Shown one piece after another: positions 1-64,000 of a stretch of 64,000 bases of DNA. A program made the translations under genes and the position numbers. Positions within the stretch are counted from its first letter, which is position 1, and each line of letters begins with the position of its first letter. The DNA is from Saccostrea echinata (taxonomy: Eukaryota), in NCBI RefSeq assembly GCF_033153115.1, contig NW_026889765.1, positions 1,054,001-1,118,000 of the forward strand, read 5' to 3'. The notes beneath the pieces were generated by a model. The model did no database searches. It was given only the letters and a program-made list of their open reading frames with translations, and was not told the DNA's origin.

Positions 1-1202
1 AAAAAAAAAGTCCAGGAGAAAAGGTCAAGTTTGACTTTTATCCACTTCATAATTGGCTATACCTCTAGCCTTAGAAAGTAAAACCAAACATTAATTTGAT
101 AAAGCTATTAAACTTTTTAACTTCTCTGGGGGCTTGCCAAAAATGCTGATCAGGAATTTTAATGCCCAAATTATAATTTTCACAGGTCCTGTTATAAAAT
201 CCCCAGTACTTAACAGTATGTCTATCAAAACAAAACTGGCTAAAGTTACTGAAGTTTCACTGGTATATATGGCTTATCAATTGCAAAATGTTTTCATTAG
301 AACATAATATTCTACACTCAGTGAAAGAATGGGCAATGTGACAAAGAAAAATTTTTTGGAGCTTTCATCTTCAAAGTTACAAGAAATTTCTGATAAACCT
401 TTAATTCCAAACAAGCAAGAAAACCACATTAAAGTACATTTTGATGTACTTCCTTTAAATCGACATGATCACATGTGCTTTCATTCCCAATAATCAATCA
501 AGTGAAAGTGTCAGAAAATCAATACCATGCCTAGCTAGGACAGACATAATGTGGCCATTATACAATTTACAAGTCAAATGTAAAGGTATGATGCTGAATT
601 ATACATGTTAAATAATTTCTGGTTCATTTCATATATGTCTCTGATGCCACATATTTTTATGGACACACAAGATGTTAGATTTATATACATGAAAATGAAA
701 ACTGTTTCTCTAAGGTGCAGCAACACCTTTAATATTAATATGATTAAAAATTCATAAATTCAGGTTAAAAAAAAACTCTTTCTGGTTTTGAACAGAATAA
801 AGAATTAAAGAGATTTTCATCAACATTCGTACTGAGGGAAAGATCTGAATAGAATAATTTTCACATAAATAAACAAGCATTGAGTATTTAATGATTTTTA
901 CAGAAACCTTCCCTTGTAATCAAAAGTTTGTCTTTCTTTCCTTCAAATCCTACATATGTTTGGAAGTAGTATATATATATGAGTCATAAAGAGTTCTATT
1001 GAGAATATTCAAATGTCCAAGATAATACTGTCTACTTCCAATGGGTGTGGAAGGTTCAACCTATACCTAAATTCCTTTTAAAATTTTAAGATCAATTGCC
1101 ATACAAGCAAGGGTAAAATTACCCAGAGAGTGCATGAATTTGAAAAAAAAATATCAACTGAACATGCAAGCATGTTTTAAATACAATGTACTTTTAGTTT
1201 AC

Positions 1203-1863
1203 CTCTTTGCTTTGGTCCTCTTCATCAGTTTTTTCTTGAACAGTAATATAACGAAATGGTGATTTTCCATCCAATGTAAAAGTCTTTCCAAGGGGTGCGG
1301 ATCCAGGAGTTGACCTTCCTAAAGAGACAGATCCAGGAGTTGACTTTCCCAGGGGTGTGGATCCAGGGTGTGGAGATGGGGTGGCAGAAGCCAGGTATTT
1401 TTCAATCTCTAAATCCTCGGCCGTTCGAAGGGCTAAGGGACGACTAGAAGTGCGATTAGAAATCTCCGAAAACGGAGTTCCCCTAAGACTAATTGATTCA
1501 GTAATAGATAATACTTCATCCTCTGAAATTATTCCCTCACTTAATGCCTTTTCAGCTTTTTTGAGTTTTTGTAAATTCCCAAATGCAAATTTTTTGGACT
1601 CGTTGAGTATCTTTCGCAGTTCTGCATCATAGCCCTCTTTGACCTCTGAGAACTCTTTTTCCTTGCGTGTTTGGTCCTCGCATTTTTTCTTGAAATCGGC
1701 TTCAATTTTCTTTTTCTCCTCCCTTAGCTTTTCAATCTCCTTGGACATCTTTTCTGCATTTTGTTCATACTGTTTTTTCTCTGACTCCACCACTGACTGA
1801 AGGGCCTTAGATTTCTCCTCTTCAAATTTTTCCCTGAGATTTTTGACCTCCTCTTCTTTGTAT
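1203..1863 (-). CDS. Second coding exon of the same coiled-coil protein; the gene probably continues past the window start
   Basis: Acceptor ttgtatag ends at 1864 and joins in frame (…VLK|YKEEEVKNLREKF…). E/K-rich coiled coil followed by an S/T/P-rich linker. Donor GTAAAC at 1202 (phase 0). Confidence 0.75.
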
Positions 1864-2119
1864 CTATACAATTGTCATTAAAAAAAAATTTAAAAATCAC
1901 TTTTTTAATTTTAGTCTGTACCTGTCTAGTTCTTCCTGTATGTGGATAAGATTTTTAAACTTTAAATAAGTTCCTATGAATGAAAATCAAAACGTACAAA
2001 CTTTTTTGTTTCTTTAGTTTTAGAAATTATGGAGTTTTAATCTATATGTACGTAAATAAAACTACCCATGCTGTGTACCGTGTTCAATATAACATCTAAA
2101 TAATTTTGACATTACTTAC

Positions 2120-2523
2120 TTGAGCACCTCTTGTAATTCTTTGTCCTTCTTTTTGGCTATATTCTCCTGTATAATTTCTATTTCTTTCTGTTTTTCCTGA
2201 CTTAGCTTCACTTCTAATTTACTGATCTCCTTTTCCTTTTCTTTCTTATAAGTCTCCTGTAGAGACTTAATTTCGGATGATTTTTCTCGATAAATCTGTT
2301 TGGTCCGAGCTTTTTCTGCCTCCAATTCACTCTTCAGGCGTGCAATCTTGCGTTTGTAATCATCAACTGAGTGACTCCTGTGCGATTTTTCTCGTCTGCG
2401 CCCTTCAGATTTTGAACTCATGGTGCTGGTTGGAGTGGAGGCCCGGCTGATGTCATTGATATCAAAATCAAACTCCTCCTTCAAGCTAAGTCTTGAGTAA
2501 GGCCGCCTGTTGTGGACCTCCAT
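2120..2523 (-). CDS. First coding exon of a coiled-coil protein resembling the N-terminus of invertebrate RIMS-binding protein (RIMBP2/TSPOAP1-like) or JAKMIP-like proteins
   Basis: ORF MEVHNRRPYSRLS...KRKIARLKSELEAEKARTKQ...KKKDKELQEVLK. Upstream acceptor ttgttgttag ends at 2538, ATG at 2523, donor GTAAGT at 2119-2114 (phase 2). Family assignment is from recalled similarity only. Confidence 0.65.
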
Positions 2524-4514
2524 TCTTCAGGCAGCAGCTAACAACAAGTACCATATATACATGTGTACATTCATACATTTCTCAATATTTTGAAACCAAT
2601 ATATTTAATATTAATATAGATTTATTTGAAATATACTAAGAAATTATTATGCCATTTTTTATATCATAAATAAATCTGAATTATGTGAACAATTGTTTTA
2701 AAAATTGAAATGAAGATGTATTTGAATACTAAAAATGGCAAATTTCACTTTAAATTAATAAATACATATGTAACTCTTGGGTTGTTTAATAAATACAATG
2801 TAGTAAACCATTTACAATGGCCTAAATATATACAGCATACCAAATACTTTTTAAAACTGTCTCTTTAACCTAACCTGTTGTGTAAACAAATAATGTATGA
2901 GTCAGTTCCTCTCATGTGAATAAATTTTTAAAAAAAATTGTAGTATTTTTTATAACACATTCGACTATTTATACTACTCAATATCATACCCTATGTAAAT
3001 AATACTTTAAAATCTTATCCAAACACTCTTACAAATGAATTTAACAAAATTACCATTTTCCCGGATTTTCTCTATCACTCACGAGGTCTTTAGCGTACCT
3101 AACAACAAGCATTGTGGCGACTTAACTGTCGCACCGATGCAAACAAATTTTCGCATTGACAGCTCAAATACTACCCAAAATAACAATCGCACGCATTGTT
3201 TTCATACCAATCATTGTTAAATCATAGCCCATTCATAATCAACAACAATATTTACCTGTATATTTACAAAGGAATCAGTTCCGTACAAGCTCCGGCAAGC
3301 ATCGGATGGAAAATAGATTTGGAATCTCATACATCAAGAACATCTTCTTGCCACTGTCAAAAATGAGATAAAGATGAAATTCAAAATAAAATTTCTACCC
3401 ACCAATAATCTGCACTTTAAATAAAACATTTAAATGGATTTAAAAACTAACAGGATTCAACATATACCTATTCACATCGACACACACTGGATATCCGCCA
3501 AACTGCTTAAAAATTAGGTCACGTGATTGTGGTATTCTAAAACCCGGACACAATCCGGTGGTTTGCCAGCACACAGCTGATTAAAAACAAAGGCATCTCA
3601 TTAATATTTTAGAAAAGCCGAGTCATATTTCATAATGAAACTTCAAATTTTTATCAAGTGAAATGCATGCAAAGGTTATTGAACCTTATATATTTTTCAT
3701 TAGATAAATTAAAAAATTGGGTAATCATGACATAAAATTAAACGTTGACAAGAGATGATTTTTAATACATTCTTCAGTTCCTTTACCTATAAGAGTAGAC
3801 TGACATGAATAAAAGGATTTTGATTTTGTTTTTTAATTGAATATTCTGTTCCTATTTTATATTATCAAACTGAATTCCTTAATTTACCATATTAATTATA
3901 TTGATCAGTGAGTTCACTAGCTGTGTTGTGATACGCAAATACATGTATAAAATAGTCCACTTTTACTCCCTCTCTTCCATGGCAGCCACAGATCTGCTCT
4001 CTGACAATGTTATGAAAAAAATAACAAACAAACAAACAAACTTGTGTAGTCAAAGAGAAGTAACTCTATCGCATAGTAGTATATCAGAGAGCCAAGACCA
4101 GTTTAAAAGTTTCGCCAATAGATTTAAAAAAATCCATAATTAATATGTAACCGTTAGTTAACACAGTTTTCCCTAACAATAAGTTTAAAAAGGTACAGGG
4201 GCAAAATAAAAAAAAATAAGTTTGTGAAAAAAATTAAATTCATAGTTTGATGTAAAGGGGAAAAACGGGGGGGGGGGGGGGGGGGGGTCGCAACAGTTTT
4301 TGTTGACTGGTGTTGATTATTACATTTGTACATAAAAAGTGCAAAGTCAACATACTAGTACTTGCAAATCAATATTCGTTATATTTAATTTTGAGGGATT
4401 GGGGGAAATCTTAAATTAATGAAGACCAATGTTGAATTTAGCTTTTTGTCAGACATGGAACTTTTGATCCCTCCCCCTCCCCCCGGACTCGATTTGGAGA
4501 AATTATGTAGCTAA

Positions 4515-5151
4515 AGCCCCAACCACATGCATACGCCTATATTTACACACGGTGAACACATTTTACATATATGCAAATATTACATCTGGGTGTGTTTTTG
4601 CGCATGTGAACGGGGGGGGGGCAAGATTTGAACGTTAGTATTTTTACTCCTAGTGCAAAATTTATTTAGTCAGACTAGGTTCAAATTATCTTTTAATGAG
4701 TAAATTTACTCCTGGTGTATTTTCAGTCATGTGAACGCGTAGCAAAATTTACACAAGGATAGAAATATTGAAATTGTCTTTAAATAAAATATACTGTAGC
4801 ATCATCGATTTCATTAAAAAATGCATCTTTTTATATGAGAAAGAACGATGACCAACTGTTGTATTGTTAAGTGCAATTATTATTTTAAGTCAACATTTAA
4901 ACAATTAAGAAATGACAATGTTCTTCTTAGTGTATGAAAGGAACATTGAGTTGAAGAGCAACGAGAAAGCCCAAACAAGTATTTACAAAATACATCGAAA
5001 TTGCAAACTTCATACTGATTTACGTACAGTTTGAAAGTGCATGTGAACGCATCGCAAAAATCGAATAAATTTTATATGAAGATTGCATTTACACATTTGC
5101 ATGCACGTAAAATTTACACCTGTAAGTAAATGAGCGCATGTTAACGGGGCT
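4515..5151. mobile_element. PIF/Harbinger-like MITE
   Basis: Imperfect terminal inverted repeats AGCCCCAACCACATGC…GCATGTTAACGGGGCT, flanked by TAA/TTA. Internal repeats of CATGTGAACG and AAATTTACAC. Confidence 0.5.
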
Positions 5152-5943
5152 TTACCTCATACAAAGTTAATGAACCTTTAAATCAAGGGCTTACGTCTAT
5201 ACGGTATTAAATCGTGTCTTTGCTTCGGGGTCTGGGGTTAAATTTAAGAAGACTGGCATATGCAACATTACGGTTATGCATATTTCAATCAAATTAAAAC
5301 TTATTACTGGTTCAAACATTGATCAGCTGGTTTCAATTTTACTGTTTCAGGGAGCTACATATGCAACAATTTCATATAAATTATGTAGTTTATAACATTC
5401 CATGTTGTATTAGAAAATGCTTTTTAATGTAAAAAAAAAAAAAAAAATAAGGAAAAAATCATTACACTCAATTTGTTCAGACCGATTTTTATTTATCTTT
5501 TTCAATATAACTCTTCTAAAATTCAGATTATTAACAGGAAATAAACTAGTTAATTTGAACGAAGTATATATGCATATGCATCGAATAAAAGCTTTCCTTC
5601 GTTTCTTAGCAGAAAGTTTCCCCATCAATGACTACTGTGCAGTAAGTAAAATTAACATTTCTAAAGAAAAGTCATGGAGTAAAAATAAAAATTTATTCTT
5701 TGAACACAAAAGACAACAGAGAAATCCAAATGCAACAGTCACTTAATGTACATGATATCTAAGGAAGTCGTTATACATAAAAAGGCCTAATACAGTAAAG
5801 TCGAGACACGTTAACTTTGCTTGTGTAATGTGGTACAATGACCTCAATACAAGAATGAAATAATCAATGAATCAGACATGACGAACCACAAACAAACAAT
5901 TTATTAATTCAAATACAGACTGTCAAAACATATCCATTAAATT

Positions 5944-6401
5944 TCACTTGTTCTTGGGATGGTTTGCAACTTGAATTTCTTGAATGTATTTATCATACAG
6001 CCTTTCACCCCCGCCTGGCATATTATAATGTTCTGCATAGTCAATTTTACAATCGCAGGGCTCTGGTACATTGCTCTGCATTGAAGAGTGCAGATTCACT
6101 GAACCATGACAGTTCATTGTATCAGCAATTTCTTTCTCTTCTACATCTGTTGAAATGTTTGTTTGGACGTTGGTTCAGATATTTCCAAATAATCGTCATG
6201 TCCTCCTTGAATGCCTTGTGTACTTGGACCGTGAATTGAAAAATCCACTGTTTCTGCTAAGGTCAATGATCCGTCTGAAGGCGAAGATGATGAACTGCAT
6301 AATGTCCTGCTGCAGCGTCCGTTTTGAAATGCCGATACATAACACGTGGCATTGCTTGTTCTAAGACCTCTAAAAAATCCTCTGATAGTCAACTGGGCCA
6401 T
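5944..6401 (-). pseudogene. Compact intronless gene for a ~152-aa putative mitochondrial-targeted protein, split by a 1-nt frameshift (pseudogene, null allele or assembly indel)
   Basis: Frame 1 (6401-6141) reads MAQLTIRGFFRGLRTSNATC…RTLCSSSSS…. An overlapping frame is open from ~6175 to TGA at 5946-5944 (…STDVEEKEIADTMNCHGSV…HPKNK*). AATAAA at 5905-5900. CpG-rich upstream region. Confidence 0.55.
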
Positions 6402-6484
6402 TTTTGTCCCCTGCTAGTCCTATGCACAATCAACAAATATGGTTTACACAACAGTGGAAAGACCTCTAATGTTGGTAAACATAC

Positions 6485-6570
6485 TTTCACGTGATGAATT
6501 CATGCGTATCGAGGTCTTCCCTACGTCATAACTCGGTCGCGGGCGGATCACAAGCAGGCGCGCCAGGACC
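6485..6570. promoter_or_regulatory. CpG-rich putative promoter of the 5944-6401 gene
   Basis: TCACGTGA E-box, TACGTCA CRE-like site, GGGCGG GC-box and GCGCGC clustered within ~90 bp of otherwise AT-rich DNA, just upstream of the ATG. Confidence 0.4.
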
Positions 6571-7027
6571 CCAGTATACCGATTAGTTCATGTCTATAGA
6601 TTTGCGCTAAATTGGCTTAAGAAATAGAAAATGTAAACATTTTTCAAAATTCGCCGAATTTCAAGTAAATAAGTTTTTTAAGAAGGGTTTACTTTTAAAT
6701 TGTTCAAACTGCGTTAAAACCACATGCTTTAAGTTTTCAAAGTTGTCTTTTCTTTCTTTATTCTTTCTTTCTTTTTCCTTTTTTTTTAAATAAAAAAAAA
6801 TAACCGTTTTTGTGATATTTGACTCGAAGAACGTAATTATAAATATGAAACTGAAAGGTGAAAATCTCTCAGCTGGTTTTCTTAATTTAATAAGTTTTTT
6901 AATGCACATTTAAAAAAAAAAAATTATTATTCTTACTATTACTCAGTTTTGATATAAAACAGGAAAACGGCCCTATATGACTATAGAAACAAGAAATTGA
7001 TAATTTATAAAGCAAGATTTCATTTAA

Positions 7028-7960
7028 CGTGGTTGGATCCTGATATTTAAAGTCTTAAACATTTTTTGTCAAGTATATTTTTAGTTTCTACACACATAGC
7101 TTAATTAAAAATCAAAACAAAAAATGGGGGGTCAATATGCTTCTTTTGGCGCTACAGTACATTTGATATGACCTTTTTGCACTGAAATTTGTGTCTTGAT
7201 CCAAAATAAATCTTCGACGTTTTCCCTCCAATGTTTTTATCCAAATAAATCAAGGGACAAAATAAACTATTATTCTATTTAAAAAAAAAAAAAGGACACT
7301 TTAAAATTGTGACTAAGAAAAAAAGTTTCAAATTGCTTTGCATAATCAATTATTTGACCTTTCTGCACTCAAAAATGTTATTTTTCTGGCATTAAAGATT
7401 TTTAACAAGCAAGAAAATTATTTTAAAGTCTTAAACTTTTGCTGAATTTAGTTATCTTATATACTCAGAAAAGAAAAACAAAAGTGGGGGTCTATGATGT
7501 AAATTTTTAGATATTACTAAAAAAAAGTGTTAATTTTATGTTAAAATTGGCTAAAATTTTTCTTGAACATTCAGAATATATTTACTTTATTTGTCACAAT
7601 ATCATGAAAGCATTCATAAGAAATAATTCAATAAATATTTCAGAACCAGCATAAAACATTTCACTGCAAAAAACAGCTCTGTGTGCAACCAGCATGGAAA
7701 AGTAGGAATCTAAACTTAACAGCACTGTATATATTTCAAAAGGGAAAAAATCATCATTTTCTCCTAAAAAACCTTCAGCCACAAAACATAGTTCCTGGCT
7801 TTATCCTATTTGAATGGAATTTAATTGCGGTTTTTTCATTGGATATAGTTTAATTTGCATCGTAGAATCCAGTTTTAATGTTTGAACTTAAAAATGATGC
7901 AAAATTTTATAAATAAAGGCCCAGACCAAAATCTGCTCAAAAGCTCAGGATCGAACCTCC
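7028..7960. mobile_element. Kolobok-like non-autonomous DNA transposon
   Basis: Degenerate TIRs CGTGGTTGGATCCTGA…TCAGGATCGAACCTCC, flanked by TTAA/TCAA. Confidence 0.4.
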
Positions 7961-8887
7961 TCAATTGTGACCAATGACCTACACAGCAAAATTCATACTT
8001 TAGTGTAATCTTAAATAACTTCTTTACACAGTTAATAACAGAGATGAAATTTTAACAACAAACATTCAAAATTAAGATTGTCCTACTCAAAAATCACAGT
8101 AGTTGATATTATGTTTGGCTGTTTTATTTTCTACGATGTGTATAGTTTGAAAAATATGAAATTTTTCGGAAAGTGCGGTAGTGGTCTTCTTTCATTAAAA
8201 AAAAAAAATCCTGTCTGTCTTTCTGTCATCTATAACTAATACCTTTATTAAATTTTAATTAACATTTTCGACTTCTCAGGAACCACTGGATCAACTTCGA
8301 ATTAATTTGGCACAAAGCTTCCTTGGATAATGTAGGTGCATGTGCCTTAATAGCCCGAAAAAGCAGAAAATTTCTGTTAATACAACACTCGACCAAATGG
8401 TCCTGATGTTCAAAAATCTGGTAGAAATATCCTTGCTCATTAAAACTTTTATTCTGCTTGCCTTCGATATGCCAAGGAACAGAGAAGATTTTCAAAGAAA
8501 TAATGCATTTTCACTATAGATTCAGCACAAATCAGACATGTAAAAGTCTTGAAACGCCAAGACTCAACTGTGACATAATAAGTCATTCAAAGGAGATTAT
8601 TTGAAATATCTCATGCTCATTGTAGAACAAATTCTTTTAATTTGTGCACATATATACTTTAATTGTTTGGTGCAAGGCAAAATTTCGAAAATTAGGTCAG
8701 ACAGAGAGAGAGAAAGAGAGAGAGAGAATTCAATACATCTCAACGATTCACAAAAGATAAAATCTTCTATATTATTTTATTTTTGACTAGTTTAAAGATC
8801 TTACAGTTTATTTATTATTGAAAAACATTTCTCACCAAGTGTATCGTAAATCGTATAAAAAAATTATTTTGTTTTCCTTTTCTGACA

Positions 8888-10321
8888 TACGAAAGCCTAT
8901 TAGGATCAAACTACGGTAAAAAAAAAAATTAAAAGGCGTTATAACGCCTTTTCAAAAGGCGTTATAACGCGAAAAAAGGCGTAATAATGCCTTTTGAAAA
9001 GGCGTTATAACGCGGAAAAAGGCGTAATAACGCAAATAAAGGCGTAATTACGCCTTTCCAAAAGGCGTTATTACGCGAAAAAAGGCGTTATTACGCCTTT
9101 CCAAAAGATGTTATTACGCCTTTCCAAAAGGCGTTATAACGCCTATCCAAAAGGCGTTATTACGCCTTTCCAAAAGGCGTTATAACGCCTTTCTAAAAGG
9201 CGTTATAACGCCTTTTTGGAAAGGCGTTATTACGCCTTTGCAAAAGGCGTTATTACGCCTTTCCAAAAGGCGTTATTACGCCTTTTAAAAAGGCGTTATT
9301 ACGCCTTTTAAAAAGGCGTTATTACGCCTTTCCAAAAGGCGTTATTACGCCTTTCCAAAAATTTATAATATAATTTATAATATTAAATCTATAATCTAAA
9401 TATTGCATAAATAAAGATGGCTTTGGTTCAATCTTTCATATATTTACTATTTTAAAATAACGCCTTTCCATTTTTGGATACAACTCCTTTTCAAACAGGC
9501 CGGTAGTACGAATGTGAGTGGGGGGGGGAGGGGGGGTCCCCCACCCCACTTTTTGGTAGAATAGTCTTGCTATAGTTTAAATATAAAAAATCATTAATTG
9601 ATTGCTTGGTCCCTTAACATTTTGTTGCAGTATGGTTAAACTCGGGCAAGTCATTGCATTTAAAAAAAGTTTTACCGAAAAATTAAAAAAAGTTTCCCCT
9701 CAAGTTTAGGCAGTTTATTTTTTTCGGGGGGGGGGGGTTCTTGTTTTTTTGTTTGCTTGTCAATTTTATGGGACCCCCCCCCCCTACTTTAAAAGCACGG
9801 GCCTGTCAAAAACATAATAATGGCCCTTCAAAAGGCATAATGACGCCTTTTTGAAAGGCGTATTAATGCCTTTTAAAAAGGCGTAATGATGCCTTTTGGA
9901 AAGGCGTAATAACGCCTTTTGGAAAGGCGTAATAACGCCTTTTGGAAAGGCGTAATAACGCCTTTTTAAAAGGCGTAATAACGCCTTTTGGAAAGGCGTT
10001 ATAACGCCTTTTAGAAAGGCGTAAACACGCCTTTTGGAAAGGCGTAATAACGCCTTTTAGAAAGGCGTAATAACGCCTTTTGGAAAGGCGTAATAACGCC
10101 TTTTAGAAAGGCGTTATAACGCCTTTTAGAAAGGCGTAATAACGCCTTTTGGAAAGGCGTAATAACGCCTTTTTTCGCGTTATAACGCCTTTTGGAAAGG
10201 CGTAATTACGCCTTTATTTGCGTTATTACGCCTTTTTCCGCATTATAACGCCTTTTCAAAAGGCGTTATTACGCCTTTTAAAATTTTTTTTACCGTATTT
10301 TGATCCTAATAGGCTTTCGTA
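8888..10321. mobile_element. Foldback-type non-autonomous DNA transposon whose arms are ~21-bp palindromic minisatellites
   Basis: TIR TACGAAAGCCTATTAGGATCAAA.TACGGTAAAAAA is mirrored at ~10285-10321. CTGACA lies directly on both sides (candidate 6-bp TSD; a TA TSD is the alternative). Arms of (AAAAGGCGTTATTACGCCTTTCC)n at ~8930-9360 and inverted at ~9830-10280. Confidence 0.8.
9497..9805. mobile_element. Small poly-G/poly-C MITE nested in the centre of the foldback element
   Basis: Ends CAGGCCGGTAG…GCACGGGCCTG with internal G and C runs; TCAAA on both flanks. Confidence 0.45.
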
Positions 10322-13300
10322 CTGACAATATACTATTTGTAAATACTGAAATGCATAAACAGTAAATCTCTGACATAATTGATTAATTTTTTCACGAAAA
10401 AGGTAAAGTACCTTATCTCTTCTGGTTATGAAGGGTTTAATATAAGGTAACTTTTTATAGTCTTTGAACTGCATTTGTTTTGCAAGATGATCTGTCTCCA
10501 TCTCGATCGTCATTGAGCCTTTGTATTAATATTAGCGCCATTCCAATGATCGTTGTACTTACGTCGTTCAAAGGGAGATCATTTGAGTACATCCAGAGTT
10601 ACCTTACGCAAATTTCACAAAAATACAGCTAAGCATTTGAAAGGAAAGTATAAATTCGAGATATCTAGAGGGAGGTGGTGGGATAATACATTTGAAGGCT
10701 ATTAACAGAAATTTTCTTACCCAAACAAAATACATAACATGTCATCATAATTGAAAAATTCAATTTATCATATCAGTATACTGTTGCATGATAAAAGCAA
10801 GGACTATTCATCTTCATCTAATGTACAGCTAAAACAAAGTTTTAAGCTGATCATATCAAAATCCGTCTAATGTCAGATACCCACTGCGACGAAGACAAGA
10901 TATAGCGACACAAATAAAGTTCTTACAATTTCAAAGAGGCATTGATACTGGAAATGGAATAGCATCATCGTAATGTACAAAACTGAATAATATATAAGTT
11001 AAATCATCTATTCTGGCTCCAATCATGATTCTTTCCTACCTATCCTATAATCAAGATGGGAATAAATGAAAAAAATATCCTTGATTTTTGTGCCAGTTAG
11101 TTTCATCGTGTTGTTGAATATTTTCTTCTGTATGCCCTTATCAGACTTCCGTCCAGTGTGTATGTTTCACTAAGAAGAACGAATGACAAGGTCAAACAAG
11201 AATTAATTATATATTTTCAACTACGTATTTGATTTTTCGTAACTCCCAATGAATGTCACTGTGACATATTCATACCTGGAGAGGAAGTAAAATAGTAAGG
11301 TCAACTAACTGAAAAGATTATTAAATGATGTTTATCCTATTTCATAACAATTGCAATAATAAGAGCATGTCACATAATTTAGTTGTTGAATATGACACGT
11401 CTGTAGGACCCTATCAAACTTCCGTCCAGTGCTCCAATATCACTGTGACAAATGGATGACAGGGTCTTACAGTCAGCTTCTTAAATGGTTTACAACCGAA
11501 TAGTTCAAGCTTTTTTGCATCATTATCTAATATACAGCTGAACCTCTGTTGTTGGTCGTTCTAATTTTGAATGGCCCTATCAAACTTCCGTCCAGTGTCA
11601 AATATCCACTGTGACGAAGACAAGATAGATCGACACAAAAAGGTCATGAACTCTGATGCAAAAAAAATACTTGAATATTTGTCTTGCATTCGACAATATG
11701 GCGTTGCTGTTGAATATTTCAACTGTATGCCCTTATCAGACTTCCGTCCAGTGTATCCGTTTCACTGTGACGAACGAATGACAAGGATAAACAATCAATT
11801 TGGTTATACATATATTTTTATTATTATTTTACTGTATTCCTATGTCCCCGTGAATGTCTGAATGTCATTGTTACGTACAAGCGAATAATTGGTGGAGAGG
11901 GGAAATGGTATCTAAGAGTAAACTAACTGAAATTGAACATAAATGCTTTTTTTTTTACCCAAACCGTATAACTTTTATGTCATCATCATTTAGAAGTTGA
12001 CTATTTCATGTCCGTATGATCCTATGAAACTTCCGTCCAGTGCTCCAATATCACTGTGACAAAATGATGACGGAGTTTTTCAGATGCTCATATAGTTTGT
12101 TGTTGTGTGATACAAGTTTTGGGTATTCATTTCATCTAATGCATTGCTAAAACTCGATTTGTTGATCACAATATTTTACATAACCCTATCAAACTTCCGT
12201 CCAGTGTCAGATTCCCACTGTGATGAAGACAAGATAGAGTGACACAAATAAACGTTTGTGAATTTAAAAGGTACAATGTACATTGATGTTGAGATGGGAT
12301 GGCATATTGCAATGTGCATGTGAGAAAAAGAATACTAGTAAATCCATCTATTTTGCTTCCAATCCTAATTGGGATTTTTAATCTATCCTGCAATCAAATC
12401 GAAAATACCCTCATTAAATTTTCATTATACTAGCCAGTATCACCGTTTGTTGAATATTATCTTCTGTATGCCCTTATCAGACTTCCGTCCAGTGTGTCAG
12501 TTTCACTGTGACGAACGAATGACAAGGTCAAACAACTGAAGACTTATTTTATATTTTCAACTATTTGATCACATATGATAAAGATGTTGAATACTAGTTT
12601 TTCATGTCCGTATGACCCTATCAAACTTCCGTCTAAGGCTCCATTATCACTGTGACAAATAATTGACGGGGTCTAACAGTCAGTTGTCATGTGGTTCTCA
12701 GCTGAAATATAAAAACTTTTCGTATTAATCTTCATCAAATACACAAGTAAAACTCTGTAGTTGGTCATTCTCATTTTGCATGGCCCTATCAAGCTTCCGT
12801 CCAGTGTCAAATATCCACTGTGACGAAGTCAAGATATAGAGCTACACAGAATGTTCGTAAACTCTTATGTGAAGAACTATCCTTGAATATTTCTATTGTT
12901 TTCGACGATACTACCGTGCTGTTGATTATTTTCTACTGTATGCCCTTATCAGACTTCCGTCCAGTGTATCAGTTTCACTGTGACGAACGAATGACAAGGA
13001 CAAACAAGAATCAATTTGGTTATATTTTTTATTAATTGCTTACTCAAGTTTCTGTATACCTATGTCCCTATGAATGTCTGAATGTCACTTTAACAAATGA
13101 ATAATTGGTGAAGATGGGAAATGGTAGAGTAAACTAACTGACATTGAACATAAACGATTCCTTAACCAAATGTCATCATCATTTAGAAGTTGAATATTTC
13201 ATGTCCGCATGACCCTATCAAACTTCCGTCCAGTGCTCCAATATCACTGTGACAAATGGATGACAGAGTCATATAGTATGCTGTTGTATGATAAAAGCAA

Positions 13301-15080
13301 TGACTAAAACTCGGTTGTTGATCATAATATTTTGCATGGCCCTATCAAATTTCCGTCCAGTGTCAGATATCCACTGTGACGAAGACAAGATAGAGCGACA
13401 CAAATAAAAGTTCGTGAATTTCAACGATACAATGTTCATTGATGTTGATATGGGATAGTAGTATCGTAATGTAAAAAAAAAAAAAAGATAACTAGTAAGT
13501 CCATTTATTTTGCTTCCAAATTTAGATTGTTTTTACCTGTCCTGCAATTAAAATCGAAAAAAATATCCCCATTATATTTTCATTGTGCTGGCCAGTATCA
13601 CCGTTTGTTGAATAATTTCTTCTGGATGCCCTCACCAAACTTCCGTCCAGTGTGTCAGTTTCACTGTGACGAAGGACTGACAAGGACAAACAAGAATCGG
13701 TTTGGTTATAATTTTTGAATTTTTGCTTACTAATTTCCTACACGTCCCCATGAATATCACTTTGACAAATGCATTCCCAGTAGGAAGGGGAAAGGTAAAA
13801 AAACAACAGCTGAAATGCGTAGTATATAAATTATTTCCTGTCCTTTTTCAGAAGAAAAATTACTTGCATATCATCATCATTCGAAAGTTGAATATTTTAT
13901 GTCCGTATGACCCTATCAAACTTCCGTCCAGTGTTCCAATATCACTGTGACAAATGGATGACAGGGTCTTACAGATGGTTATATACATGTAGTTTGCTGT
14001 TGATAAAACCAAGGAGTATTTATTTTCACCTAATACACAGCTAAAACTCTGTTGTTGATCATAATATTTTGCATGGCCCTATCAAACTTCCGTCCAGTGT
14101 TCCAATATCACTGTGACAAATGGATGACAGGGTCTAAGAGATGATTATATATCATGCTGTTGTATGATACAAGCTTAGGGTATTAATTTTTATCTAATGC
14201 ACGGCTAAACTCGGTTGTTGACCAAAATATTTGCATTGCCCTATTAAACTTCCGTCCAATGTCAAATATCCACTGTGACGAAAACATGGTAGAGCGACAC
14301 AAATAAAAGTTCGTGAATGTCAAAGATGCATTGATGTTGGAAATGAAATGGCAGTTCCTTAATGTACAAAAATACATACTAGTAAGTCAATCAATTTTGG
14401 CTCCAATCTTGATCGTTTTCTACCTATCCTGAAATTAAAATGGAGATTTATGGAAAAAAAAAGCAATAATTAATCAATGATCAATAATTTGATTGTGCTA
14501 GTAGATTTCACCGTATTGTTGAATATTTTTTTTCTGTATGCCCTCATCAGACTTCCGTCCAGTGCGTCAGTTTCACTGTGACGAACGCATGACAAAGACA
14601 AACAAGACTTAAAATTAATTCTATATTTTTAACTATTTGCTCATCTGTATCTTCCCGCGAAGGTCACTGTGACATATGAATATACCTTGGGAGGGGTCTA
14701 AAAGTAAGGTCAACTACCGGTTACCAAAAAGATAATTAATTCATTCATTTCATGTCCATATGACCCTATCAAACTTCCGTCCAGTGTTCCAATATCAATG
14801 TGACAAATGGATGACGGGGTTTTACAGTCACCTTCTCATATGGCTTATAGCTGAATAATTCAGGCATTTTGTATTAATCCTCATCTAATGCACAGAAAAA
14901 ACTCGGTTGGTGGTCATTTTGCATGGCCCTATCAAACTTCTGTCCAGTTTCAAATATCCACTGTGACGAAGACAAGATAGAGAGACACAAAATGTTCATA
15001 AACTCTGATGTGAAGGGCTATCCTTTATATTTGTATTGTTTTCAATGCTACCATGTGTGCTGTTGAATATTTTCTCCTGT

Positions 15081-15342
15081 TTTTTGTTTGTTTATTGTTT
15101 AACGTCTCTCTCGAGAATTTTTCACTCATATGGAGACGCCACCACTTTTTGACCTACACTCGGCACTCAGGGCCATTGAGCAGTAAGGGATCTTTTTCGT
15201 GCAAGCATCTACTGCGACACGGGACCTCGGTTTTTACGGTCTCATCCGGTCTCCACGTCCCACAGTAGGATTCGAATTCGCGACGTAAGGATCAACTCCT
15301 TATTCCGAGACTCTAGAGCGAACGCTCTAACCACTGCGCCAC
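15081..15342 (-). mobile_element. tRNA-derived SINE (Deu/Nin-domain type) inserted in the miRNA array
   Basis: On the minus strand: A-box TGGCGCAGTGG, B-box-like ATTCGAATCC, central GGATGAGACCGTAAAAACCGAGGTCCCG…AAAGATCCC and an A-rich (AAAC)n tail. 13-bp TSD TATTTTCTCCTGT (15068-15080) / TATTTTCTTCTGT (15343-15355). Confidence 0.88.
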
Positions 15343-15960
15343 TATTTTCTTCTGTATGCCCTTATCAGACTTCCGTCCAGTGTGTCAATTTCACTGTGAC
15401 GAACGAATGACAAGGACAAACAAGAATCAACTTGGGCATATTAATTGCTTACTCAAGATTCTGTATTCCTATCTCACCATGAATGTCTGAATGTCACTTT
15501 ACCAAATAAAATTGGTGGAGAGGGGAAATGGTAGAATAATCTAACTGACATTGAACATGAATGATTTCTTACCCAAACAGAATAAATGACATGTCATCAT
15601 CATTAAAAAGTTGAATATTTCATGTCCGTTTGACCCTATCAAACTTCCGTCCAGTGTTCCAATATCACTGTGACAAATGGATGACAGGGTCTAACAGCAT
15701 GCTGTTGTATGATAAAGGCAATAACTAGTCATCTTCATATGACTGAATAATTCACGCATTTTGCATTTATCTTCATCTAATGCACAGAAAAAACTCGGTT
15801 GGTGGTCATTTTGCATGGCCCTATCAAGCTTCCGTCCAATTTCAAATATCCACTGTGACAAAGACTAGAGAGACACAAAATGTTCGTGAACTCTGATGTG
15901 AAGGGGTATCCTTGAAAATTTGTATTGTTTTCAATGATACCTCCTTGCTGTTGATATTTT

Positions 15961-16038
15961 CTTCTGTATGCCCTTATCAGACTTCCGTCCAGTGTGTCAG
16001 TTTCACTGTGACGAACGAATGACAAGGACAAACAAGAA
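15961..16038 (-). ncRNA. mir-184: Representative type A pre-miR-184-like hairpin (mature 3p at 15991-15970, UGGACGGAAGUCUGAUAAGGGC)
   Basis: 5p arm CCUUGUCAUUCGUUCGUCACAGUG, loop AAACUGACA, 3p arm CACUGGACGGAAGUCUGAUAAGG. The G-U wobble pairs form only on the minus strand. Confidence 0.88.
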
Positions 16039-17432
16039 TCAATTTCGTTAAGTACTACTTTTTATTTTATTGTATTCCTTTATCCTCGTGAACGTCTGAA
16101 ATTCACTGTGACAAGTGAATAATTTGTGGTGAAGGGGAATGGTAGAATAAACTAACTGAAATTAAACAAAAATGCTTTTTTATTTACCCAAACAGAATAA
16201 ATTGCATAAATTGCCATTTAGAAGATGAATATTTCCTGTCCGTACGACCCTATCAAACTTCCGTCCAGTGCTCCAGTATCACTGTGACAAATGGATGACA
16301 GGGTCACACAGCATGCTGTTGTATGATAAAGGCAATGACTAGTCATTTTTCATATACTGCATTGCTACATGTAAAACTCGGTTGTTGATGGTAATATTTT
16401 GCCTGGCCATATCAAACATCCGTCCAGTGTCAGAAAGGCAAGACAGAGCGACAAAAATAAAAGTTCGTGAGTTTCAAAGTTACATTGATATTGAGTTAGA
16501 AGTACCCTAATGTAACAAAAAAATGAATACTAGTAAATCCATCTATTTTGTTTCCATTGTAAATTGTTTTTACCTATTATGCAATAATCGAAAGAAAAAA
16601 TACCCGTATTTTTTCACCGTGCTGTTTTCTGTATGCCCTCATCAGACTTCCGTCCAGTGTGTCAGTTTCACTGTGACGAATGACAAGGTCAAACAAGACT
16701 TAATTTTATATTTATAACTACAAGTATTTGCACATCTGAATCTCCCCGTGAAGGTCACTGTGACATATAAATATTGGGAGGGGTCCATAAGTAAGGTTAA
16801 CTTACTAAAAAGATAATTAAATTAATTTCTCGTCCGTATAAGCCTATCAAACTTCCGTCCAGTGTTCCAACATCACTGTGACAGATGGATGAGGTTCTTA
16901 CAGTCACCTTCTCATATCTTTTATAGCTGAAGAATTCAAGCATTTTGCATTTATTTTCATCTAATGCACAGAAAAAACTCGGTTGGTGGTCATTCTGCAT
17001 TGCCCTATCAAACTTCGGACCAGTTTCAAATATCCACTGTGACGAAGACAAGAAAGATCGACACAAAATGTTTATGAACTCTGATATGAATGGCTATCCT
17101 TGAATATTTCTATTGTTTTCAATGATACCTCCTTGCTGTTGAAATTTTCTTCTGTTTGTCCTTATCAGACTTCCGTCCAGTGTGTCAGTTTCACTGTGAC
17201 GAACGAATGACAAGGTCAAACAAGAAATTAATTTGGTTATCTTTTTATAAATTGCATACTGTATTCCTATATCCTCATGAATGTCTGAATTTCACTGTGA
17301 CAAGTGAATAATTGGCGGTGAAGGGAAATGGTAGAGTAATCTAACTGAAAATTCAAATTGAACTAAAATGATTCTTTATCCAAACAGAATAAATGACATG
17401 TCATCATCATTTACATGTTGAATATTTCATGT

Positions 17433-17504
17433 CCGTATGACCCTATCAAACTTCCGTCCAGTGTTCCAATATCACTGTGACAAATGGATGACAGGGTCTT
17501 ACAG
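17433..17504 (-). ncRNA. mir-184: Representative type B pre-miR-184-like hairpin (mature 3p at 17460-17439, UGGACGGAAGUUUGAUAGGGUC)
   Basis: CUGUAAGACCCUGUCAUCCAUUUGUCACAGUG-AUAUUGGAA-CACUGGACGGAAGUUUGAUAGGGUCAUACGG folds into a long stem-loop. Confidence 0.85.
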
Positions 17505-17591
17505 ATGATTATATAGTATTGTGTTGTTAAAACCAGTGAGTATTTATTTTCATCTAATATACAGCTAAAACTCGGTTGTTGATCATAATAT

Positions 17592-17665
17592 TTTGCATGG
17601 CCCTATCAAACTTCCGTCCAGTGTCAAATATCCACTGTGACGAAGACAAGATAGAGCGACACAAA
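17592..17665 (-). ncRNA. mir-184: Representative type C pre-miR-184-like hairpin (mature 3p at 17620-17599, UGGACGGAAGUUUGAUAGGGCC)
   Basis: UUUGUGUCGCUCUAUCUUGUCUUCGUCACAGUG-GAUAUUUGA-CACUGGACGGAAGUUUGAUAGGGCCAUGCAAA folds into a long stem-loop. Confidence 0.85.
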
Positions 17666-19949
17666 TGAAAGTTCGTGAATTTCAAAGATACGCGTACAAT
17701 GTACATTGATGTTGAGATGGGATAGCAGTAAAAAAAAAAAGATTACTAGTAAATTCCAATCTATATTGTTTTTCACCTATCTTGCAATCAAAATCGAAAA
17801 AATATCACCATATTAATATTTTCACTGTGCTATCCAGTATCACCGTATTGTCGAATATCATCTTCCGTATGCCCTTATCAGACTTCCGTCCAGTGTGTCA
17901 GTTTCACTGTGACGAACGAATGACAAGGGCAAACAAGAATTAATTTGGTTATCTAACCTAACTGAAATTAAATATGAATTATATGCTTTTTCTTACCCAA
18001 ACAGAATAAATGACATGTCATCATCATTTAGACGTTGAATATTTCATGTCGGTATGACCCTATCAAACTTCCGTCCAGTGTTCCAATATCACTGTGACAA
18101 ATGTATGACAGGGTCTTACAGATGATTGCTGTTGATAAAACCAACGAGTATTTATTTTCACCTAATACACGGCTAAAACTCGGTTGTTGATCTTAATATT
18201 TTGCATGGCCCTATCAAACTTCCGTCCAGTGTCAAATATCCAATGTGACGAAGACAAGATAGAGCGACACAAATAAAAGTTCATGAATTTCAAAGATACA
18301 ATGTACATTTCATGTTGAGATGGGCGCAGTACCGTAATGAGAAATAAAATGAACACTAGTCTAGTAAACCATCTATTTTGCTTCTAGTGTAGAACCCTGC
18401 AAATCAATATCGGAATAAAGGAAAAAAATACCTTTGTTTTTTCATTGTGCTGGCCAGTATAACCGTTTGTTGAATATTTTCTTCTGTTTGCCCTCACCAA
18501 ACTTCCGTCCAGTGTGTCAGTTTCACTGTGACGAAAAAATGACAAGGTCAAACAAGAATGTTTATATTTGCCCATTTGATCAGATTTCTAGAGTTTTTAT
18601 GTAACTGTGTCGTATAAATGACAGAAAGTTAAAAAGCTGTGCAAAGGATAATTTTCATTTTTAACAAAAGAATGATTTGTAGTAAATACATCAAGATAAA
18701 AATGATTTATGGTTTTGATAACCTCTTCTTCCAGTATTTGAAATACCGATATATCTTCCCATAATATTAAATCGAAGACATTCCGAAAAAAGCTGCGAGC
18801 TTTTTTAATTAGCCAGATAAAATATTTTATTGAATTTTTTATGCCCCCACCCTTGTTTTAATGTTAAAAACCTCATTCTTCATAACATTTTAAAATATTT
18901 ATAAGACGGTTGTGGAAGGTATTATTTTGAAATTAAATATGCAGAGTTTGTTATAATCAAAGACCCCGCCCTTTCAAAATTTTCCAACGATGAAAAAAAA
19001 ATGAAATGTAGTTCAAATCTCTGAGTACTCATTAAGTCATGTCATACTTATTTTCTTTTAGCTTTGGGTTTTGATTTATCCATGTTAAAATTTATTCGCG
19101 TTCAGATTTTCGAAATAATAAATTTCAAACGTTTGGATTGAAATCTATCCGACAAAATAAATCGAACGTTGTTAGGACTTCATTATATGAATGAAGTAAG
19201 AAGCAGGCGATACATGTGTTTACAACAAAAGCCGCTAAAGAGCCATAACTAAATCTTAAAAAAAAAGAAGTTATTTGCGATATATTCACGCTGCGTTATG
19301 TGGATTTTCAAACTTGTTTCTAATTTAACACAAAACTACAGGACTTGTATAATCCTCGTTTTTCGCATTCATCACGGAAAAAACTAGATAAAAAAAGGTC
19401 ATGTACTTACTATTTTGTGTGAATTTCTATTGATTATGATAAATAAGTATACATGTATTCTTCAAGGATGGAATGAAAAACAAATTCACTCAAGAGATTA
19501 TATAGTTCTTTGATGAGTAAGAAATTAAACTACTCAAGCTCTAATTAGCTGCTTGTAATTAAATGAAAGAGGTAATAGGTACCTGGACACAACAACGAGT
19601 ACTCCAAAGGAAAGAAGATAATTGCTATGAAAACATCATGATTGCTTAATTAAGGGGATTTCATTTTCACACAATTTTGATAAAATTATCAATTATCGTT
19701 ATTAATAAAATAAAAAATTGTTAAAGAGGTAAATGGGATTTTGATTTCTATAAGTGGAGGTGATATTTGACAATTAATAAAATTTTGAAAGAAAAGATTG
19801 AAAAATAATATTCTACATTAAAGGTATAACAGAATATTAAGTTTATACTATAGTAAAGAAATTATAATGAACAATGAAAATGCCGATAATTCAATTTTAC
19901 CGTTCTCTTTATTTGAAATAAAGATGAATCGAGACAAAGTATAATTAAG

Positions 19950-20249
19950 CAGGCGCGGATCCAGGAATTTTTTTCCATGGGGGGGGGGGGGGTCCATACC
20001 AATCAAAAAAAATTCTGACCCAAAAATTTCTTGACAAGCCAAAAAAAAAAAAAGAAAAAAAAGAAAATGTAAAATCCATTTTCAAAACGTGAAAAACACC
20101 TATTTCGTGATGGTGATGGTGGGGTTCACGTTTTCTGGGGGGGGGGGGGGTCCAAAGTCATTTTTTTATTTGCTTCAGTATATACCTTAAATAACTCTGC
20201 AAATTCCAGGGGGGTCCGGACCCCCGACCCCCCTCTAGATCCACGCATG
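19950..20249. mobile_element. Poly-G MITE with a 6-bp TSD
   Basis: TIRs CAGGCGCGGATCCAG…CTAGATCCACGCATG, flanked by a direct ATTAAG duplication. Confidence 0.7.
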
Positions 20250-22050
20250 ATTAAGTTACATGTACCTCTGCTATTATGACATTTCGTATAATAATTGGGA
20301 CATCTAGCTTCATTTTTATTTTAGCCTCAATTGAATTAATTCAAAAGTGTACGCCTATGGAGCAGCTTATAAAATAGTTGATTTAGTGCCCTTTGATAAA
20401 CTTCGATTATATAACAGAGATGTATTCATTCATAATTGGTAAATTAGTTTTGGATATTCTGGCCGTTTTCTTCTCTAAGTGCCAATATATATTTTTTTTC
20501 TGCTGAATAATGGGTTACTGATGTAAATAAAACACATAGGGGGAGTCTGTTGATTATTATATGTACATCTCTTGGGCAATATATAATTCTGTATTTTCAA
20601 GAATTCCGTACATTGACGATCAATGATTGGGGTGTTTTGTAAATTGAATTTTACCAAATTTGGTAATGACCTGATGAATACCAGACCTAGGTGCTTCCTT
20701 CACATAGGAACTCGGGAACAGCGGTGGAAGTTTACTCGGGCCGCACTTCTCACTCGCGGGACACCGTGCTTAACCCTGGCACGTATAAAACTTGGGTCAG
20801 TCATATAATCCATGATTGTTTGGATTTTGAGGGATACGAAAAAAGGAAATTTACTAATACAGGACTCGATTGGAAGGGATTTGTGTGATACTCTGTGTAT
20901 AAGTTAAGGAGAAAAAAATGAAAAGGACTAGTACCTTCACAGGAGGTAAAGAATCAGAATGCAGATCTCAGATTTTCAAATCGACTCAAGAGAGCAAATT
21001 TATAAATAGCAATGAAGATCATCTTCGCAAGAATTTATCACTTGGGTGTGTATAACAACAAATGATCTTCTGTAAGTGGCACTTTTAAGTTTGTTCGATT
21101 TCAACGATCGACAATGATTCTACATGGAGTGGGTTGTCGAACCTTTCGTCCCAATCCTCGAGTCCAAGATTTGGGGGATGTCATTCAAATGAACAGGATC
21201 ACGAGACAAAAGCTAAAGATAAGTAAATACCACGTCAGCCACAAGTCTGTTAATGATGAGGGCGAAGAAATGTTGGTCCCAGATGCTGGGTACCTAAAGG
21301 TAAATGTGTTCGAATGGCTGCCTGTTTTACGTATTTTTGTGGCGGACCCTGGGGGGTATATTGCTTCATAAGAGTAATTTACTCCAAAAGCACATTATAA
21401 CTCCTTTATGTAGAAATGATAAATATTTTAGTCCAGAAAAGAGGCAGGGGGGATTTCTTGGATCATACACAGTTACCCTATACTCTTTCATTAAAATCCA
21501 GCATTGCCTAGAAACTTATGAGGAAGGATGTACGCATATTGATGCTTTATACACTGTACATCCAAAGCACCGATTGCATGTACAATTTTTTTCCTCTCAA
21601 TTTTTGTTCTATTAAAAATTCATTGCAAAAAATATCTTTCAAAATTCTTGTATAAAAGATTAAAACAATTTCAAATTATAGTTTGAAATTGTAGTAAAGA
21701 AGAAAACTATTCCAAAAATTATATTTTGGTCTTAGTCGTAAGTTTTTGCGTTAGACAGGGCCCAACATTGCAAACTACATGTAAGTGGTTACATTTGAAG
21801 ACTTGAATGGAATCATCTGTGATCGGTCGCAGTCCATAGGCATATGAAGGGGACCTAGACTCTCCCTTTTTAAAGATTTCAAATTGATGCCTGATCTTAC
21901 TTGTTGAATATTAAGATAAGGTTCACTTTTTAAAAGTTACAACCTGTACAGAAATTGAAGATATAATTGTCCGTCGACCCTGTCCTTTCAGCTAAGTGCC
22001 TAGAGAAAAATCAAAGTACTGTGAGTACTGATAGACGGTGGCATGAATGA

Positions 22051-22216
22051 TTTTGTTTGTTTAACGTCCCTCTCAAGAATTTTTCACTCATATTAAGACA
22101 TCACCATTGCCGTTGGTGGGCTGCAAATTTAGATCTATATTCAGCACTCCGGGCCATTGGGTAGTGGGGGATCTTTTTCTGACCAGCACTTACTGCGACA
22201 GGGGACCTCGGTTTAA
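22051..22216 (-). mobile_element. 3' fragment of the same SINE family as 15081-15342
   Basis: Aligns by eye to 15090-15235 (TTTAACGTCCCTCTCAAGAATTTTTCACTCATA…TACTGCGACAGGGGACCTCGGTTT). Confidence 0.75.
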
Positions 22217-24113
22217 CTGTTTTCAATTCGTACACACGGCTTTTTTTTAATGTTGTGTTAATGTAAAATTTCAATAATATTTATTAATAGTCAGAATATT
22301 TGAGGGAAAAAATATTTGAGGATAATGGTTTCACATTTTAACTCCGAAATCAAATAATTATAATTGCTAAACACACGCTCGGCGGTTTCTTAGTTACATA
22401 TATGCGACAAACACTAATTACGAGACGTTCCCAATTTGATACTCCCTAATTACGAGATACTCCATGCTAGGAAAGCGTCGATCTCCAAATTTCTCCAATT
22501 CCAAAATATAGTTCGAGGACTGCACATTCCTTGTTCCGGAATTGCATGTTTTTAAAATGTTTTATTTGAGACGTTTTGTGGAATTTTTATACAATAAAAC
22601 TTTAAAAGTTAATTGTAATTTTACGATGTCTTTTGATTGTTTGAATTTCTATCATCTCTTGACGATACTATATTAGAAAGATATTTATTTTAGGAAAGAA
22701 TAAAAAGATCACGACACCTTAATCAGTTAATAAAAGAGTTGTTGGAGGCAGATACGATGCCATAAAATTTGCAAAGTTTATTACGATTCTATCTATAAAA
22801 AAGTAAGCCATTGCCTAATTATCTCGAACACAAAAACTACTGAACGAATGCTAATTTATCAAAACTAAAATTAAAAAGACTGTGACGGACAAAAGTTACC
22901 TATATATTTCATTCGTATTTGAAAATGCTATCGTGCCTCGATTAAAATTTACCCTTTAAAAAGTTTAAGAAAAAAGGTACTCAAATGCATGTGCATGAAA
23001 TATTAGGATTTTCTTGCGAATTCAGTGGGTTTAATTTAGGTCAGTCTTCTCCTGCATGTGTTCACAAATTAAATTTCGTATTGCGCAATGACTAGCAGGC
23101 TCATTGTATATTAAGATTACGTATGAGAAATAGCATCGTCGCAAACCACGGCCAAAATGTGCGATCTCCCATTCTGGAGAGAGCTATATGCGGACTCCGA
23201 ACCGTGGTTTGAAACGACGGATAAATAGAAGCTGACAAATATTTTTGTTATTTTGTTCTTTTTTTTCTTTTCGAACAGTATATATCAAACAAAAAAGTAA
23301 GACTTCTGTACAATGTCGCACAATCTGCAGTACATAGCCAAAAGTGATTCATCATTTCCCTCTTTACCATATACTTTATGAAAAGTAAGTTTTTGTTAAA
23401 AAAATACACGTATTGTGGGTTCAATTCTACTTAAAATTTTAAAAACTTTTCGATAAGTTTCGAAAAATTGTTCATATTCCCTGGGGGGGGGGGGGGGGCA
23501 AAATTTGATTATTGATCACTGAGTAAAGATCTGAAATTATAAAGTCAAAATTTTTAGCTTCAAAACCCACGATTTCATTACTCGTTTTTTGTAAATCATG
23601 CATCTTGGAATAAAAAAGTTCAGTCACTACATGAATATATTAGGAACCTTGATTCCCTTATTAATTAACATTTAGGATAAACTGGTTTTGACACGTTTTA
23701 AGCAATAATTTATGGGGAAAAAATACTAAAACATGAGGATCCCAAAATCCATTATTTGAATATATAATTTCAATCTGTCCATCATCCTTAAATATGTTTT
23801 CATTTTAAATTTGCAATTATGACTGTATACCACAATCGTACATATAGAAAAAAACTGAAATGATTGAACTTCCGTTTCTGGCATTTCAGCATACTTTATT
23901 TTTTCTTCAAACCTTATTTTATAATAAACCTAATGTGGAAAATTTCATGCAATAAATTGTTTAACAACTTTGATTAATATATGTCCTCATCATACTACGG
24001 AAATATAAATTTACTTATTAAAAGACCTGTATCGTGAAAAATTGCAATAAACTTTCAAAATTTCCATCATATCATTTTACAGATTCTTACAACATTTATC
24101 TCATTCAAAGCCA

Positions 24114-24212
24114 GTATCCGTGTGGCGTAGTGGTTAGAGCGTTTGCTCTAGAGTCACGGACATGAAGGAGTTGATCCTTACGTAGCGGGTTCGAATCCCA
24201 CTGCGGGACGTG
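24114..24212 (+). mobile_element. Isolated tRNA-like head of the same SINE family
   Basis: GTGGCGTAGTGGTTAGAGCG…GGAGTTGATCCTTACGTAGCGGGTTCGAATCCCACTGCGGGACGTG matches the 5' end of the SINE at 15342-15255; A and B boxes are intact. Confidence 0.7.
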
Positions 24213-25819
24213 ACTTTTCACATTTGTGTCATGTTCATAAAAACGAAAAAAAATGTGTACGAATTGACTTTTGTAGTTTGCATACGAATATACGAGTCGG
24301 TTTGTGTACAAATTAGTATTAGCTGTAGGACGGCGTAATTTAATGAATATTCATGAAGCGAGAAATATTGATAACGACAAATATCAGGAATTAAGCTTTG
24401 TACCCATCAACAAAATGTCTTTGAAATAACTTGAGAGTATTTGTTAACCATATGCATTTTATTTTCAAACATCGAATCAACCCTATTTTCATTATTTTGA
24501 CTCTGCAAAAATCGCCGCTAGGGTCCCCGTGATTTTACACTGTTGTTATTTATAGCCCAAAAGCAGCAGCAATAGACTGTGGCTATAAATAGCCACCGTC
24601 TAATGATGACTACGTTTTGGTTATGGACAATATAAATATACCAAATTTTGAATCATTCCGGTTTGTAAAAATACAGTTAGGATCAATATTGTGTATCATA
24701 TATTGTCATGTAAATTTTGAGTTTACCGAGTGGCAGTAAGTTGTCATGTTGTAAATTTCATATTTACTGCCACCCGGAAAAATTCAAATTATAAGGTACA
24801 TGTCGCGTTGAAGTAAACGTAGAGCGTATGACACATTGCAAGCACTTAAGTCGGATACATCTAACGTAGATTAGGACAGGCTAGCTTGCGTGTTTCCAAA
24901 GCCAAAAAGTAAAAAAAAAATGGTAAAAATTCAACAAAACTAAGAAAGTTGTTTCAATTTATCGCCTGCTTGTGTGAATTGTCAATTTAATCAAAACCAG
25001 TTCTGTTTGCGAACATGGTATCAGTTCAAGTCTTTGATTATAAACTATCGCTAGTATTGGAACTCAAACCTTAAACTGTCTTTCTTTAAGAGGAAGCATT
25101 CGCTTGAGAATTAGAACTGTTAATTATCCATGGCTCTCACTTCTCTTAAAAGAAAGGAGAAGGGTGGGGTGGGGTAGGGGGTTAAGGAGGTACTCCTCAT
25201 GTAGAAGGGGATGGAAGTAGTACAAAGTATATACACTTCTGGTTTATAGACATTGTAAAACTCATTAAATGTCAGAATGTAACGATCATCTATCGGGTCA
25301 ATATTGCAACATTTGCAATATTGTCTGTATGCGTGTCTGGAGACGATATGATCAGCAAAGCGTTCTGGAATATATCTGACTGTAAAGGCGAAGAACTCTT
25401 AAATCTGACAGCTCTTATAGCCTGTATTGTCAGAGTGGGCAGGTTATACTTACCAAATACTTATATAGGTCCTGACTAGAGCCACTCATAGACCATGAAG
25501 ACTCATCTTTATTGATTGTTTGATCTTTCCTGCAGATATTGTATCCATAATGAGTAGATACTTTGGCATGCTTGAAAAATAAATTGAGACTGGAAGTCGG
25601 CCGAATAGAAAGAAAAGTGACTTTTTGTAAAGATTCGGAAAGTAAATCGAGAATTTTGAATACCCAAAATTACAAAAAAATTTGCAGAGACATAACACAG
25701 ACTAATGCTAATATTCTTCCTCTGTCTGGCCTCCTTCATCAAGTTGAAGATTTGGCCAGTTGCGTGTGTGCATGTTTAAAAGAAAGTTTTGTTTTTTGTT
25801 TTTGTTTTTGTTTTTTTTT

Positions 25820-25862
<43 letters not shown>

Positions 25863-26171
25863 TTTTTTTTCGGGGGGGGGGGGGTGTTTTTAAATAATAT
25901 TGTCGTTTATCAATTTTCAATCTGGAGTTGAGTATGACCATAAAAGAGAACTAAGGCTAATATTGTCGTTTATTAATTTTTCAATCTGGATGACCACTTC
26001 AGATTGAAAATCAATAGACAATATTTCATTAGCAAAAAATAAATAAATAAATAAATAAATAAATAAAAATTAAAGATTCAACAGATGCACATACAATCTT
26101 ATTTGACACAGCAAAACAATCTGCACATATACGTATGTAATGCCTACTTTGGTATCTGATTTGCTTATTAC

Positions 26172-29100
26172 TAGCCATTCTCTGTAACCACTTAAACTTT
26201 TGTGGCACGCATAGTCACAGATTTTTTTCAAATTTGGCTAGAATTTACCACCTCATAAACTACTCCAAAAAATATTGTTAGATCAAATGAATGTTGAGTA
26301 GTTACCATGGAAACGGTGTCTAAAGTTGATTTTTTCTGAAAAATGCAATTTTTGGGAATGTTATTCAATGAAATGCGGCTAATTCAATTCACGTTACTCA
26401 CAGAAATAAAAAGTATGACATCTGATTTTAAAAGTCATTTAAAAACATTGTTGGTATTCAGTCTATAAATATGAGAAATCTATGATTAAAATAGCAGACA
26501 TTCATTTAAAAATTGAATTATCTCCCTTTGATAATTGTGAGCTCTTTAATGTGAGAGATAAAAAAATCATTGGACAAAACTGACTGAAAGTTGTTTACAT
26601 TGTCAACATATATCCTGGATTTCAAGTAAAATCAAGTGTTTTTTTTTCTGTTTATTTAATGTGCATACAAATTTTAACCTCTTTGTTTATTTCCTGGATG
26701 CAAAAGAGTAATTTTTATGTGTGAACAATGGGGAAATGTACAAGACCACATGGTACAAGAAATCAGCTCTATCTTAAGTTTATCTTTTTATCCTCATTTT
26801 GGAACTCCTAAGACCTTGAGGCTCAGGCTTCAATATCATGAATGTGCACAGACTCTGATATCAGAATTATATTGAATTGGTTGTAAGAATAGGTACAGTG
26901 TCTCAATCAGAGTACGTGATATATTACAATGAATAACAGCCAGGAAAGCCAGTGTTTCCTTTTAAAAACGAATGTGGAAAAAAAACTGAATTATAATGTT
27001 AGAAAAGTAGGCTTTTGATTTTACCTAAATAATTAAAGTCTAGCTACATTTACATGATCGTACAAAACTGGAAGTTGAAAGTCAGATAAAAAATAGGCTT
27101 GGCAACAACAAAGTACAGGTGTATCAAGTTTATATTGAATGATGTGATGTAAGTTGATAATGTTGCTGAAGCAAGAATTTTCTTTAAAGGAAAGGTCTTT
27201 ACCCAATAAAAAACAAAAAAATTGTTAAGGCCAATAATAAAAATGTTTTGTTTGATTCCTATCGACCAGTCAAAATTATACTTTTGGGGGGGGGGGGGTG
27301 CATAGAAATACAAATTGTCTGAATCATATTTAAAGTTAACAGTTTATCATATCTCTAGACTAAGATACATTTAGATTGAACCTTGTAGCAGTAAAATTAA
27401 TATTAAATCAGTCTAGCTGTATTTTATTTACAACGAAAACATAAATAAATTTCTGACACCCCCCCCCCTCTCCCAAAAGTAAAAATCTAAAATTAAGCAA
27501 AAAATAAATCTATACCTCGGAATGGGGGCGGGAAGGGGTTAATCACTTATGAAAGAAATACTTCCTTTAATATTTATAAATAACGCTTCTTAACGTTTTA
27601 CAAGGTATCCATGTTTTTTGTTTCGTTTGTTTGTTGTTGTTTTTTAACAAATGCCTCTTACCAATTGATGTGGGTAAGTGCTTTTACATGGTTCCTGGAA
27701 GGGGTGGAATAAGTCCTGGTCATTGGTTACTTTACTATATTCATTTTTTTAAAAAAAAAATGAAAACCGTAGGAAGAAGGCAACAACAGATTATTCATTT
27801 TCAACAATTTCAAGGACTAAACTTTAGAAATTATGTTTACATTACACCCCATAAGGTGTACGATTCCATCAAGCTTACCAACCAACTCAAATTTAGCAAC
27901 CGACATAAATTCAAGAAAGCACAAAAACAGATTATCTGAACAGGTCCAGCAGATTTTTACAACAGATAATTATTGATTAAATTTTGGGAAATAGCAGATC
28001 TATTATGTGTAAACCCATGCATATTTGGGTTGAAATATTTATCATCAATGTCTCTAAATTTTCAAGTTTTTGAGAATAATATTGCAAAGTAAAATGGACT
28101 TAGGCTTTTTCTGTCAACTTCTCTGAAAAAAGTCACAGGAAAACATAATTTGACTCTCACTGGAAAAGTGCGGGCTATTGAATAGAGTCAAAAATGTACA
28201 TTTTAGAACAGGGACTTAGTCTACAAAAACAACGAAAGACTGTTTTTACATGCATGTAGCACAATTCTCTACATACAAGTCACTCAATATGGTAAGTGTA
28301 TAGGCTTTCAATATTTTGACTTGGCTACATTTTTATCAATAAATGACCTTTAAAAAACATTATCATAGCATTTTCACATTATGCATCAAGCTAAAGATAA
28401 GAATGTAATTTATTTACCATGCAGTTTCAGTAAAATAAATTGTGTATAAAACAGGATACGCTTTCACAATATCCAAGTATAAATGCTATACTAACAAGCT
28501 AATTCAGGGAATCTGTGTCCCCTGCTTAAGGAAAAAAGAAGAGCATGTACGGATCTAGAGGGGTGGTGGGGGTGAGGGGACGGGACACTTTAAGAGGAGC
28601 GGGCTGGGCCATAGGGAGTTATGATATAAAATTTCATTGCAAAAGCTTAAAATCTTTTTGAGATATCACTCGGAAATGGACGTTTTACACACAAACAGAA
28701 TGTATAAATTTTTGACATTGACCTTTGACCTCTGGACCTCGAAATCAATAGGGTCTTTTTTTTTAGTTCATAGGAAGTTGTGCTTTAAAATATCGATGCA
28801 AAAGCTTGAAGGCTTCTCGAGATATCGCACAGAAATAAAGTGTTTAAACAGAATTTATGTATTCATGACCTTGACCTTTGACCTTAAAATCAATGGGAGT
28901 CTTCCCAAGGCCACAGGGATTTTTTATGCAAAATTTCATTGCAAAGGCTCAAAGGCTTCTCGAGACATCGGGCCGAAACAAAAGTGTTACAGAAAGACAG
29001 ACTGATGGACGGTCAAACAGACCCAAATCAATATCCCCCATTTTCAGTGAAAGCGGGGGACAAAAAGGCAATTTTTATATACCATTGTGACCTTGAACTT

Positions 29101-29972
29101 TGACCTTCTGTCCGTATTTACCAATTCATGTGATGCCACATGTAGTTACTGTCCACCAGAACTGTAATTTTGTTTATTCATGCTGTTTAAAACAAAAGTA
29201 TTAGTTAGGACACAGAAAAAATGTGCTTTGTTTCCTTAAATTTCCATCTAAATCGAGCTATATTGACCTTGACCTTTGACCTTTTGTCATGAAAATTGAT
29301 TTTTCTCTTTGTTTTTGCTATTGTGTACCACAAAACTAAATTTGGTTTTAATCCATTTTAAAATACTCAGGAATTTATATGGAAACTGATTGTAGATACC
29401 TATTGCCCTTGTCTGGAATTCTTTAAAAATCTTAAGTTTGTAACCATGGTAACATGAAAACAAAATATGAATACCAAGTGTTTTTCTGTAGTTTATATTA
29501 GAACTATATATGGACGTTCAAACCAATGTATTTATTTTTTCCCAAATGTCCGCAAAATTTTATACCAGGCTTTTCAAAAGAGCCTAAAATCTACAATTTT
29601 TCCCCAGAAAAATCCTGCCTAGAAACGGGCGATATTTTTTCTATTAGGTAAAGTTACTCAAATACTAGAAATTATCTAAAAAACTACAAAAATGATGTAT
29701 TTTGGCAAATAGATGAAGTCATGTAAATATCTTGTTGTATTAAAGACTTTTAATTTGTCAAAAATGGTCATTTTTCATCAAAATTTAGCATATTTTAGGC
29801 CATGAAAAATGTATGTTGGTTGCCATGGTAACCATTGACCATAGCAACCATTTTATTATGAATTTTAGTTTCATACATCAATATGGGAATGTGTGCCATG
29901 TTTCATAAAAATCTAAGACATAGCGTGCCACACTCCCTATATAAGAGTTTAAATGCTTACAGAGAATGGCTA
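26172..29972. mobile_element. Academ-like (TAG…CTA termini) non-autonomous DNA transposon, ~3.8 kb including nested insertions
   Basis: TIRs TAGCCATTCTCTGTAA…TTACAGAGAATGGCTA, mirrored GTGGCACGC/GCGTGCCAC, and subterminal GTTACCATGGAAAC/GTTGCCATGGTAAC motifs. No clean TSD. Confidence 0.6.
28493..29066. mobile_element. Helentron/HINE-type non-autonomous element nested in the Academ-like element
   Basis: AACAAG start, repeated TGACCTTGACCTTTGACC motifs, a GACA/GACG microsatellite and a terminal hairpin TCCCCC…GGGGGA. Confidence 0.6.
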
Positions 29973-32900
29973 TTTAAAAAAAGCCTACTGAGCCTTGTTA
30001 GATCTCTTAAGAAAGGAAAACAAGATTTAGTGTAGAAAATCACGTGATGGAAAAATTGAAAATAACTACAGAATATTATAAATGCACTTCAAACGGAAAA
30101 ATGCATCATTTGCATAAAAAAGGTGAACAATGATTTACATTTTTTTTTTTACTTTTTCGTACAAAAATTGCTTATATTGAGAATGCAAGTATTTTTAACA
30201 ATTCCATCTCAATCATTACATATCAATTAATGTTAATGTATGTGCTAAACAGAGTGGTTTAGCGAGAAAGGTTTGTAAATGTAGAATATCAGTTGTCAGC
30301 GTAAAATGGGTCTTATTATCGCGTGTACTCTATACTTAGTGATTTAGATTGTTTTGTTTTTTGGGAGGGGGGTCCTAAAAAACTTTTTTCTCTGTTTTTT
30401 TTTTCCCCTTCAGTGTTTTAATGATGGACAAATATTTGGGCATAAATATTGGCGGCTTGTTATTAATGCTTTAGTAGTATTTAGGGGGGAACAGTATTTG
30501 GCAAACAATTGTTTGTTATACTTATGTCACTATTTGGAATAAATTCAAAAATAGAGTGTCATAAATATTGCGTAATTAATCCCGCGCTGTTATTCACTAT
30601 AATTGCCAAACTCCTTTGTCAACCAATAATGTCCTCAATTAGATAATCCAAGCGCAAACCACATACGATAATGACATTTCACCTACTTTCTTGATGTCAT
30701 TTTTTAATTATTTTTTTTAAATATCCCCTTACACTAGCTAAAAGTCTCTTGTGAAAAGACAAGTTAAATAATGACGAGGCACCTAAGCTTAGGGATTTTT
30801 AAAACGGCTTTCACGACACCAAACTGCCTCACCACACAGAACGATGATGGTCCTGATTGCGAATTAGACGAGATAAACTTAAAAAACAAAAACAAAGTAA
30901 GTAAAACTCGTATGTAACTTTATGGCCGAAATCGATCAAGTTTTACAACAAAAATAATCAAATAAGAAGGCAAATTTTAATATTTTTTTAATTGTCCTTT
31001 TCGTATCCTTATTGTGTTTAAGAATTTGACAATCCACAAGTTGTAAATTGGAAATGTGCTTCACAAGTGTGTATCAGAACTTCCTGATAAACCTGATATC
31101 AAAAACAACAATCTAATATTTTCTCTAAATCTTCGAGTGCATAACGAGACCCTATAGCAGTTTGAATTACAAGTAAGTTTAGAATTTAGTAATACTGAAC
31201 AATCTTCAAAGTTATTGAAGGATTTCTCGTGAAATTTTTATCTTAACCTAAAGGAAGCTTAGCTGAGCCTAAAGTCTCTAGTTATTATTAGATTACCCCA
31301 CTTCCAAATGTGGTTTCTTTTTCAATGTTTCTTTATGTACGTAAACAAATTTGTCTAGCGTTGTAATCTGAGCCGTTCTTTAAACTTTATTTGAATATAA
31401 AAGTTCGAAACATTTCAAACCTGTTTCCTTTTATTCAAAAGAAACAAATTTTGCATTCACTGTTCGAAATTTTAAAGGTTGAAAATAATAAAAGACTAAT
31501 TAACATGTATACCTGAGCTTATCACTATATCATTTCATTTCGACATAATCACGTAAATCAATTTTAAAAATGGAAAATTAAAAATACATCTGGCTTAAAA
31601 AGGTCTTCATTTTAAACATCCAAACGCCAACGAGTGATTTAAAGTCTTTCAAAGTCACTCAGACAGAAAAATTCACACTACAGATACTTGTGTACACAGG
31701 TAGTGGGATATACAGATGTTTTACACAATCTCAGCGACTTTGGGAAAAAATTATGTGGAATTCAATGCTAGTTCGTGGATGCTTGTTCCACAGATTATTT
31801 ATAACATACTTCTCGGACTGATCAGGATCTCGTAGATCCGGAATAATATCTCAAAGAAGATGCAGATGTCTGTAAGTTACAACCATGTACAAACGTGGCA
31901 TATATATCACGTCATACTTACAATTAATTATGTGATGATAAATCTTATACAGATTTAAGTAAATCTTTGCCAAGTAAGGATCATTTGAAAAATTATAACT
32001 TAGTTGTCTCTCTATATACATGTACCGAGGAACATGCATACAATTAAAATGTACAGTATACTCGTATAATGAAAGCTATTGTTCAATACTCCCTCTGAAT
32101 ATTGCATTTATTTACAGTAGTGATGAAGAGTTGATATTTTTTTTTACCTTTAACTCAGTAACACAAATAGGGTTACATCTAGAGCGTACATCAAATTGCT
32201 TTATAAAAGATCGTTTTATTTCCACACAAAAATCAGCTAATTTTATTCATACAGATGATGTACCGGCATATATATAATAGAAAATATTTACATGTGCTAT
32301 GATATTCTCTCTCTGTCTCCCTCTCTCAAATGAGACCTGGTCCGCAACTTTGCGATTATTTCGATAGCGAAAAACTCTTGTACATTACATATAAGAATAT
32401 TTTTACTTCTTTTTGAAAGAACGATAATTGAAAACTTCAATTTATAATTTTTTTGGTTTTAAGACCAAAGCGGAAAATAAGTTCATATAAAAATGAAGTG
32501 CATAATAGAATTTGACAATTCTGGGCATTTCTATATTAAAGTAATGTGTGAACGTGTGAACACAAGCAGAACACTGTCCACTAGTACAGAAAAATATTCG
32601 GGTTTCAATGGAATTAACCCATTTTCAATACAAAGCGTGGCCGTCCATAAAGCTATTTGTTGGAACGGCCTCATTTGTATTCAATAAATACTTAGTATAT
32701 CAATTAAATATTTGTTTATCACTTTGCCCGTGTACTTCACAATATCACAGGCACCAGTCGTAACTAATGAGAATTTTTCTTGAGAAAGTCATGTTAGCTC
32801 AAATAAGACATAGGCGCAAGAGAGATATCTTGATCAAAAAAGTATGTAGTCTGTAAATTTTTTACATTTCGACTTTATTCCTTTATCACTTAGAAAATCC

Positions 32901-33266
32901 AAACTGCCACCAAACTGCTTGTCTTCAATTCATTTGGTACGACGTGAAAAGGGAGGTAATTAGGTCTAAACTTGTGCAAATCTTACAGAAAATAGGGTGA
33001 GGTAACAAAAAGGGGGGGGGGTCAAAATTATGAACAGGAATATTTCAAGAAAATATTATTTTTCCTTCTCGAGAAGAGCAAGGGGGGGGGGGGGGCTAGG
33101 ATAGGTCAGCAAATTAGGGGACAGTCTTATATATAAGTGGGACTAGAAAAGGGTCAGAATTTGAAGTTATAAAAGATAACTTTATAGGAAGACAGACTAT
33201 TATATCGTCTCCAGAAGAACCAGATCACATTTATCTGATTAAGATCATAGCTTAATTTCTATTTAA

Positions 33267-35486
33267 GGTGGGATTCTTCTCATATTTCTAGAATTTAAAA
33301 ATCATTTAATTTCTATAAAATAATTGATTCTGATTGGATAAAAAATTCTTTTGATAACTGCATCAATAGAATCTGGAGTTCACTTGCACTTGACAGCCGG
33401 AACTACTATGGCTAACTTGACATGTATATTTCAGCTTCCATATTACTTTGTGAAAGAAAAATGAAATAATTTTACTCTATTTTCCTGAATTTCAAAATTT
33501 GTCCGTTACGTTCCTGAGTTATTTTCTACTTTCGTTTCTTTTCGAATTATCCCCCTTTGCTAAACAAATCAGATCGTCTGCAAATGACAACAATGCAGTT
33601 GCGGGAAAAAAGGAAAGAAATCATCATACATACGTTAAATGTTTGTCTTTGAGATAACTGGTATGAACAATAGAACTGTGAAGAAATGTTTTTATGCTTC
33701 CAAAGCGGGGAAATGCCGTTAATCTGATAATTCTTAGGAAACGAATGCATGAGAAAAACGACGCTGAGCGAGGACGGGTATTCTTTCAAAGTTAAACAGT
33801 CGGCAACAGACTCTTCCAGATTTTGAAGCATGTTGTATTATGCATGGACATGTTGTGATACGTATATATATGTTCGATTTGAAATTCAGATGAAGAGATG
33901 CGCATATGAAACCGAAAATTTCTGTGAACTAGAAAGAGTTCTTAAGGTTATATTTGAGTAGCTTCCCTTTACATTTACGAATCTAAAGATATCAGCTTAC
34001 AGGAGGAACATAGCAAAAATTAATAACACAACAGGTAAGTTTTTGTGTTAAAACTGTTTTTGTTAGAAAAACTTAGTAATGACACGACAATATTTGAACA
34101 TGTTGTTTGTTCGTAATACTCTGCGTCTGAAAATTTAGGCAACTAAGCTAGGCCTATATGTTGGACAGTCATTCGATCGTTCTAAAGTTAAATCTCATCA
34201 TTGAAAGATAAATATCAAATGATAGGAAATAAATCTTATAATTTTTTCTTTCGTCGATATATCATAGAAAGCTTGGACGTAAAATTTCATCAATCCAATG
34301 CGCGTAGATCTGTACATTCAGCCATTTTGAATTTCAGCAACGTTGTTGTAATGTATTCCTACGCACAGTCTTCGATGCTTAAATTAAATATTAAAGTGAA
34401 AGAAAGTTTCATTTTATTATTTTTAAACCATAATTAAATGATAAGAAATGAAAGTAATATCTTTTTCTTTGACCGAAGTATCAAACAAAAATTTTGACGG
34501 AAAACGTTTTCATCAATGCGCTACGCGCATTGATGACGTTTTCCCTCCAAATTTTTGTTTGATATTTCGGTCAAAGAAAAAAATATTACATTCATTTCTT
34601 AAATCAACGAAATTTTCACAGAATCAAGAAAACAATATCACTAGGTGATGGTATCAGTTAGATTAAATTTGACCGTTTTATATTAGAGGCAAGGTCAAGT
34701 CAAGGTTATTACCTTTTCCCTGGGCATTAAGAATAAAAAATTACTGTTGCCAATCATGCGATGCCTACTTCTATTTCAAAAGATTAAATGTTTTTCTTTT
34801 TGCATAAAGAGATATTACCATATAGGGTCTATAAGATGATATAACCAAATTGACATAAATAATTTAACTAATACGGATATTGGCTAATCCGAATTTTCTC
34901 TATTTTTCTTAAATTTTTAGGATATTTTAGTTATTTTTATATGCTTCCTATATTTAATTTTTTCTTATTTTCACATATGGTAAAATTGACACAAAAAGAT
35001 ACAAAATGATATAAAAACAAAACGTTTTGATCGCTAACTAAGAGAGAAAAAACACTTTTTACGGATTTTTGGCTCAAATATGTACTTAGATTGGAAGCTT
35101 TTAAAAGCTAACATAATTGTAGTTTGTTTAGAAAACCATATTTATTTGATATATTTTTAACAAACTTTAGTCCCTTATCATTAATTAAACTTACATTTAA
35201 AAATTTCTTCAAGTCTTTGATTGTGTAAATATTATAACTAAATTCATTGTTCTATAATAATTTTGAGAGGCAGAAAATAAGATATTTTCATATGCCGCCA
35301 TTCCGCCAAAAATATAGTCCTTGCTAGATTTCAAACTCAGTAAACCATTTCTATTTAAAGTTGTACAATTGTGATGAGGGAAGGAAAATATGATCTTTTA
35401 AATCTCTTACATCTAAATATATAAAACATATAAGCAAATATACTTTGAATATTTCATCTAGTCAGAAACCCGACAAGAATCCCTCC
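33267..35486. mobile_element. Kolobok-like non-autonomous element with a TTAA TSD, containing a nested palindrome-bearing repeat
   Basis: TTAA-GGTGGGATTCTT…AAGAATCCCTCC-TTAA. Confidence 0.5.
34442..34601. repeat. 160-bp near-perfect palindrome (possible Crypton-like non-autonomous element end)
   Basis: TAAGAAATGAAAGTAATATC…CATCAATGCGC TAC GCGCATTGATG…ATATTACATTCATTTCTTA. Confidence 0.7.
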
Positions 35487-38400
35487 TTAAGGTAAATTCA
35501 AAATCCAAACTATGGAGACAACGGTGTTTGCACAGTGGGATGTCAATTTGCATACTGTCAAAGAAATCAAAACCATTTAGCATTTGTGACTAGTAACCTT
35601 TTGTTTCATATGTTAAATATTTCAACTTACAGAATGAGATTATTGCCCCCCCCCCCCTCCAGCTTGTAATCCTGTCTTCTCTCCTGAAAAATAACTTTTG
35701 TACAATATACTGGGCCCTTTGGAATATCGAGTATTTATTAATATAATGCTTCTTCACAAAGATTGGACTTTCTGAATTCTATCAGCAAACCTCCGACCGC
35801 TGAATCATCGTCATTGTACACAGTACTGTAAAAGTCGCGTCACATTCAAGTACACTCTTGTCGTATATTTTTGTTTCTGTGCCAGACAAACTCTAAGTTA
35901 ACCCTCTCCATGCCTCCTTTCTCTCTTGCTCGTCAACATTTGTCTCGTAATTGTGCTTTAGGCATCACAGACGATATAAAACATGGCTACCAATTTTCGC
36001 ACCGAATGTTAAAGTCCTCAAAATGTTTGAATATATAGGCCATTGTCATAATTTGTGACACCTAAATGGAAATTTTATTATGGTGTTTTTTATTCAGATA
36101 ATGGATTTTAATTTGATTGCTACTTCTGCACCGTTTCCTTGCAGCAAGGTAGGCAATTGGTTTTATTTTCTTAAAAAATACACGTTTTTGCGAGTTTCTT
36201 TTTTACTGCTTTTTTGGTCATTTTCTCGTATCTTCATCACAAAGGCACATCTAAGTAGGGTAACTCTCATCACTGGCACTCGCGGTACTACATCAAAAGA
36301 TAACGATCAAAAGAGTAAAGACAAGAGCCTTACATAACGTCTGTTCCTAAAACAATACATCCGTGACGTATGAATGTGAAGTGTCTAAACGCTTGTTTGT
36401 TTGGCCCCATATTTTATTTTTTTTTATGTTGCTGAAACAAGTATAAGCATAACGCCTTTGGGTTAATGAAGGGTCTCCTCTGCGCTTTCTACCATTCGCA
36501 AGGCGAAGGACTGGGTAAGTGTTTGGTCGGAGTGAGTTATTAATTAGACACAGTAATATAGTTGTTTTTATTAATTAGCAAAGAATTTTGATGTACTTGA
36601 TGTTGCTTTTCCTGGGTTTTTGATGAACCACGTGATTTTCCATTTATTTGTTTGATGTACAAAATACAGAGGGAAATCAGAATGAAATAATGTATATTGA
36701 TAAGGGAACTGTTATCTAAAATTCATTTTCTTGCAAGTTATCCTTGCTTTGAACTAATTCTTATTCATCTTCATTATTCTTTCTAAACTCAAATTTGTTA
36801 TTTTCCCCGAAAAACAAGTCTAAAACAAAGGCCTTAACAATAAAATGTAAAAACTTCCGTGCAACTAAACAGCAAATCTACTGTTTCTGTAAAAATTCCT
36901 TCATACGCGATATGCAGAGTTCATATATTACTTTACAGTGCTCATTATAGTATTATGCACTTAGGCAATTATGCTTTCTACATAAAAAGGGTGCATAAAA
37001 CTAGAGTGGCTTACTTTAGCCTCAAATACACCCTTCTCACCTTGATATTTTAATAAAACCTTTGATATCGCTTTGAAGCAAAAGTAAATGTTTATAGAAC
37101 ATTTAAACGTTTCTCACACATTTGTACAGTTGTATTTTTGTTTAAGCTCATTCAGGAAATGTATTTCAATTATGTTTGACCTGATATTAACTTTCACCCA
37201 GACATTTTTTATCCAGCATGTCAGTGCTTAATGTTAACTATGTCAAGATGAAAATTATTAGGTTATATGCTCATGATTAATTAATTTAAAAAAAAAAAAG
37301 CTGATACACATTACTTAGGAGTGCATTTAAATTATTTATTTTATTCAGCTTAAATTAATACACCCAGCTGTTTTGCCCTAGGGATACGAAATATTATTTA
37401 GAAATCACACCTTACGTAAATTTATGGTAATCATTGTACCTTTAGCACAGAGGAAATTGTACATATTTGTAAAATGAAATGTAATTGAAACAAACAACCT
37501 GCATTGAGAATAGGTGTGAATTTACTATATATTGTACGAATAGCACTAGTCTATGCAAGTGATTTTTTCTGTCAACTTAATCGATGAATTGTGGAATTGA
37601 TCAAAGAAATTTAACTTTTTTTTATTTGAACATATTTTATTATGTATTGAAACATAAATGGATTGGGCAGCAGGCATAGCCTATATAAGCCCTCTCCATA
37701 ATATTTATATATCATGTATATTATTTATATATATCCATAATTTAACTTTAAAAATAAATTATCGAAATATGTTAAGATTTTTAAAATGTTTATAGTTGAT
37801 TAAGAAACAGAGCTAAACTTTTTTGATGGAAATTAATGGACGAAGACGCGATGAAAGTCTGTCACCCTAAGTATTTTTTTTTCGGCATCTTTTCATTAAT
37901 CGCGCTGAGGAACACTTCGTAAGGTCAATCGGAGATACGTTTTGGTTCCAGATATGCCAGAACACTTTCTTTTTATGATGCACGATTGCTGAGAAACAAT
38001 AATGTGCATACGCTTTACGTGCAGATGTAGATAAATTACTTGAATGTTTGACAGTTTGTCGTTGTCTTATGGGCTCCAAGAGTATGCAAAGATGTCAAAA
38101 CCCTGCTGTGAGGTTTCATCATGATCGTAAATAATTTGTCTAATGCCACTTGCTTTATCCATTCAGTTCATGCATGTGTTCCAAGTATCTTTATTATATT
38201 TTGGTGCTGAAAATCATCAGTTGAAAGAAACTTATTCTCTTTGACTGGCAAATGGATAAACAAACAACGACGTTTTACCATGTATTAGTTTCCTATAGTA
38301 ACAACATGATCGCACTTTTTTATGTTGTACTTACATTCCCAAGTAAATGAAATTACAGAATCTATAAATATTGATAATATTGCTTGTTCAGATGCATAAA

Positions 38401-39619
38401 GTTAGAGTACATCCTTTATACCATGAAGTAAGTCCTTAGTAACGTTACGAACTGATGAACACCTTCATTGAATCACGCAATGCAACAGGTATAACATTTT
38501 TATCATCTTAACAGACCAAAACCATTTCAAAAAATAATTTTGGAAATTTTACAAGAGGTTTATTGTTTGCATTTAAATATAGATTTTAATCCTTTTTCTC
38601 CTTTCCGTTTTTTTTTCTTTTCTTAAGTGATCACGAAACATTTACTTTTACTGAAAGAGTACAACTTGGATCCAATCCGAACAAAACACAAGCTGATTAA
38701 CTAATTGCTGTTCCGACAAAACAGTCTCGACCAATTGTTAGATAATGTATGGTATCCCCTAAAACAATATCAAATATATCATATTTGATATTATATAAGC
38801 CAGTTACTAGGAGAGTATTAAAACTGTATTTCAATAATTAATTATACACTTCTCATTTTCGCACAATTTTCAACATTTTCCCTTAAGTCCAGCTTCTTAA
38901 TTTAATACCTACTTGAACCAATGAAGTGCACGTTAGAGCATAATCAATTTAAAGTTCATATTAATAATAGCAAGAATTAAAAATACTTAATACATTTTTT
39001 GAATTAACAAAGGAAAGGTGAAATTCACGAACGAAAATATACTTATATCTCTCAGAACTTTGCTAGGAATGGAAGAATTACATGTAAGTACTCGTAATTA
39101 TAATTAAAAACATTTATTTTTTTCCGAATTAAATGGTTATATATTAATTTTGTATATAAAATAATTAACTGCCCCGATAATTCAAGCTTAAATTCTCGTA
39201 CGGCTCAATAGTTATACATACGGGAACATATAGAAAAAATTTATAAAACAAAAAATTTGAACAATAATGAAGTATTATAAGAGTGAATATATACACAACT
39301 TTGGTGTAGTTGTAATTTGCACTTATTTTACCAATTGAAAACAGATGTATATAAGGAATCCAAAAACATGCAATGTGTCAGAAAAAAGACCAGCCTTCGC
39401 GCGAGTTTCTCTGTAACACATATACGTTTTTATCATAAAACACAGGGAAACATGCGGTTTTTATTATCGTGACATATAATGCAGCACAATAATTAGTTAA
39501 ATATGATTTTAAAAAAAACAACAACGATATTTAATAAGTTGAGGGAAGTGGGGAACGTTGCGATACAAAGTAATAATGATAATAAAAAGAATACCTAAAA
39601 CAGTCCTCTAGACGAAAAC

Positions 39620-40310
39620 TACTTTTTTTATTTGTACATAATTTTTTTCACAGAATCAACATTATTTTGGCACATGACTTCACAAAACTTCATAGTATTT
39701 GGGTTAGAACACAATTTTTGGTTCAAAAAATCTTTCCTCAATTGATTTAAAGCACTACATTCTAAAATATAGTGATATTCATCTCCTATCTGATTACTAT
39801 CGCACAAGTCTACAAAATCTTTCATTTCTTTTGAGAACCATTCCATCTACCTGTTTCAATTGGAAGGTGGTGGTTTGTGGTTCTAAATTTAACTAAAGTT
39901 TTGTTGTTTTTTTTTTTTCTAAATTTACATGATAATAGTGTTAAATATTTTTCGCACTCAAAATTGGTTTTAAAAATTCTTTAATTTAAACTTTTTGAAG
40001 ATTCTTGAACTTCACTATTCCACTCTTGAATGCATTGATCTTTTAATCTTTGTTTAACTGTAGCAGCTATCCATTTTACATGAAAGAAATATTGCTCGTA
40101 CCATATATTTGATAAACCACATCTGTCAAAAATATTTTTTTCAAATGAAATCCAGGAGTTTGTCATTTCTCCTTTATCATATTGTTTACGTAATTACATA
40201 CATACAATTCTACACAATTTGTTTTCTTTTCCATACACAAGTTTTGTCCAATATTTTATCATTCTTGAGTATATATTTATGTATAATGGGAACCGTCCAG
40301 TACACAATAC
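39620..40310 (-). mobile_element. Degenerate 3' end of a CR1/L2-group LINE ORF2
   Basis: Broken frames encode LVKFRTTNHHLPIETGRWNG, CDSNQIGDEYHYILEC and VKQRLKDQCIQEW, typical of the C-terminal Cys/His region of these LINEs. Confidence 0.75.
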
Positions 40311-41991
40311 AGGCAAATGATAAAGATACTATATTTTGGAAACATATAAGATTTTAAGAAATTCGTGACCGAATAAAATTGAAATTAAATAACCAAAAAT
40401 GAGACATCATTAATGGCATTTAACAAATTAGTGTTTCTCTTTGTTTAGTACCTTTCAATATACATGTATATTGATAAAGCTTCTTATTTTTTTGGGAGGG
40501 GGGGGGGTTGGTTCAGGTTGATTTTCTTAGATTCAAAATTCAGTTGTTGATATATACTACGAAGCTTTGTCTCGTTGTCAACATCAGTATTTTTTCTGGT
40601 CAGTATAAAATCATATTGCCCTCAAAAGTCCATAATGTAAAAGTACATATTGACTTAAATGTTCGCTATTTTTTTTTCTGAAAGATATGCCTGGGTAATA
40701 ATTATGAAAGAAACAACAAAGAAACGAACATCAGCATTTTGCGACAATTGGTCATCATCTATCAATTAGGAACAATAAAATATATCGCCCGGTAATTATT
40801 TATCTTCCCACGAACCTATATACCTGTCTTCAGCCATTAACTTCAGTTTCTGTTTACTGTTGTGGTGCTTTACCAACATACATGCATGTTCCTTCACCTG
40901 TAACATGCCAGGCGAATTTTTTGTTTTATCCACCTTCTCTAGATCCCCGCCCTATACTTTTGAACAAATGCTATATATTTACCCCCAAAAGATAGTAAGT
41001 TTAAATACATTTTTTTGAGTTCCCCCACTTTTAATTATCATTTATCATACAAATATGTTTAAATGCATAAAGAAAATGTACTTTAAAAAAATATTTTATT
41101 GGGTTTATAATGTATAGTATATATTAACTCCAAATGATCTAATTTGAGTGCTCCTTCATTAATCATTTATTCTTTTGCAAAATTGCCCGATCTCCCATAT
41201 TGAAACTTCTGTTACCTTCTGGGACTTTAAACAACCGATAGCAATGATTACAACACGAAAGTGTAAAATTAAATTAGCGGTGATAATAAAAGTCAGTAAT
41301 ATATATTATCAGGAGGAAAACAGGTATAACAATGAGGACTTATTGGGCCAAGAAAGTCGAAGCAAACATATTTCAGGCTATTGTGGGTAGAGGGGTCAGC
41401 ATTCGCGTTCAACACTGGCCAGAGAAACCAAAACACTAATTTTCTTGGCCTGATGTTTTCCCTCGCGTCAATACCGTACAACTTGGAGGTTGTAGAAACA
41501 ATGTAGACACCCATCGACCAGTTAGATGGTTTAAGTCATTATACACCTGAAAACGTTGATTTTCGTCTACCTATAACGAAGAAGTTCTTTAAAGATTGAC
41601 AGTTTTAATTATGTGCTAATTTAAATCCAATCTGCATTGCTTAAGACATTGGATTTTCATAATTTGCTTAAAATAATATACATGTGTCTTGGACGAACGT
41701 TCTTCAGCAATGAAATGGAAGTGAAAGCGCGCAACAGTTTCTTTTTCTTCACGTCGCTTCTTCTGTTGAAATAAGGATTTCTAATACTTATCATTCCTAA
41801 GCTTGCATTGATATTCAAAATGTGAACATATATTGGTAGATTTAGTGTACAGTAAAAAGTTCTAGATCATGAATTACTGTATTTCTGCCTTTCCTACTCA
41901 GACTCGGCGAACGTCCATACCACTCTCCAGGGATTCGACGAAACGGAGAAAGCAATGTGTCAACCATGGACGGTATAAATCTACCCGGCTC

Positions 41992-42717
41992 ATGACACCG
42001 CACTCAGATGAAAGTGAAGAAGAAACCAATAATTGCGTCAACTGTGATGCGCAAAGGTCTACAAATAACAAACACAGCCGTCAGGTAGAAAACACAAACA
42101 GAAAGAGTTCAGATGGCAATATGGCGTTCCCTGCCCTCTCTGTGATGGGTGGCGGGGGACAGGTTGTCAGATCCCGAAGTAAAGTCAGCATCAATGAACC
42201 CGATGACGAACAACGAAGCCCGTACCGAAACAGCATCAACTTAAAAAACAAGGAAACGGTCATTCTCAATGTTGGTGGACAAATTTTCGAAACATATAAA
42301 CAAACACTTAGCAGATTAAAATCATGTAAGCTGGCCAGTGAATCAGAACTTCGAAGATATTATCGTGAAAGCAAGGACGACTACTTTTTCGACAGGGATC
42401 CGCAGTTATTCAGTGTTGTGTTGAATTATTTACGGACAAATGAACTTCATCTGCCAACGTATCTTTGTGGCCCAGCAGTCCAGAGGGAATTTGACTACTG
42501 GGGGATCGAGGAAGAGGACATAGAACGATGCTGTTGGCAGCCCTACAACACGTGGAAAACTCAAAACAAGTCTTTGGAGAAGTTGGAGTACGATCGAAAA
42601 AGATCCATGACTCAGCAGCATTTAGAGAAAGACAGGAACAGCCCACATTTCTGGACCCGATGTAAAGCTGTAGTGTGGAACTTCCTTCAAAACCCAAATA
42701 CCTCACTAGGTGCTAAG
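41992..42717 (+). CDS. Kv3/Shaw-like voltage-gated K+ channel, coding exon 1 (T1/BTB tetramerisation domain)
   Basis: VILNVGGQIFETY…YFFDRDPQLFSVVLNYLRTNELHLPTYLCGP…YWGIEEEDIERCCW. Acceptor at 41901, donor AAG|GTAAGT at 42717/42718 (phase 0). Start codon is uncertain (41992 or 42121). Confidence 0.92.
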
Positions 42718-43823
42718 GTAAGTCACTTGGTTAATTTCTTTCATTTGTACATTAAGGCAATATACAGGGTGTTTTTGCATAACTGTTGTACTGGAGAAAC
42801 GCATGAAAAACTACCCCAGTCCCCCACGCTTTCCAACCTATACTATCTTCTGTTAGTGTAGCAGCGCTGGTAATTATGGTACTTTAGAACTACTCTATAT
42901 GTGGTTGGGAGAGTAGAAGCAAAGAAGCTTAATTTACTGTTCTATAGAAGAGTCAGTCCCTTTTCAATTTTTTTGGCTGCTTTTTTTGTGGCAAAATATT
43001 TGATTATTGCGTCCTTGATATAAGTAATGAAGAGTATTTTGGATTAAACAATATATTTGCCTTGTGTTGTCAAATGATATACTCTAGTCTAATAGTCAGT
43101 AAACATTGATTAAGTATCTAATAGTGTATACATCTAGTAATTTAGTGCATTTAAGTCAGCTACACTCTGTGAAATCGTTAACATTCTTCACTAAAATTCT
43201 GTTGATTTTCAAGCGATTGATTGCTTGACCAGTTATTATTTGTATGCATTTACATACAACTCAATGGAAAAACAAAAGCAAACAAAAAGAAAACAAAAAT
43301 AACTAGCAGCTATAGGTGTCATTCCAATTACTTCATTGGTCAATATGCAGAGAATATTGTCACTTTTTTTTCCGTTCATAGTAACATCTTCGCAAGTGAT
43401 GGTCCTAATCTGCGTTGCATCATCAAATAACTAGACCTCTAGAAAATAACGATACTATGGTGTGTGGTCCATTGTTATATTTTTATACAGTTTTGACATT
43501 AAAAGCAGATGGCTTTCTTTGATTAATCCACCCTTTGTTTCCAGACTCGAAAAAACAAAAGAAAATTAAGAAAAACAAAAACAAAAACCGTAAATGGCAA
43601 TATATATGGAGTGAAAAAATCTTATTTAATGTTTTAAAAATCATTTTAAATTTTAAAATCATTGTAACAAGTGTAAAAATTGCTTCAAATTCAATATCTT
43701 TTTGAAAATGCTGTTACTTTTGTAGATACAATGTAAATTTAGAGTACAGTGTACATGCATTGAATTTATTGGTTGATGTGACTGTACTGTATACTTTTAG
43801 GGATATAGTATTCTGCTCACTGC

Positions 43824-43828
<5 letters not shown>

Positions 43829-43903
<75 letters not shown>
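43829..43903. repeat. (AT)n microsatellite
   Basis: Pure dinucleotide run in the Kv intron. Confidence 0.95.
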
Positions 43904-43905
<2 letters not shown>

Positions 43906-45932
43906 AAATGAATACGTTTAAAGCCAATGATAAACAAGAAAAATTAACCAAAATCAATCCATGAAGCATTTATATATGTATGTATATGTATAAATAAAAG
44001 ATATCTCCGAAAACATGACTGACGTGTCCATCAAAAAATAACATTTATCAGGTGATAATGGCCACAAACTCAAGGTTTACATAAATATATTGTTATTACA
44101 TTGATTTTTCCTGTGAAGTGAGAAAAAATATACCTTAATTTTCCTGAGATGTACACACTAATTAGCAGTGCACGTTATATAAATAGATGTTTGGCTCTCA
44201 AGCATCGCTGGAACTGCTGATATCTTTGTTAGAGTCTTTGTATCGATAAGCTAAATGTAAATCAAAGGACTAATTATAGACTGTTCAGCTTTGTTTCGTA
44301 GTATATCATCGCTATTTTGTAAGGTAGGACAAAACAGGGGAATTAGCACTTTTGAAAATAACCTGAATATCATATACCGGTATATGGGGTTGAGGAGATA
44401 GGTTTTTTTGTTTTTGTCTGTTTTTTTTCTTTTTCTTTTGCTTTTTTTTTTTTTTGTGTTTTTTGATGCGAAAGCGCGAAAATAGCAATAAACGAAACAG
44501 AATCATACAGTACAAGTTTAAAACATGTCACTGGTTCTGAAACTTGATGGAACTTGATTAATGACTTATAGCAAAGATAGAGATTCAAGGTCGCATGTTA
44601 TTAAGTTATGCGGGATTTGAACAAAGTAAATGCACCAAAATATCCCTGACATATTATCATTTGGACATAATAAGGTTATAGTCACTGTGGTTTTATCTAC
44701 TAAATTTCAAAACACACTTATTATCAAACAGAGTTAAATGTAAAGGAAAAATTATTCTATTATTAAATACATGTATAAATGCTGAAAACCTAGTAATAAA
44801 TATGTATTACATTACATGTTCACATGCATGCATATAGAGGTGAGGACATTGATTTTTTATTAATGCGAAAGCGCAAAATTAGCATGAACAAAACCGAGAC
44901 TGCGAATACACTACATACTGTATCTATTTATGATAATTATGTTAAAATTTGATTGAAACGTGATAAATTAATAAAGATGGTTGGCTGAAATAGATTCAAG
45001 GTCGGACGAAGTATTGCTGATATTAAAAAAAAAACATCTAGGTCATGTGTGATTTGAACTTATAGTAAATGGACCAAAATATTCATAATGCAGCACTGCA
45101 CAAAATGATTTGATGAATAAAATCACAGTTGGTCAAACTGATATCAAAACACCTGAAACAAATACATGTATAATAAAATAGAGTTAAATGTATTTCACTG
45201 TAATATGAAAACACGAAAATAATTCGAATATTATCTGCATGTGTAATTGCTGAAAACTTAGTTATATGTATTATTAATTACATTATTATTAATATTACAA
45301 TGTATTTTTACAGGTTCAAAACCTTTTATACTTATTGTAAGCCTGCAAATATCATATTTTTGTGGATTTTTAAATATAAAATTGTTTGGTTCATATATAA
45401 CACCCCCCCCCCCCCAAAAAAAACAAAAACAAGATAACATTCTAGCTGTCCTGTTTTAATTTTCGTAATGACCCCTACGGAGTCAGAACATGACATGATC
45501 AAGATTATCCCCAACATCCGTCTACCCCCTAAATGTTATTAGGGCCACGTGTAGGATGTATACAGAAATAAGTCATGATATACGATATAGCAGTGGTATG
45601 TCTTGTATCCTCAGTAATGCCGGAAATTTTAAAGAATTCTCAATCAAAGATCTTATTCTCAATGAAGGTATTTAATAAATTAGGACAGTTTTCGAAAAGG
45701 GCAACCCAGAAGATTAGTAATGAAATGTGCTGAAGTTGCAATAAACTAGAATATACATGTATATGTATAGTATTAGGTCAGAACTATACACATTTTAAGT
45801 AATTAACACCTATAGCCGATAAACTAGGAAATGCGGCTTCTCATATATTTTCACCTCCAACAATAGGAATACAGTGCATACGAAAATGGGGAGGGGTAAA
45901 CCGTATTATTTACTAAATGCATTGATTAAAAA

Positions 45933-46020
45933 CATCTTCGCCGGCCAAGAGTGACGATCCGCTCCTCTCCTCTGTGAAAAGAGGAGAGGAGCGGATCGTC
46001 ACCCTTGGCTAGCGAATATG
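45933..46020. repeat. 88-bp GC-rich hairpin, probably a mini-MITE
   Basis: ~41-bp arms CATCTTCGCCGGCCAAGAGTGACGATCCGCTCCTCTCCTCT with its near reverse complement, around a GTGAAA loop. Confidence 0.8.
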
Positions 46021-47300
46021 TGATAAAAAGGGATCATCAATGATTGAAACTATTTCATGTACATGTATATTAATATGGCGAAATATCCCTCCAATTTGAT
46101 AATTAAATGACACTTGAGATTCACAATTTATCTATTGCAATAAAGATGTGGTAAAATCGGCATGAAAAAAGTGCATTTTAAGATTAAATTTTATATTAAA
46201 TTTATATCTTTTATAGTATCTAATGTATTTCTGAGATTCTGAATTTGGATCCCATCTATTTGAAATGTAGTAGCTTTGTTGCTTCTACGAGGGGGGTGGG
46301 GGGGGGGGTGTAGGGGAGAACTTGAATATACACTACATGGAAATACATGCATATTAGTACTATTAACTTAAGCCCTTCTGTTCTTGAGAATATTTTATCC
46401 ATGGATTTGAATAGACTTGATTGTACACTAAATGGGGAGACTTCCAACTGGTTCTCCTATATTTGAAAAGAGTTTTAGAATGTTTTTTTTTCCTTAGTTT
46501 AAATTCTCATGTTAAACTTTTATTCATTATTGTGGCCCGAGTATGATTTGAACAAACTAAAATGTACACGATAGGTTGATTCTAAGATACATCTATCAAT
46601 ATAACTAATTAAACCTCTAGCTTAGATTAGCAAAAATTAAAAATTAATTTACTAAGCTTCGATAGAATTGAAATTGACGCCAGATAAGAATGTATATTGA
46701 AATGAAATATTATATTTGCGATAATTATAAGTGACAAACATAATAAAAGAACTGAAGGTGGGGAAGGGGGTCTAATGAGATTAAGTAAACGTAGAACTAA
46801 AAAAAAAAAATAAGAAAAAAAAACAAACAAACAAACAAACAAGAAAAAAAAAAGATCGAAAAATTTCCCGAAAAAAATAAGACAATCAGATTAGATCTTC
46901 GCGTAGGAAGTAAATAGGCCTTATAATTTAACTTCCATTGTTAAATTGGAAAAAAAAGACGCACCCGATAATATAAAAATAGGACATGTTTTTAAAGTAT
47001 GTAGAGATCAAATATCAGTTATATTGAATAATCACGAACTGTTACTACATCGAAGACGACAAGTACCTTGTCATAAATACTGAGAAGAATTGATTTCCTG
47101 AAACAAGAGACCGTGAGAAAAGGGTTTTTTTCCCCACACAGAAATTTTAAGCCTTTTTGCGATTTTTAATCATTTGATTTGAATGTATATTTCTAAGTTC
47201 ACTGTACATGTTTTCGTTTAAACAAAACAAAAACAAACAAACGAACAAACAAACAAAAAAATATGAATTTATAAAAAGAAAATGTATTTCTTTTAGTTAC

Positions 47301-47333
<33 letters not shown>

Positions 47334-48403
47334 TTGTAAATTTTTGAAATGTTCCCCAGATAACTTAAGTTATCTAGTCATGACTTATATCAATCACTTT
47401 AACGTTCAGCTATAAAGATTCAAAAGGATTTTTGACGTTCCATTATGAATTTGTCGTAATCGTTCAGTAATCTTTTTAATTATTTTTCACAATGTATTAT
47501 TTTTGAGTCAGACCTTAACTTGTCTATATATGTTGCAATCTGGATCTACGAATTCAAGTTGCAAACTTTTCGCCATTGTTGGTGATGATCTAATTTCTAC
47601 CCAAAACCTACTTCAATACTTGTCTCAATACAGTATTTTATTTTGATCTGAACACTTTCTTGATATTTACTACAAGGTGTACTAGAAATTTCGGCCCTTA
47701 CATTATTCACCCTCCAGATCTCAATTGATTCACTTTACAAACACCAGCTGCTAGGTGTACGTTAAATACTGTTTTTCCTTTTCATTCATAATTGACGTAT
47801 GTATGTATATATATACAGTTGATTAATAACAGCCTTAGTTTTTATTTCGCAAACAGACTGTCCTTTTAGCTTTAATAAATTCGTTGCTATGAGACAACGT
47901 TTCTAAGATAAGATTAAACATCGGCAATTTTGATCAAACAAGATCTCGTTTCCTATAATACCCACAAAACATCGAGCAATATGAAATCAGTGCACCACAC
48001 CCTATTCAATCTGCGGAGTCATAATATCGGATTATATGATTATTTCTATAGACAAAAATAGTTTGCCTACAAAGAGAAGAAGATCATATATCATATTCAT
48101 AGTCTGTGAAAAAAGTCAATCACTGACTATCATGGTACTAAAATACATATTTATTGTTTTTTTCTATATATATAATTCAAAAGTACTTAAAAGATGATGT
48201 CACACAGCAAAAATAATCATAAAAGAAAAAAGAAAATGCACAGTTTTCAAATTTCATTCAAAATTTCTGGATTTCATAATCCGTCTTCAGGTGTACAGAA
48301 TTTGAACTTTTGAGTTCAAATTATGTACTCCTGAAGACGGATTATGAAATCCAGAAAGCGCTTGTGTTGAATGAAATTTGGAAACTGTGCATTTTCTTTT
48401 ATG

Positions 48404-48407
<4 letters not shown>

Positions 48408-48487
<80 letters not shown>
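48408..48487. repeat. (AT)n microsatellite
   Basis: Pure dinucleotide run; explains the spurious IYIYIY ORFs. Confidence 0.95.
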
Positions 48488-48490
<3 letters not shown>

Positions 48491-48650
48491 TTGAGATTAT
48501 CAAAAACATCTGTCTGACGTTTTGCAAAGATTATATAGTTTTTTGGTGCCAAAAACTGGTACATGTGTGTTTTTCTAGCGCATTCTGAATAGCATCCTGC
48601 AATTATTAGAATTTGTATAAATGATTTAAAATCATTTATTATCTTTTCAG

Positions 48651-49682
48651 ATATATGCGTGGATTTCCATCATTTTTGTCTTCCTTTCTATTTTCTCATT
48701 CTGCGCGGAAACGCATCCATTATTTCGGATTTCAAAACATACAGATTTCCTCAAGGACTATGAAACTCTATACGATCTCTTCACATTTTCCAACATTCAC
48801 GAAGCCCGAAACCACACGGTCATCCAATCGAACACAACCACCGCCGATCCCGTGGTTCCGAAAAATGACACAGTAGTTCATCCGGCGCTCATTATCATGG
48901 ACCTTGTTTGTGTGTCGTTTTTTACGGTGGAATTTTTAACCCGATTCATTTTTTGTCCCCGGAAGTGCCAATTTATTACCGCCTTACAAAACATAATCGA
49001 TTTCGTTGCTATACTTCCAGATTATATCGAATTTTTCTTAAAGCTTTCCAATCCACAAGGAAATGACTGGCCTTTCATGGACTTCATTTTTATTTTACGC
49101 ATGTTAAGGTTATGTCGTATATTTAGACTCATCCGCCATGTTCCTGGACTATGGATATTACTTTATACTCTAAAGGCTAGTTTTAATGAACTCCTCCTTA
49201 TGTTTGTCTTTCTCCTGATTGGGATGGTCATCTTTGCCTCCTTGATACATTTTGCGGAACCGGACAGTGGCTACGACAACATTCCAATAGGTTTCTGGTG
49301 GAGTGTCATTACTATGACAACTGTGGGTTACGGTGATATGAACCCTGCAACAGCTCCTGGCTACGTCATCGGAAGTCTCTGCGCAATATCCGGTTTATTG
49401 ATGATCGCTTTCACTGTCCCAATTATTGTTAGTAACTTTGTTCTGTACTACACTCATGTCCAGTACGGTTGTATTCGCCATGGACGAGATAAATCTAAGT
49501 TACTGGACATCACGAGCGATGAGGAGGAAGAAGATGAAAAAGACGAAAGTTTGAAGGACATTTGCTGTCAGGTGGATGAGGTGAAGCAGACGAAAGAGGA
49601 TGAAAAGGAAGATAAACAGTCTGAATTAACTGAGAATGGTCATTCTCGAGGAACAGATGGCAACTGCAATAACCTTGGATGA
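48651..49682 (+). CDS. Kv3/Shaw-like channel, final coding exon (S1-S6, pore, acidic C-terminal tail)
   Basis: Acceptor tcttttcag ends at 48650, in frame IYAWISIIFVFLSIFSFCAETHP…. S4 LRMLRLCRIFRLIRH, pore WWSVITMTTVGYGDM, stop TGA ends at 49682. Confidence 0.95.
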   Translation: MYAWISIIFVFLSIFSFCAETHPLFRISKHTDFLKDYETLYDLFTFSNIHEARNHTVIQSNTTTADPVVPKNDTVVHPALIIMDLVCVSFFTVEFLTRFIFCPRKCQFITALQNIIDFVAILPDYIEFFLKLSNPQGNDWPFMDFIFILRMLRLCRIFRLIRHVPGLWILLYTLKASFNELLLMFVFLLIGMVIFASLIHFAEPDSGYDNIPIGFWWSVITMTTVGYGDMNPATAPGYVIGSLCAISGLLMIAFTVPIIVSNFVLYYTHVQYGCIRHGRDKSKLLDITSDEEEEDEKDESLKDICCQVDEVKQTKEDEKEDKQSELTENGHSRGTDGNCNNLG

Positions 49683-50819
49683 AATGTATAAATACCATGA
49701 TTATGATTTAGTTTGATCAACTTACCTTTTCAATTGTCTGTTCAATTGTTAATAGACCTTCTACATGCAATGTATTGTCATATTTTGAACGTTTATCTGT
49801 AACGTAGTTTTAAATAAGTTTTGCATTTATATTAGATTCAGGAAATTTTTCCATGAGAATTGAGCACATTTCAAATTGAATGATAGAAACAACTTCTTTA
49901 TTTTAAAATTATAAGTCATGGTTCATGTATACTCATGTTCACATTCCCAATATACACAGATTTAACATCCACTCCCGCTCTTCCGTGTACAGTGGGGACG
50001 GATTCAAAATCTATGGCTTTTATTATGATGGCACTTTTCTTGAAAAAGTTATACATTTCTTGATTTCGCGTCAGATAGTGTAAAATTCTTTTTATATCAC
50101 ATATTTGACACATTGTTTCATTTAAATCATTCCAAGTGTCTACATTCATACAACAATGTTTCCTATTTTCATTTTTATGCATATTTTACTCTACCTTCAG
50201 GGGCATTATGAAATAAAGCAGGTTTTAGAGCGATATTAAAGATGCAGTATTGTATCTTACTAAGAAATACTATCTTTGATGATAATTAAGGTATCGATAT
50301 ATCCCTTAAATAATATCGATTGGTCGATATATCAAATTATATAGAATATAAGTCACATATCTTTTAATTCAAGAAAAAAAAAATAAAACAGACCTTTGAG
50401 AAAATTTTGTAATATCTGGTCTGACTCCAATATTAGAAATGAGTCTATAGCTTTAATAGTGTGGCTAGACGGACATTTTCAGTCCGTGTGATCTCCGGAC
50501 TAATGATGCATTTTGCAAAATAAATCCGCATCTGCATGATCTTTGAAAATTTACATGTATTTAATAATTTTAAATCCATATAATAATGCATCGATACTCA
50601 AAAAGAAAAAAAATCGATATTGTATCATTTACAGTGTATATATCAATATCTATACTTATAAGGTATTGATGGCATTGAAAATATCTGCAATAAATGTTAT
50701 ATACTGTAGTTGTAGGAAAGTTTTGAAAATAAAATATATAGTTACATGTAGTTGCAGAAAATTAGGGGGGAAATTGGAGACATTTCGTCCTTGTTCTTTA
50801 AGTTGGAAGCGTATTATAT

Positions 50820-50948
50820 AAGGCAGAGTGCTTGGCTGGATGACCGATTTTATTGAACGTATTATGAAAATATTTCCCACTCATTTCCGCCGAAATATGG
50901 CTTAAAGATTGCCGACTCGGCGTTAAACAATATGTAATCAATCAATCA
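50820..50948 (+). mobile_element. Probable 3' part of a second SINE family
   Basis: …CCGCCGAAATATGGCTTAAAGATTGCCGACTCGGCGTTAAACAA followed by a (AATC)n tail. Confidence 0.4.
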
Positions 50949-53106
50949 TACAAAAACCCAAAACACTATAGTTATAAAGAGACGTGTAATGCTGCTTCTT
51001 TTGCATAGTTATTTATATTTTATAGAATGATTTATTTTTATATCTCCGAACAGTGTAATTTTTATGCCCTTATAAAATTTGGACAAAGCTATTAAACATT
51101 TAAATCAAATAAAAATTGTAAATATGTGGTATGATAGGGGCATTTGATTCACAAACATCTGAAATAAACTCGCATATAAAGCGAAAAAACCTTGCTAATT
51201 AATAACTTTTCGAAAAATATATTTTGGTGTGTATTCTAATTTACAACTTGAAATGGTGGGACTTTCCGAAAAATATGTTTTGATGTTTATCTGGCAACAT
51301 GATAAGTGATAATAAGGTGCGAGATTTGTCTGTAACAAAAAACATATTTTGTAATTTCACAAACAGCACATGTTTAAAGTTTGTAATAAAGTGAAGTTCC
51401 GCACAAGGACGAAAGGTAAATATCACATTTAACTAAATATGGTATATTTATGTAACTTTTTAGTGTAAGTTATATGAATATATACGAAGAAAGAAAATTT
51501 CGTACTTATATGCATTTTGGGGGGGGGGGCGTAGAATTTTCGTACTGTATTTAAAAAAATACATGTATACGTTATATGTTTGAACTTTTTTTCTATATGG
51601 AAATATTGTGAATGTTGCAGATTGACATCCCACAACCTAAAAAAATGTGTGACTTGTATTTAGTAAAGATGCAACGACTGTATTTTGTTAGAATATAGAA
51701 ATTCCAAAATAAGGACACAAAGAGAGAGTCCATCTATGTTGTTTGATACCTGTTTTTCTTGCTATTATTATTATTTTTTTACGTTTTTCTTATCCTTGTT
51801 GAATCTCTTGGACTGAAATGTCACAACTACATAAGATGGATCTGATTTTCACTTTGTTGCCACAGATAGGGCCTCTTTTCAATACGTTGTTATATTTTTG
51901 CCTGCGTGCATTGCCCCCCCCCCCCCCCCAATCCTACAACGAATTATCGAGTTAAAAATTACGATTATTTGTTACTGTTATTAAACAGATGATTCTTCAA
52001 TTACAACAATAAACTATTCCGTCGATTTTTTTTTTTTTTTTTTTTTTTTTGAATTCTATGAATTCTTATTTTATCAATATTGCATATTTACGATTTTCTT
52101 GAATATTGTTTGACCTCTATTCAATATGTTGTTTTGATCATTCGAATTGTTGTCTACTCACTATACGATAAACCACACTCACCCAACGGTCTTTCTTGCA
52201 ATGTTGGAGGTTACACAAGTAATAAATATATTATCACTGCATTTCTGTTTTTGTTTTAGTTCGACTCGTACGAAACCAACCAAGGGCATACAAATTTCAA
52301 TACAATGCTTATGAATCCTAACGCTTACCTGAGTGGTTCTTGAAAATACGAGGAATTTTTTAATAGGTCAAAATTTTCTTTTTAACAATTTTTAATTTAA
52401 AAGGTAGATTTCAATGACTTGAAATCGATCTAAAATTTTGCATGCAGGTAAAGCTTAGCAATTACACGTACCTAATTTGAAATTAATTACATTTTAAAAA
52501 ACTTTTAGTTCAACATTGATCATTTACTTCTTCAATGGACAAAAGAAAATTTGGTAAGTGAACAATATTTTTAGAAATATCAAAACAATGTCACTCTTCA
52601 AATTCTTCAAGGGCATACCGTATACATGTAGATTCCTTGGAACATTTCTACCCATAGCTTGGACTTTCAGTTGTTACTGACCGTTCGGTGTGACGTAAAT
52701 ATAAGCATGTCACCGCCTACTGAAGGTCCTAAGTATCGATAGATTTGTAATATTTTACGCGAAATGACTCGTACATACCTAACCGCGAGAACTTTGCAAA
52801 ATGAAAGGCGAAGATATTACAGTGACAGGTATGAAATCCACCCAAGGCATCTGTCTCAGCAGTATGTAAAGAAGGAAAACACATTTTAATAAACACTTTT
52901 AGGTGATAATCATTTAATTCATTCCATATATAAAGAAATGGAATTTTTACGACATGAAAAGCTGTTTCATTTGACGCTCACAAATTCTTCATACATTTTC
53001 AGACAATGTTAATTGTGAAATTGGAAGACAATGCGAATATAATGAGATGTTTTGATACGTGACTTAAATTCGATACTTTCAGGTGATAAATATGTTCGCA
53101 TTTCAT

Positions 53107-53116
53107 TTTTAGCTCC

Positions 53117-53147
<31 letters not shown>

Positions 53148-53205
53148 GTCACTTTTTGTCCGGCGTCCGTCTGTCTGTCTGTCCGTCTGTCTGTAAACTT
53201 TTAAA

Positions 53206-53260
<55 letters not shown>

Positions 53261-54648
53261 AGTATCCTTAGGTGAAGGGGATTCAAATTTTTTCAAATGA
53301 AGGGCCACGCCCTCTTTCAAGGGGAGATAATAAAGAATTAGTGAAAAATTAATAGCATCTTTTAAAAATCTTCTTCTCAAGAACCACAGGGCCAGGAAAG
53401 ATGAAACTCATATGGAAGCATCCTCAGGTAGTGTAGATTCAAGTTTGTTCAAATCATGACCCCGGGGGTAGGGTGGGGCCACAATGGAGGATCAAAGTTT
53501 TACATAGAAATACAAAGGAAAAATCTTTGAAAATCTTCTTCTCAAGAACAGCAAAGCCATGATGAGTCATATTTATTTGGAAGCATCCTCAGGTAGGGTA
53601 GTGTAGATTCAAGTTTATTGAAATCATGACCCCTGGGGGTAGGACGGGACGACAATGGAGGATCAAAGTTTCACATAGAAATATATAGGAAAAATCTTTA
53701 AAAATCTTCTAATCAAGAAGAGCAAAGCCATGTGTCATATTTATATGGAAGCATCCTCAGGTAGTGTAGATTCAAGTTTGTTCAAATCATGACCCCCGGG
53801 GGTAGGATGGGGCCACAATGGAGGATCAAAGTTTTACTTAGAAATATATAGGAAAAATCTTTAAAAATCTTCTTCTCAAGAACAGCAAAGCCATGATGAG
53901 TCATATTTATATGGAAGCATCCTCAGGTAGTGTAGATTCAAATTTGCTCATCTCATGACCCCTGGGGGTAGGGCGGGGCCACAATGGAGGATCAAAGTTT
54001 TACATAGAAATATATAGGAAAAATTTTAAAAATCTTCTTCCCAGGAACAGCAAAGCCCTCATTGATAATATTTATGTGGAAGCATCCTCAGGTAGTGTAG
54101 ATTCTTTTTTTGTTCAAATCATGACCCCCGGGGGTAGGGTGGGGCCACAAATGAGGATCAAAGTGTAAGATAGAAATATATAGGAAAATTTCTTCTTCTG
54201 AAGAACTGCAAAGCCATGATTAGTCATTTTGATTTGGAAGCATCCTCAGGTAGTGTAGATTCAAGTTTGTTAAAATGATGACCCCCGGGGAAAGGGGCGA
54301 GCCACAATGGGGGATCGAAAGTTTTACATAAGAATATATAGAAAAAATATTTCTTCTCAAGAACAGAAAAGGTGTGTTTGGTAATATTGATATGGAAGCA
54401 TCCTCAGGTAGTGTAGATTCAAGTTTGCTCAAATGATGACCCCTGGGATTGGGAGGAGCCACAATAGGGGATCAAATTTTTACAAAAGAATATATGGGAA
54501 AAATTGTTTAAAATCTTCTCAAGTACAACAAAGCCATTTGTTATATTGACATGGAAGCATCATCAGGTAGTTTAAAATTCAAGCCCCCCCCCCCCCCTCG
54601 TAATTTTTTCAATACTGAACTGATTTGTGTTTTTGTCTAGCCAATGTG

Positions 54649-54682
<34 letters not shown>
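53107..54682. mobile_element. Helentron/HINE (oyster Helitron-N type) carrying ~8 tandem copies of a ~160-168-bp satellite monomer
   Basis: Head TTTTAGCTCCCCTGAGCCGAAGGCTCAAGTGAGC followed by a (GTCT/GTCC)n microsatellite. GGAAGCATCCTCAGGTAG recurs at ~53414, 53579, 53747, 53913, 54078, 54236, 54393 and 54553. Tail CTCAGGTGAGCGATGTGGCCCATGGGCCTCTTGT. Confidence 0.85.
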
Positions 54683-55667
54683 CCTGATTTAGTGATGAAA
54701 TTTTTATGATATTAAAAGTTCTGAACTATTTCATTGATGTTAACAAATTTTTGATGTGTTTTCAATGTTAATTGTGGGATTGAAGACGACAAGAAAATGA
54801 TTTAATACTCAGATTCAATGCTATAATAAAGTAATTTGCACGTAAGTTACAATAATAGGTCTATAGTTTTGGATTTAATATCGGTGAGCTTAGCTACAAG
54901 CGTCTGGTTAAAATCATGCCCTTTCTATTTCTAATCGACGACTTGAAGGAAAAGTAATATTACCCTTTGAAAAAAAATTCATACGTACCAAGCCCGACTG
55001 CATTTTATACATCTAGCTTCTACAACAGTTGTAAAATTTCTAATAAAGAAGGATCTATGAAAAAAATTACACTTATTTTGGCGTCAGTAGGTTAATTGGA
55101 ATGGATTATATTTTAAGGTCGCACCTCCTTTTAAGAGACGTTTCTCAATAATATATATATTTCCCAAGAATTTGTGTTTGACATATTTTTCCTCACAAAA
55201 AAACTGAGATGCATTACCAGGCATTTGTGCTAGATTCCAGAGGATGCGATTTCCTATATAGTCCTAGTGGATATAACTTGAATTTCAGCTATCACAATTT
55301 TGGTGTTTATATCTTTAAAGTTTAAAGACATTTTGAAAATAGTTTAAAAATCACTAGATAATAAGAACTATAAATGTATTTGGTACGTTACAAAAGCAGT
55401 TTTTCGAGGAAGGTCTCGTCATACCTTAAACAAAATACATATGGTTTGATCAGTATTTTTTTAAATTAGTAATTGTATTATATATTTATTAAAATCTATA
55501 TAAAAGTAGGAAAATCTATGCACAAAGTTACAAAATAATCTATTTTTTTATGTCAACAGTTCATTTAACAAATCAATTACTTACCGGGGGTACAAGAAAA
55601 TCAACAAATCATACATATTCCTTCTCTATTTACATTATACATATGCAGATGTGGTATAATCTTGATT

Positions 55668-56861
55668 TTAAAGACTCTGACGTCTTCTTTTCATTGCTTT
55701 ATTTTCACAGTCCTCATTAACTGGGCTTACTTTATTTTTTTCAAACAAAGCCATGAGTTTGTTGCGCTTTTCTACAGCACACTGAACAGCGTTAATTAAT
55801 TTTTCTTCTCCTGTCTTTTCTGCGGTGACAATAACCTCCACGTCATTCTGAGTTTCTTTTGATTCTTCCTTCACACTCCCTTCCTTCTGCCTACTTTTAA
55901 CTTCCGGTTTTTCTACTTCCGCCAATTCTTTAGGAACTTCCTTCGCCAAGTCTATGTCCTCATCACGTCGTATATATTGAATTTGATACTCGCGTGCATG
56001 GTAGAACTGTAAACCATAAAAAGAATGGAAATTTCGGGCTATCAGTGGCACAGGCATTCCCATCAAAATGATTCCAGTCAATGCACAGATGGATGCTAGG
56101 ACATATCCTAGAGCAGAATTTGGATAAAAATCGCCGTATCCTACCGTTGTCATGGTGATCAAGGACCACCACATTCCAATGTAAATGTTATTGTAATAAC
56201 TTGTTGCTTCAAAAAACTCTGTACAAAAGATAAATGTTGCAAAAAATGTGGTCGCCATTATCATGAAAATAAAAAGCAAAAACAATTCTCGTTTGCTTGC
56301 TTTCACTGCAAGCCACAAGGTTTTCAGGCCATGGTAATGTGCTGTAAATCGAAACAACCGTAGAACTCGGAGAGTCATCAAGGTCTGAAGTAAAAGAAAC
56401 CATCCGATTCTGTTCACATTGTGCCAGTGTGTTCGATCCAAGAAGTCGATTGCAAACATACACGTCGCTGGAATAAGATAGAGGATGTCGCATATCGTCG
56501 TGAAGGATTTGAGCATGCGCCACCGCCGTCTACCAAAAAGAAATCGGAAAATTATCTCTGTCGTAAAAAATATTAGACAGAATAAGTCGAAAAATAGTAA
56601 AGCACTGTGGGGTTGAGTAGTCAAAAAAGATAACACCCTGTTGTTGTGTGTGGGTAAAGTATCACAATGGTCGATACAGGGTTCTGAAAAATTCGTAAAG
56701 CGTGGTGGAACAAGGACATAGTAGCTGTTTTCTGCAATGTGTTTGGGTACGTATCTTTGGAAAAATGTGTTTTTTGGTTCCACTCTGCACGAGGCAAGGG
56801 TACTTGTAAACATGCAGATGATGGACAGGATGACAAGTGTCATATACAAAATCGACCATAC
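55668..56861 (-). CDS. Final coding exon (S1-S6) of a second, divergent Shaw-like Kv channel; its T1 exon is not seen in the window
   Basis: Acceptor tttttttcag ends at 56862, in frame VWSILYMTLVILSIICMF…. S4 LMTLRVLRLFRFTAHY, pore WWSLITMTTVGYGDF, S6 GMPVPLIARNF. Same phase-0 intron position just before S1 as the first Kv gene. Confidence 0.92.
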   Translation of the reverse strand, partial: VWSILYMTLVILSIICMFTSTLASCRVEPKNTFFQRYVPKHIAENSYYVLVPPRFTNFSEPCIDHCDTLPTHNNRVLSFLTTQPHSALLFFDLFCLIFFTTEIIFRFLFGRRRWRMLKSFTTICDILYLIPATCMFAIDFLDRTHWHNVNRIGWFLLLQTLMTLRVLRLFRFTAHYHGLKTLWLAVKASKRELFLLFIFMIMATTFFATFIFCTEFFEATSYYNNIYIGMWWSLITMTTVGYGDFYPNSALGYVLASICALTGIILMGMPVPLIARNFHSFYGLQFYHAREYQIQYIRRDEDIDLAKEVPKELAEVEKPEVKSRQKEGSVKEESKETQNDVEVIVTAEKTGEEKLINAVQCAVEKRNKLMALFEKNKVSPVNEDCENKAMKRRRQSL

Positions 56862-57277
56862 CTGAAAAAAAAAATCATGAAAATAATATTCAGTACATGT
56901 ATATTTGTCTCATTTGGTTATGATTATAAGGGAAAATTTACAATAGAAAATACTATACTCAGGAAAATGCCCCCCCCCCCCCCCCGCGTTCTACGGGCCT
57001 GTATTAATTAAGAATGTGCTTTTACTACTACATGTATATGTCGTAAAGCGAATGGCAACTACATGTACTTTGGTTTCTGACTCAATGATCGTGATCTTTG
57101 ACCTTTATTTAACGAGGCCGAGTCTAATTCGAGTGCGCATGACTGCGCAGCTTTTTTAATTCATGCATTATTTTAATTTCATGCAATCTTAGGTACGACA
57201 TTACACCTTTCCTAGTTTTTTGTGATTTTAATACCGTCTATGGGTTGAAAATGTGCTTTCAAGACAATAATTATAGG

Positions 57278-58320
57278 AACTAGTATTAATTGTAACGGGG
57301 ACCGTTACAGATGTTCCCCAAACGCTCCCCAACTCCCTTTTGGTGTCTTATTTCCTGTAAGCTTCATTAAATAAGGCAATCAAGTATATTGGTCATTTAA
57401 CGCATTTCACGCGCGCGCACGTGCATGCATGTGCAGGTTGACCATGTCATTCCGTCTATACTATAAATGCATCTTTATATTCTTAGTATGAAAACATTTC
57501 ATCAAAAAATATATAAGTTCCGGCTATATCAAGTATATTGGTCATCTTAGCATTGCGCGCACGCGCACCTGTATGCATGTTCATAATGACCATGCCATTT
57601 TGTCTACACTTATAATATGTCTGTTTATTCTTAGTATCAAAGCTTTTCATCAAAAAATATAAAAGTTACGGCTATATTAAGTATATTGGTCATTAAACAC
57701 ATTGCACGCGCGCGCATGTGCATGCATGTGCATGATGGCCACATCATCTTGTCTACACTTTTAATATATCTGTATATTCTTAATATCAAAGCTTTTCATC
57801 AAAAAATATAAAAATTACGGCTATATTAAGTAAATTGGTCATTTAACACATTGCACGCGCGCGCACGTGCATGCATATGCATGCATGTGCATGATGATCA
57901 TGTCGTCTTGTCTACACTTTTAATACATATGAATTTTTGAGTATCAAAGCATTCCATCAAAAAATTTCAAAGTTACGACTATATCAAGTAAATTGGTCAT
58001 TTTACGCTTTGCGCGTGCGCGCACGTGCATGCATGTGCATGTTGACCATGTCATCTTGTTCACACTTTTAATATATCCTTATATTCTGAGTATCAAAGCA
58101 TTTCATCAAAAAATATAAAAGTTACAGCTATATCAAGTATATTGGTCATTTTACGCATTGCACGCGCACGCACGTGCATGCACGTGCGCGCAAAATGACC
58201 TTCGTTCCGCAAATCTACATTACATGCCTAGTAACCCTAAAAAGGTTTCACCTCAATCGGATGTGTGGTTTCGGAGATCACTCACGGACGAAAAAGTACC
58301 CAGGAAGAAAAATAATAATA
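57278..58320. mobile_element. Helentron-like element with ~5-6 tandem ~150-bp monomers containing GCACGCGCGCGCACGTGCATGCATGTGC
   Basis: AAGTATATTGGTCAT recurs at ~57382, 57531, 57679, 57828, 57986 and 58135. Starts at AACTAG and ends in (AAT)n. Confidence 0.7.
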
Positions 58321-61300
58321 ACTAGAAACTCATTGCGAGCAATGAGAGGTCTTCCGTCCGATTCGGAAGAAAAAAAAGAAAATTCAAGCTGAAAAAGTGA
58401 TAAAAGAAATTCAGACACTCTGGAGATTTAACCCTGCTCGTCAGCGTGAAAATCCAACGTGCTAACCATTAACCATTCACTTTTATGCATCACTTCCTGT
58501 CACGACCGGAAGTAACGGCGATACAAGATTTTCTCACGATTCAAATAAACTGATAACTGACTATCAGTCCTGAAAGTTTTAGTCTTCAGTCGTTTATTGT
58601 TACCAAGCAATATTGTGAGAACAAATTCTAATTTTGAGGACAGGTAAACACGCGACCGGAAGTGAATTTTATATAAATCTATGACTTTTCTGTAGACATT
58701 TGCAGTATCTACAACATACAAAAATCATCTCGAGTACTTTATCCATAAGCAATATTTACGAGAAAGTTAAATATAAAAATAAAGTAGTTTATCTCCTAAA
58801 ACCGGAAGTTAATGTTTTTGTTTCCGGTGGAATCTAACATATTTCGAAATAGCAAAAGGGATGCAATAAAGTGATGGAAGTTTTAATTTAGAAAAGAGAA
58901 GTTAAACTTTTTGATTTCTTTGATCATTTCTTGTGACAAGTGGAAGTGACGACTGACGCGTTTAACCCAAATGATTTTGCCTACTCCTCAAGGCCCATTA
59001 CTCTTACAAGTTTGGTGTTTTAATCTTTTACCTGTTTTTGAGATCTCGCTCAGAAAACTTCTCAAGTTGAGGACAGGAAAACACGCGACCGGAAGTGAAT
59101 TTTTGAAAGATATTTAGGGATACTCTAGACATTTGCTATCTGTATAACATATTTATAATTTATTTCAAATACTTTATCTACAAAAGATATTAATGGGAAA
59201 GAAAAATACTCAATTTATGTAGTTTTTCTCTTATAACCGGAAGTTGTCATATTTGTTTCTGGTAGGACCAACATCTTTCGAATCTGCGAAAAAGATGCAA
59301 TAAAATGATGCAATTTTTAATTAAATAAAGAAAAGTTGAAATTTTTGATTTCTTTTATCAATTCCTGTGAAGACTGGAAGTGACGGCTGACGCTCTGAAC
59401 CCAAATGGTTTTGCCTACATCTTAAGGACTGTTGCTCATATAAGTTAGGTGTCTTAATCTCTTACCGTTTTCGAGTTCTTACTCAGACTTCTCGTATAGA
59501 ATTTTTCAAGAACTCTTGAGTAGTTTTAATTGTAATAAACAGGCTATATCCTGGATTGTTTAACCTACCAAGCCAACCTTCTTTTTTTTAGATTTTGCCA
59601 AATCAGTGTTTTTGCAATTCTCAATGCATTTCCTGTGTAAAATGTTGATAAAAGGGACCTACATAATTTTTCACCATAATATTTCTCCAAAACTCACTTA
59701 TTTCATATGGTTTTTTATTTCAATTTTTATTCGTAGTTATAAATGCTGCTTCCTTTATAGAACCTAGAAACTGATCTCAGTCGGTCTGCCTTTCAGCATA
59801 TGTCACATCTTTGCCTTTCCCAGCACACTGAGCATAACTATGGTAAATGACGACCTGTTGGCTCTTTGTCTCCTGAATACAATGTACAACAAAGCCATTA
59901 CTACTTTTCTTTCTTGCTGTATAGATGATTCCATCCATTGAAGGAAGTACGCATGCTTTTTGTTTACCTCTGTAAACATATGCTTTATTGGTTTTCACCG
60001 CTTAGAGAATTCTACACGGGAGATCACTCTCAATCACTATTTCATAAGTAAAAAATCCCATGTATTTAACCTTCTTTTTTTTTTCAGGAAAACTTTGACT
60101 TGCCAATGTCCGTAAAATATAACATGGGTCCTTCAAAAATGCAAGGATTTTTAAGGATTTATTAAAACAAATGCAAATAGCACAGGATTCACACAGAAAA
60201 AAAAACATCATTTATAAAGATGAAAACGTAAATTAAAGGTAAAAATGAGAAAGAAAATTCAGACATAATCGGGATTAAACCCGAAAAAATAGAACACCGT
60301 TGACGTTGGAGGTTAGTGTACGAGGTAGCAGCCACCCGAGGAGCTCCGAGTACCGACCTGCTCGTCGGAGTTTACGGAGACAGCCGCCATTTTGGACCCG
60401 CTTCAAATTTTAAAATGCGAATATCTAGAGTTTGGATTTATCAATTTTTAAACAAATTATATATTAAGCCTTTTTGGAAATGCCTCTATTAACCCTACTA
60501 ATATCAAAGAAAAAAATGAAAAACAAAAAAGTTAGAAAATTCAACTTTTTAAATTCGCATCCGGTAACGACTGGAAGTACCGACGACGAACGAAAGGTCA
60601 TGTCCCGGCTAGGATTTATCACGATCTATAATCCCTGAAAGTTTCACATTGATATCTTTTACCGTTCTTGAGATTAGTTGCGGACAAAATGTCTTTTTAA
60701 ATTCAGAAAATGGTCGGTAACTTGGCACCGGAAGTGATTTTCCAGAAAATCTCTCGGATAAAATAACTTCAGATTAAAACACATTGTTCCTGCAAATTTC
60801 ATTAAATTTCATCCAGTAGTCTTTGAGAAATCGCGTGCACAAAATTAGATGGGCGGAAAAATAATAATAATAATAATAATAAGAAACAGTAGAATCACTA
60901 TAAGGTCTTCCGTGAAGACGGAAGACCTTAACTAGATACTTATTGCCAAGGCAACAACAGGTCTTCCGTTTTCTTGACTTCTTTGAAAAAAAAAAACAAT
61001 CTTCTCAATACGATTACTCTAAATAATTAACAAAAGTTATCACAAGGCTTCCAAAGATATGTAAATACAGATAAAAACAAACGGAATTACTTTTCTGTTT
61101 TCTTTATGTACTTCGTCATGAACGAAAGTGCTCCAAACGAATAAAATGTTCATTCTACACCTAAATTATTCACAACTGATCATCCCAAAAGTTTCCATGA
61201 AAAACTACTCATGTTTGAGACAACTTCTTGTTTTTCGGTTGGCACTTCAGATGAAAATAATTTGCATGGTCATGATCTATCTAACATCTGCATTAGCCAA

Positions 61301-62526
61301 ACATTTCTGTAAAAAGAAAAAAACTTTAAAAATTCACTTTTTTTGCATCGCTTCCTTCATGACCGGAAATGACGGCAACGTACGATTTTTACATGATGTA
61401 GATAAACTGGTGACTGACTATCAGTTCTGAAAGTTTTATACTTCAGTTATGTACTGTTTTTGAGCAATTAGGTGAACAAAATCTCAATTTGAGGACAGAA
61501 AAACACGTGACCGGAAGTGCATTTTGCTAAGATGGTTGACTTCACACTAGACAATTGCAGTCTCAATAACATATGTAAAAATCATTTCAAAAAACTTTAT
61601 CAATAAGTGATATTATTGGGAAAGTTAAAAATACCAATTACATAGTTTCTCTCTTATAACCGGAAGTTGTCGTTTTTTTCGAGTGAGACCAACACATATA
61701 GAAACTGAGAAAGAGACTCAATTATATAATGAAAGTTTTATTTCAAAAGAGAAAAGTTTAAATTTTTGATTTCTTTGATCACTTCCTGTAACAACCGGAA
61801 GTGACGGCTGACGCTATTAACCCAAAGGGTTTTGCCTACTCATTAAGTTCTATTACTCATATAAGTTTGATGTCTTAATCTCTTACCGTTTCTGAGATTT
61901 CACTTTGACAAATTCTTATTTTGCGGACAGTAAAACACGCGACCGGAAGTGAATTTTACCAAGATATTTGACGTTACTCTAGACATTTGCAGTCTAAATA
62001 ACATATCTAAAAATCATTTCAAAAACTTCATCTATAAGCGATATTTATGGGAAAGTAAAATACTCAAATTATGTAGTTTTTCGCTTATAACCAGAAGTTG
62101 ACGTTTCTGTTTCCGGTGGGACCAACATATTTCGAAACTGCGAAACAGATGCAATAATGTGATGCAAGATTTAATTAAAATAAGAAAAGTTGAAATTTTC
62201 GATTTTTTTGATCACTTCCTGTGACGACCGGAAGTGACGGCTGACAGATTTAAACATATTCTGCAAACGTACTTGACATGATCTATAATCCCTGAAAGTT
62301 TGAGGTCTTAATCTTTTACCGTTTCTGAGATATCGTCCGGACATGATCTCTTTTTAAAAAAACGGAAATCGGACATATCTAACGACCGGAAGTGAATTTT
62401 GCAAAATCCTTAAAAATGTTTTTAGTTTATTTTATTTGTCATAATCCCTGAAAGTTTCAAGAAAATCCATCGAGCCATCTCTGAGAAATCGCTTGGACAA
62501 AAAATGGGAAAAAAATAATAATAATA
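58320..62526. mobile_element. Two consecutive Helentron-like elements with ~433-bp ACCGGAAGT-rich tandem units
   Basis: AACTAG…GGTCTTCCG heads at 58320 and 60930. Terminal hairpin AAGGTCTTCCGTGAAGACGGAAGACCTT at 60902-60929. Unit marker GGACAG.AAACACG.GACCGGAAGTG at ~58638/59071 and ~61493/61925. Confidence 0.7.
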
Positions 62527-62535
62527 ACTAGATGA

Positions 62536-62574
<39 letters not shown>

Positions 62575-64000
62575 TTTTCGATAAGATGAGACATGATCTT
62601 GACTATGATCTTTGTTAAAAGAAAATAATATATAGACTTCCCTAATTAGATTTCATTCTTTTGATTTCTATAACATTATCAAAGAGCTATAGATGACATG
62701 CCTTTGGCCCCTCTGAGCCCCTAGTTTGAGGGGTCAGCCCCTTTTTCTTAATATCAATTGAAAAGTCCTGTGATTTTTTTTGTTGTGAAGATATGGTGAA
62801 TGGAAATATTTAGGGGCCACCCCCCCCCCCCCACTCCTTAATGGGACCGTTTGACAAAAATTGAAAGGGTGCATATTGTTTAGAACATTATTCTGACCAT
62901 CTTTTGTTCAGTATTGCTTATCAAAATATTCCCCCTTTTCGAGATATAAAGCGTCAAAGATTTAGCATACTGGCCCCTTGTGACCCTTATTACGTAACAT
63001 ATGATCAGAATCTTATCATATATTGTTGTAAATCGTTAAGATAATCATCTTTTCTTCAGTAATGTATTACAAATTATTGATCATTAAAGAGTTAAAGATG
63101 AAAGACTTTTGGCCCCTCTCAGCCCCTAATTTGAGGGATCAGCCCCTTTTTCTTGATATGAAATGAAAGGTCTTGGGATTTTGAAGACTTTTTGTTCAAC
63201 AACTATTCAGAGAATTCTTTTTGTTGTGGAGATATGCTTCAAGGAAATATTTAGGGGCCAGCCCTCCAAGTCCTTAATGGTACTGTTTGACAAAAATTGA
63301 AAGAGTGCATATTGTTTAGAACATTATTCTGACCATCTTTTGTTCAGTATTGCTTATCAAAATATTATCCCTTTTCGAGATATAAAGTGTCAAAGATTTA
63401 GCATTCTGGCCCCTTGTGACCCCTTATTATGTAACATATGATCAGAATCTTATCATATATTGCTGTAATTTATTAAGATAAACATCTTTGCTTCAGTAAT
63501 GTATTGCAAATTATTGCTCGTTAAAGAGTTACAGATGAAAGACTTTTGGCCCCTCTCAGCCCCTAATTTGAAGGGTCAGCTCCTTTTTCTTGATATCATA
63601 TGAAAGGTCTTGTGATTTTGAAGACTTTTTGTTCAATAACTATTCAGAGTTTTCTTTTCGTTGTGGAGATATGCTGAATTGAAATACTTAGGGGCCACTC
63701 CTCCAGGTCCTTATTGGGGCCGTTTGACAAAAATTGAAAGAGTGCATATTGCTTAGAACATTATTCTGACCATCTTTTGTTCAGTATTGCTTATCAAAAT
63801 ATTATCCCTTTTCGAGATATAAAGTGTCAAAGATGTAGCATTCTGGCCCCTTGTGACCCCTTATTACGTAACATATGATCAGAATCTTATCATATATTGC
63901 TGTAATTTATTAAGATAAACATCTTTGCTTCAGTAATGTATTACAAATTATTGATTGTTAAAGAGTTACAGATGAAAGACTTTTGGCCCCTCTCAGCCCC
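62527..64000. repeat. Helentron-like head followed by a 437-bp tandem satellite running off the window end
   Basis: AACTAGATGAGATCTCGTTGCGAGCAACGAG…GGTCTTCCGTCC head. GGCCCCTCT(C/G)AGCCCC at 62706, 63111, 63548 and 63985 (period 437 for the last three). Confidence 0.85.

What the first reader, a model, noticed from the sequence alone, without database searches (positions are those of the whole stretch)
11131..18556. Three hairpin subtypes in A-B-C register, with a higher-order (six-hairpin) spacer pattern
Seen: the three types share the seed but differ in the mature 3' half (A …CUGAUAAGGGC, B …UUGAUAGGGUC, C …UUGAUAGGGCC), in the loop (AAACUGACA, AUAUUGGAA, GAUAUUUGA) and in the 5p arm. The 5p differences compensate for the 3p differences (CCUUGUCA, GACCCUGUCA, GCUCUAUC). 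The C-to-A spacer occurs as a long form (…GTTCGTGAATTTCAAAGATAC…) or a short form (…AACTCTGATGTGAAGGGCTATCC…), mostly alternating. Inference: one hairpin triplicated and diverged under structural selection, the trimer duplicated to a hexamer, and the hexamer was amplified by unequal crossing-over.
Basis: partly seen in the sequence, partly recalled or inferred. Interest (0 to 1): 0.7.

Follow-up and report, generated by a model that had tools for sequence, protein, structure and literature searches.

The report
Oyster miR-184 array with triplet repeats
This 7.7-kb stretch, likely from an oyster, holds 35 microRNA-shaped hairpins related to miR-184 in a repeating three-type order, and a second copy of the region in the same assembly carries nine more hairpins in blocks of three and six, so it is likely a dose-boosting microRNA cluster that grows and shrinks by unequal recombination, of a kind already reported in the Pacific oyster.

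Summary
Confirmed with corrections. The minus strand holds 35 hairpins at 11.1–18.56 kb (12 A, 12 B, 11 C), plus one decayed copy at 10.84 kb. 33 of 34 neighbours follow A-B-C. They are diverged miR-184 paralogs: 32 of 35 keep the seed, and 27 of 35 have a CNNC motif. The canonical miR-184 gene lies on another contig. The Pacific oyster has a published mir-184 array, but with one hairpin type. Trees separate A/B/C and two kinds of trimer (short or long C–A spacer). In the window, spacer alternation is not significant (7 of 10, p=0.26). A 95–99% identical copy of the region on contig C54 has 44 hairpins, shows six-hairpin periodicity (p=0.03), and differs from the window by clean 3- and 6-hairpin blocks whose junctions lie in or beside hairpins. 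This is near-direct evidence of unequal crossing-over. Only two base pairs change on both sides between types. Seeds diverge 1.7% against 14.8% in spacers. The A/B/C differences spare the seed and positions 13–16, so the three products are probably redundant. A decayed fourth hairpin type sits in the A–B spacers. Expression is untested. This is a new architecture of a known cluster.

The parts
11128..18557 (-). Tandem array of 35 miR-184-like pre-miRNA hairpins (plus-strand order ABCABCABCABCABBCABCABCABCABCABCABCA); predicted 58-nt precursors with the mature product on the 3p arm
15970..16027 (-). Example A-type precursor (mature at 15970-15991; differs from canonical miR-184 at positions 9-11 only). 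A copies start at 11134, 11729, 12470, 12942, 13628, 14540, 15358, 15970, 16635, 17158, 17871, 18490
17439..17496 (-). Example B-type precursor (mature at 17439-17460). B copies start at 11407, 12018, 12614, 13211, 13909, 14075 (chimera), 14762, 15632, 16246, 16840, 17439, 18056
17599..17656 (-). Example C-type precursor (mature at 17599-17620; differs from B only at position 21). C copies start at 11573, 12182, 12782, 13338, 14237, 14925, 15817, 16405 (5p arm deleted), 17001, 17599, 18207
10842..10915 (-). Decayed 36th copy, C type, seed and stem broken; remnants of B-C and A-B spacers at about 10712-10840
14075..14132 (-). B/C chimeric hairpin: B 5p arm and loop with C-type mature 3' end and C-type 3' flank; the only break in the A-B-C register; present in both copies of the region
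17252..17307 (-). Example of the decayed fourth hairpin type D inside an A-B spacer (others near 11217-11269, 11823-11879, 13042-13100, 13714-13771, 14622-14679, 15451-15508, 16061-16118, 16712-16769): end of 5p arm and loop kept, seed and 3p arm broken, no consistent fold
15657..15693 (.). Crossover interval 1, inside the B hairpin at 15632: informative sites switch once (51 match C54 unit 20-21, then 60 match unit 23-24); three hairpins (about 0.88 kb) of C54 are missing
17669..17681 (.). Crossover interval 2, at the base of the C hairpin at 17599: the match switches from C54 units 29-34 to units 35-40; six hairpins (about 1.28 kb) of C54 are missing
15076..15342 (-). High-copy SINE-like insertion with an 8-bp target-site duplication in a short C-A spacer; it replaces the CNNC motif of the A hairpin at 15358; present in both copies
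   Evidence: 'tRNA-derived' is my reading of A- and B-box-like motifs, ARAGORN finds no tRNA

Best explanation
The region is a tandem array of 35 diverged miR-184 hairpins that is likely transcribed from the minus strand as one long precursor and is predicted to yield three near-redundant microRNAs with the miR-184 seed, likely as an extra dose of miR-184-type repression in a tissue or stage other than adult gill. SHOWN: the hairpins, their A-B-C order, two trimer subfamilies, seed identity with the genome's single canonical miR-184 gene, CNNC motifs, low divergence of seed and stem, and 3- and 6-hairpin differences from a second copy of the region. INFERRED processing: Microprocessor crops each 58-nt precursor, helped by the CNNC motif starting 17-19 nt downstream; Dicer releases a 3p 22-mer in the canonical register; targets are those of the miR-184 seed, because A, B and C differ only at positions 12, 18 and 21. 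INFERRED history: a copy of miR-184 with changed positions 9-11 founded an array in an oyster ancestor; here it multiplied to four hairpins (A, D, B, C), D decayed, the unit duplicated into short- and long-spacer versions, and misaligned recombination at the conserved hairpin cores then added and removed blocks, mostly in register (3 or 6 hairpins), sometimes out of register (the B/C chimera, A-A junctions on C54). The register is best seen as a by-product of recombination, not of three different functions.
For: Rfam mir-184 is the best family for 18 minus-strand hairpins at E<=10, top E=3e-4; the model built from the array finds the canonical gene on C33 at 50 bits, which passes Rfam at 61 bits. 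Seed intact in 32 of 35 window and 41 of 44 C54 copies. Departure from type consensus: seed 4 of 238 (1.7%), positions 13-16 4 of 136, loop 19 of 306, spacers 484 of 3279 (14.8%) (34 hairpins, chimera left out); seed versus loop p=0.009. CNNC in 27 of 35 against 8.8% background. 90.6% of stem cells paired. Trees: A 99/94, C 100/99, B 81/33; spacers. Single switch points and extra C54 units mostly without a near-identical twin (one pair at 96%, the rest at most 92%) point to deletions in the window's lineage. Published Crassostrea gigas array hairpins carry the same A-type mature variant (PMC4138081 Table S8, compared by eye).
Against: No RNA evidence for this genome. No array hairpin reaches the Rfam cut-off (33.4 versus 54.1 bits). 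In C. gigas gill the 41 non-canonical Mir-184 entries together give about 210 per million against 109,150 for the canonical one, about 0.2% (PMC7488030 file 1; my sum; which entries are the array is inferred, the file has no sequences), and several lacked star reads. Copies are not independent, and gene conversion between hairpin cores could mimic purifying selection. 8 of 23 B and C copies look damaged (seed change, no CNNC or weak fold), 6 of them among the 10 in short-spacer trimers. B is not a well-supported clade (81/33; two changes when the canonical gene is added). Stage-specific dosage is a guess from architecture.
Confidence: 0.68

Rival explanations
1. A near-neutral, satellite-like array derived from miR-184: weakly expressed or silent, kept alike by gene conversion and unequal exchange at the hairpin cores rather than by selection on a microRNA product.
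For: Very low share of non-canonical paralogs in C. gigas gill; damaged copies, a dead D type and a SINE insertion are tolerated; copy number differs 35 versus 44; both junctions lie at hairpins, so cores do recombine.
Against: Divergence is graded by function inside a 58-nt hairpin (seed < positions 13-16 < loop << spacer), which conversion alone does not predict; three different flanks each keep a CNNC at the right distance; two double-sided pair changes keep the lower stem; the same mature variant persists in C. gigas although spacers and unit structure are unrelated.
Confidence: 0.17
2. A, B and C are functionally different: they act through their 5p strands, whose predicted seeds differ in all three types, or through 3'-end differences that change stability, and the 1:1:1 ratio is selected.
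For: 5p arms differ between types and are fairly conserved within types (32 of 374 and 22 of 408 departures); gains and losses seen between the two copies keep blocks of three.
Against: The 3p seed is the most conserved part; the 5p arm is constrained by pairing anyway; in-register exchange follows from spacer homology; the 3-hairpin block holds two A and one B, and A-A junctions and an extra B exist; C. gigas has one type only.
Confidence: 0.1
3. The 35-versus-44 difference is an assembly collapse, or C16 and C54 are a recent segmental duplication rather than two alleles; in the first case the junctions say nothing about recombination in vivo.
For: No reads could be laid on the locus; colinearity was seen over about 0.4 Mb (C16 0.70-1.10 Mb) but not at C16 0.30 and 3.0 Mb among the 40 candidates scored in each search.
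Against: The joined units are only 76% and 87.5% alike, an unlikely mis-join in an assembly with contigs of 30 and 70 Mb; each copy has its own SNPs and insertions. A segmental duplication would leave the crossover reading intact.
Confidence: 0.05

Closest known systems
Crassostrea gigas mir-184 arrays (Xu et al. 2014, PMC4138081: passages and Table S8 read, Figure S1 in a .doc file not readable; MirGeneDB names Cgi-Mir-184-P7 to P15 as listed in PMC7488030 file 1)
   Same: Tandem array of tens of hairpins in a few kb; the same derived mature variant as type A (positions 9-11 changed) and the same end of the 5p arm; separate from the single canonical gene (scaffold1832 in PMC4778033 file 2, versus scaffolds 121 and 43150).
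   Different: C. gigas scaffold121 has one hairpin type at about 128-bp spacing; here there are three types in fixed order, 125-430-bp spacing, two trimer subfamilies and a decayed fourth type whose loop matches the C. gigas loop at 8 of 9 bases (by eye). B and C mature variants were not found in the held library.
Canonical miR-184 (Rfam RF00657; this genome's gene at G000:C33:5388849)
   Same: Seed, 3p arm, positions 13-17, end of the 5p arm, CNNC.
   Different: Positions 9-11 differ in all types, 12, 18 and 21 also in B and C; array hairpins score at most 33.4 bits against a cut-off of 54.1, the canonical gene 61.
Zebrafish miR-430 locus (bioRxiv 10.1101/2021.08.09.455629, passages read)
   Same: Repeating triplets of related precursors grouped in twos or threes; two assembled alleles of different length.
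   Different: Unrelated family; there each group sits behind its own 650-bp TATA promoter and the locus spans over 500 kb. Here no spacer class has a consistently placed TATA box (0 of 6 long C-A spacers of the window), the array is 7.7 kb, and embryonic expression is untested.

Membership tests
MIR-184 family (by descent and seed) | Seed GGACGGA at positions 2-8 of a 3p mature arm | tested here: met
   32 of 35 window copies, 41 of 44 C54 copies; the 5' end is assumed from the canonical register
MIR-184 family (by descent and seed) | Homology of the precursor to the canonical miR-184 gene | tested here: met
   50, 45 and 42 of 69 aligned bases for A, B, C; the array model hits the canonical gene at E=1.7e-12
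Rfam RF00657 mir-184 | Score at or above the gathering cut-off of 54.1 bits | tested here: not met
   Best 33.4 bits; canonical control 61 bits. Not filed as Rfam members, only as diverged paralogs
Bona fide animal microRNA gene | About 60-nt hairpin with 16 or more pairs between arms and a lower stem | tested here: met
   29 of 35 with z <= -2; 6 of 35 weak or broken; 90.6% of stem cells paired
Bona fide animal microRNA gene | Microprocessor motifs (CNNC, basal UG) | tested here: inconclusive
   CNNC in 27 of 35 (met); basal UG in only 4 of 35
Bona fide animal microRNA gene | Reads from both arms, 2-nt overhangs, homogeneous 5' ends | not testable with these tools
   No small-RNA data for this genome could be examined
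Higher-order tandem repeat | Units one period apart are more alike than neighbours (three-hairpin level) | tested here: met
   33 of 34 in register; trees
Higher-order tandem repeat | A regular six-hairpin period | tested here: inconclusive
   Absent in the window (p=0.26; lag 2 equals lag 1), present but irregular on C54 (p=0.028 or 0.12; lags 2, 3 and 5 all raised)
miR-430-type promoter-dense embryonic locus | A TATA promoter in each repeat group | tested here: not met
   No consistently placed TATAWAW in any spacer class
miR-430-type promoter-dense embryonic locus | Expression at zygotic genome activation | not testable with these tools
   Xu et al. 2014 left mir-184 out of their stage tables

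The most novel reading that the evidence does not exclude
Oysters run two miR-184 systems: a single housekeeping gene, whose own locus carries a near-perfect complementary site 3.4 kb upstream (20 of 22 bases), and a fast-evolving, copy-number-polymorphic array that delivers a burst of the same seed in embryos or the germ line. The array's products carry central changes at positions 9-11 that would let them escape slicing-type or decay-type control by such sites. The triplet-of-paralogs design would then have converged on the fish miR-430 locus from an unrelated family.
Probability: 0.15. Interest if true: 0.7.

Novelty: new variant of a known kind. Interest (0 to 1): 0.4.

Why it matters
The oyster mir-184 expansion was set aside as unresolved in 2014 and counts still disagree (8 versus 44 copies, PMC9679248). 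This locus shows that the array is real in long contigs, is shaped by microRNA-type constraint, has a different architecture from the Pacific oyster's, and changes length by recombination that can be mapped to 12-37 bp. It is a compact case of how a microRNA cluster acquires higher-order repeat structure and loses members. Without expression data it remains a case study in array evolution rather than new regulatory biology.

Tried and rejected
Rfam at gathering thresholds finds no hairpin. Tandem Repeats Finder misses the array. Sequencing runs: none was listed for 11000-18700, so no reads were laid. A clean hexamer in the window was rejected. Statistical covariation was rejected as proof: the covariation score beats 500 of 500 shuffles, but that control ignores relatedness, and the count of doubly changed pairs does not exceed shuffles. 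Internal TATA promoters were not found. D as a new functional microRNA was rejected: folds are weak and inconsistent (-8.5 to -19.7 kcal/mol in the 9 window copies) and its core varies. Further array loci: none besides C16 and C54 (lower bounds); the hit on C23 and the 1-mismatch hit on C33 are not hairpins. Not held: Rosani et al. 2021 and Huang et al. 2021, which may describe bivalve mir-184 arrays further; Xu et al.'s .doc supplement could not be read. Literature searches that found no description of a three-type or higher-order mir-184 array: (open-licence library only). Earlier scan notes by place and by sequence were empty.
Full report
What is there. A 19-base probe finds 35 hairpin cores between 11140 and 18496, all in one orientation, and one unrelated 5-mismatch hit elsewhere in the window. 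They fold on the minus strand: more stable than the plus strand in 35 of 35, with z <= -3 in 24, between -3 and -2 in 5, and weak or broken in 6. Types number 12 A, 12 B and 11 C; 33 of 34 neighbours follow A-B-C (shuffled mean 11.7, maximum 23 of 100,000). The exception is a B hairpin with a C-type 3' end and flank at 14075. A decayed C at 10842-10915 is the 36th copy. The quoted mature halves, loops and 5p arms are correct. A tree of the 35 hairpins needs the minimum of two label changes: A 99/94, C 100/99, B 81/33. Types were assigned by similarity, so the independent part of this result is their agreement with position.

What the hairpins are. Rfam mir-184 is the best family for 18 minus-strand hairpins, but the best score is 33.4 bits against a cut-off of 54.1. 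The genome has one canonical miR-184 on contig C33, which passes at 61 bits and is found by a model built from the array. Relative to it, A differs at mature positions 9-11; B and C also at 12, 18 and 21; B and C differ from each other only at 21. The seed and positions 13-16 are shared. That these two regions set targeting is established knowledge, recalled rather than looked up, and it implies near-redundant products. A CNNC motif starts 17-19 nt after the predicted cut in 27 of 35 copies (background 8.8%), in three different flanks; basal UG is present in only 4 of 35.

Constraint. Departures from type consensus are 1.7% in the seed, 2.9% at positions 13-16, 6.2% in the loop and 14.8% in spacers scored within their subclass (chimera and SINE-bearing spacer left out); seed versus loop p=0.009. 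Copies share ancestry, so these p-values are optimistic, and gene conversion may contribute. On 34 of 35 hairpins 90.6% of stem cells pair. Two pairs change on both sides between types and several on one side; the number of doubly changed pairs does not exceed shuffles. Compensation is real but amounts to about two events.

Higher-order structure. Short and long C-A spacers form two clades (100/99); B-C spacers split the same way (100/99); A-B spacers do so with one exception, the unit just left of crossover 1. C hairpins before short spacers also group weakly (81/0). So two trimer subfamilies exist. Their order in the window is not significantly alternating (7 of 10, p=0.26) and spacer 11-mers show no two-trimer period.

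A second copy as a natural experiment. The assembly holds the region twice, on C16 (the window) and on C54, 95-99% identical over the 31 kb compared and colinear over about 0.4 Mb. No counterpart was seen at C16 0.3 and 3.0 Mb among the candidates scored, so allele versus segmental duplication is open; I favour an uncollapsed second haplotype. C54 has 44 hairpins. Window units 1-20 match C54 units 1-20 at 98-100%, 21-25 match 24-28, 26-30 match 29-33 and 31-35 match 40-44, the last three at only 84-92%. At the first offset, 51 informative sites follow C54 units 20-21 and then 60 follow units 23-24, switching inside a B hairpin (15657-15693). At the second, sites follow units 29-34, with scattered exceptions, and switch to 35-40 at the base of a C hairpin (about 17669-17681). 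The extra C54 units are diverged from their neighbours, so these are best read as deletions of three and six hairpins in the window's lineage. On C54 alternation is clearer (11 of 14, p=0.028 with two spacer remnants, 9 of 12, p=0.12 without) and shared 11-mers rise from 8.6 at lag 1 to 29.4 at lag 2, though lags 3 and 5 are also high. The hexamer is thus a frequent step in a mosaic, and the three-hairpin loss blurred it in the window.

Nine of 11 A-B spacers hold a relic of a fourth hairpin: 7 of these 9 align to A/B/C better than 98% or more of shuffles, and a profile of the relics finds the intact hairpins at E down to 7e-4. Its loop matches the Pacific-oyster array loop at 8 of 9 bases (by eye). 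The unit that was amplified probably had four hairpins, one already dead. Damage is uneven: all three seed changes and most CNNC losses fall in short-spacer trimers (6 of 10 B/C copies against 2 of 13; p=0.04, copies not independent, and three CNNC misses are one base outside my window).

What is known. Xu et al. 2014 (PMC4138081; passages, Table S8) reported 67 overlapping BLAST hits for mir-184 in two 4.5-kb loci of Crassostrea gigas with 14 mature types and set the family aside. Those hairpins carry the A-type variant but form a single type at about 128-bp spacing. PMC7488030 (passages, files 1 and 2) lists 42 Cgi-Mir-184 entries; in gill the canonical one gives 109,150 per million and the other 41 about 210 together. 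PMC9679248 (passages) notes counts of 8 versus 44. The organism here is inferred to be an oyster from this shared variant. The triplet design recalls the zebrafish miR-430 locus (bioRxiv 2021.08.09.455629, passages), but no repeated TATA promoter was found. I found no description of a three-type mir-184 array in the held library; two relevant bivalve surveys were not held. PMC4778033 was seen as passages and two supplement rows; papers only as a search listing and are not relied on.

Verdict. A real, constrained array of diverged miR-184 paralogs with a three-hairpin register, an irregular six-hairpin overlay and mapped recombination junctions. The likely role is added miR-184-seed dosage in a restricted context (0.68); expression and function are untested. 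New variant of a known kind; interest 0.4.

Noticed in passing
G000:C33:5385462-5385483 (L012:1499-1520; L017): A site complementary to canonical miR-184 at 20 of 22 bases (mismatches at positions 7 and 22) lies 3.4 kb upstream of the gene on the same strand. Flanks show no similarity to the precursor and it is not a hairpin. Candidate self-target or decay-trigger site; array products would mismatch it at 9-11 as well.
   Followed up: partly
window 8888-10321: A 1.43-kb palindromic MITE-like element with 23-bp tandem subterminal repeats, terminal inverted repeats and an apparent 6-bp target-site duplication; absent from the C54 copy, so a polymorphic insertion.
   Followed up: partly
window 15076-15342: SINE-like insertion inside the array, same strand as the hairpins; 5862 first-look candidates in the genome. 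Its internal promoter-like boxes could drive read-through into the next hairpin (untested).
   Followed up: partly
window 16600-21600 versus C54: The two copies are more diverged here (92-96% in the flank; last array units 84-92%) than on either side (mostly 99%), suggesting an older haplotype block or further rearrangement at the array's 5' end.
   Followed up: no
window 41866-49682 (+) and 55668-56909 (-): Exons of two voltage-gated potassium-channel-like genes (BTB_2 and Ion_trans domains); the Rfam K_chan_RES hit at 49323-49436 probably reflects conserved coding sequence.
   Followed up: no
window 1194-1874 and 2116-2526 (-): Two open frames of a coiled-coil-like protein on the same strand as the array and downstream of it; no Pfam match. 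Whether the array lies in one of its introns is unknown.
   Followed up: partly
G000:C54:32778410-32779009 (L007): Two units with internal deletions (B joined to a long-spacer remnant; A joined to A) show out-of-register loss of single hairpins.
   Followed up: yes

What the first reader, a model, noticed from the sequence alone, without database searches (positions are those of the whole stretch)
10851..18556. A 36-hairpin miR-184-family supercluster hidden in what looks like a degenerate satellite
Seen: a ~70-nt conserved core recurs 36 times, separated by much more divergent AT-rich spacers of roughly 55-240 bp (one is longer because of a SINE). On the minus strand each core folds into a pre-miRNA-like stem-loop, and its 3p arm begins UGGACGGAAG in most copies. 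Known: miR-184 (UGGACGGAGAACUGAUAAGGGC) is a bilaterian miRNA processed from the 3p arm and usually present at low copy number. Inference: this is a lineage-specific, dosage-amplified miRNA polycistron, structurally analogous to mammalian C19MC or fish miR-430 arrays, and possibly acting in germline or early embryo. I recall that miR-184 paralogue expansion has been noted in Pacific oyster, so the family expansion may be known even if this locus and its architecture are not.
Basis: partly seen in the sequence, partly recalled or inferred. Interest (0 to 1): 0.92.

Follow-up and report, generated by a model that had tools for sequence, protein, structure and literature searches.

The report
Tandem miR-184-family microRNA hairpin array
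An 8-kb stretch of this mollusc genome holds 36 tandem minus-strand copies of a microRNA-184-like hairpin, kept far better than the DNA between them; it is real, but a matching array is already catalogued in the Pacific oyster.

Summary
There are 35 cores with CTTCCGTCCA (two mismatches or fewer) at 11124-18559, plus one decayed copy at 10851-10930. All lie on the minus strand, and 32 keep the miR-184 seed GGACGGA.

They form about 11 higher-order repeats of roughly 600 bp. Read on the RNA strand, each repeat is A, C, B, then a decayed fourth hairpin D. Among these repeats the hairpin columns are 92% identical, the spacers 67% and relic D 62%. Representative A/B/C copies fold at -29 to -38 kcal/mol (z -4.9 to -6.6). 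The plus strand folds 8-9 kcal/mol worse. A CAAC (CNNC) motif lies 16-19 nt past the 3p end in 30 of 35 copies.

Type A shares sequence blocks in both arms with the canonical mir-184 of the same genome, which lies on another contig. The array type occurs at one locus only. That locus is assembled twice, with 36 copies on C16 and 44 cores on C54.

The hairpin type (UGGACGGAAGUCUGAUAAGGG.) matches the Crassostrea gigas mir-184 array of Xu 2014; MirGeneDB names about 42 Cgi-Mir-184 genes. So this is a new member of a known kind. Processing and expression could not be tested because no sequencing run was listed. Earlier notes of this scan on the same stretch (subtypes, CNNC) agree.

The parts
10851..18559 (-). 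Whole array: 36 miR-184-like hairpins in about 11 higher-order repeats (order A, C, B, relic D on the RNA strand)
10851..10930 (-). Copy 36: decayed C-type hairpin (3p reads UUAGACGGAUUUUGAUAUGA), no longer folds (z +0.65)
11124..11203 (-). Hairpin 1, type A, weak fold (-21.9)
11397..11476 (-). Hairpin 2, type B, -36.5
11563..11642 (-). Hairpin 3, type C, weak fold (-23.1)
11719..11798 (-). Hairpin 4, type A, -30.4; Rfam mir-184 32.7 bits
12008..12087 (-). Hairpin 5, type B, degraded 3p and stem (-17.2)
12172..12251 (-). Hairpin 6, type C, -22.2
12460..12539 (-). Hairpin 7, type A, -28.9
12604..12683 (-). Hairpin 8, type B, seed mutated (UAGACGG)
12772..12851 (-). Hairpin 9, type C, -27.7
12932..13011 (-). 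Hairpin 10, type A, -33.4 (z -5.8)
13201..13280 (-). Hairpin 11, type B, -31.4
13328..13407 (-). Hairpin 12, type C, -32.7 (z -6.4)
13618..13697 (-). Hairpin 13, type A variant (3p ..UUUGGUGAGGGC; changes are wobble-compatible), -28.4
13899..13978 (-). Hairpin 14, type B, -37.0 (z -5.7)
14065..14144 (-). Hairpin 15, B/C hybrid (B loop and 5p arm, C 3p end and flank), -25.2
14227..14306 (-). Hairpin 16, type C, -28.6
14530..14609 (-). Hairpin 17, type A, -31.7
14752..14831 (-). Hairpin 18, type B, apical stem broken (-20.6), no CNNC
14915..14994 (-). Hairpin 19, type C, seed mutated (UGGACAGA)
15090..15343 (-). tRNA-headed SINE inserted 15 nt after hairpin 20; it explains the one long spacer
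   Evidence: the 433-bp spacing is also present in C54
15348..15427 (-). Hairpin 20, type A, -34.4; its CNNC was displaced by the SINE
15622..15701 (-). Hairpin 21, type B, -36.7
15807..15886 (-). Hairpin 22, type C, 4-nt deletion in the 5p arm (-20.3)
15960..16039 (-). Hairpin 23, type A, -34.4 (z -6.1)
16080..16159 (-). Example of relic D (fourth hairpin of the unit; 3p seed lost; z -0.25)
16236..16315 (-). Hairpin 24, type B, -37.7
16395..16474 (-). Hairpin 25, type C remnant, 5p arm lost (-14.5)
16625..16704 (-). Hairpin 26, type A, 4-nt deletion in the 5p arm (-25.7)
16830..16909 (-). Hairpin 27, type B, degraded (-22.0)
16991..17070 (-). Hairpin 28, type C, seed mutated (UGGUCCGA)
17148..17227 (-). 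Hairpin 29, type A, -33.5
17270..17349 (-). Example of relic D (z +0.26)
17429..17508 (-). Hairpin 30, type B, -37.0 (z -6.5)
17589..17668 (-). Hairpin 31, type C, -31.8 (z -5.0)
17861..17940 (-). Hairpin 32, type A, -36.4 (z -6.6); best Rfam mir-184 score, 33.4 bits
18046..18125 (-). Hairpin 33, type B, -34.5
18197..18276 (-). Hairpin 34, type C, -25.6
18480..18559 (-). Hairpin 35, type A variant; first hairpin in the presumed direction of transcription, -30.3

Best explanation
This is a tandem array of miR-184-family microRNA genes on the minus strand. It is a paralogue of the single canonical mir-184 that sits on another contig. Shown: about 24 of the 35 non-decayed copies are intact by strict criteria and 32 keep the seed. 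The hairpins are held under constraint while the spacers, and a fourth hairpin that lost its seed, decay. The array is homologous to the mir-184 array of Crassostrea gigas. Inferred: the array is transcribed from a start beyond 18559 towards 10851 as one or a few long primary transcripts. Microprocessor cuts each hairpin, using a lower stem of about 10-11 bp and the CAAC (CNNC) motif 16-19 nt downstream. Dicer removes the apical part. The 3p strand is loaded into Argonaute. The three main 3p forms are UGGACGGAAGUCUGAUAAGGGC, UGGACGGAAGUUUGAUAGGGUC and UGGACGGAAGUUUGAUAGGGCC. Because the seed GGACGGA is that of miR-184, these RNAs would read the same seed sites as miR-184. They differ from it at positions 9-12 and at the 3' end. 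The array grows and shrinks by unequal crossing-over: the two assembled versions of the locus hold 36 copies and 44 cores.
For: Copy number far exceeds chance. Representative A/B/C hairpins fold with z -4.9 to -6.6, while relic D and copy 36 give z near 0. The minus strand is 8-9 kcal/mol more stable than the plus strand. 96% of pair cells are kept. 12 of 20 pairs vary only by G-U-compatible changes, which would be A-C mismatches on the plus strand. One pair switches C-G to U-A, 21 against 12 copies. Hairpin identity is 0.92, spacer 0.67 and relic D 0.62 among higher-order units, p = 5e-31. Indel columns between the two locus versions number 2 in cores and 105 in spacers. CNNC lies at +16..+19 in 30/35 copies here and 36/44 on C54. 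The canonical mir-184 of the same genome scores 61 bits against a gathering score of 54.1, and shares GUUCGUCACAGU, ACACUGGACGGA and CUGAUAAGGGCAU with type A. The C. gigas array has the same derived 3p, UGGACGGAAGUCUGAUAAGGG.. 42 MirGeneDB-named Cgi-Mir-184 genes appear in the C. gigas expression table.
Against: There is no expression or processing evidence for this genome, because no sequencing run was listed. No copy reaches Rfam's mir-184 gathering score; the best is 33.4 bits against 54.1. In adult C. gigas the array-type paralogues each take about 0.0003-0.002% of miRNA reads, against 10.9% for the canonical gene, and several lack star reads. Eleven of 35 copies fail strict intactness. 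Substitution divergence between the two locus versions is not significantly lower in cores: 2.0% against 2.6%, p = 0.17. The loop is as conserved as the arms, which is unusual for miRNA genes.
Confidence: 0.78

Rival explanations
1. The array is a largely silent, slowly decaying tandem repeat that descends from a mir-184 duplicate. The hairpins still look like pre-miRNAs, but their output is negligible and has no regulatory effect. Their apparent conservation would come from repeat homogenisation rather than selection.
For: Array-type paralogues are very rare in adult C. gigas small-RNA data and some lack star reads. Eleven of 35 copies are damaged and a whole subtype (D) has already decayed. 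The test between the two locus versions shows no significant deficit of substitutions in cores.
Against: Homogenisation acts on whole repeat units and cannot explain 0.92 against 0.67 identity within the same units, nor why relic D decays at the spacer rate. Variation is biased towards changes that keep pairing. Indels are excluded from cores. A conserved CNNC lies outside the hairpin. The same derived 3p sequence is kept in C. gigas despite spacers that look diverged by eye.
Confidence: 0.14
2. The locus makes another class of small RNA (piRNA or endo-siRNA from a long hairpin-rich transcript), or it acts as structural or satellite DNA. In either case it would not be a set of Drosha/Dicer substrates.
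For: The architecture is repetitive. The plus strand also folds, with z about -4. No reads are available to exclude this.
Against: There is a single 8-10-kb locus, not a dispersed or megabase satellite. Constraint is confined to units of about 70 nt with pre-miRNA geometry, a strand-specific wobble pattern and a CNNC at Microprocessor distance. The units are homologous to a bona fide miRNA gene.
Confidence: 0.05
3. The array is an assembly artefact, that is, a collapsed or inflated repeat.
For: The locus is present twice in the assembly, and the two versions differ in copy number.
Against: The two separately assembled versions agree in order, subtypes, the SINE insertion and the flanks. They are 99.35% identical over the first 5.4 kb of the aligned block. 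The copies are diverged enough (68-88% between units) to be assembled unambiguously.
Confidence: 0.02

Closest known systems
Crassostrea gigas mir-184 array (Xu et al. 2014, PMC4138081, Table S8; MirGeneDB Cgi-Mir-184-P8 to P15 as used in PMC7488030)
   Same: Both have tens of tandem minus-strand hairpins whose 3p arm reads UGGACGGAAGUCUGAUAAGGG., with a 5p arm ..CCUUGUCA....UUCGUCACAGUG. In C. gigas the hairpins lie in two stretches of about 4.5 kb. By eye, relic D here matches the C. gigas scaffold43150 hairpin type (CCCCUCUC...GUCACAGUGACAUUCA). Both have a separate, highly expressed canonical gene (P7 in C. gigas) elsewhere in the genome.
   Different: In C. gigas the listed units are mostly one type, about 125-130 bp apart, ending ..GGGA. 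Here three maintained subtypes (ends GGGC, GGUC, GGCC) and one decayed subtype form a higher-order unit of about 600 bp. The array is 7.7 kb here and about 9.6-10.4 kb in the second version.
Canonical bilaterian miR-184 (Rfam RF00657; UGGACGGAGAACUGAUAAGGGC)
   Same: Positions 1-8 and 13-22 are identical in type A. The mature strand comes from the 3p arm. There is a homologous 5p arm and apical stem. A CNNC lies near +16.
   Different: Positions 9-12 read AGUC or AGUU instead of GAAC. Types B and C also differ at the 3' end. The copy number is 36-44 instead of 1. All copies score below Rfam's gathering threshold (33 bits or less, against 54.1).
Large same-seed miRNA arrays: zebrafish miR-430 cluster, primate C19MC
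   Same: Many tandem hairpins share one seed, within a repeat-unit architecture that includes subtypes. They are presumed to be polycistronic and to change copy number by unequal crossing-over.
   Different: The families are unrelated. Those arrays have documented massive stage-specific expression (recalled from general knowledge, not tested here). No such expression is shown here, and adult C. gigas data show very low levels.

Membership tests
MIR-184 family | Seed nucleotides 2-8 = GGACGGA | tested here: met
   32 of 35 copies; 30 carry the exact UGGACGGAAG
MIR-184 family | The mature sequence lies in the 3p arm of a stable hairpin of about 60-70 nt | tested here: met
   Folds. 24 of 35 copies have MFE of -25 or lower, at least 16 paired 3p bases and an intact seed
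MIR-184 family | Precursor homology beyond the seed to a bona fide mir-184 | tested here: met
   Type A shares 5p, apical and 3p blocks with the genome's own canonical mir-184 (L018), which scores 61 bits against a gathering score of 54.1
MIR-184 family | Rfam RF00657 gathering score (54.1 bits) | tested here: not met
   Best score 33.4 bits, E = 3e-4; 20 copies are detected at E below 10 and none at gathering. The shortfall comes from the changed central positions and a 4-nt shorter 5p segment. Rfam's threshold is not the family definition used by MirGeneDB
Bona fide miRNA gene (MirGeneDB-type criteria) | Reads from both arms, uniform 5' ends, 2-nt 3' overhangs | not testable with these tools
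   No sequencing run was listed, so read laying could not be used
Bona fide miRNA gene (MirGeneDB-type criteria) | Microprocessor context: lower stem of about 11 bp and a downstream CNNC | tested here: met
   The lower stem is kept across subtypes (helix 1, 94% paired). CNNC lies at +16..+19 in 30/35 copies
Oyster Mir-184 tandem array (C. gigas type) | Derived 3p UGGACGGAAGUCUGAUAAGGG. in tandem hairpins at a single locus separate from the canonical gene | tested here: met
   compared by eye with Table S8 of PMC4138081. Synteny with C. gigas was not tested

The most novel reading that the evidence does not exclude
The array is an ancient, selectively maintained, stage- or tissue-restricted miRNA battery, for example maternal, early embryonic or gonadal. 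Its three surviving subtypes have diverged in their 3' halves while sharing the miR-184 seed. Its copy number is polymorphic (36 copies against 44 cores). It would be a molluscan counterpart of miR-430 or C19MC, and would explain why adult C. gigas libraries barely detect these paralogues.
Probability: 0.25. Interest if true: 0.6.

Novelty: new member of a known kind. Interest (0 to 1): 0.4.

Why it matters
miR-184 is one of the most conserved animal microRNAs and is normally a single-copy gene. An array of dozens of seed-identical paralogues, maintained by selection, raises a clear question about dosage or stage-specific use. This locus adds details that I did not find in the papers I could read for the Pacific oyster:

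- a higher-order unit with three maintained subtypes;
- a decayed fourth subtype that serves as an internal neutral control;
- a conserved CNNC;
- a copy-number difference between two versions of the locus.

The phenomenon itself is already on record, so the gain is incremental unless expression data reveal a special role.

Tried and rejected
- **Rfam at gathering threshold:** no mir-184 hit in the window. Only sub-threshold hits appear with the E-value setting.
- **TRF:** did not detect the array.
- **The look-up of sequencing runs (kind rna, whole array):** none was listed, so read laying and any expression test were impossible.
- **Metagenome scan with a 23-nt array-specific pattern:** no match. 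Cross-species conservation therefore rests only on the published C. gigas table.
- **Rosani 2021 and Huang 2021** (the 44 and 8 C. gigas copies): not held.
- **Literature searches for the exact mature sequences and for the P8/P13/P15 names:** nothing relevant.
- **Core versus spacer substitutions between the C16 and C54 versions:** not significant. The distal third of the arrays is not in one-to-one register, which weakens this test.
- **Bacterial-type promoter scan of the upstream flank:** uninformative. TATA-like and GC-box-like strings about 300-400 nt upstream of hairpin 35 were seen by eye, but the flank is AT-rich and this was not tested.
- **L019** (a 2-mismatch match to miR-184, 3.4 kb from the canonical gene): does not fold (-13.5) and was rejected as a gene.
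- **Species identity:** not established. The sequences differ from the C. gigas table, and the assembly is 923 Mb.
- **K_chan_RES hit:** considered and set aside as unrelated to the finding.
Full report
**Observation.** The motif CTTCCGTCCA is the reverse complement of UGGACGGAAG. With up to one mismatch it occurs 34 times between 11146 and 18502, always on the + strand. Shuffles of the whole window give 1.67 matches. With two mismatches allowed there are 35. A further decayed copy lies at 10851-10930. Spacing between copies is 127-303 bp, with one gap of 433 bp. That gap holds a tRNA-headed SINE inserted 15 nt after hairpin 20. Tandem Repeats Finder did not report the array, so 'looks like a degenerate satellite' is fair.

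**Anatomy.**
- On the minus strand every 80-nt segment around a core folds into a single stem-loop with the conserved 22-mer in the 3p arm.
- There are three subtypes:
  - A has 3p UGGACGGAAGUCUGAUAAGGGC.
  - B has UGGACGGAAGUUUGAUAGGGUC.
  - C has UGGACGGAAGUUUGAUAGGGCC.
- They recur in strict register.
- Cutting the array at the A copies gives 11 higher-order units of 472-912 bp.
- Aligning these units shows a fourth, decayed hairpin (D) between B and the next A. D keeps GUCACAGUGACAUUCAGAC but has lost the UGGACGGA arm.
- The units fall into two variant classes that partly alternate, and are 68-88% identical to one another.

**Evidence that the hairpins are the functional unit.**
- Among higher-order units, mean pairwise identity is 0.92 in hairpin columns (5p 0.89-0.95, loop 0.90-0.94, 3p 0.91-0.96). 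It is 0.67 in spacers and 0.62 in relic D (Mann-Whitney p = 5e-31). All parts of a unit share one duplication history, so this contrast is best read as purifying selection. Relic D serves as an internal control.
- Nine representative A/B/C copies fold at -28.6 to -37.7 kcal/mol, with z -4.9 to -6.6 against dinucleotide shuffles. Relic D and copy 36 give z near 0.
- The plus strand of the same segments is 8-9 kcal/mol weaker.
- In the alignment of 34 copies, 96% of pair cells are standard pairs. Twelve of 20 pairs vary only through G-U-compatible changes. One pair switches C-G to U-A between subtypes, 21 against 12 copies. The wobble pattern points to the minus strand as the RNA strand.
- A CAAC (CNNC) motif starts 16-19 nt after the 3p end in 30 of 35 copies here and 36 of 44 in the second version of the locus. 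It sits within spacers that otherwise diverge. From established knowledge of Microprocessor substrates, this is the distance expected for the CNNC motif.
- From the fold of hairpin 32, a 5p strand of about 22-23 nt would begin at CCUUGUCA. That leaves 2-nt overhangs and a lower stem of about 10 bp. This is an inference.
- By strict criteria (seed intact, MFE of -25 or lower, at least 16 paired 3p bases), 24 of 35 copies are intact. 32 of 35 keep the seed.

**Relation to miR-184.**
- An exact UGGACGGAGAACUGAUAAGGGC occurs once in the genome, on another contig (C33).
- That hairpin folds at -35.7 kcal/mol and scores 61 bits on Rfam mir-184, against a gathering score of 54.1.
- Type A shares with it the blocks GUUCGUCACAGU (5p and apical stem), ACACUGGACGGA and CUGAUAAGGGCAU. 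Homology therefore extends well beyond the seed.
- The array copies score only up to 33.4 bits. The family's Rfam threshold is not met, mainly because positions 9-12 changed (GAAC to AGUC or AGUU) and the 5p arm changed with them.

**Genome-wide picture.**
- Array-type hairpins occur at only two places: this one (C16) and C54:32.774-32.784 Mb.
- The window aligns colinearly with C54 at 95-99% over at least 39 kb. A gene at 55.7-56.8 kb is also matched there, reported at 100%.
- C16 is at least 28 Mb long. The second copy is therefore either a retained haplotype scaffolded into a large sequence or a very recent duplication of at least 64 kb.
- The C54 version has 44 cores against 35 here, which indicates unequal crossing-over.
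- Substitutions between the two versions are not significantly rarer in cores (2.0% against 2.6%, p = 0.17). Indel columns are 2 in cores against 105 in spacers.

**What is known.**
- Xu et al. 2014 (PMC4138081) reported that mir-184 had 67 BLAST hits in the C. gigas genome, confined to two stretches of about 4.5 kb. They also predicted 14 mature types, and set the locus aside.
- Their Table S8 lists hairpins about 125-130 bp apart with 3p UGGACGGAAGUCUGAUAAGGGA and 5p ..CCUUGUCACACAUUCGUCACAGUG. This is the same derived type as type A here.
- By eye, relic D matches their scaffold43150 type.
- The expression table of PMC7488030 uses MirGeneDB names. It lists canonical Cgi-Mir-184-P7 at 10.9% of adult miRNA reads. 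It also lists 41 further paralogues (P8a-d, P10, P11, P13a-b, P14, P15a1 to u), each at about 0.00002-0.002%. Several of them lack star reads.
- PMC9679248 notes 8 against 44 annotated copies in two other studies.
- The expansion is therefore already on record for the Pacific oyster. This genome is a different one: the assembly is 923 Mb, the 3p ends differ, and the unit has three subtypes.

**Mechanism proposed.**
- A minus-strand primary transcript starting beyond 18559 is cut hairpin by hairpin by Microprocessor and Dicer.
- The 3p strands enter Argonaute and read miR-184 seed sites.
- The three subtypes differ in their 3' halves.

Shown: structure, strand, constraint, motif placement and homology. 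Inferred: transcription, processing, loading and any dosage or stage-specific role.

**Limits.** No sequencing run was listed for the array, so nothing could be laid on it. A metagenome scan for the array-specific 23-mer found nothing. Two key papers were not held. The species was not identified.

**Verdict.** The feature is real and well supported. It belongs to the miR-184 family by homology and has clear signs of selection on the hairpins. The kind is already known, so it counts as a new member with a somewhat different architecture. Earlier notes of this scan on the same stretch (three subtypes in register; CNNC at a fixed distance) were checked here and agree.

Noticed in passing
window 8887-10322: A 1.4-kb insertion built of two inverted arrays of a 23-bp palindromic unit (AAAGGCGTTATTACGCCTTTCCA and its inverse). 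It is absent from the C54 version of the locus, so it is a polymorphic foldback or MITE-like element just downstream of the array.
   Followed up: partly
window 15090-15343 (-): A tRNA-headed SINE inserted 15 nt after hairpin 20. It displaces that hairpin's CNNC. The same 433-bp spacing is present in the C54 version.
   Followed up: partly
window 41869-42861 and 48852-49682 (+): A Shaker-type voltage-gated K+ channel gene, with a BTB_2/T1 exon and an Ion_trans exon. Rfam K_chan_RES scores 56.4 bits (gathering 51) at 49323-49436, but many pairs are non-canonical. The hit probably reflects coding conservation of the pore-S6 region rather than a proven editing hairpin.
   Followed up: partly
window 55668-56849 (-): A second K+ channel open reading frame (Ion_trans, 393 aa) on the opposite strand, so there is a small Kv gene pair next to the miRNA array.
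   Followed up: no
G000:C33:5388849-5388870 (L018:1452-1532): The canonical mir-184 gene of this genome (exact mature sequence, Rfam 61 bits). A 2-mismatch match 3.4 kb away (L019) does not fold and is probably chance or a dead copy.
   Followed up: yes
window 1-64000 versus G000:C54:32764254-32829500: The whole window is present twice in the assembly at 95-100% identity, although C16 is at least 28 Mb long. This is either a retained haplotype inside a large scaffold or a recent segmental duplication.
   Followed up: partly
window 20000-20250: An interspersed repeat of about 250 bp with more than 2800 first-look candidates genome-wide, at 80-90% identity.
   Followed up: no
window 25563-25931 and 28637-29005 (+): Two open reading frames of the same length (122 aa), about 3 kb apart, with no Pfam match. 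This may be a local duplication or a repeat element.
   Followed up: no
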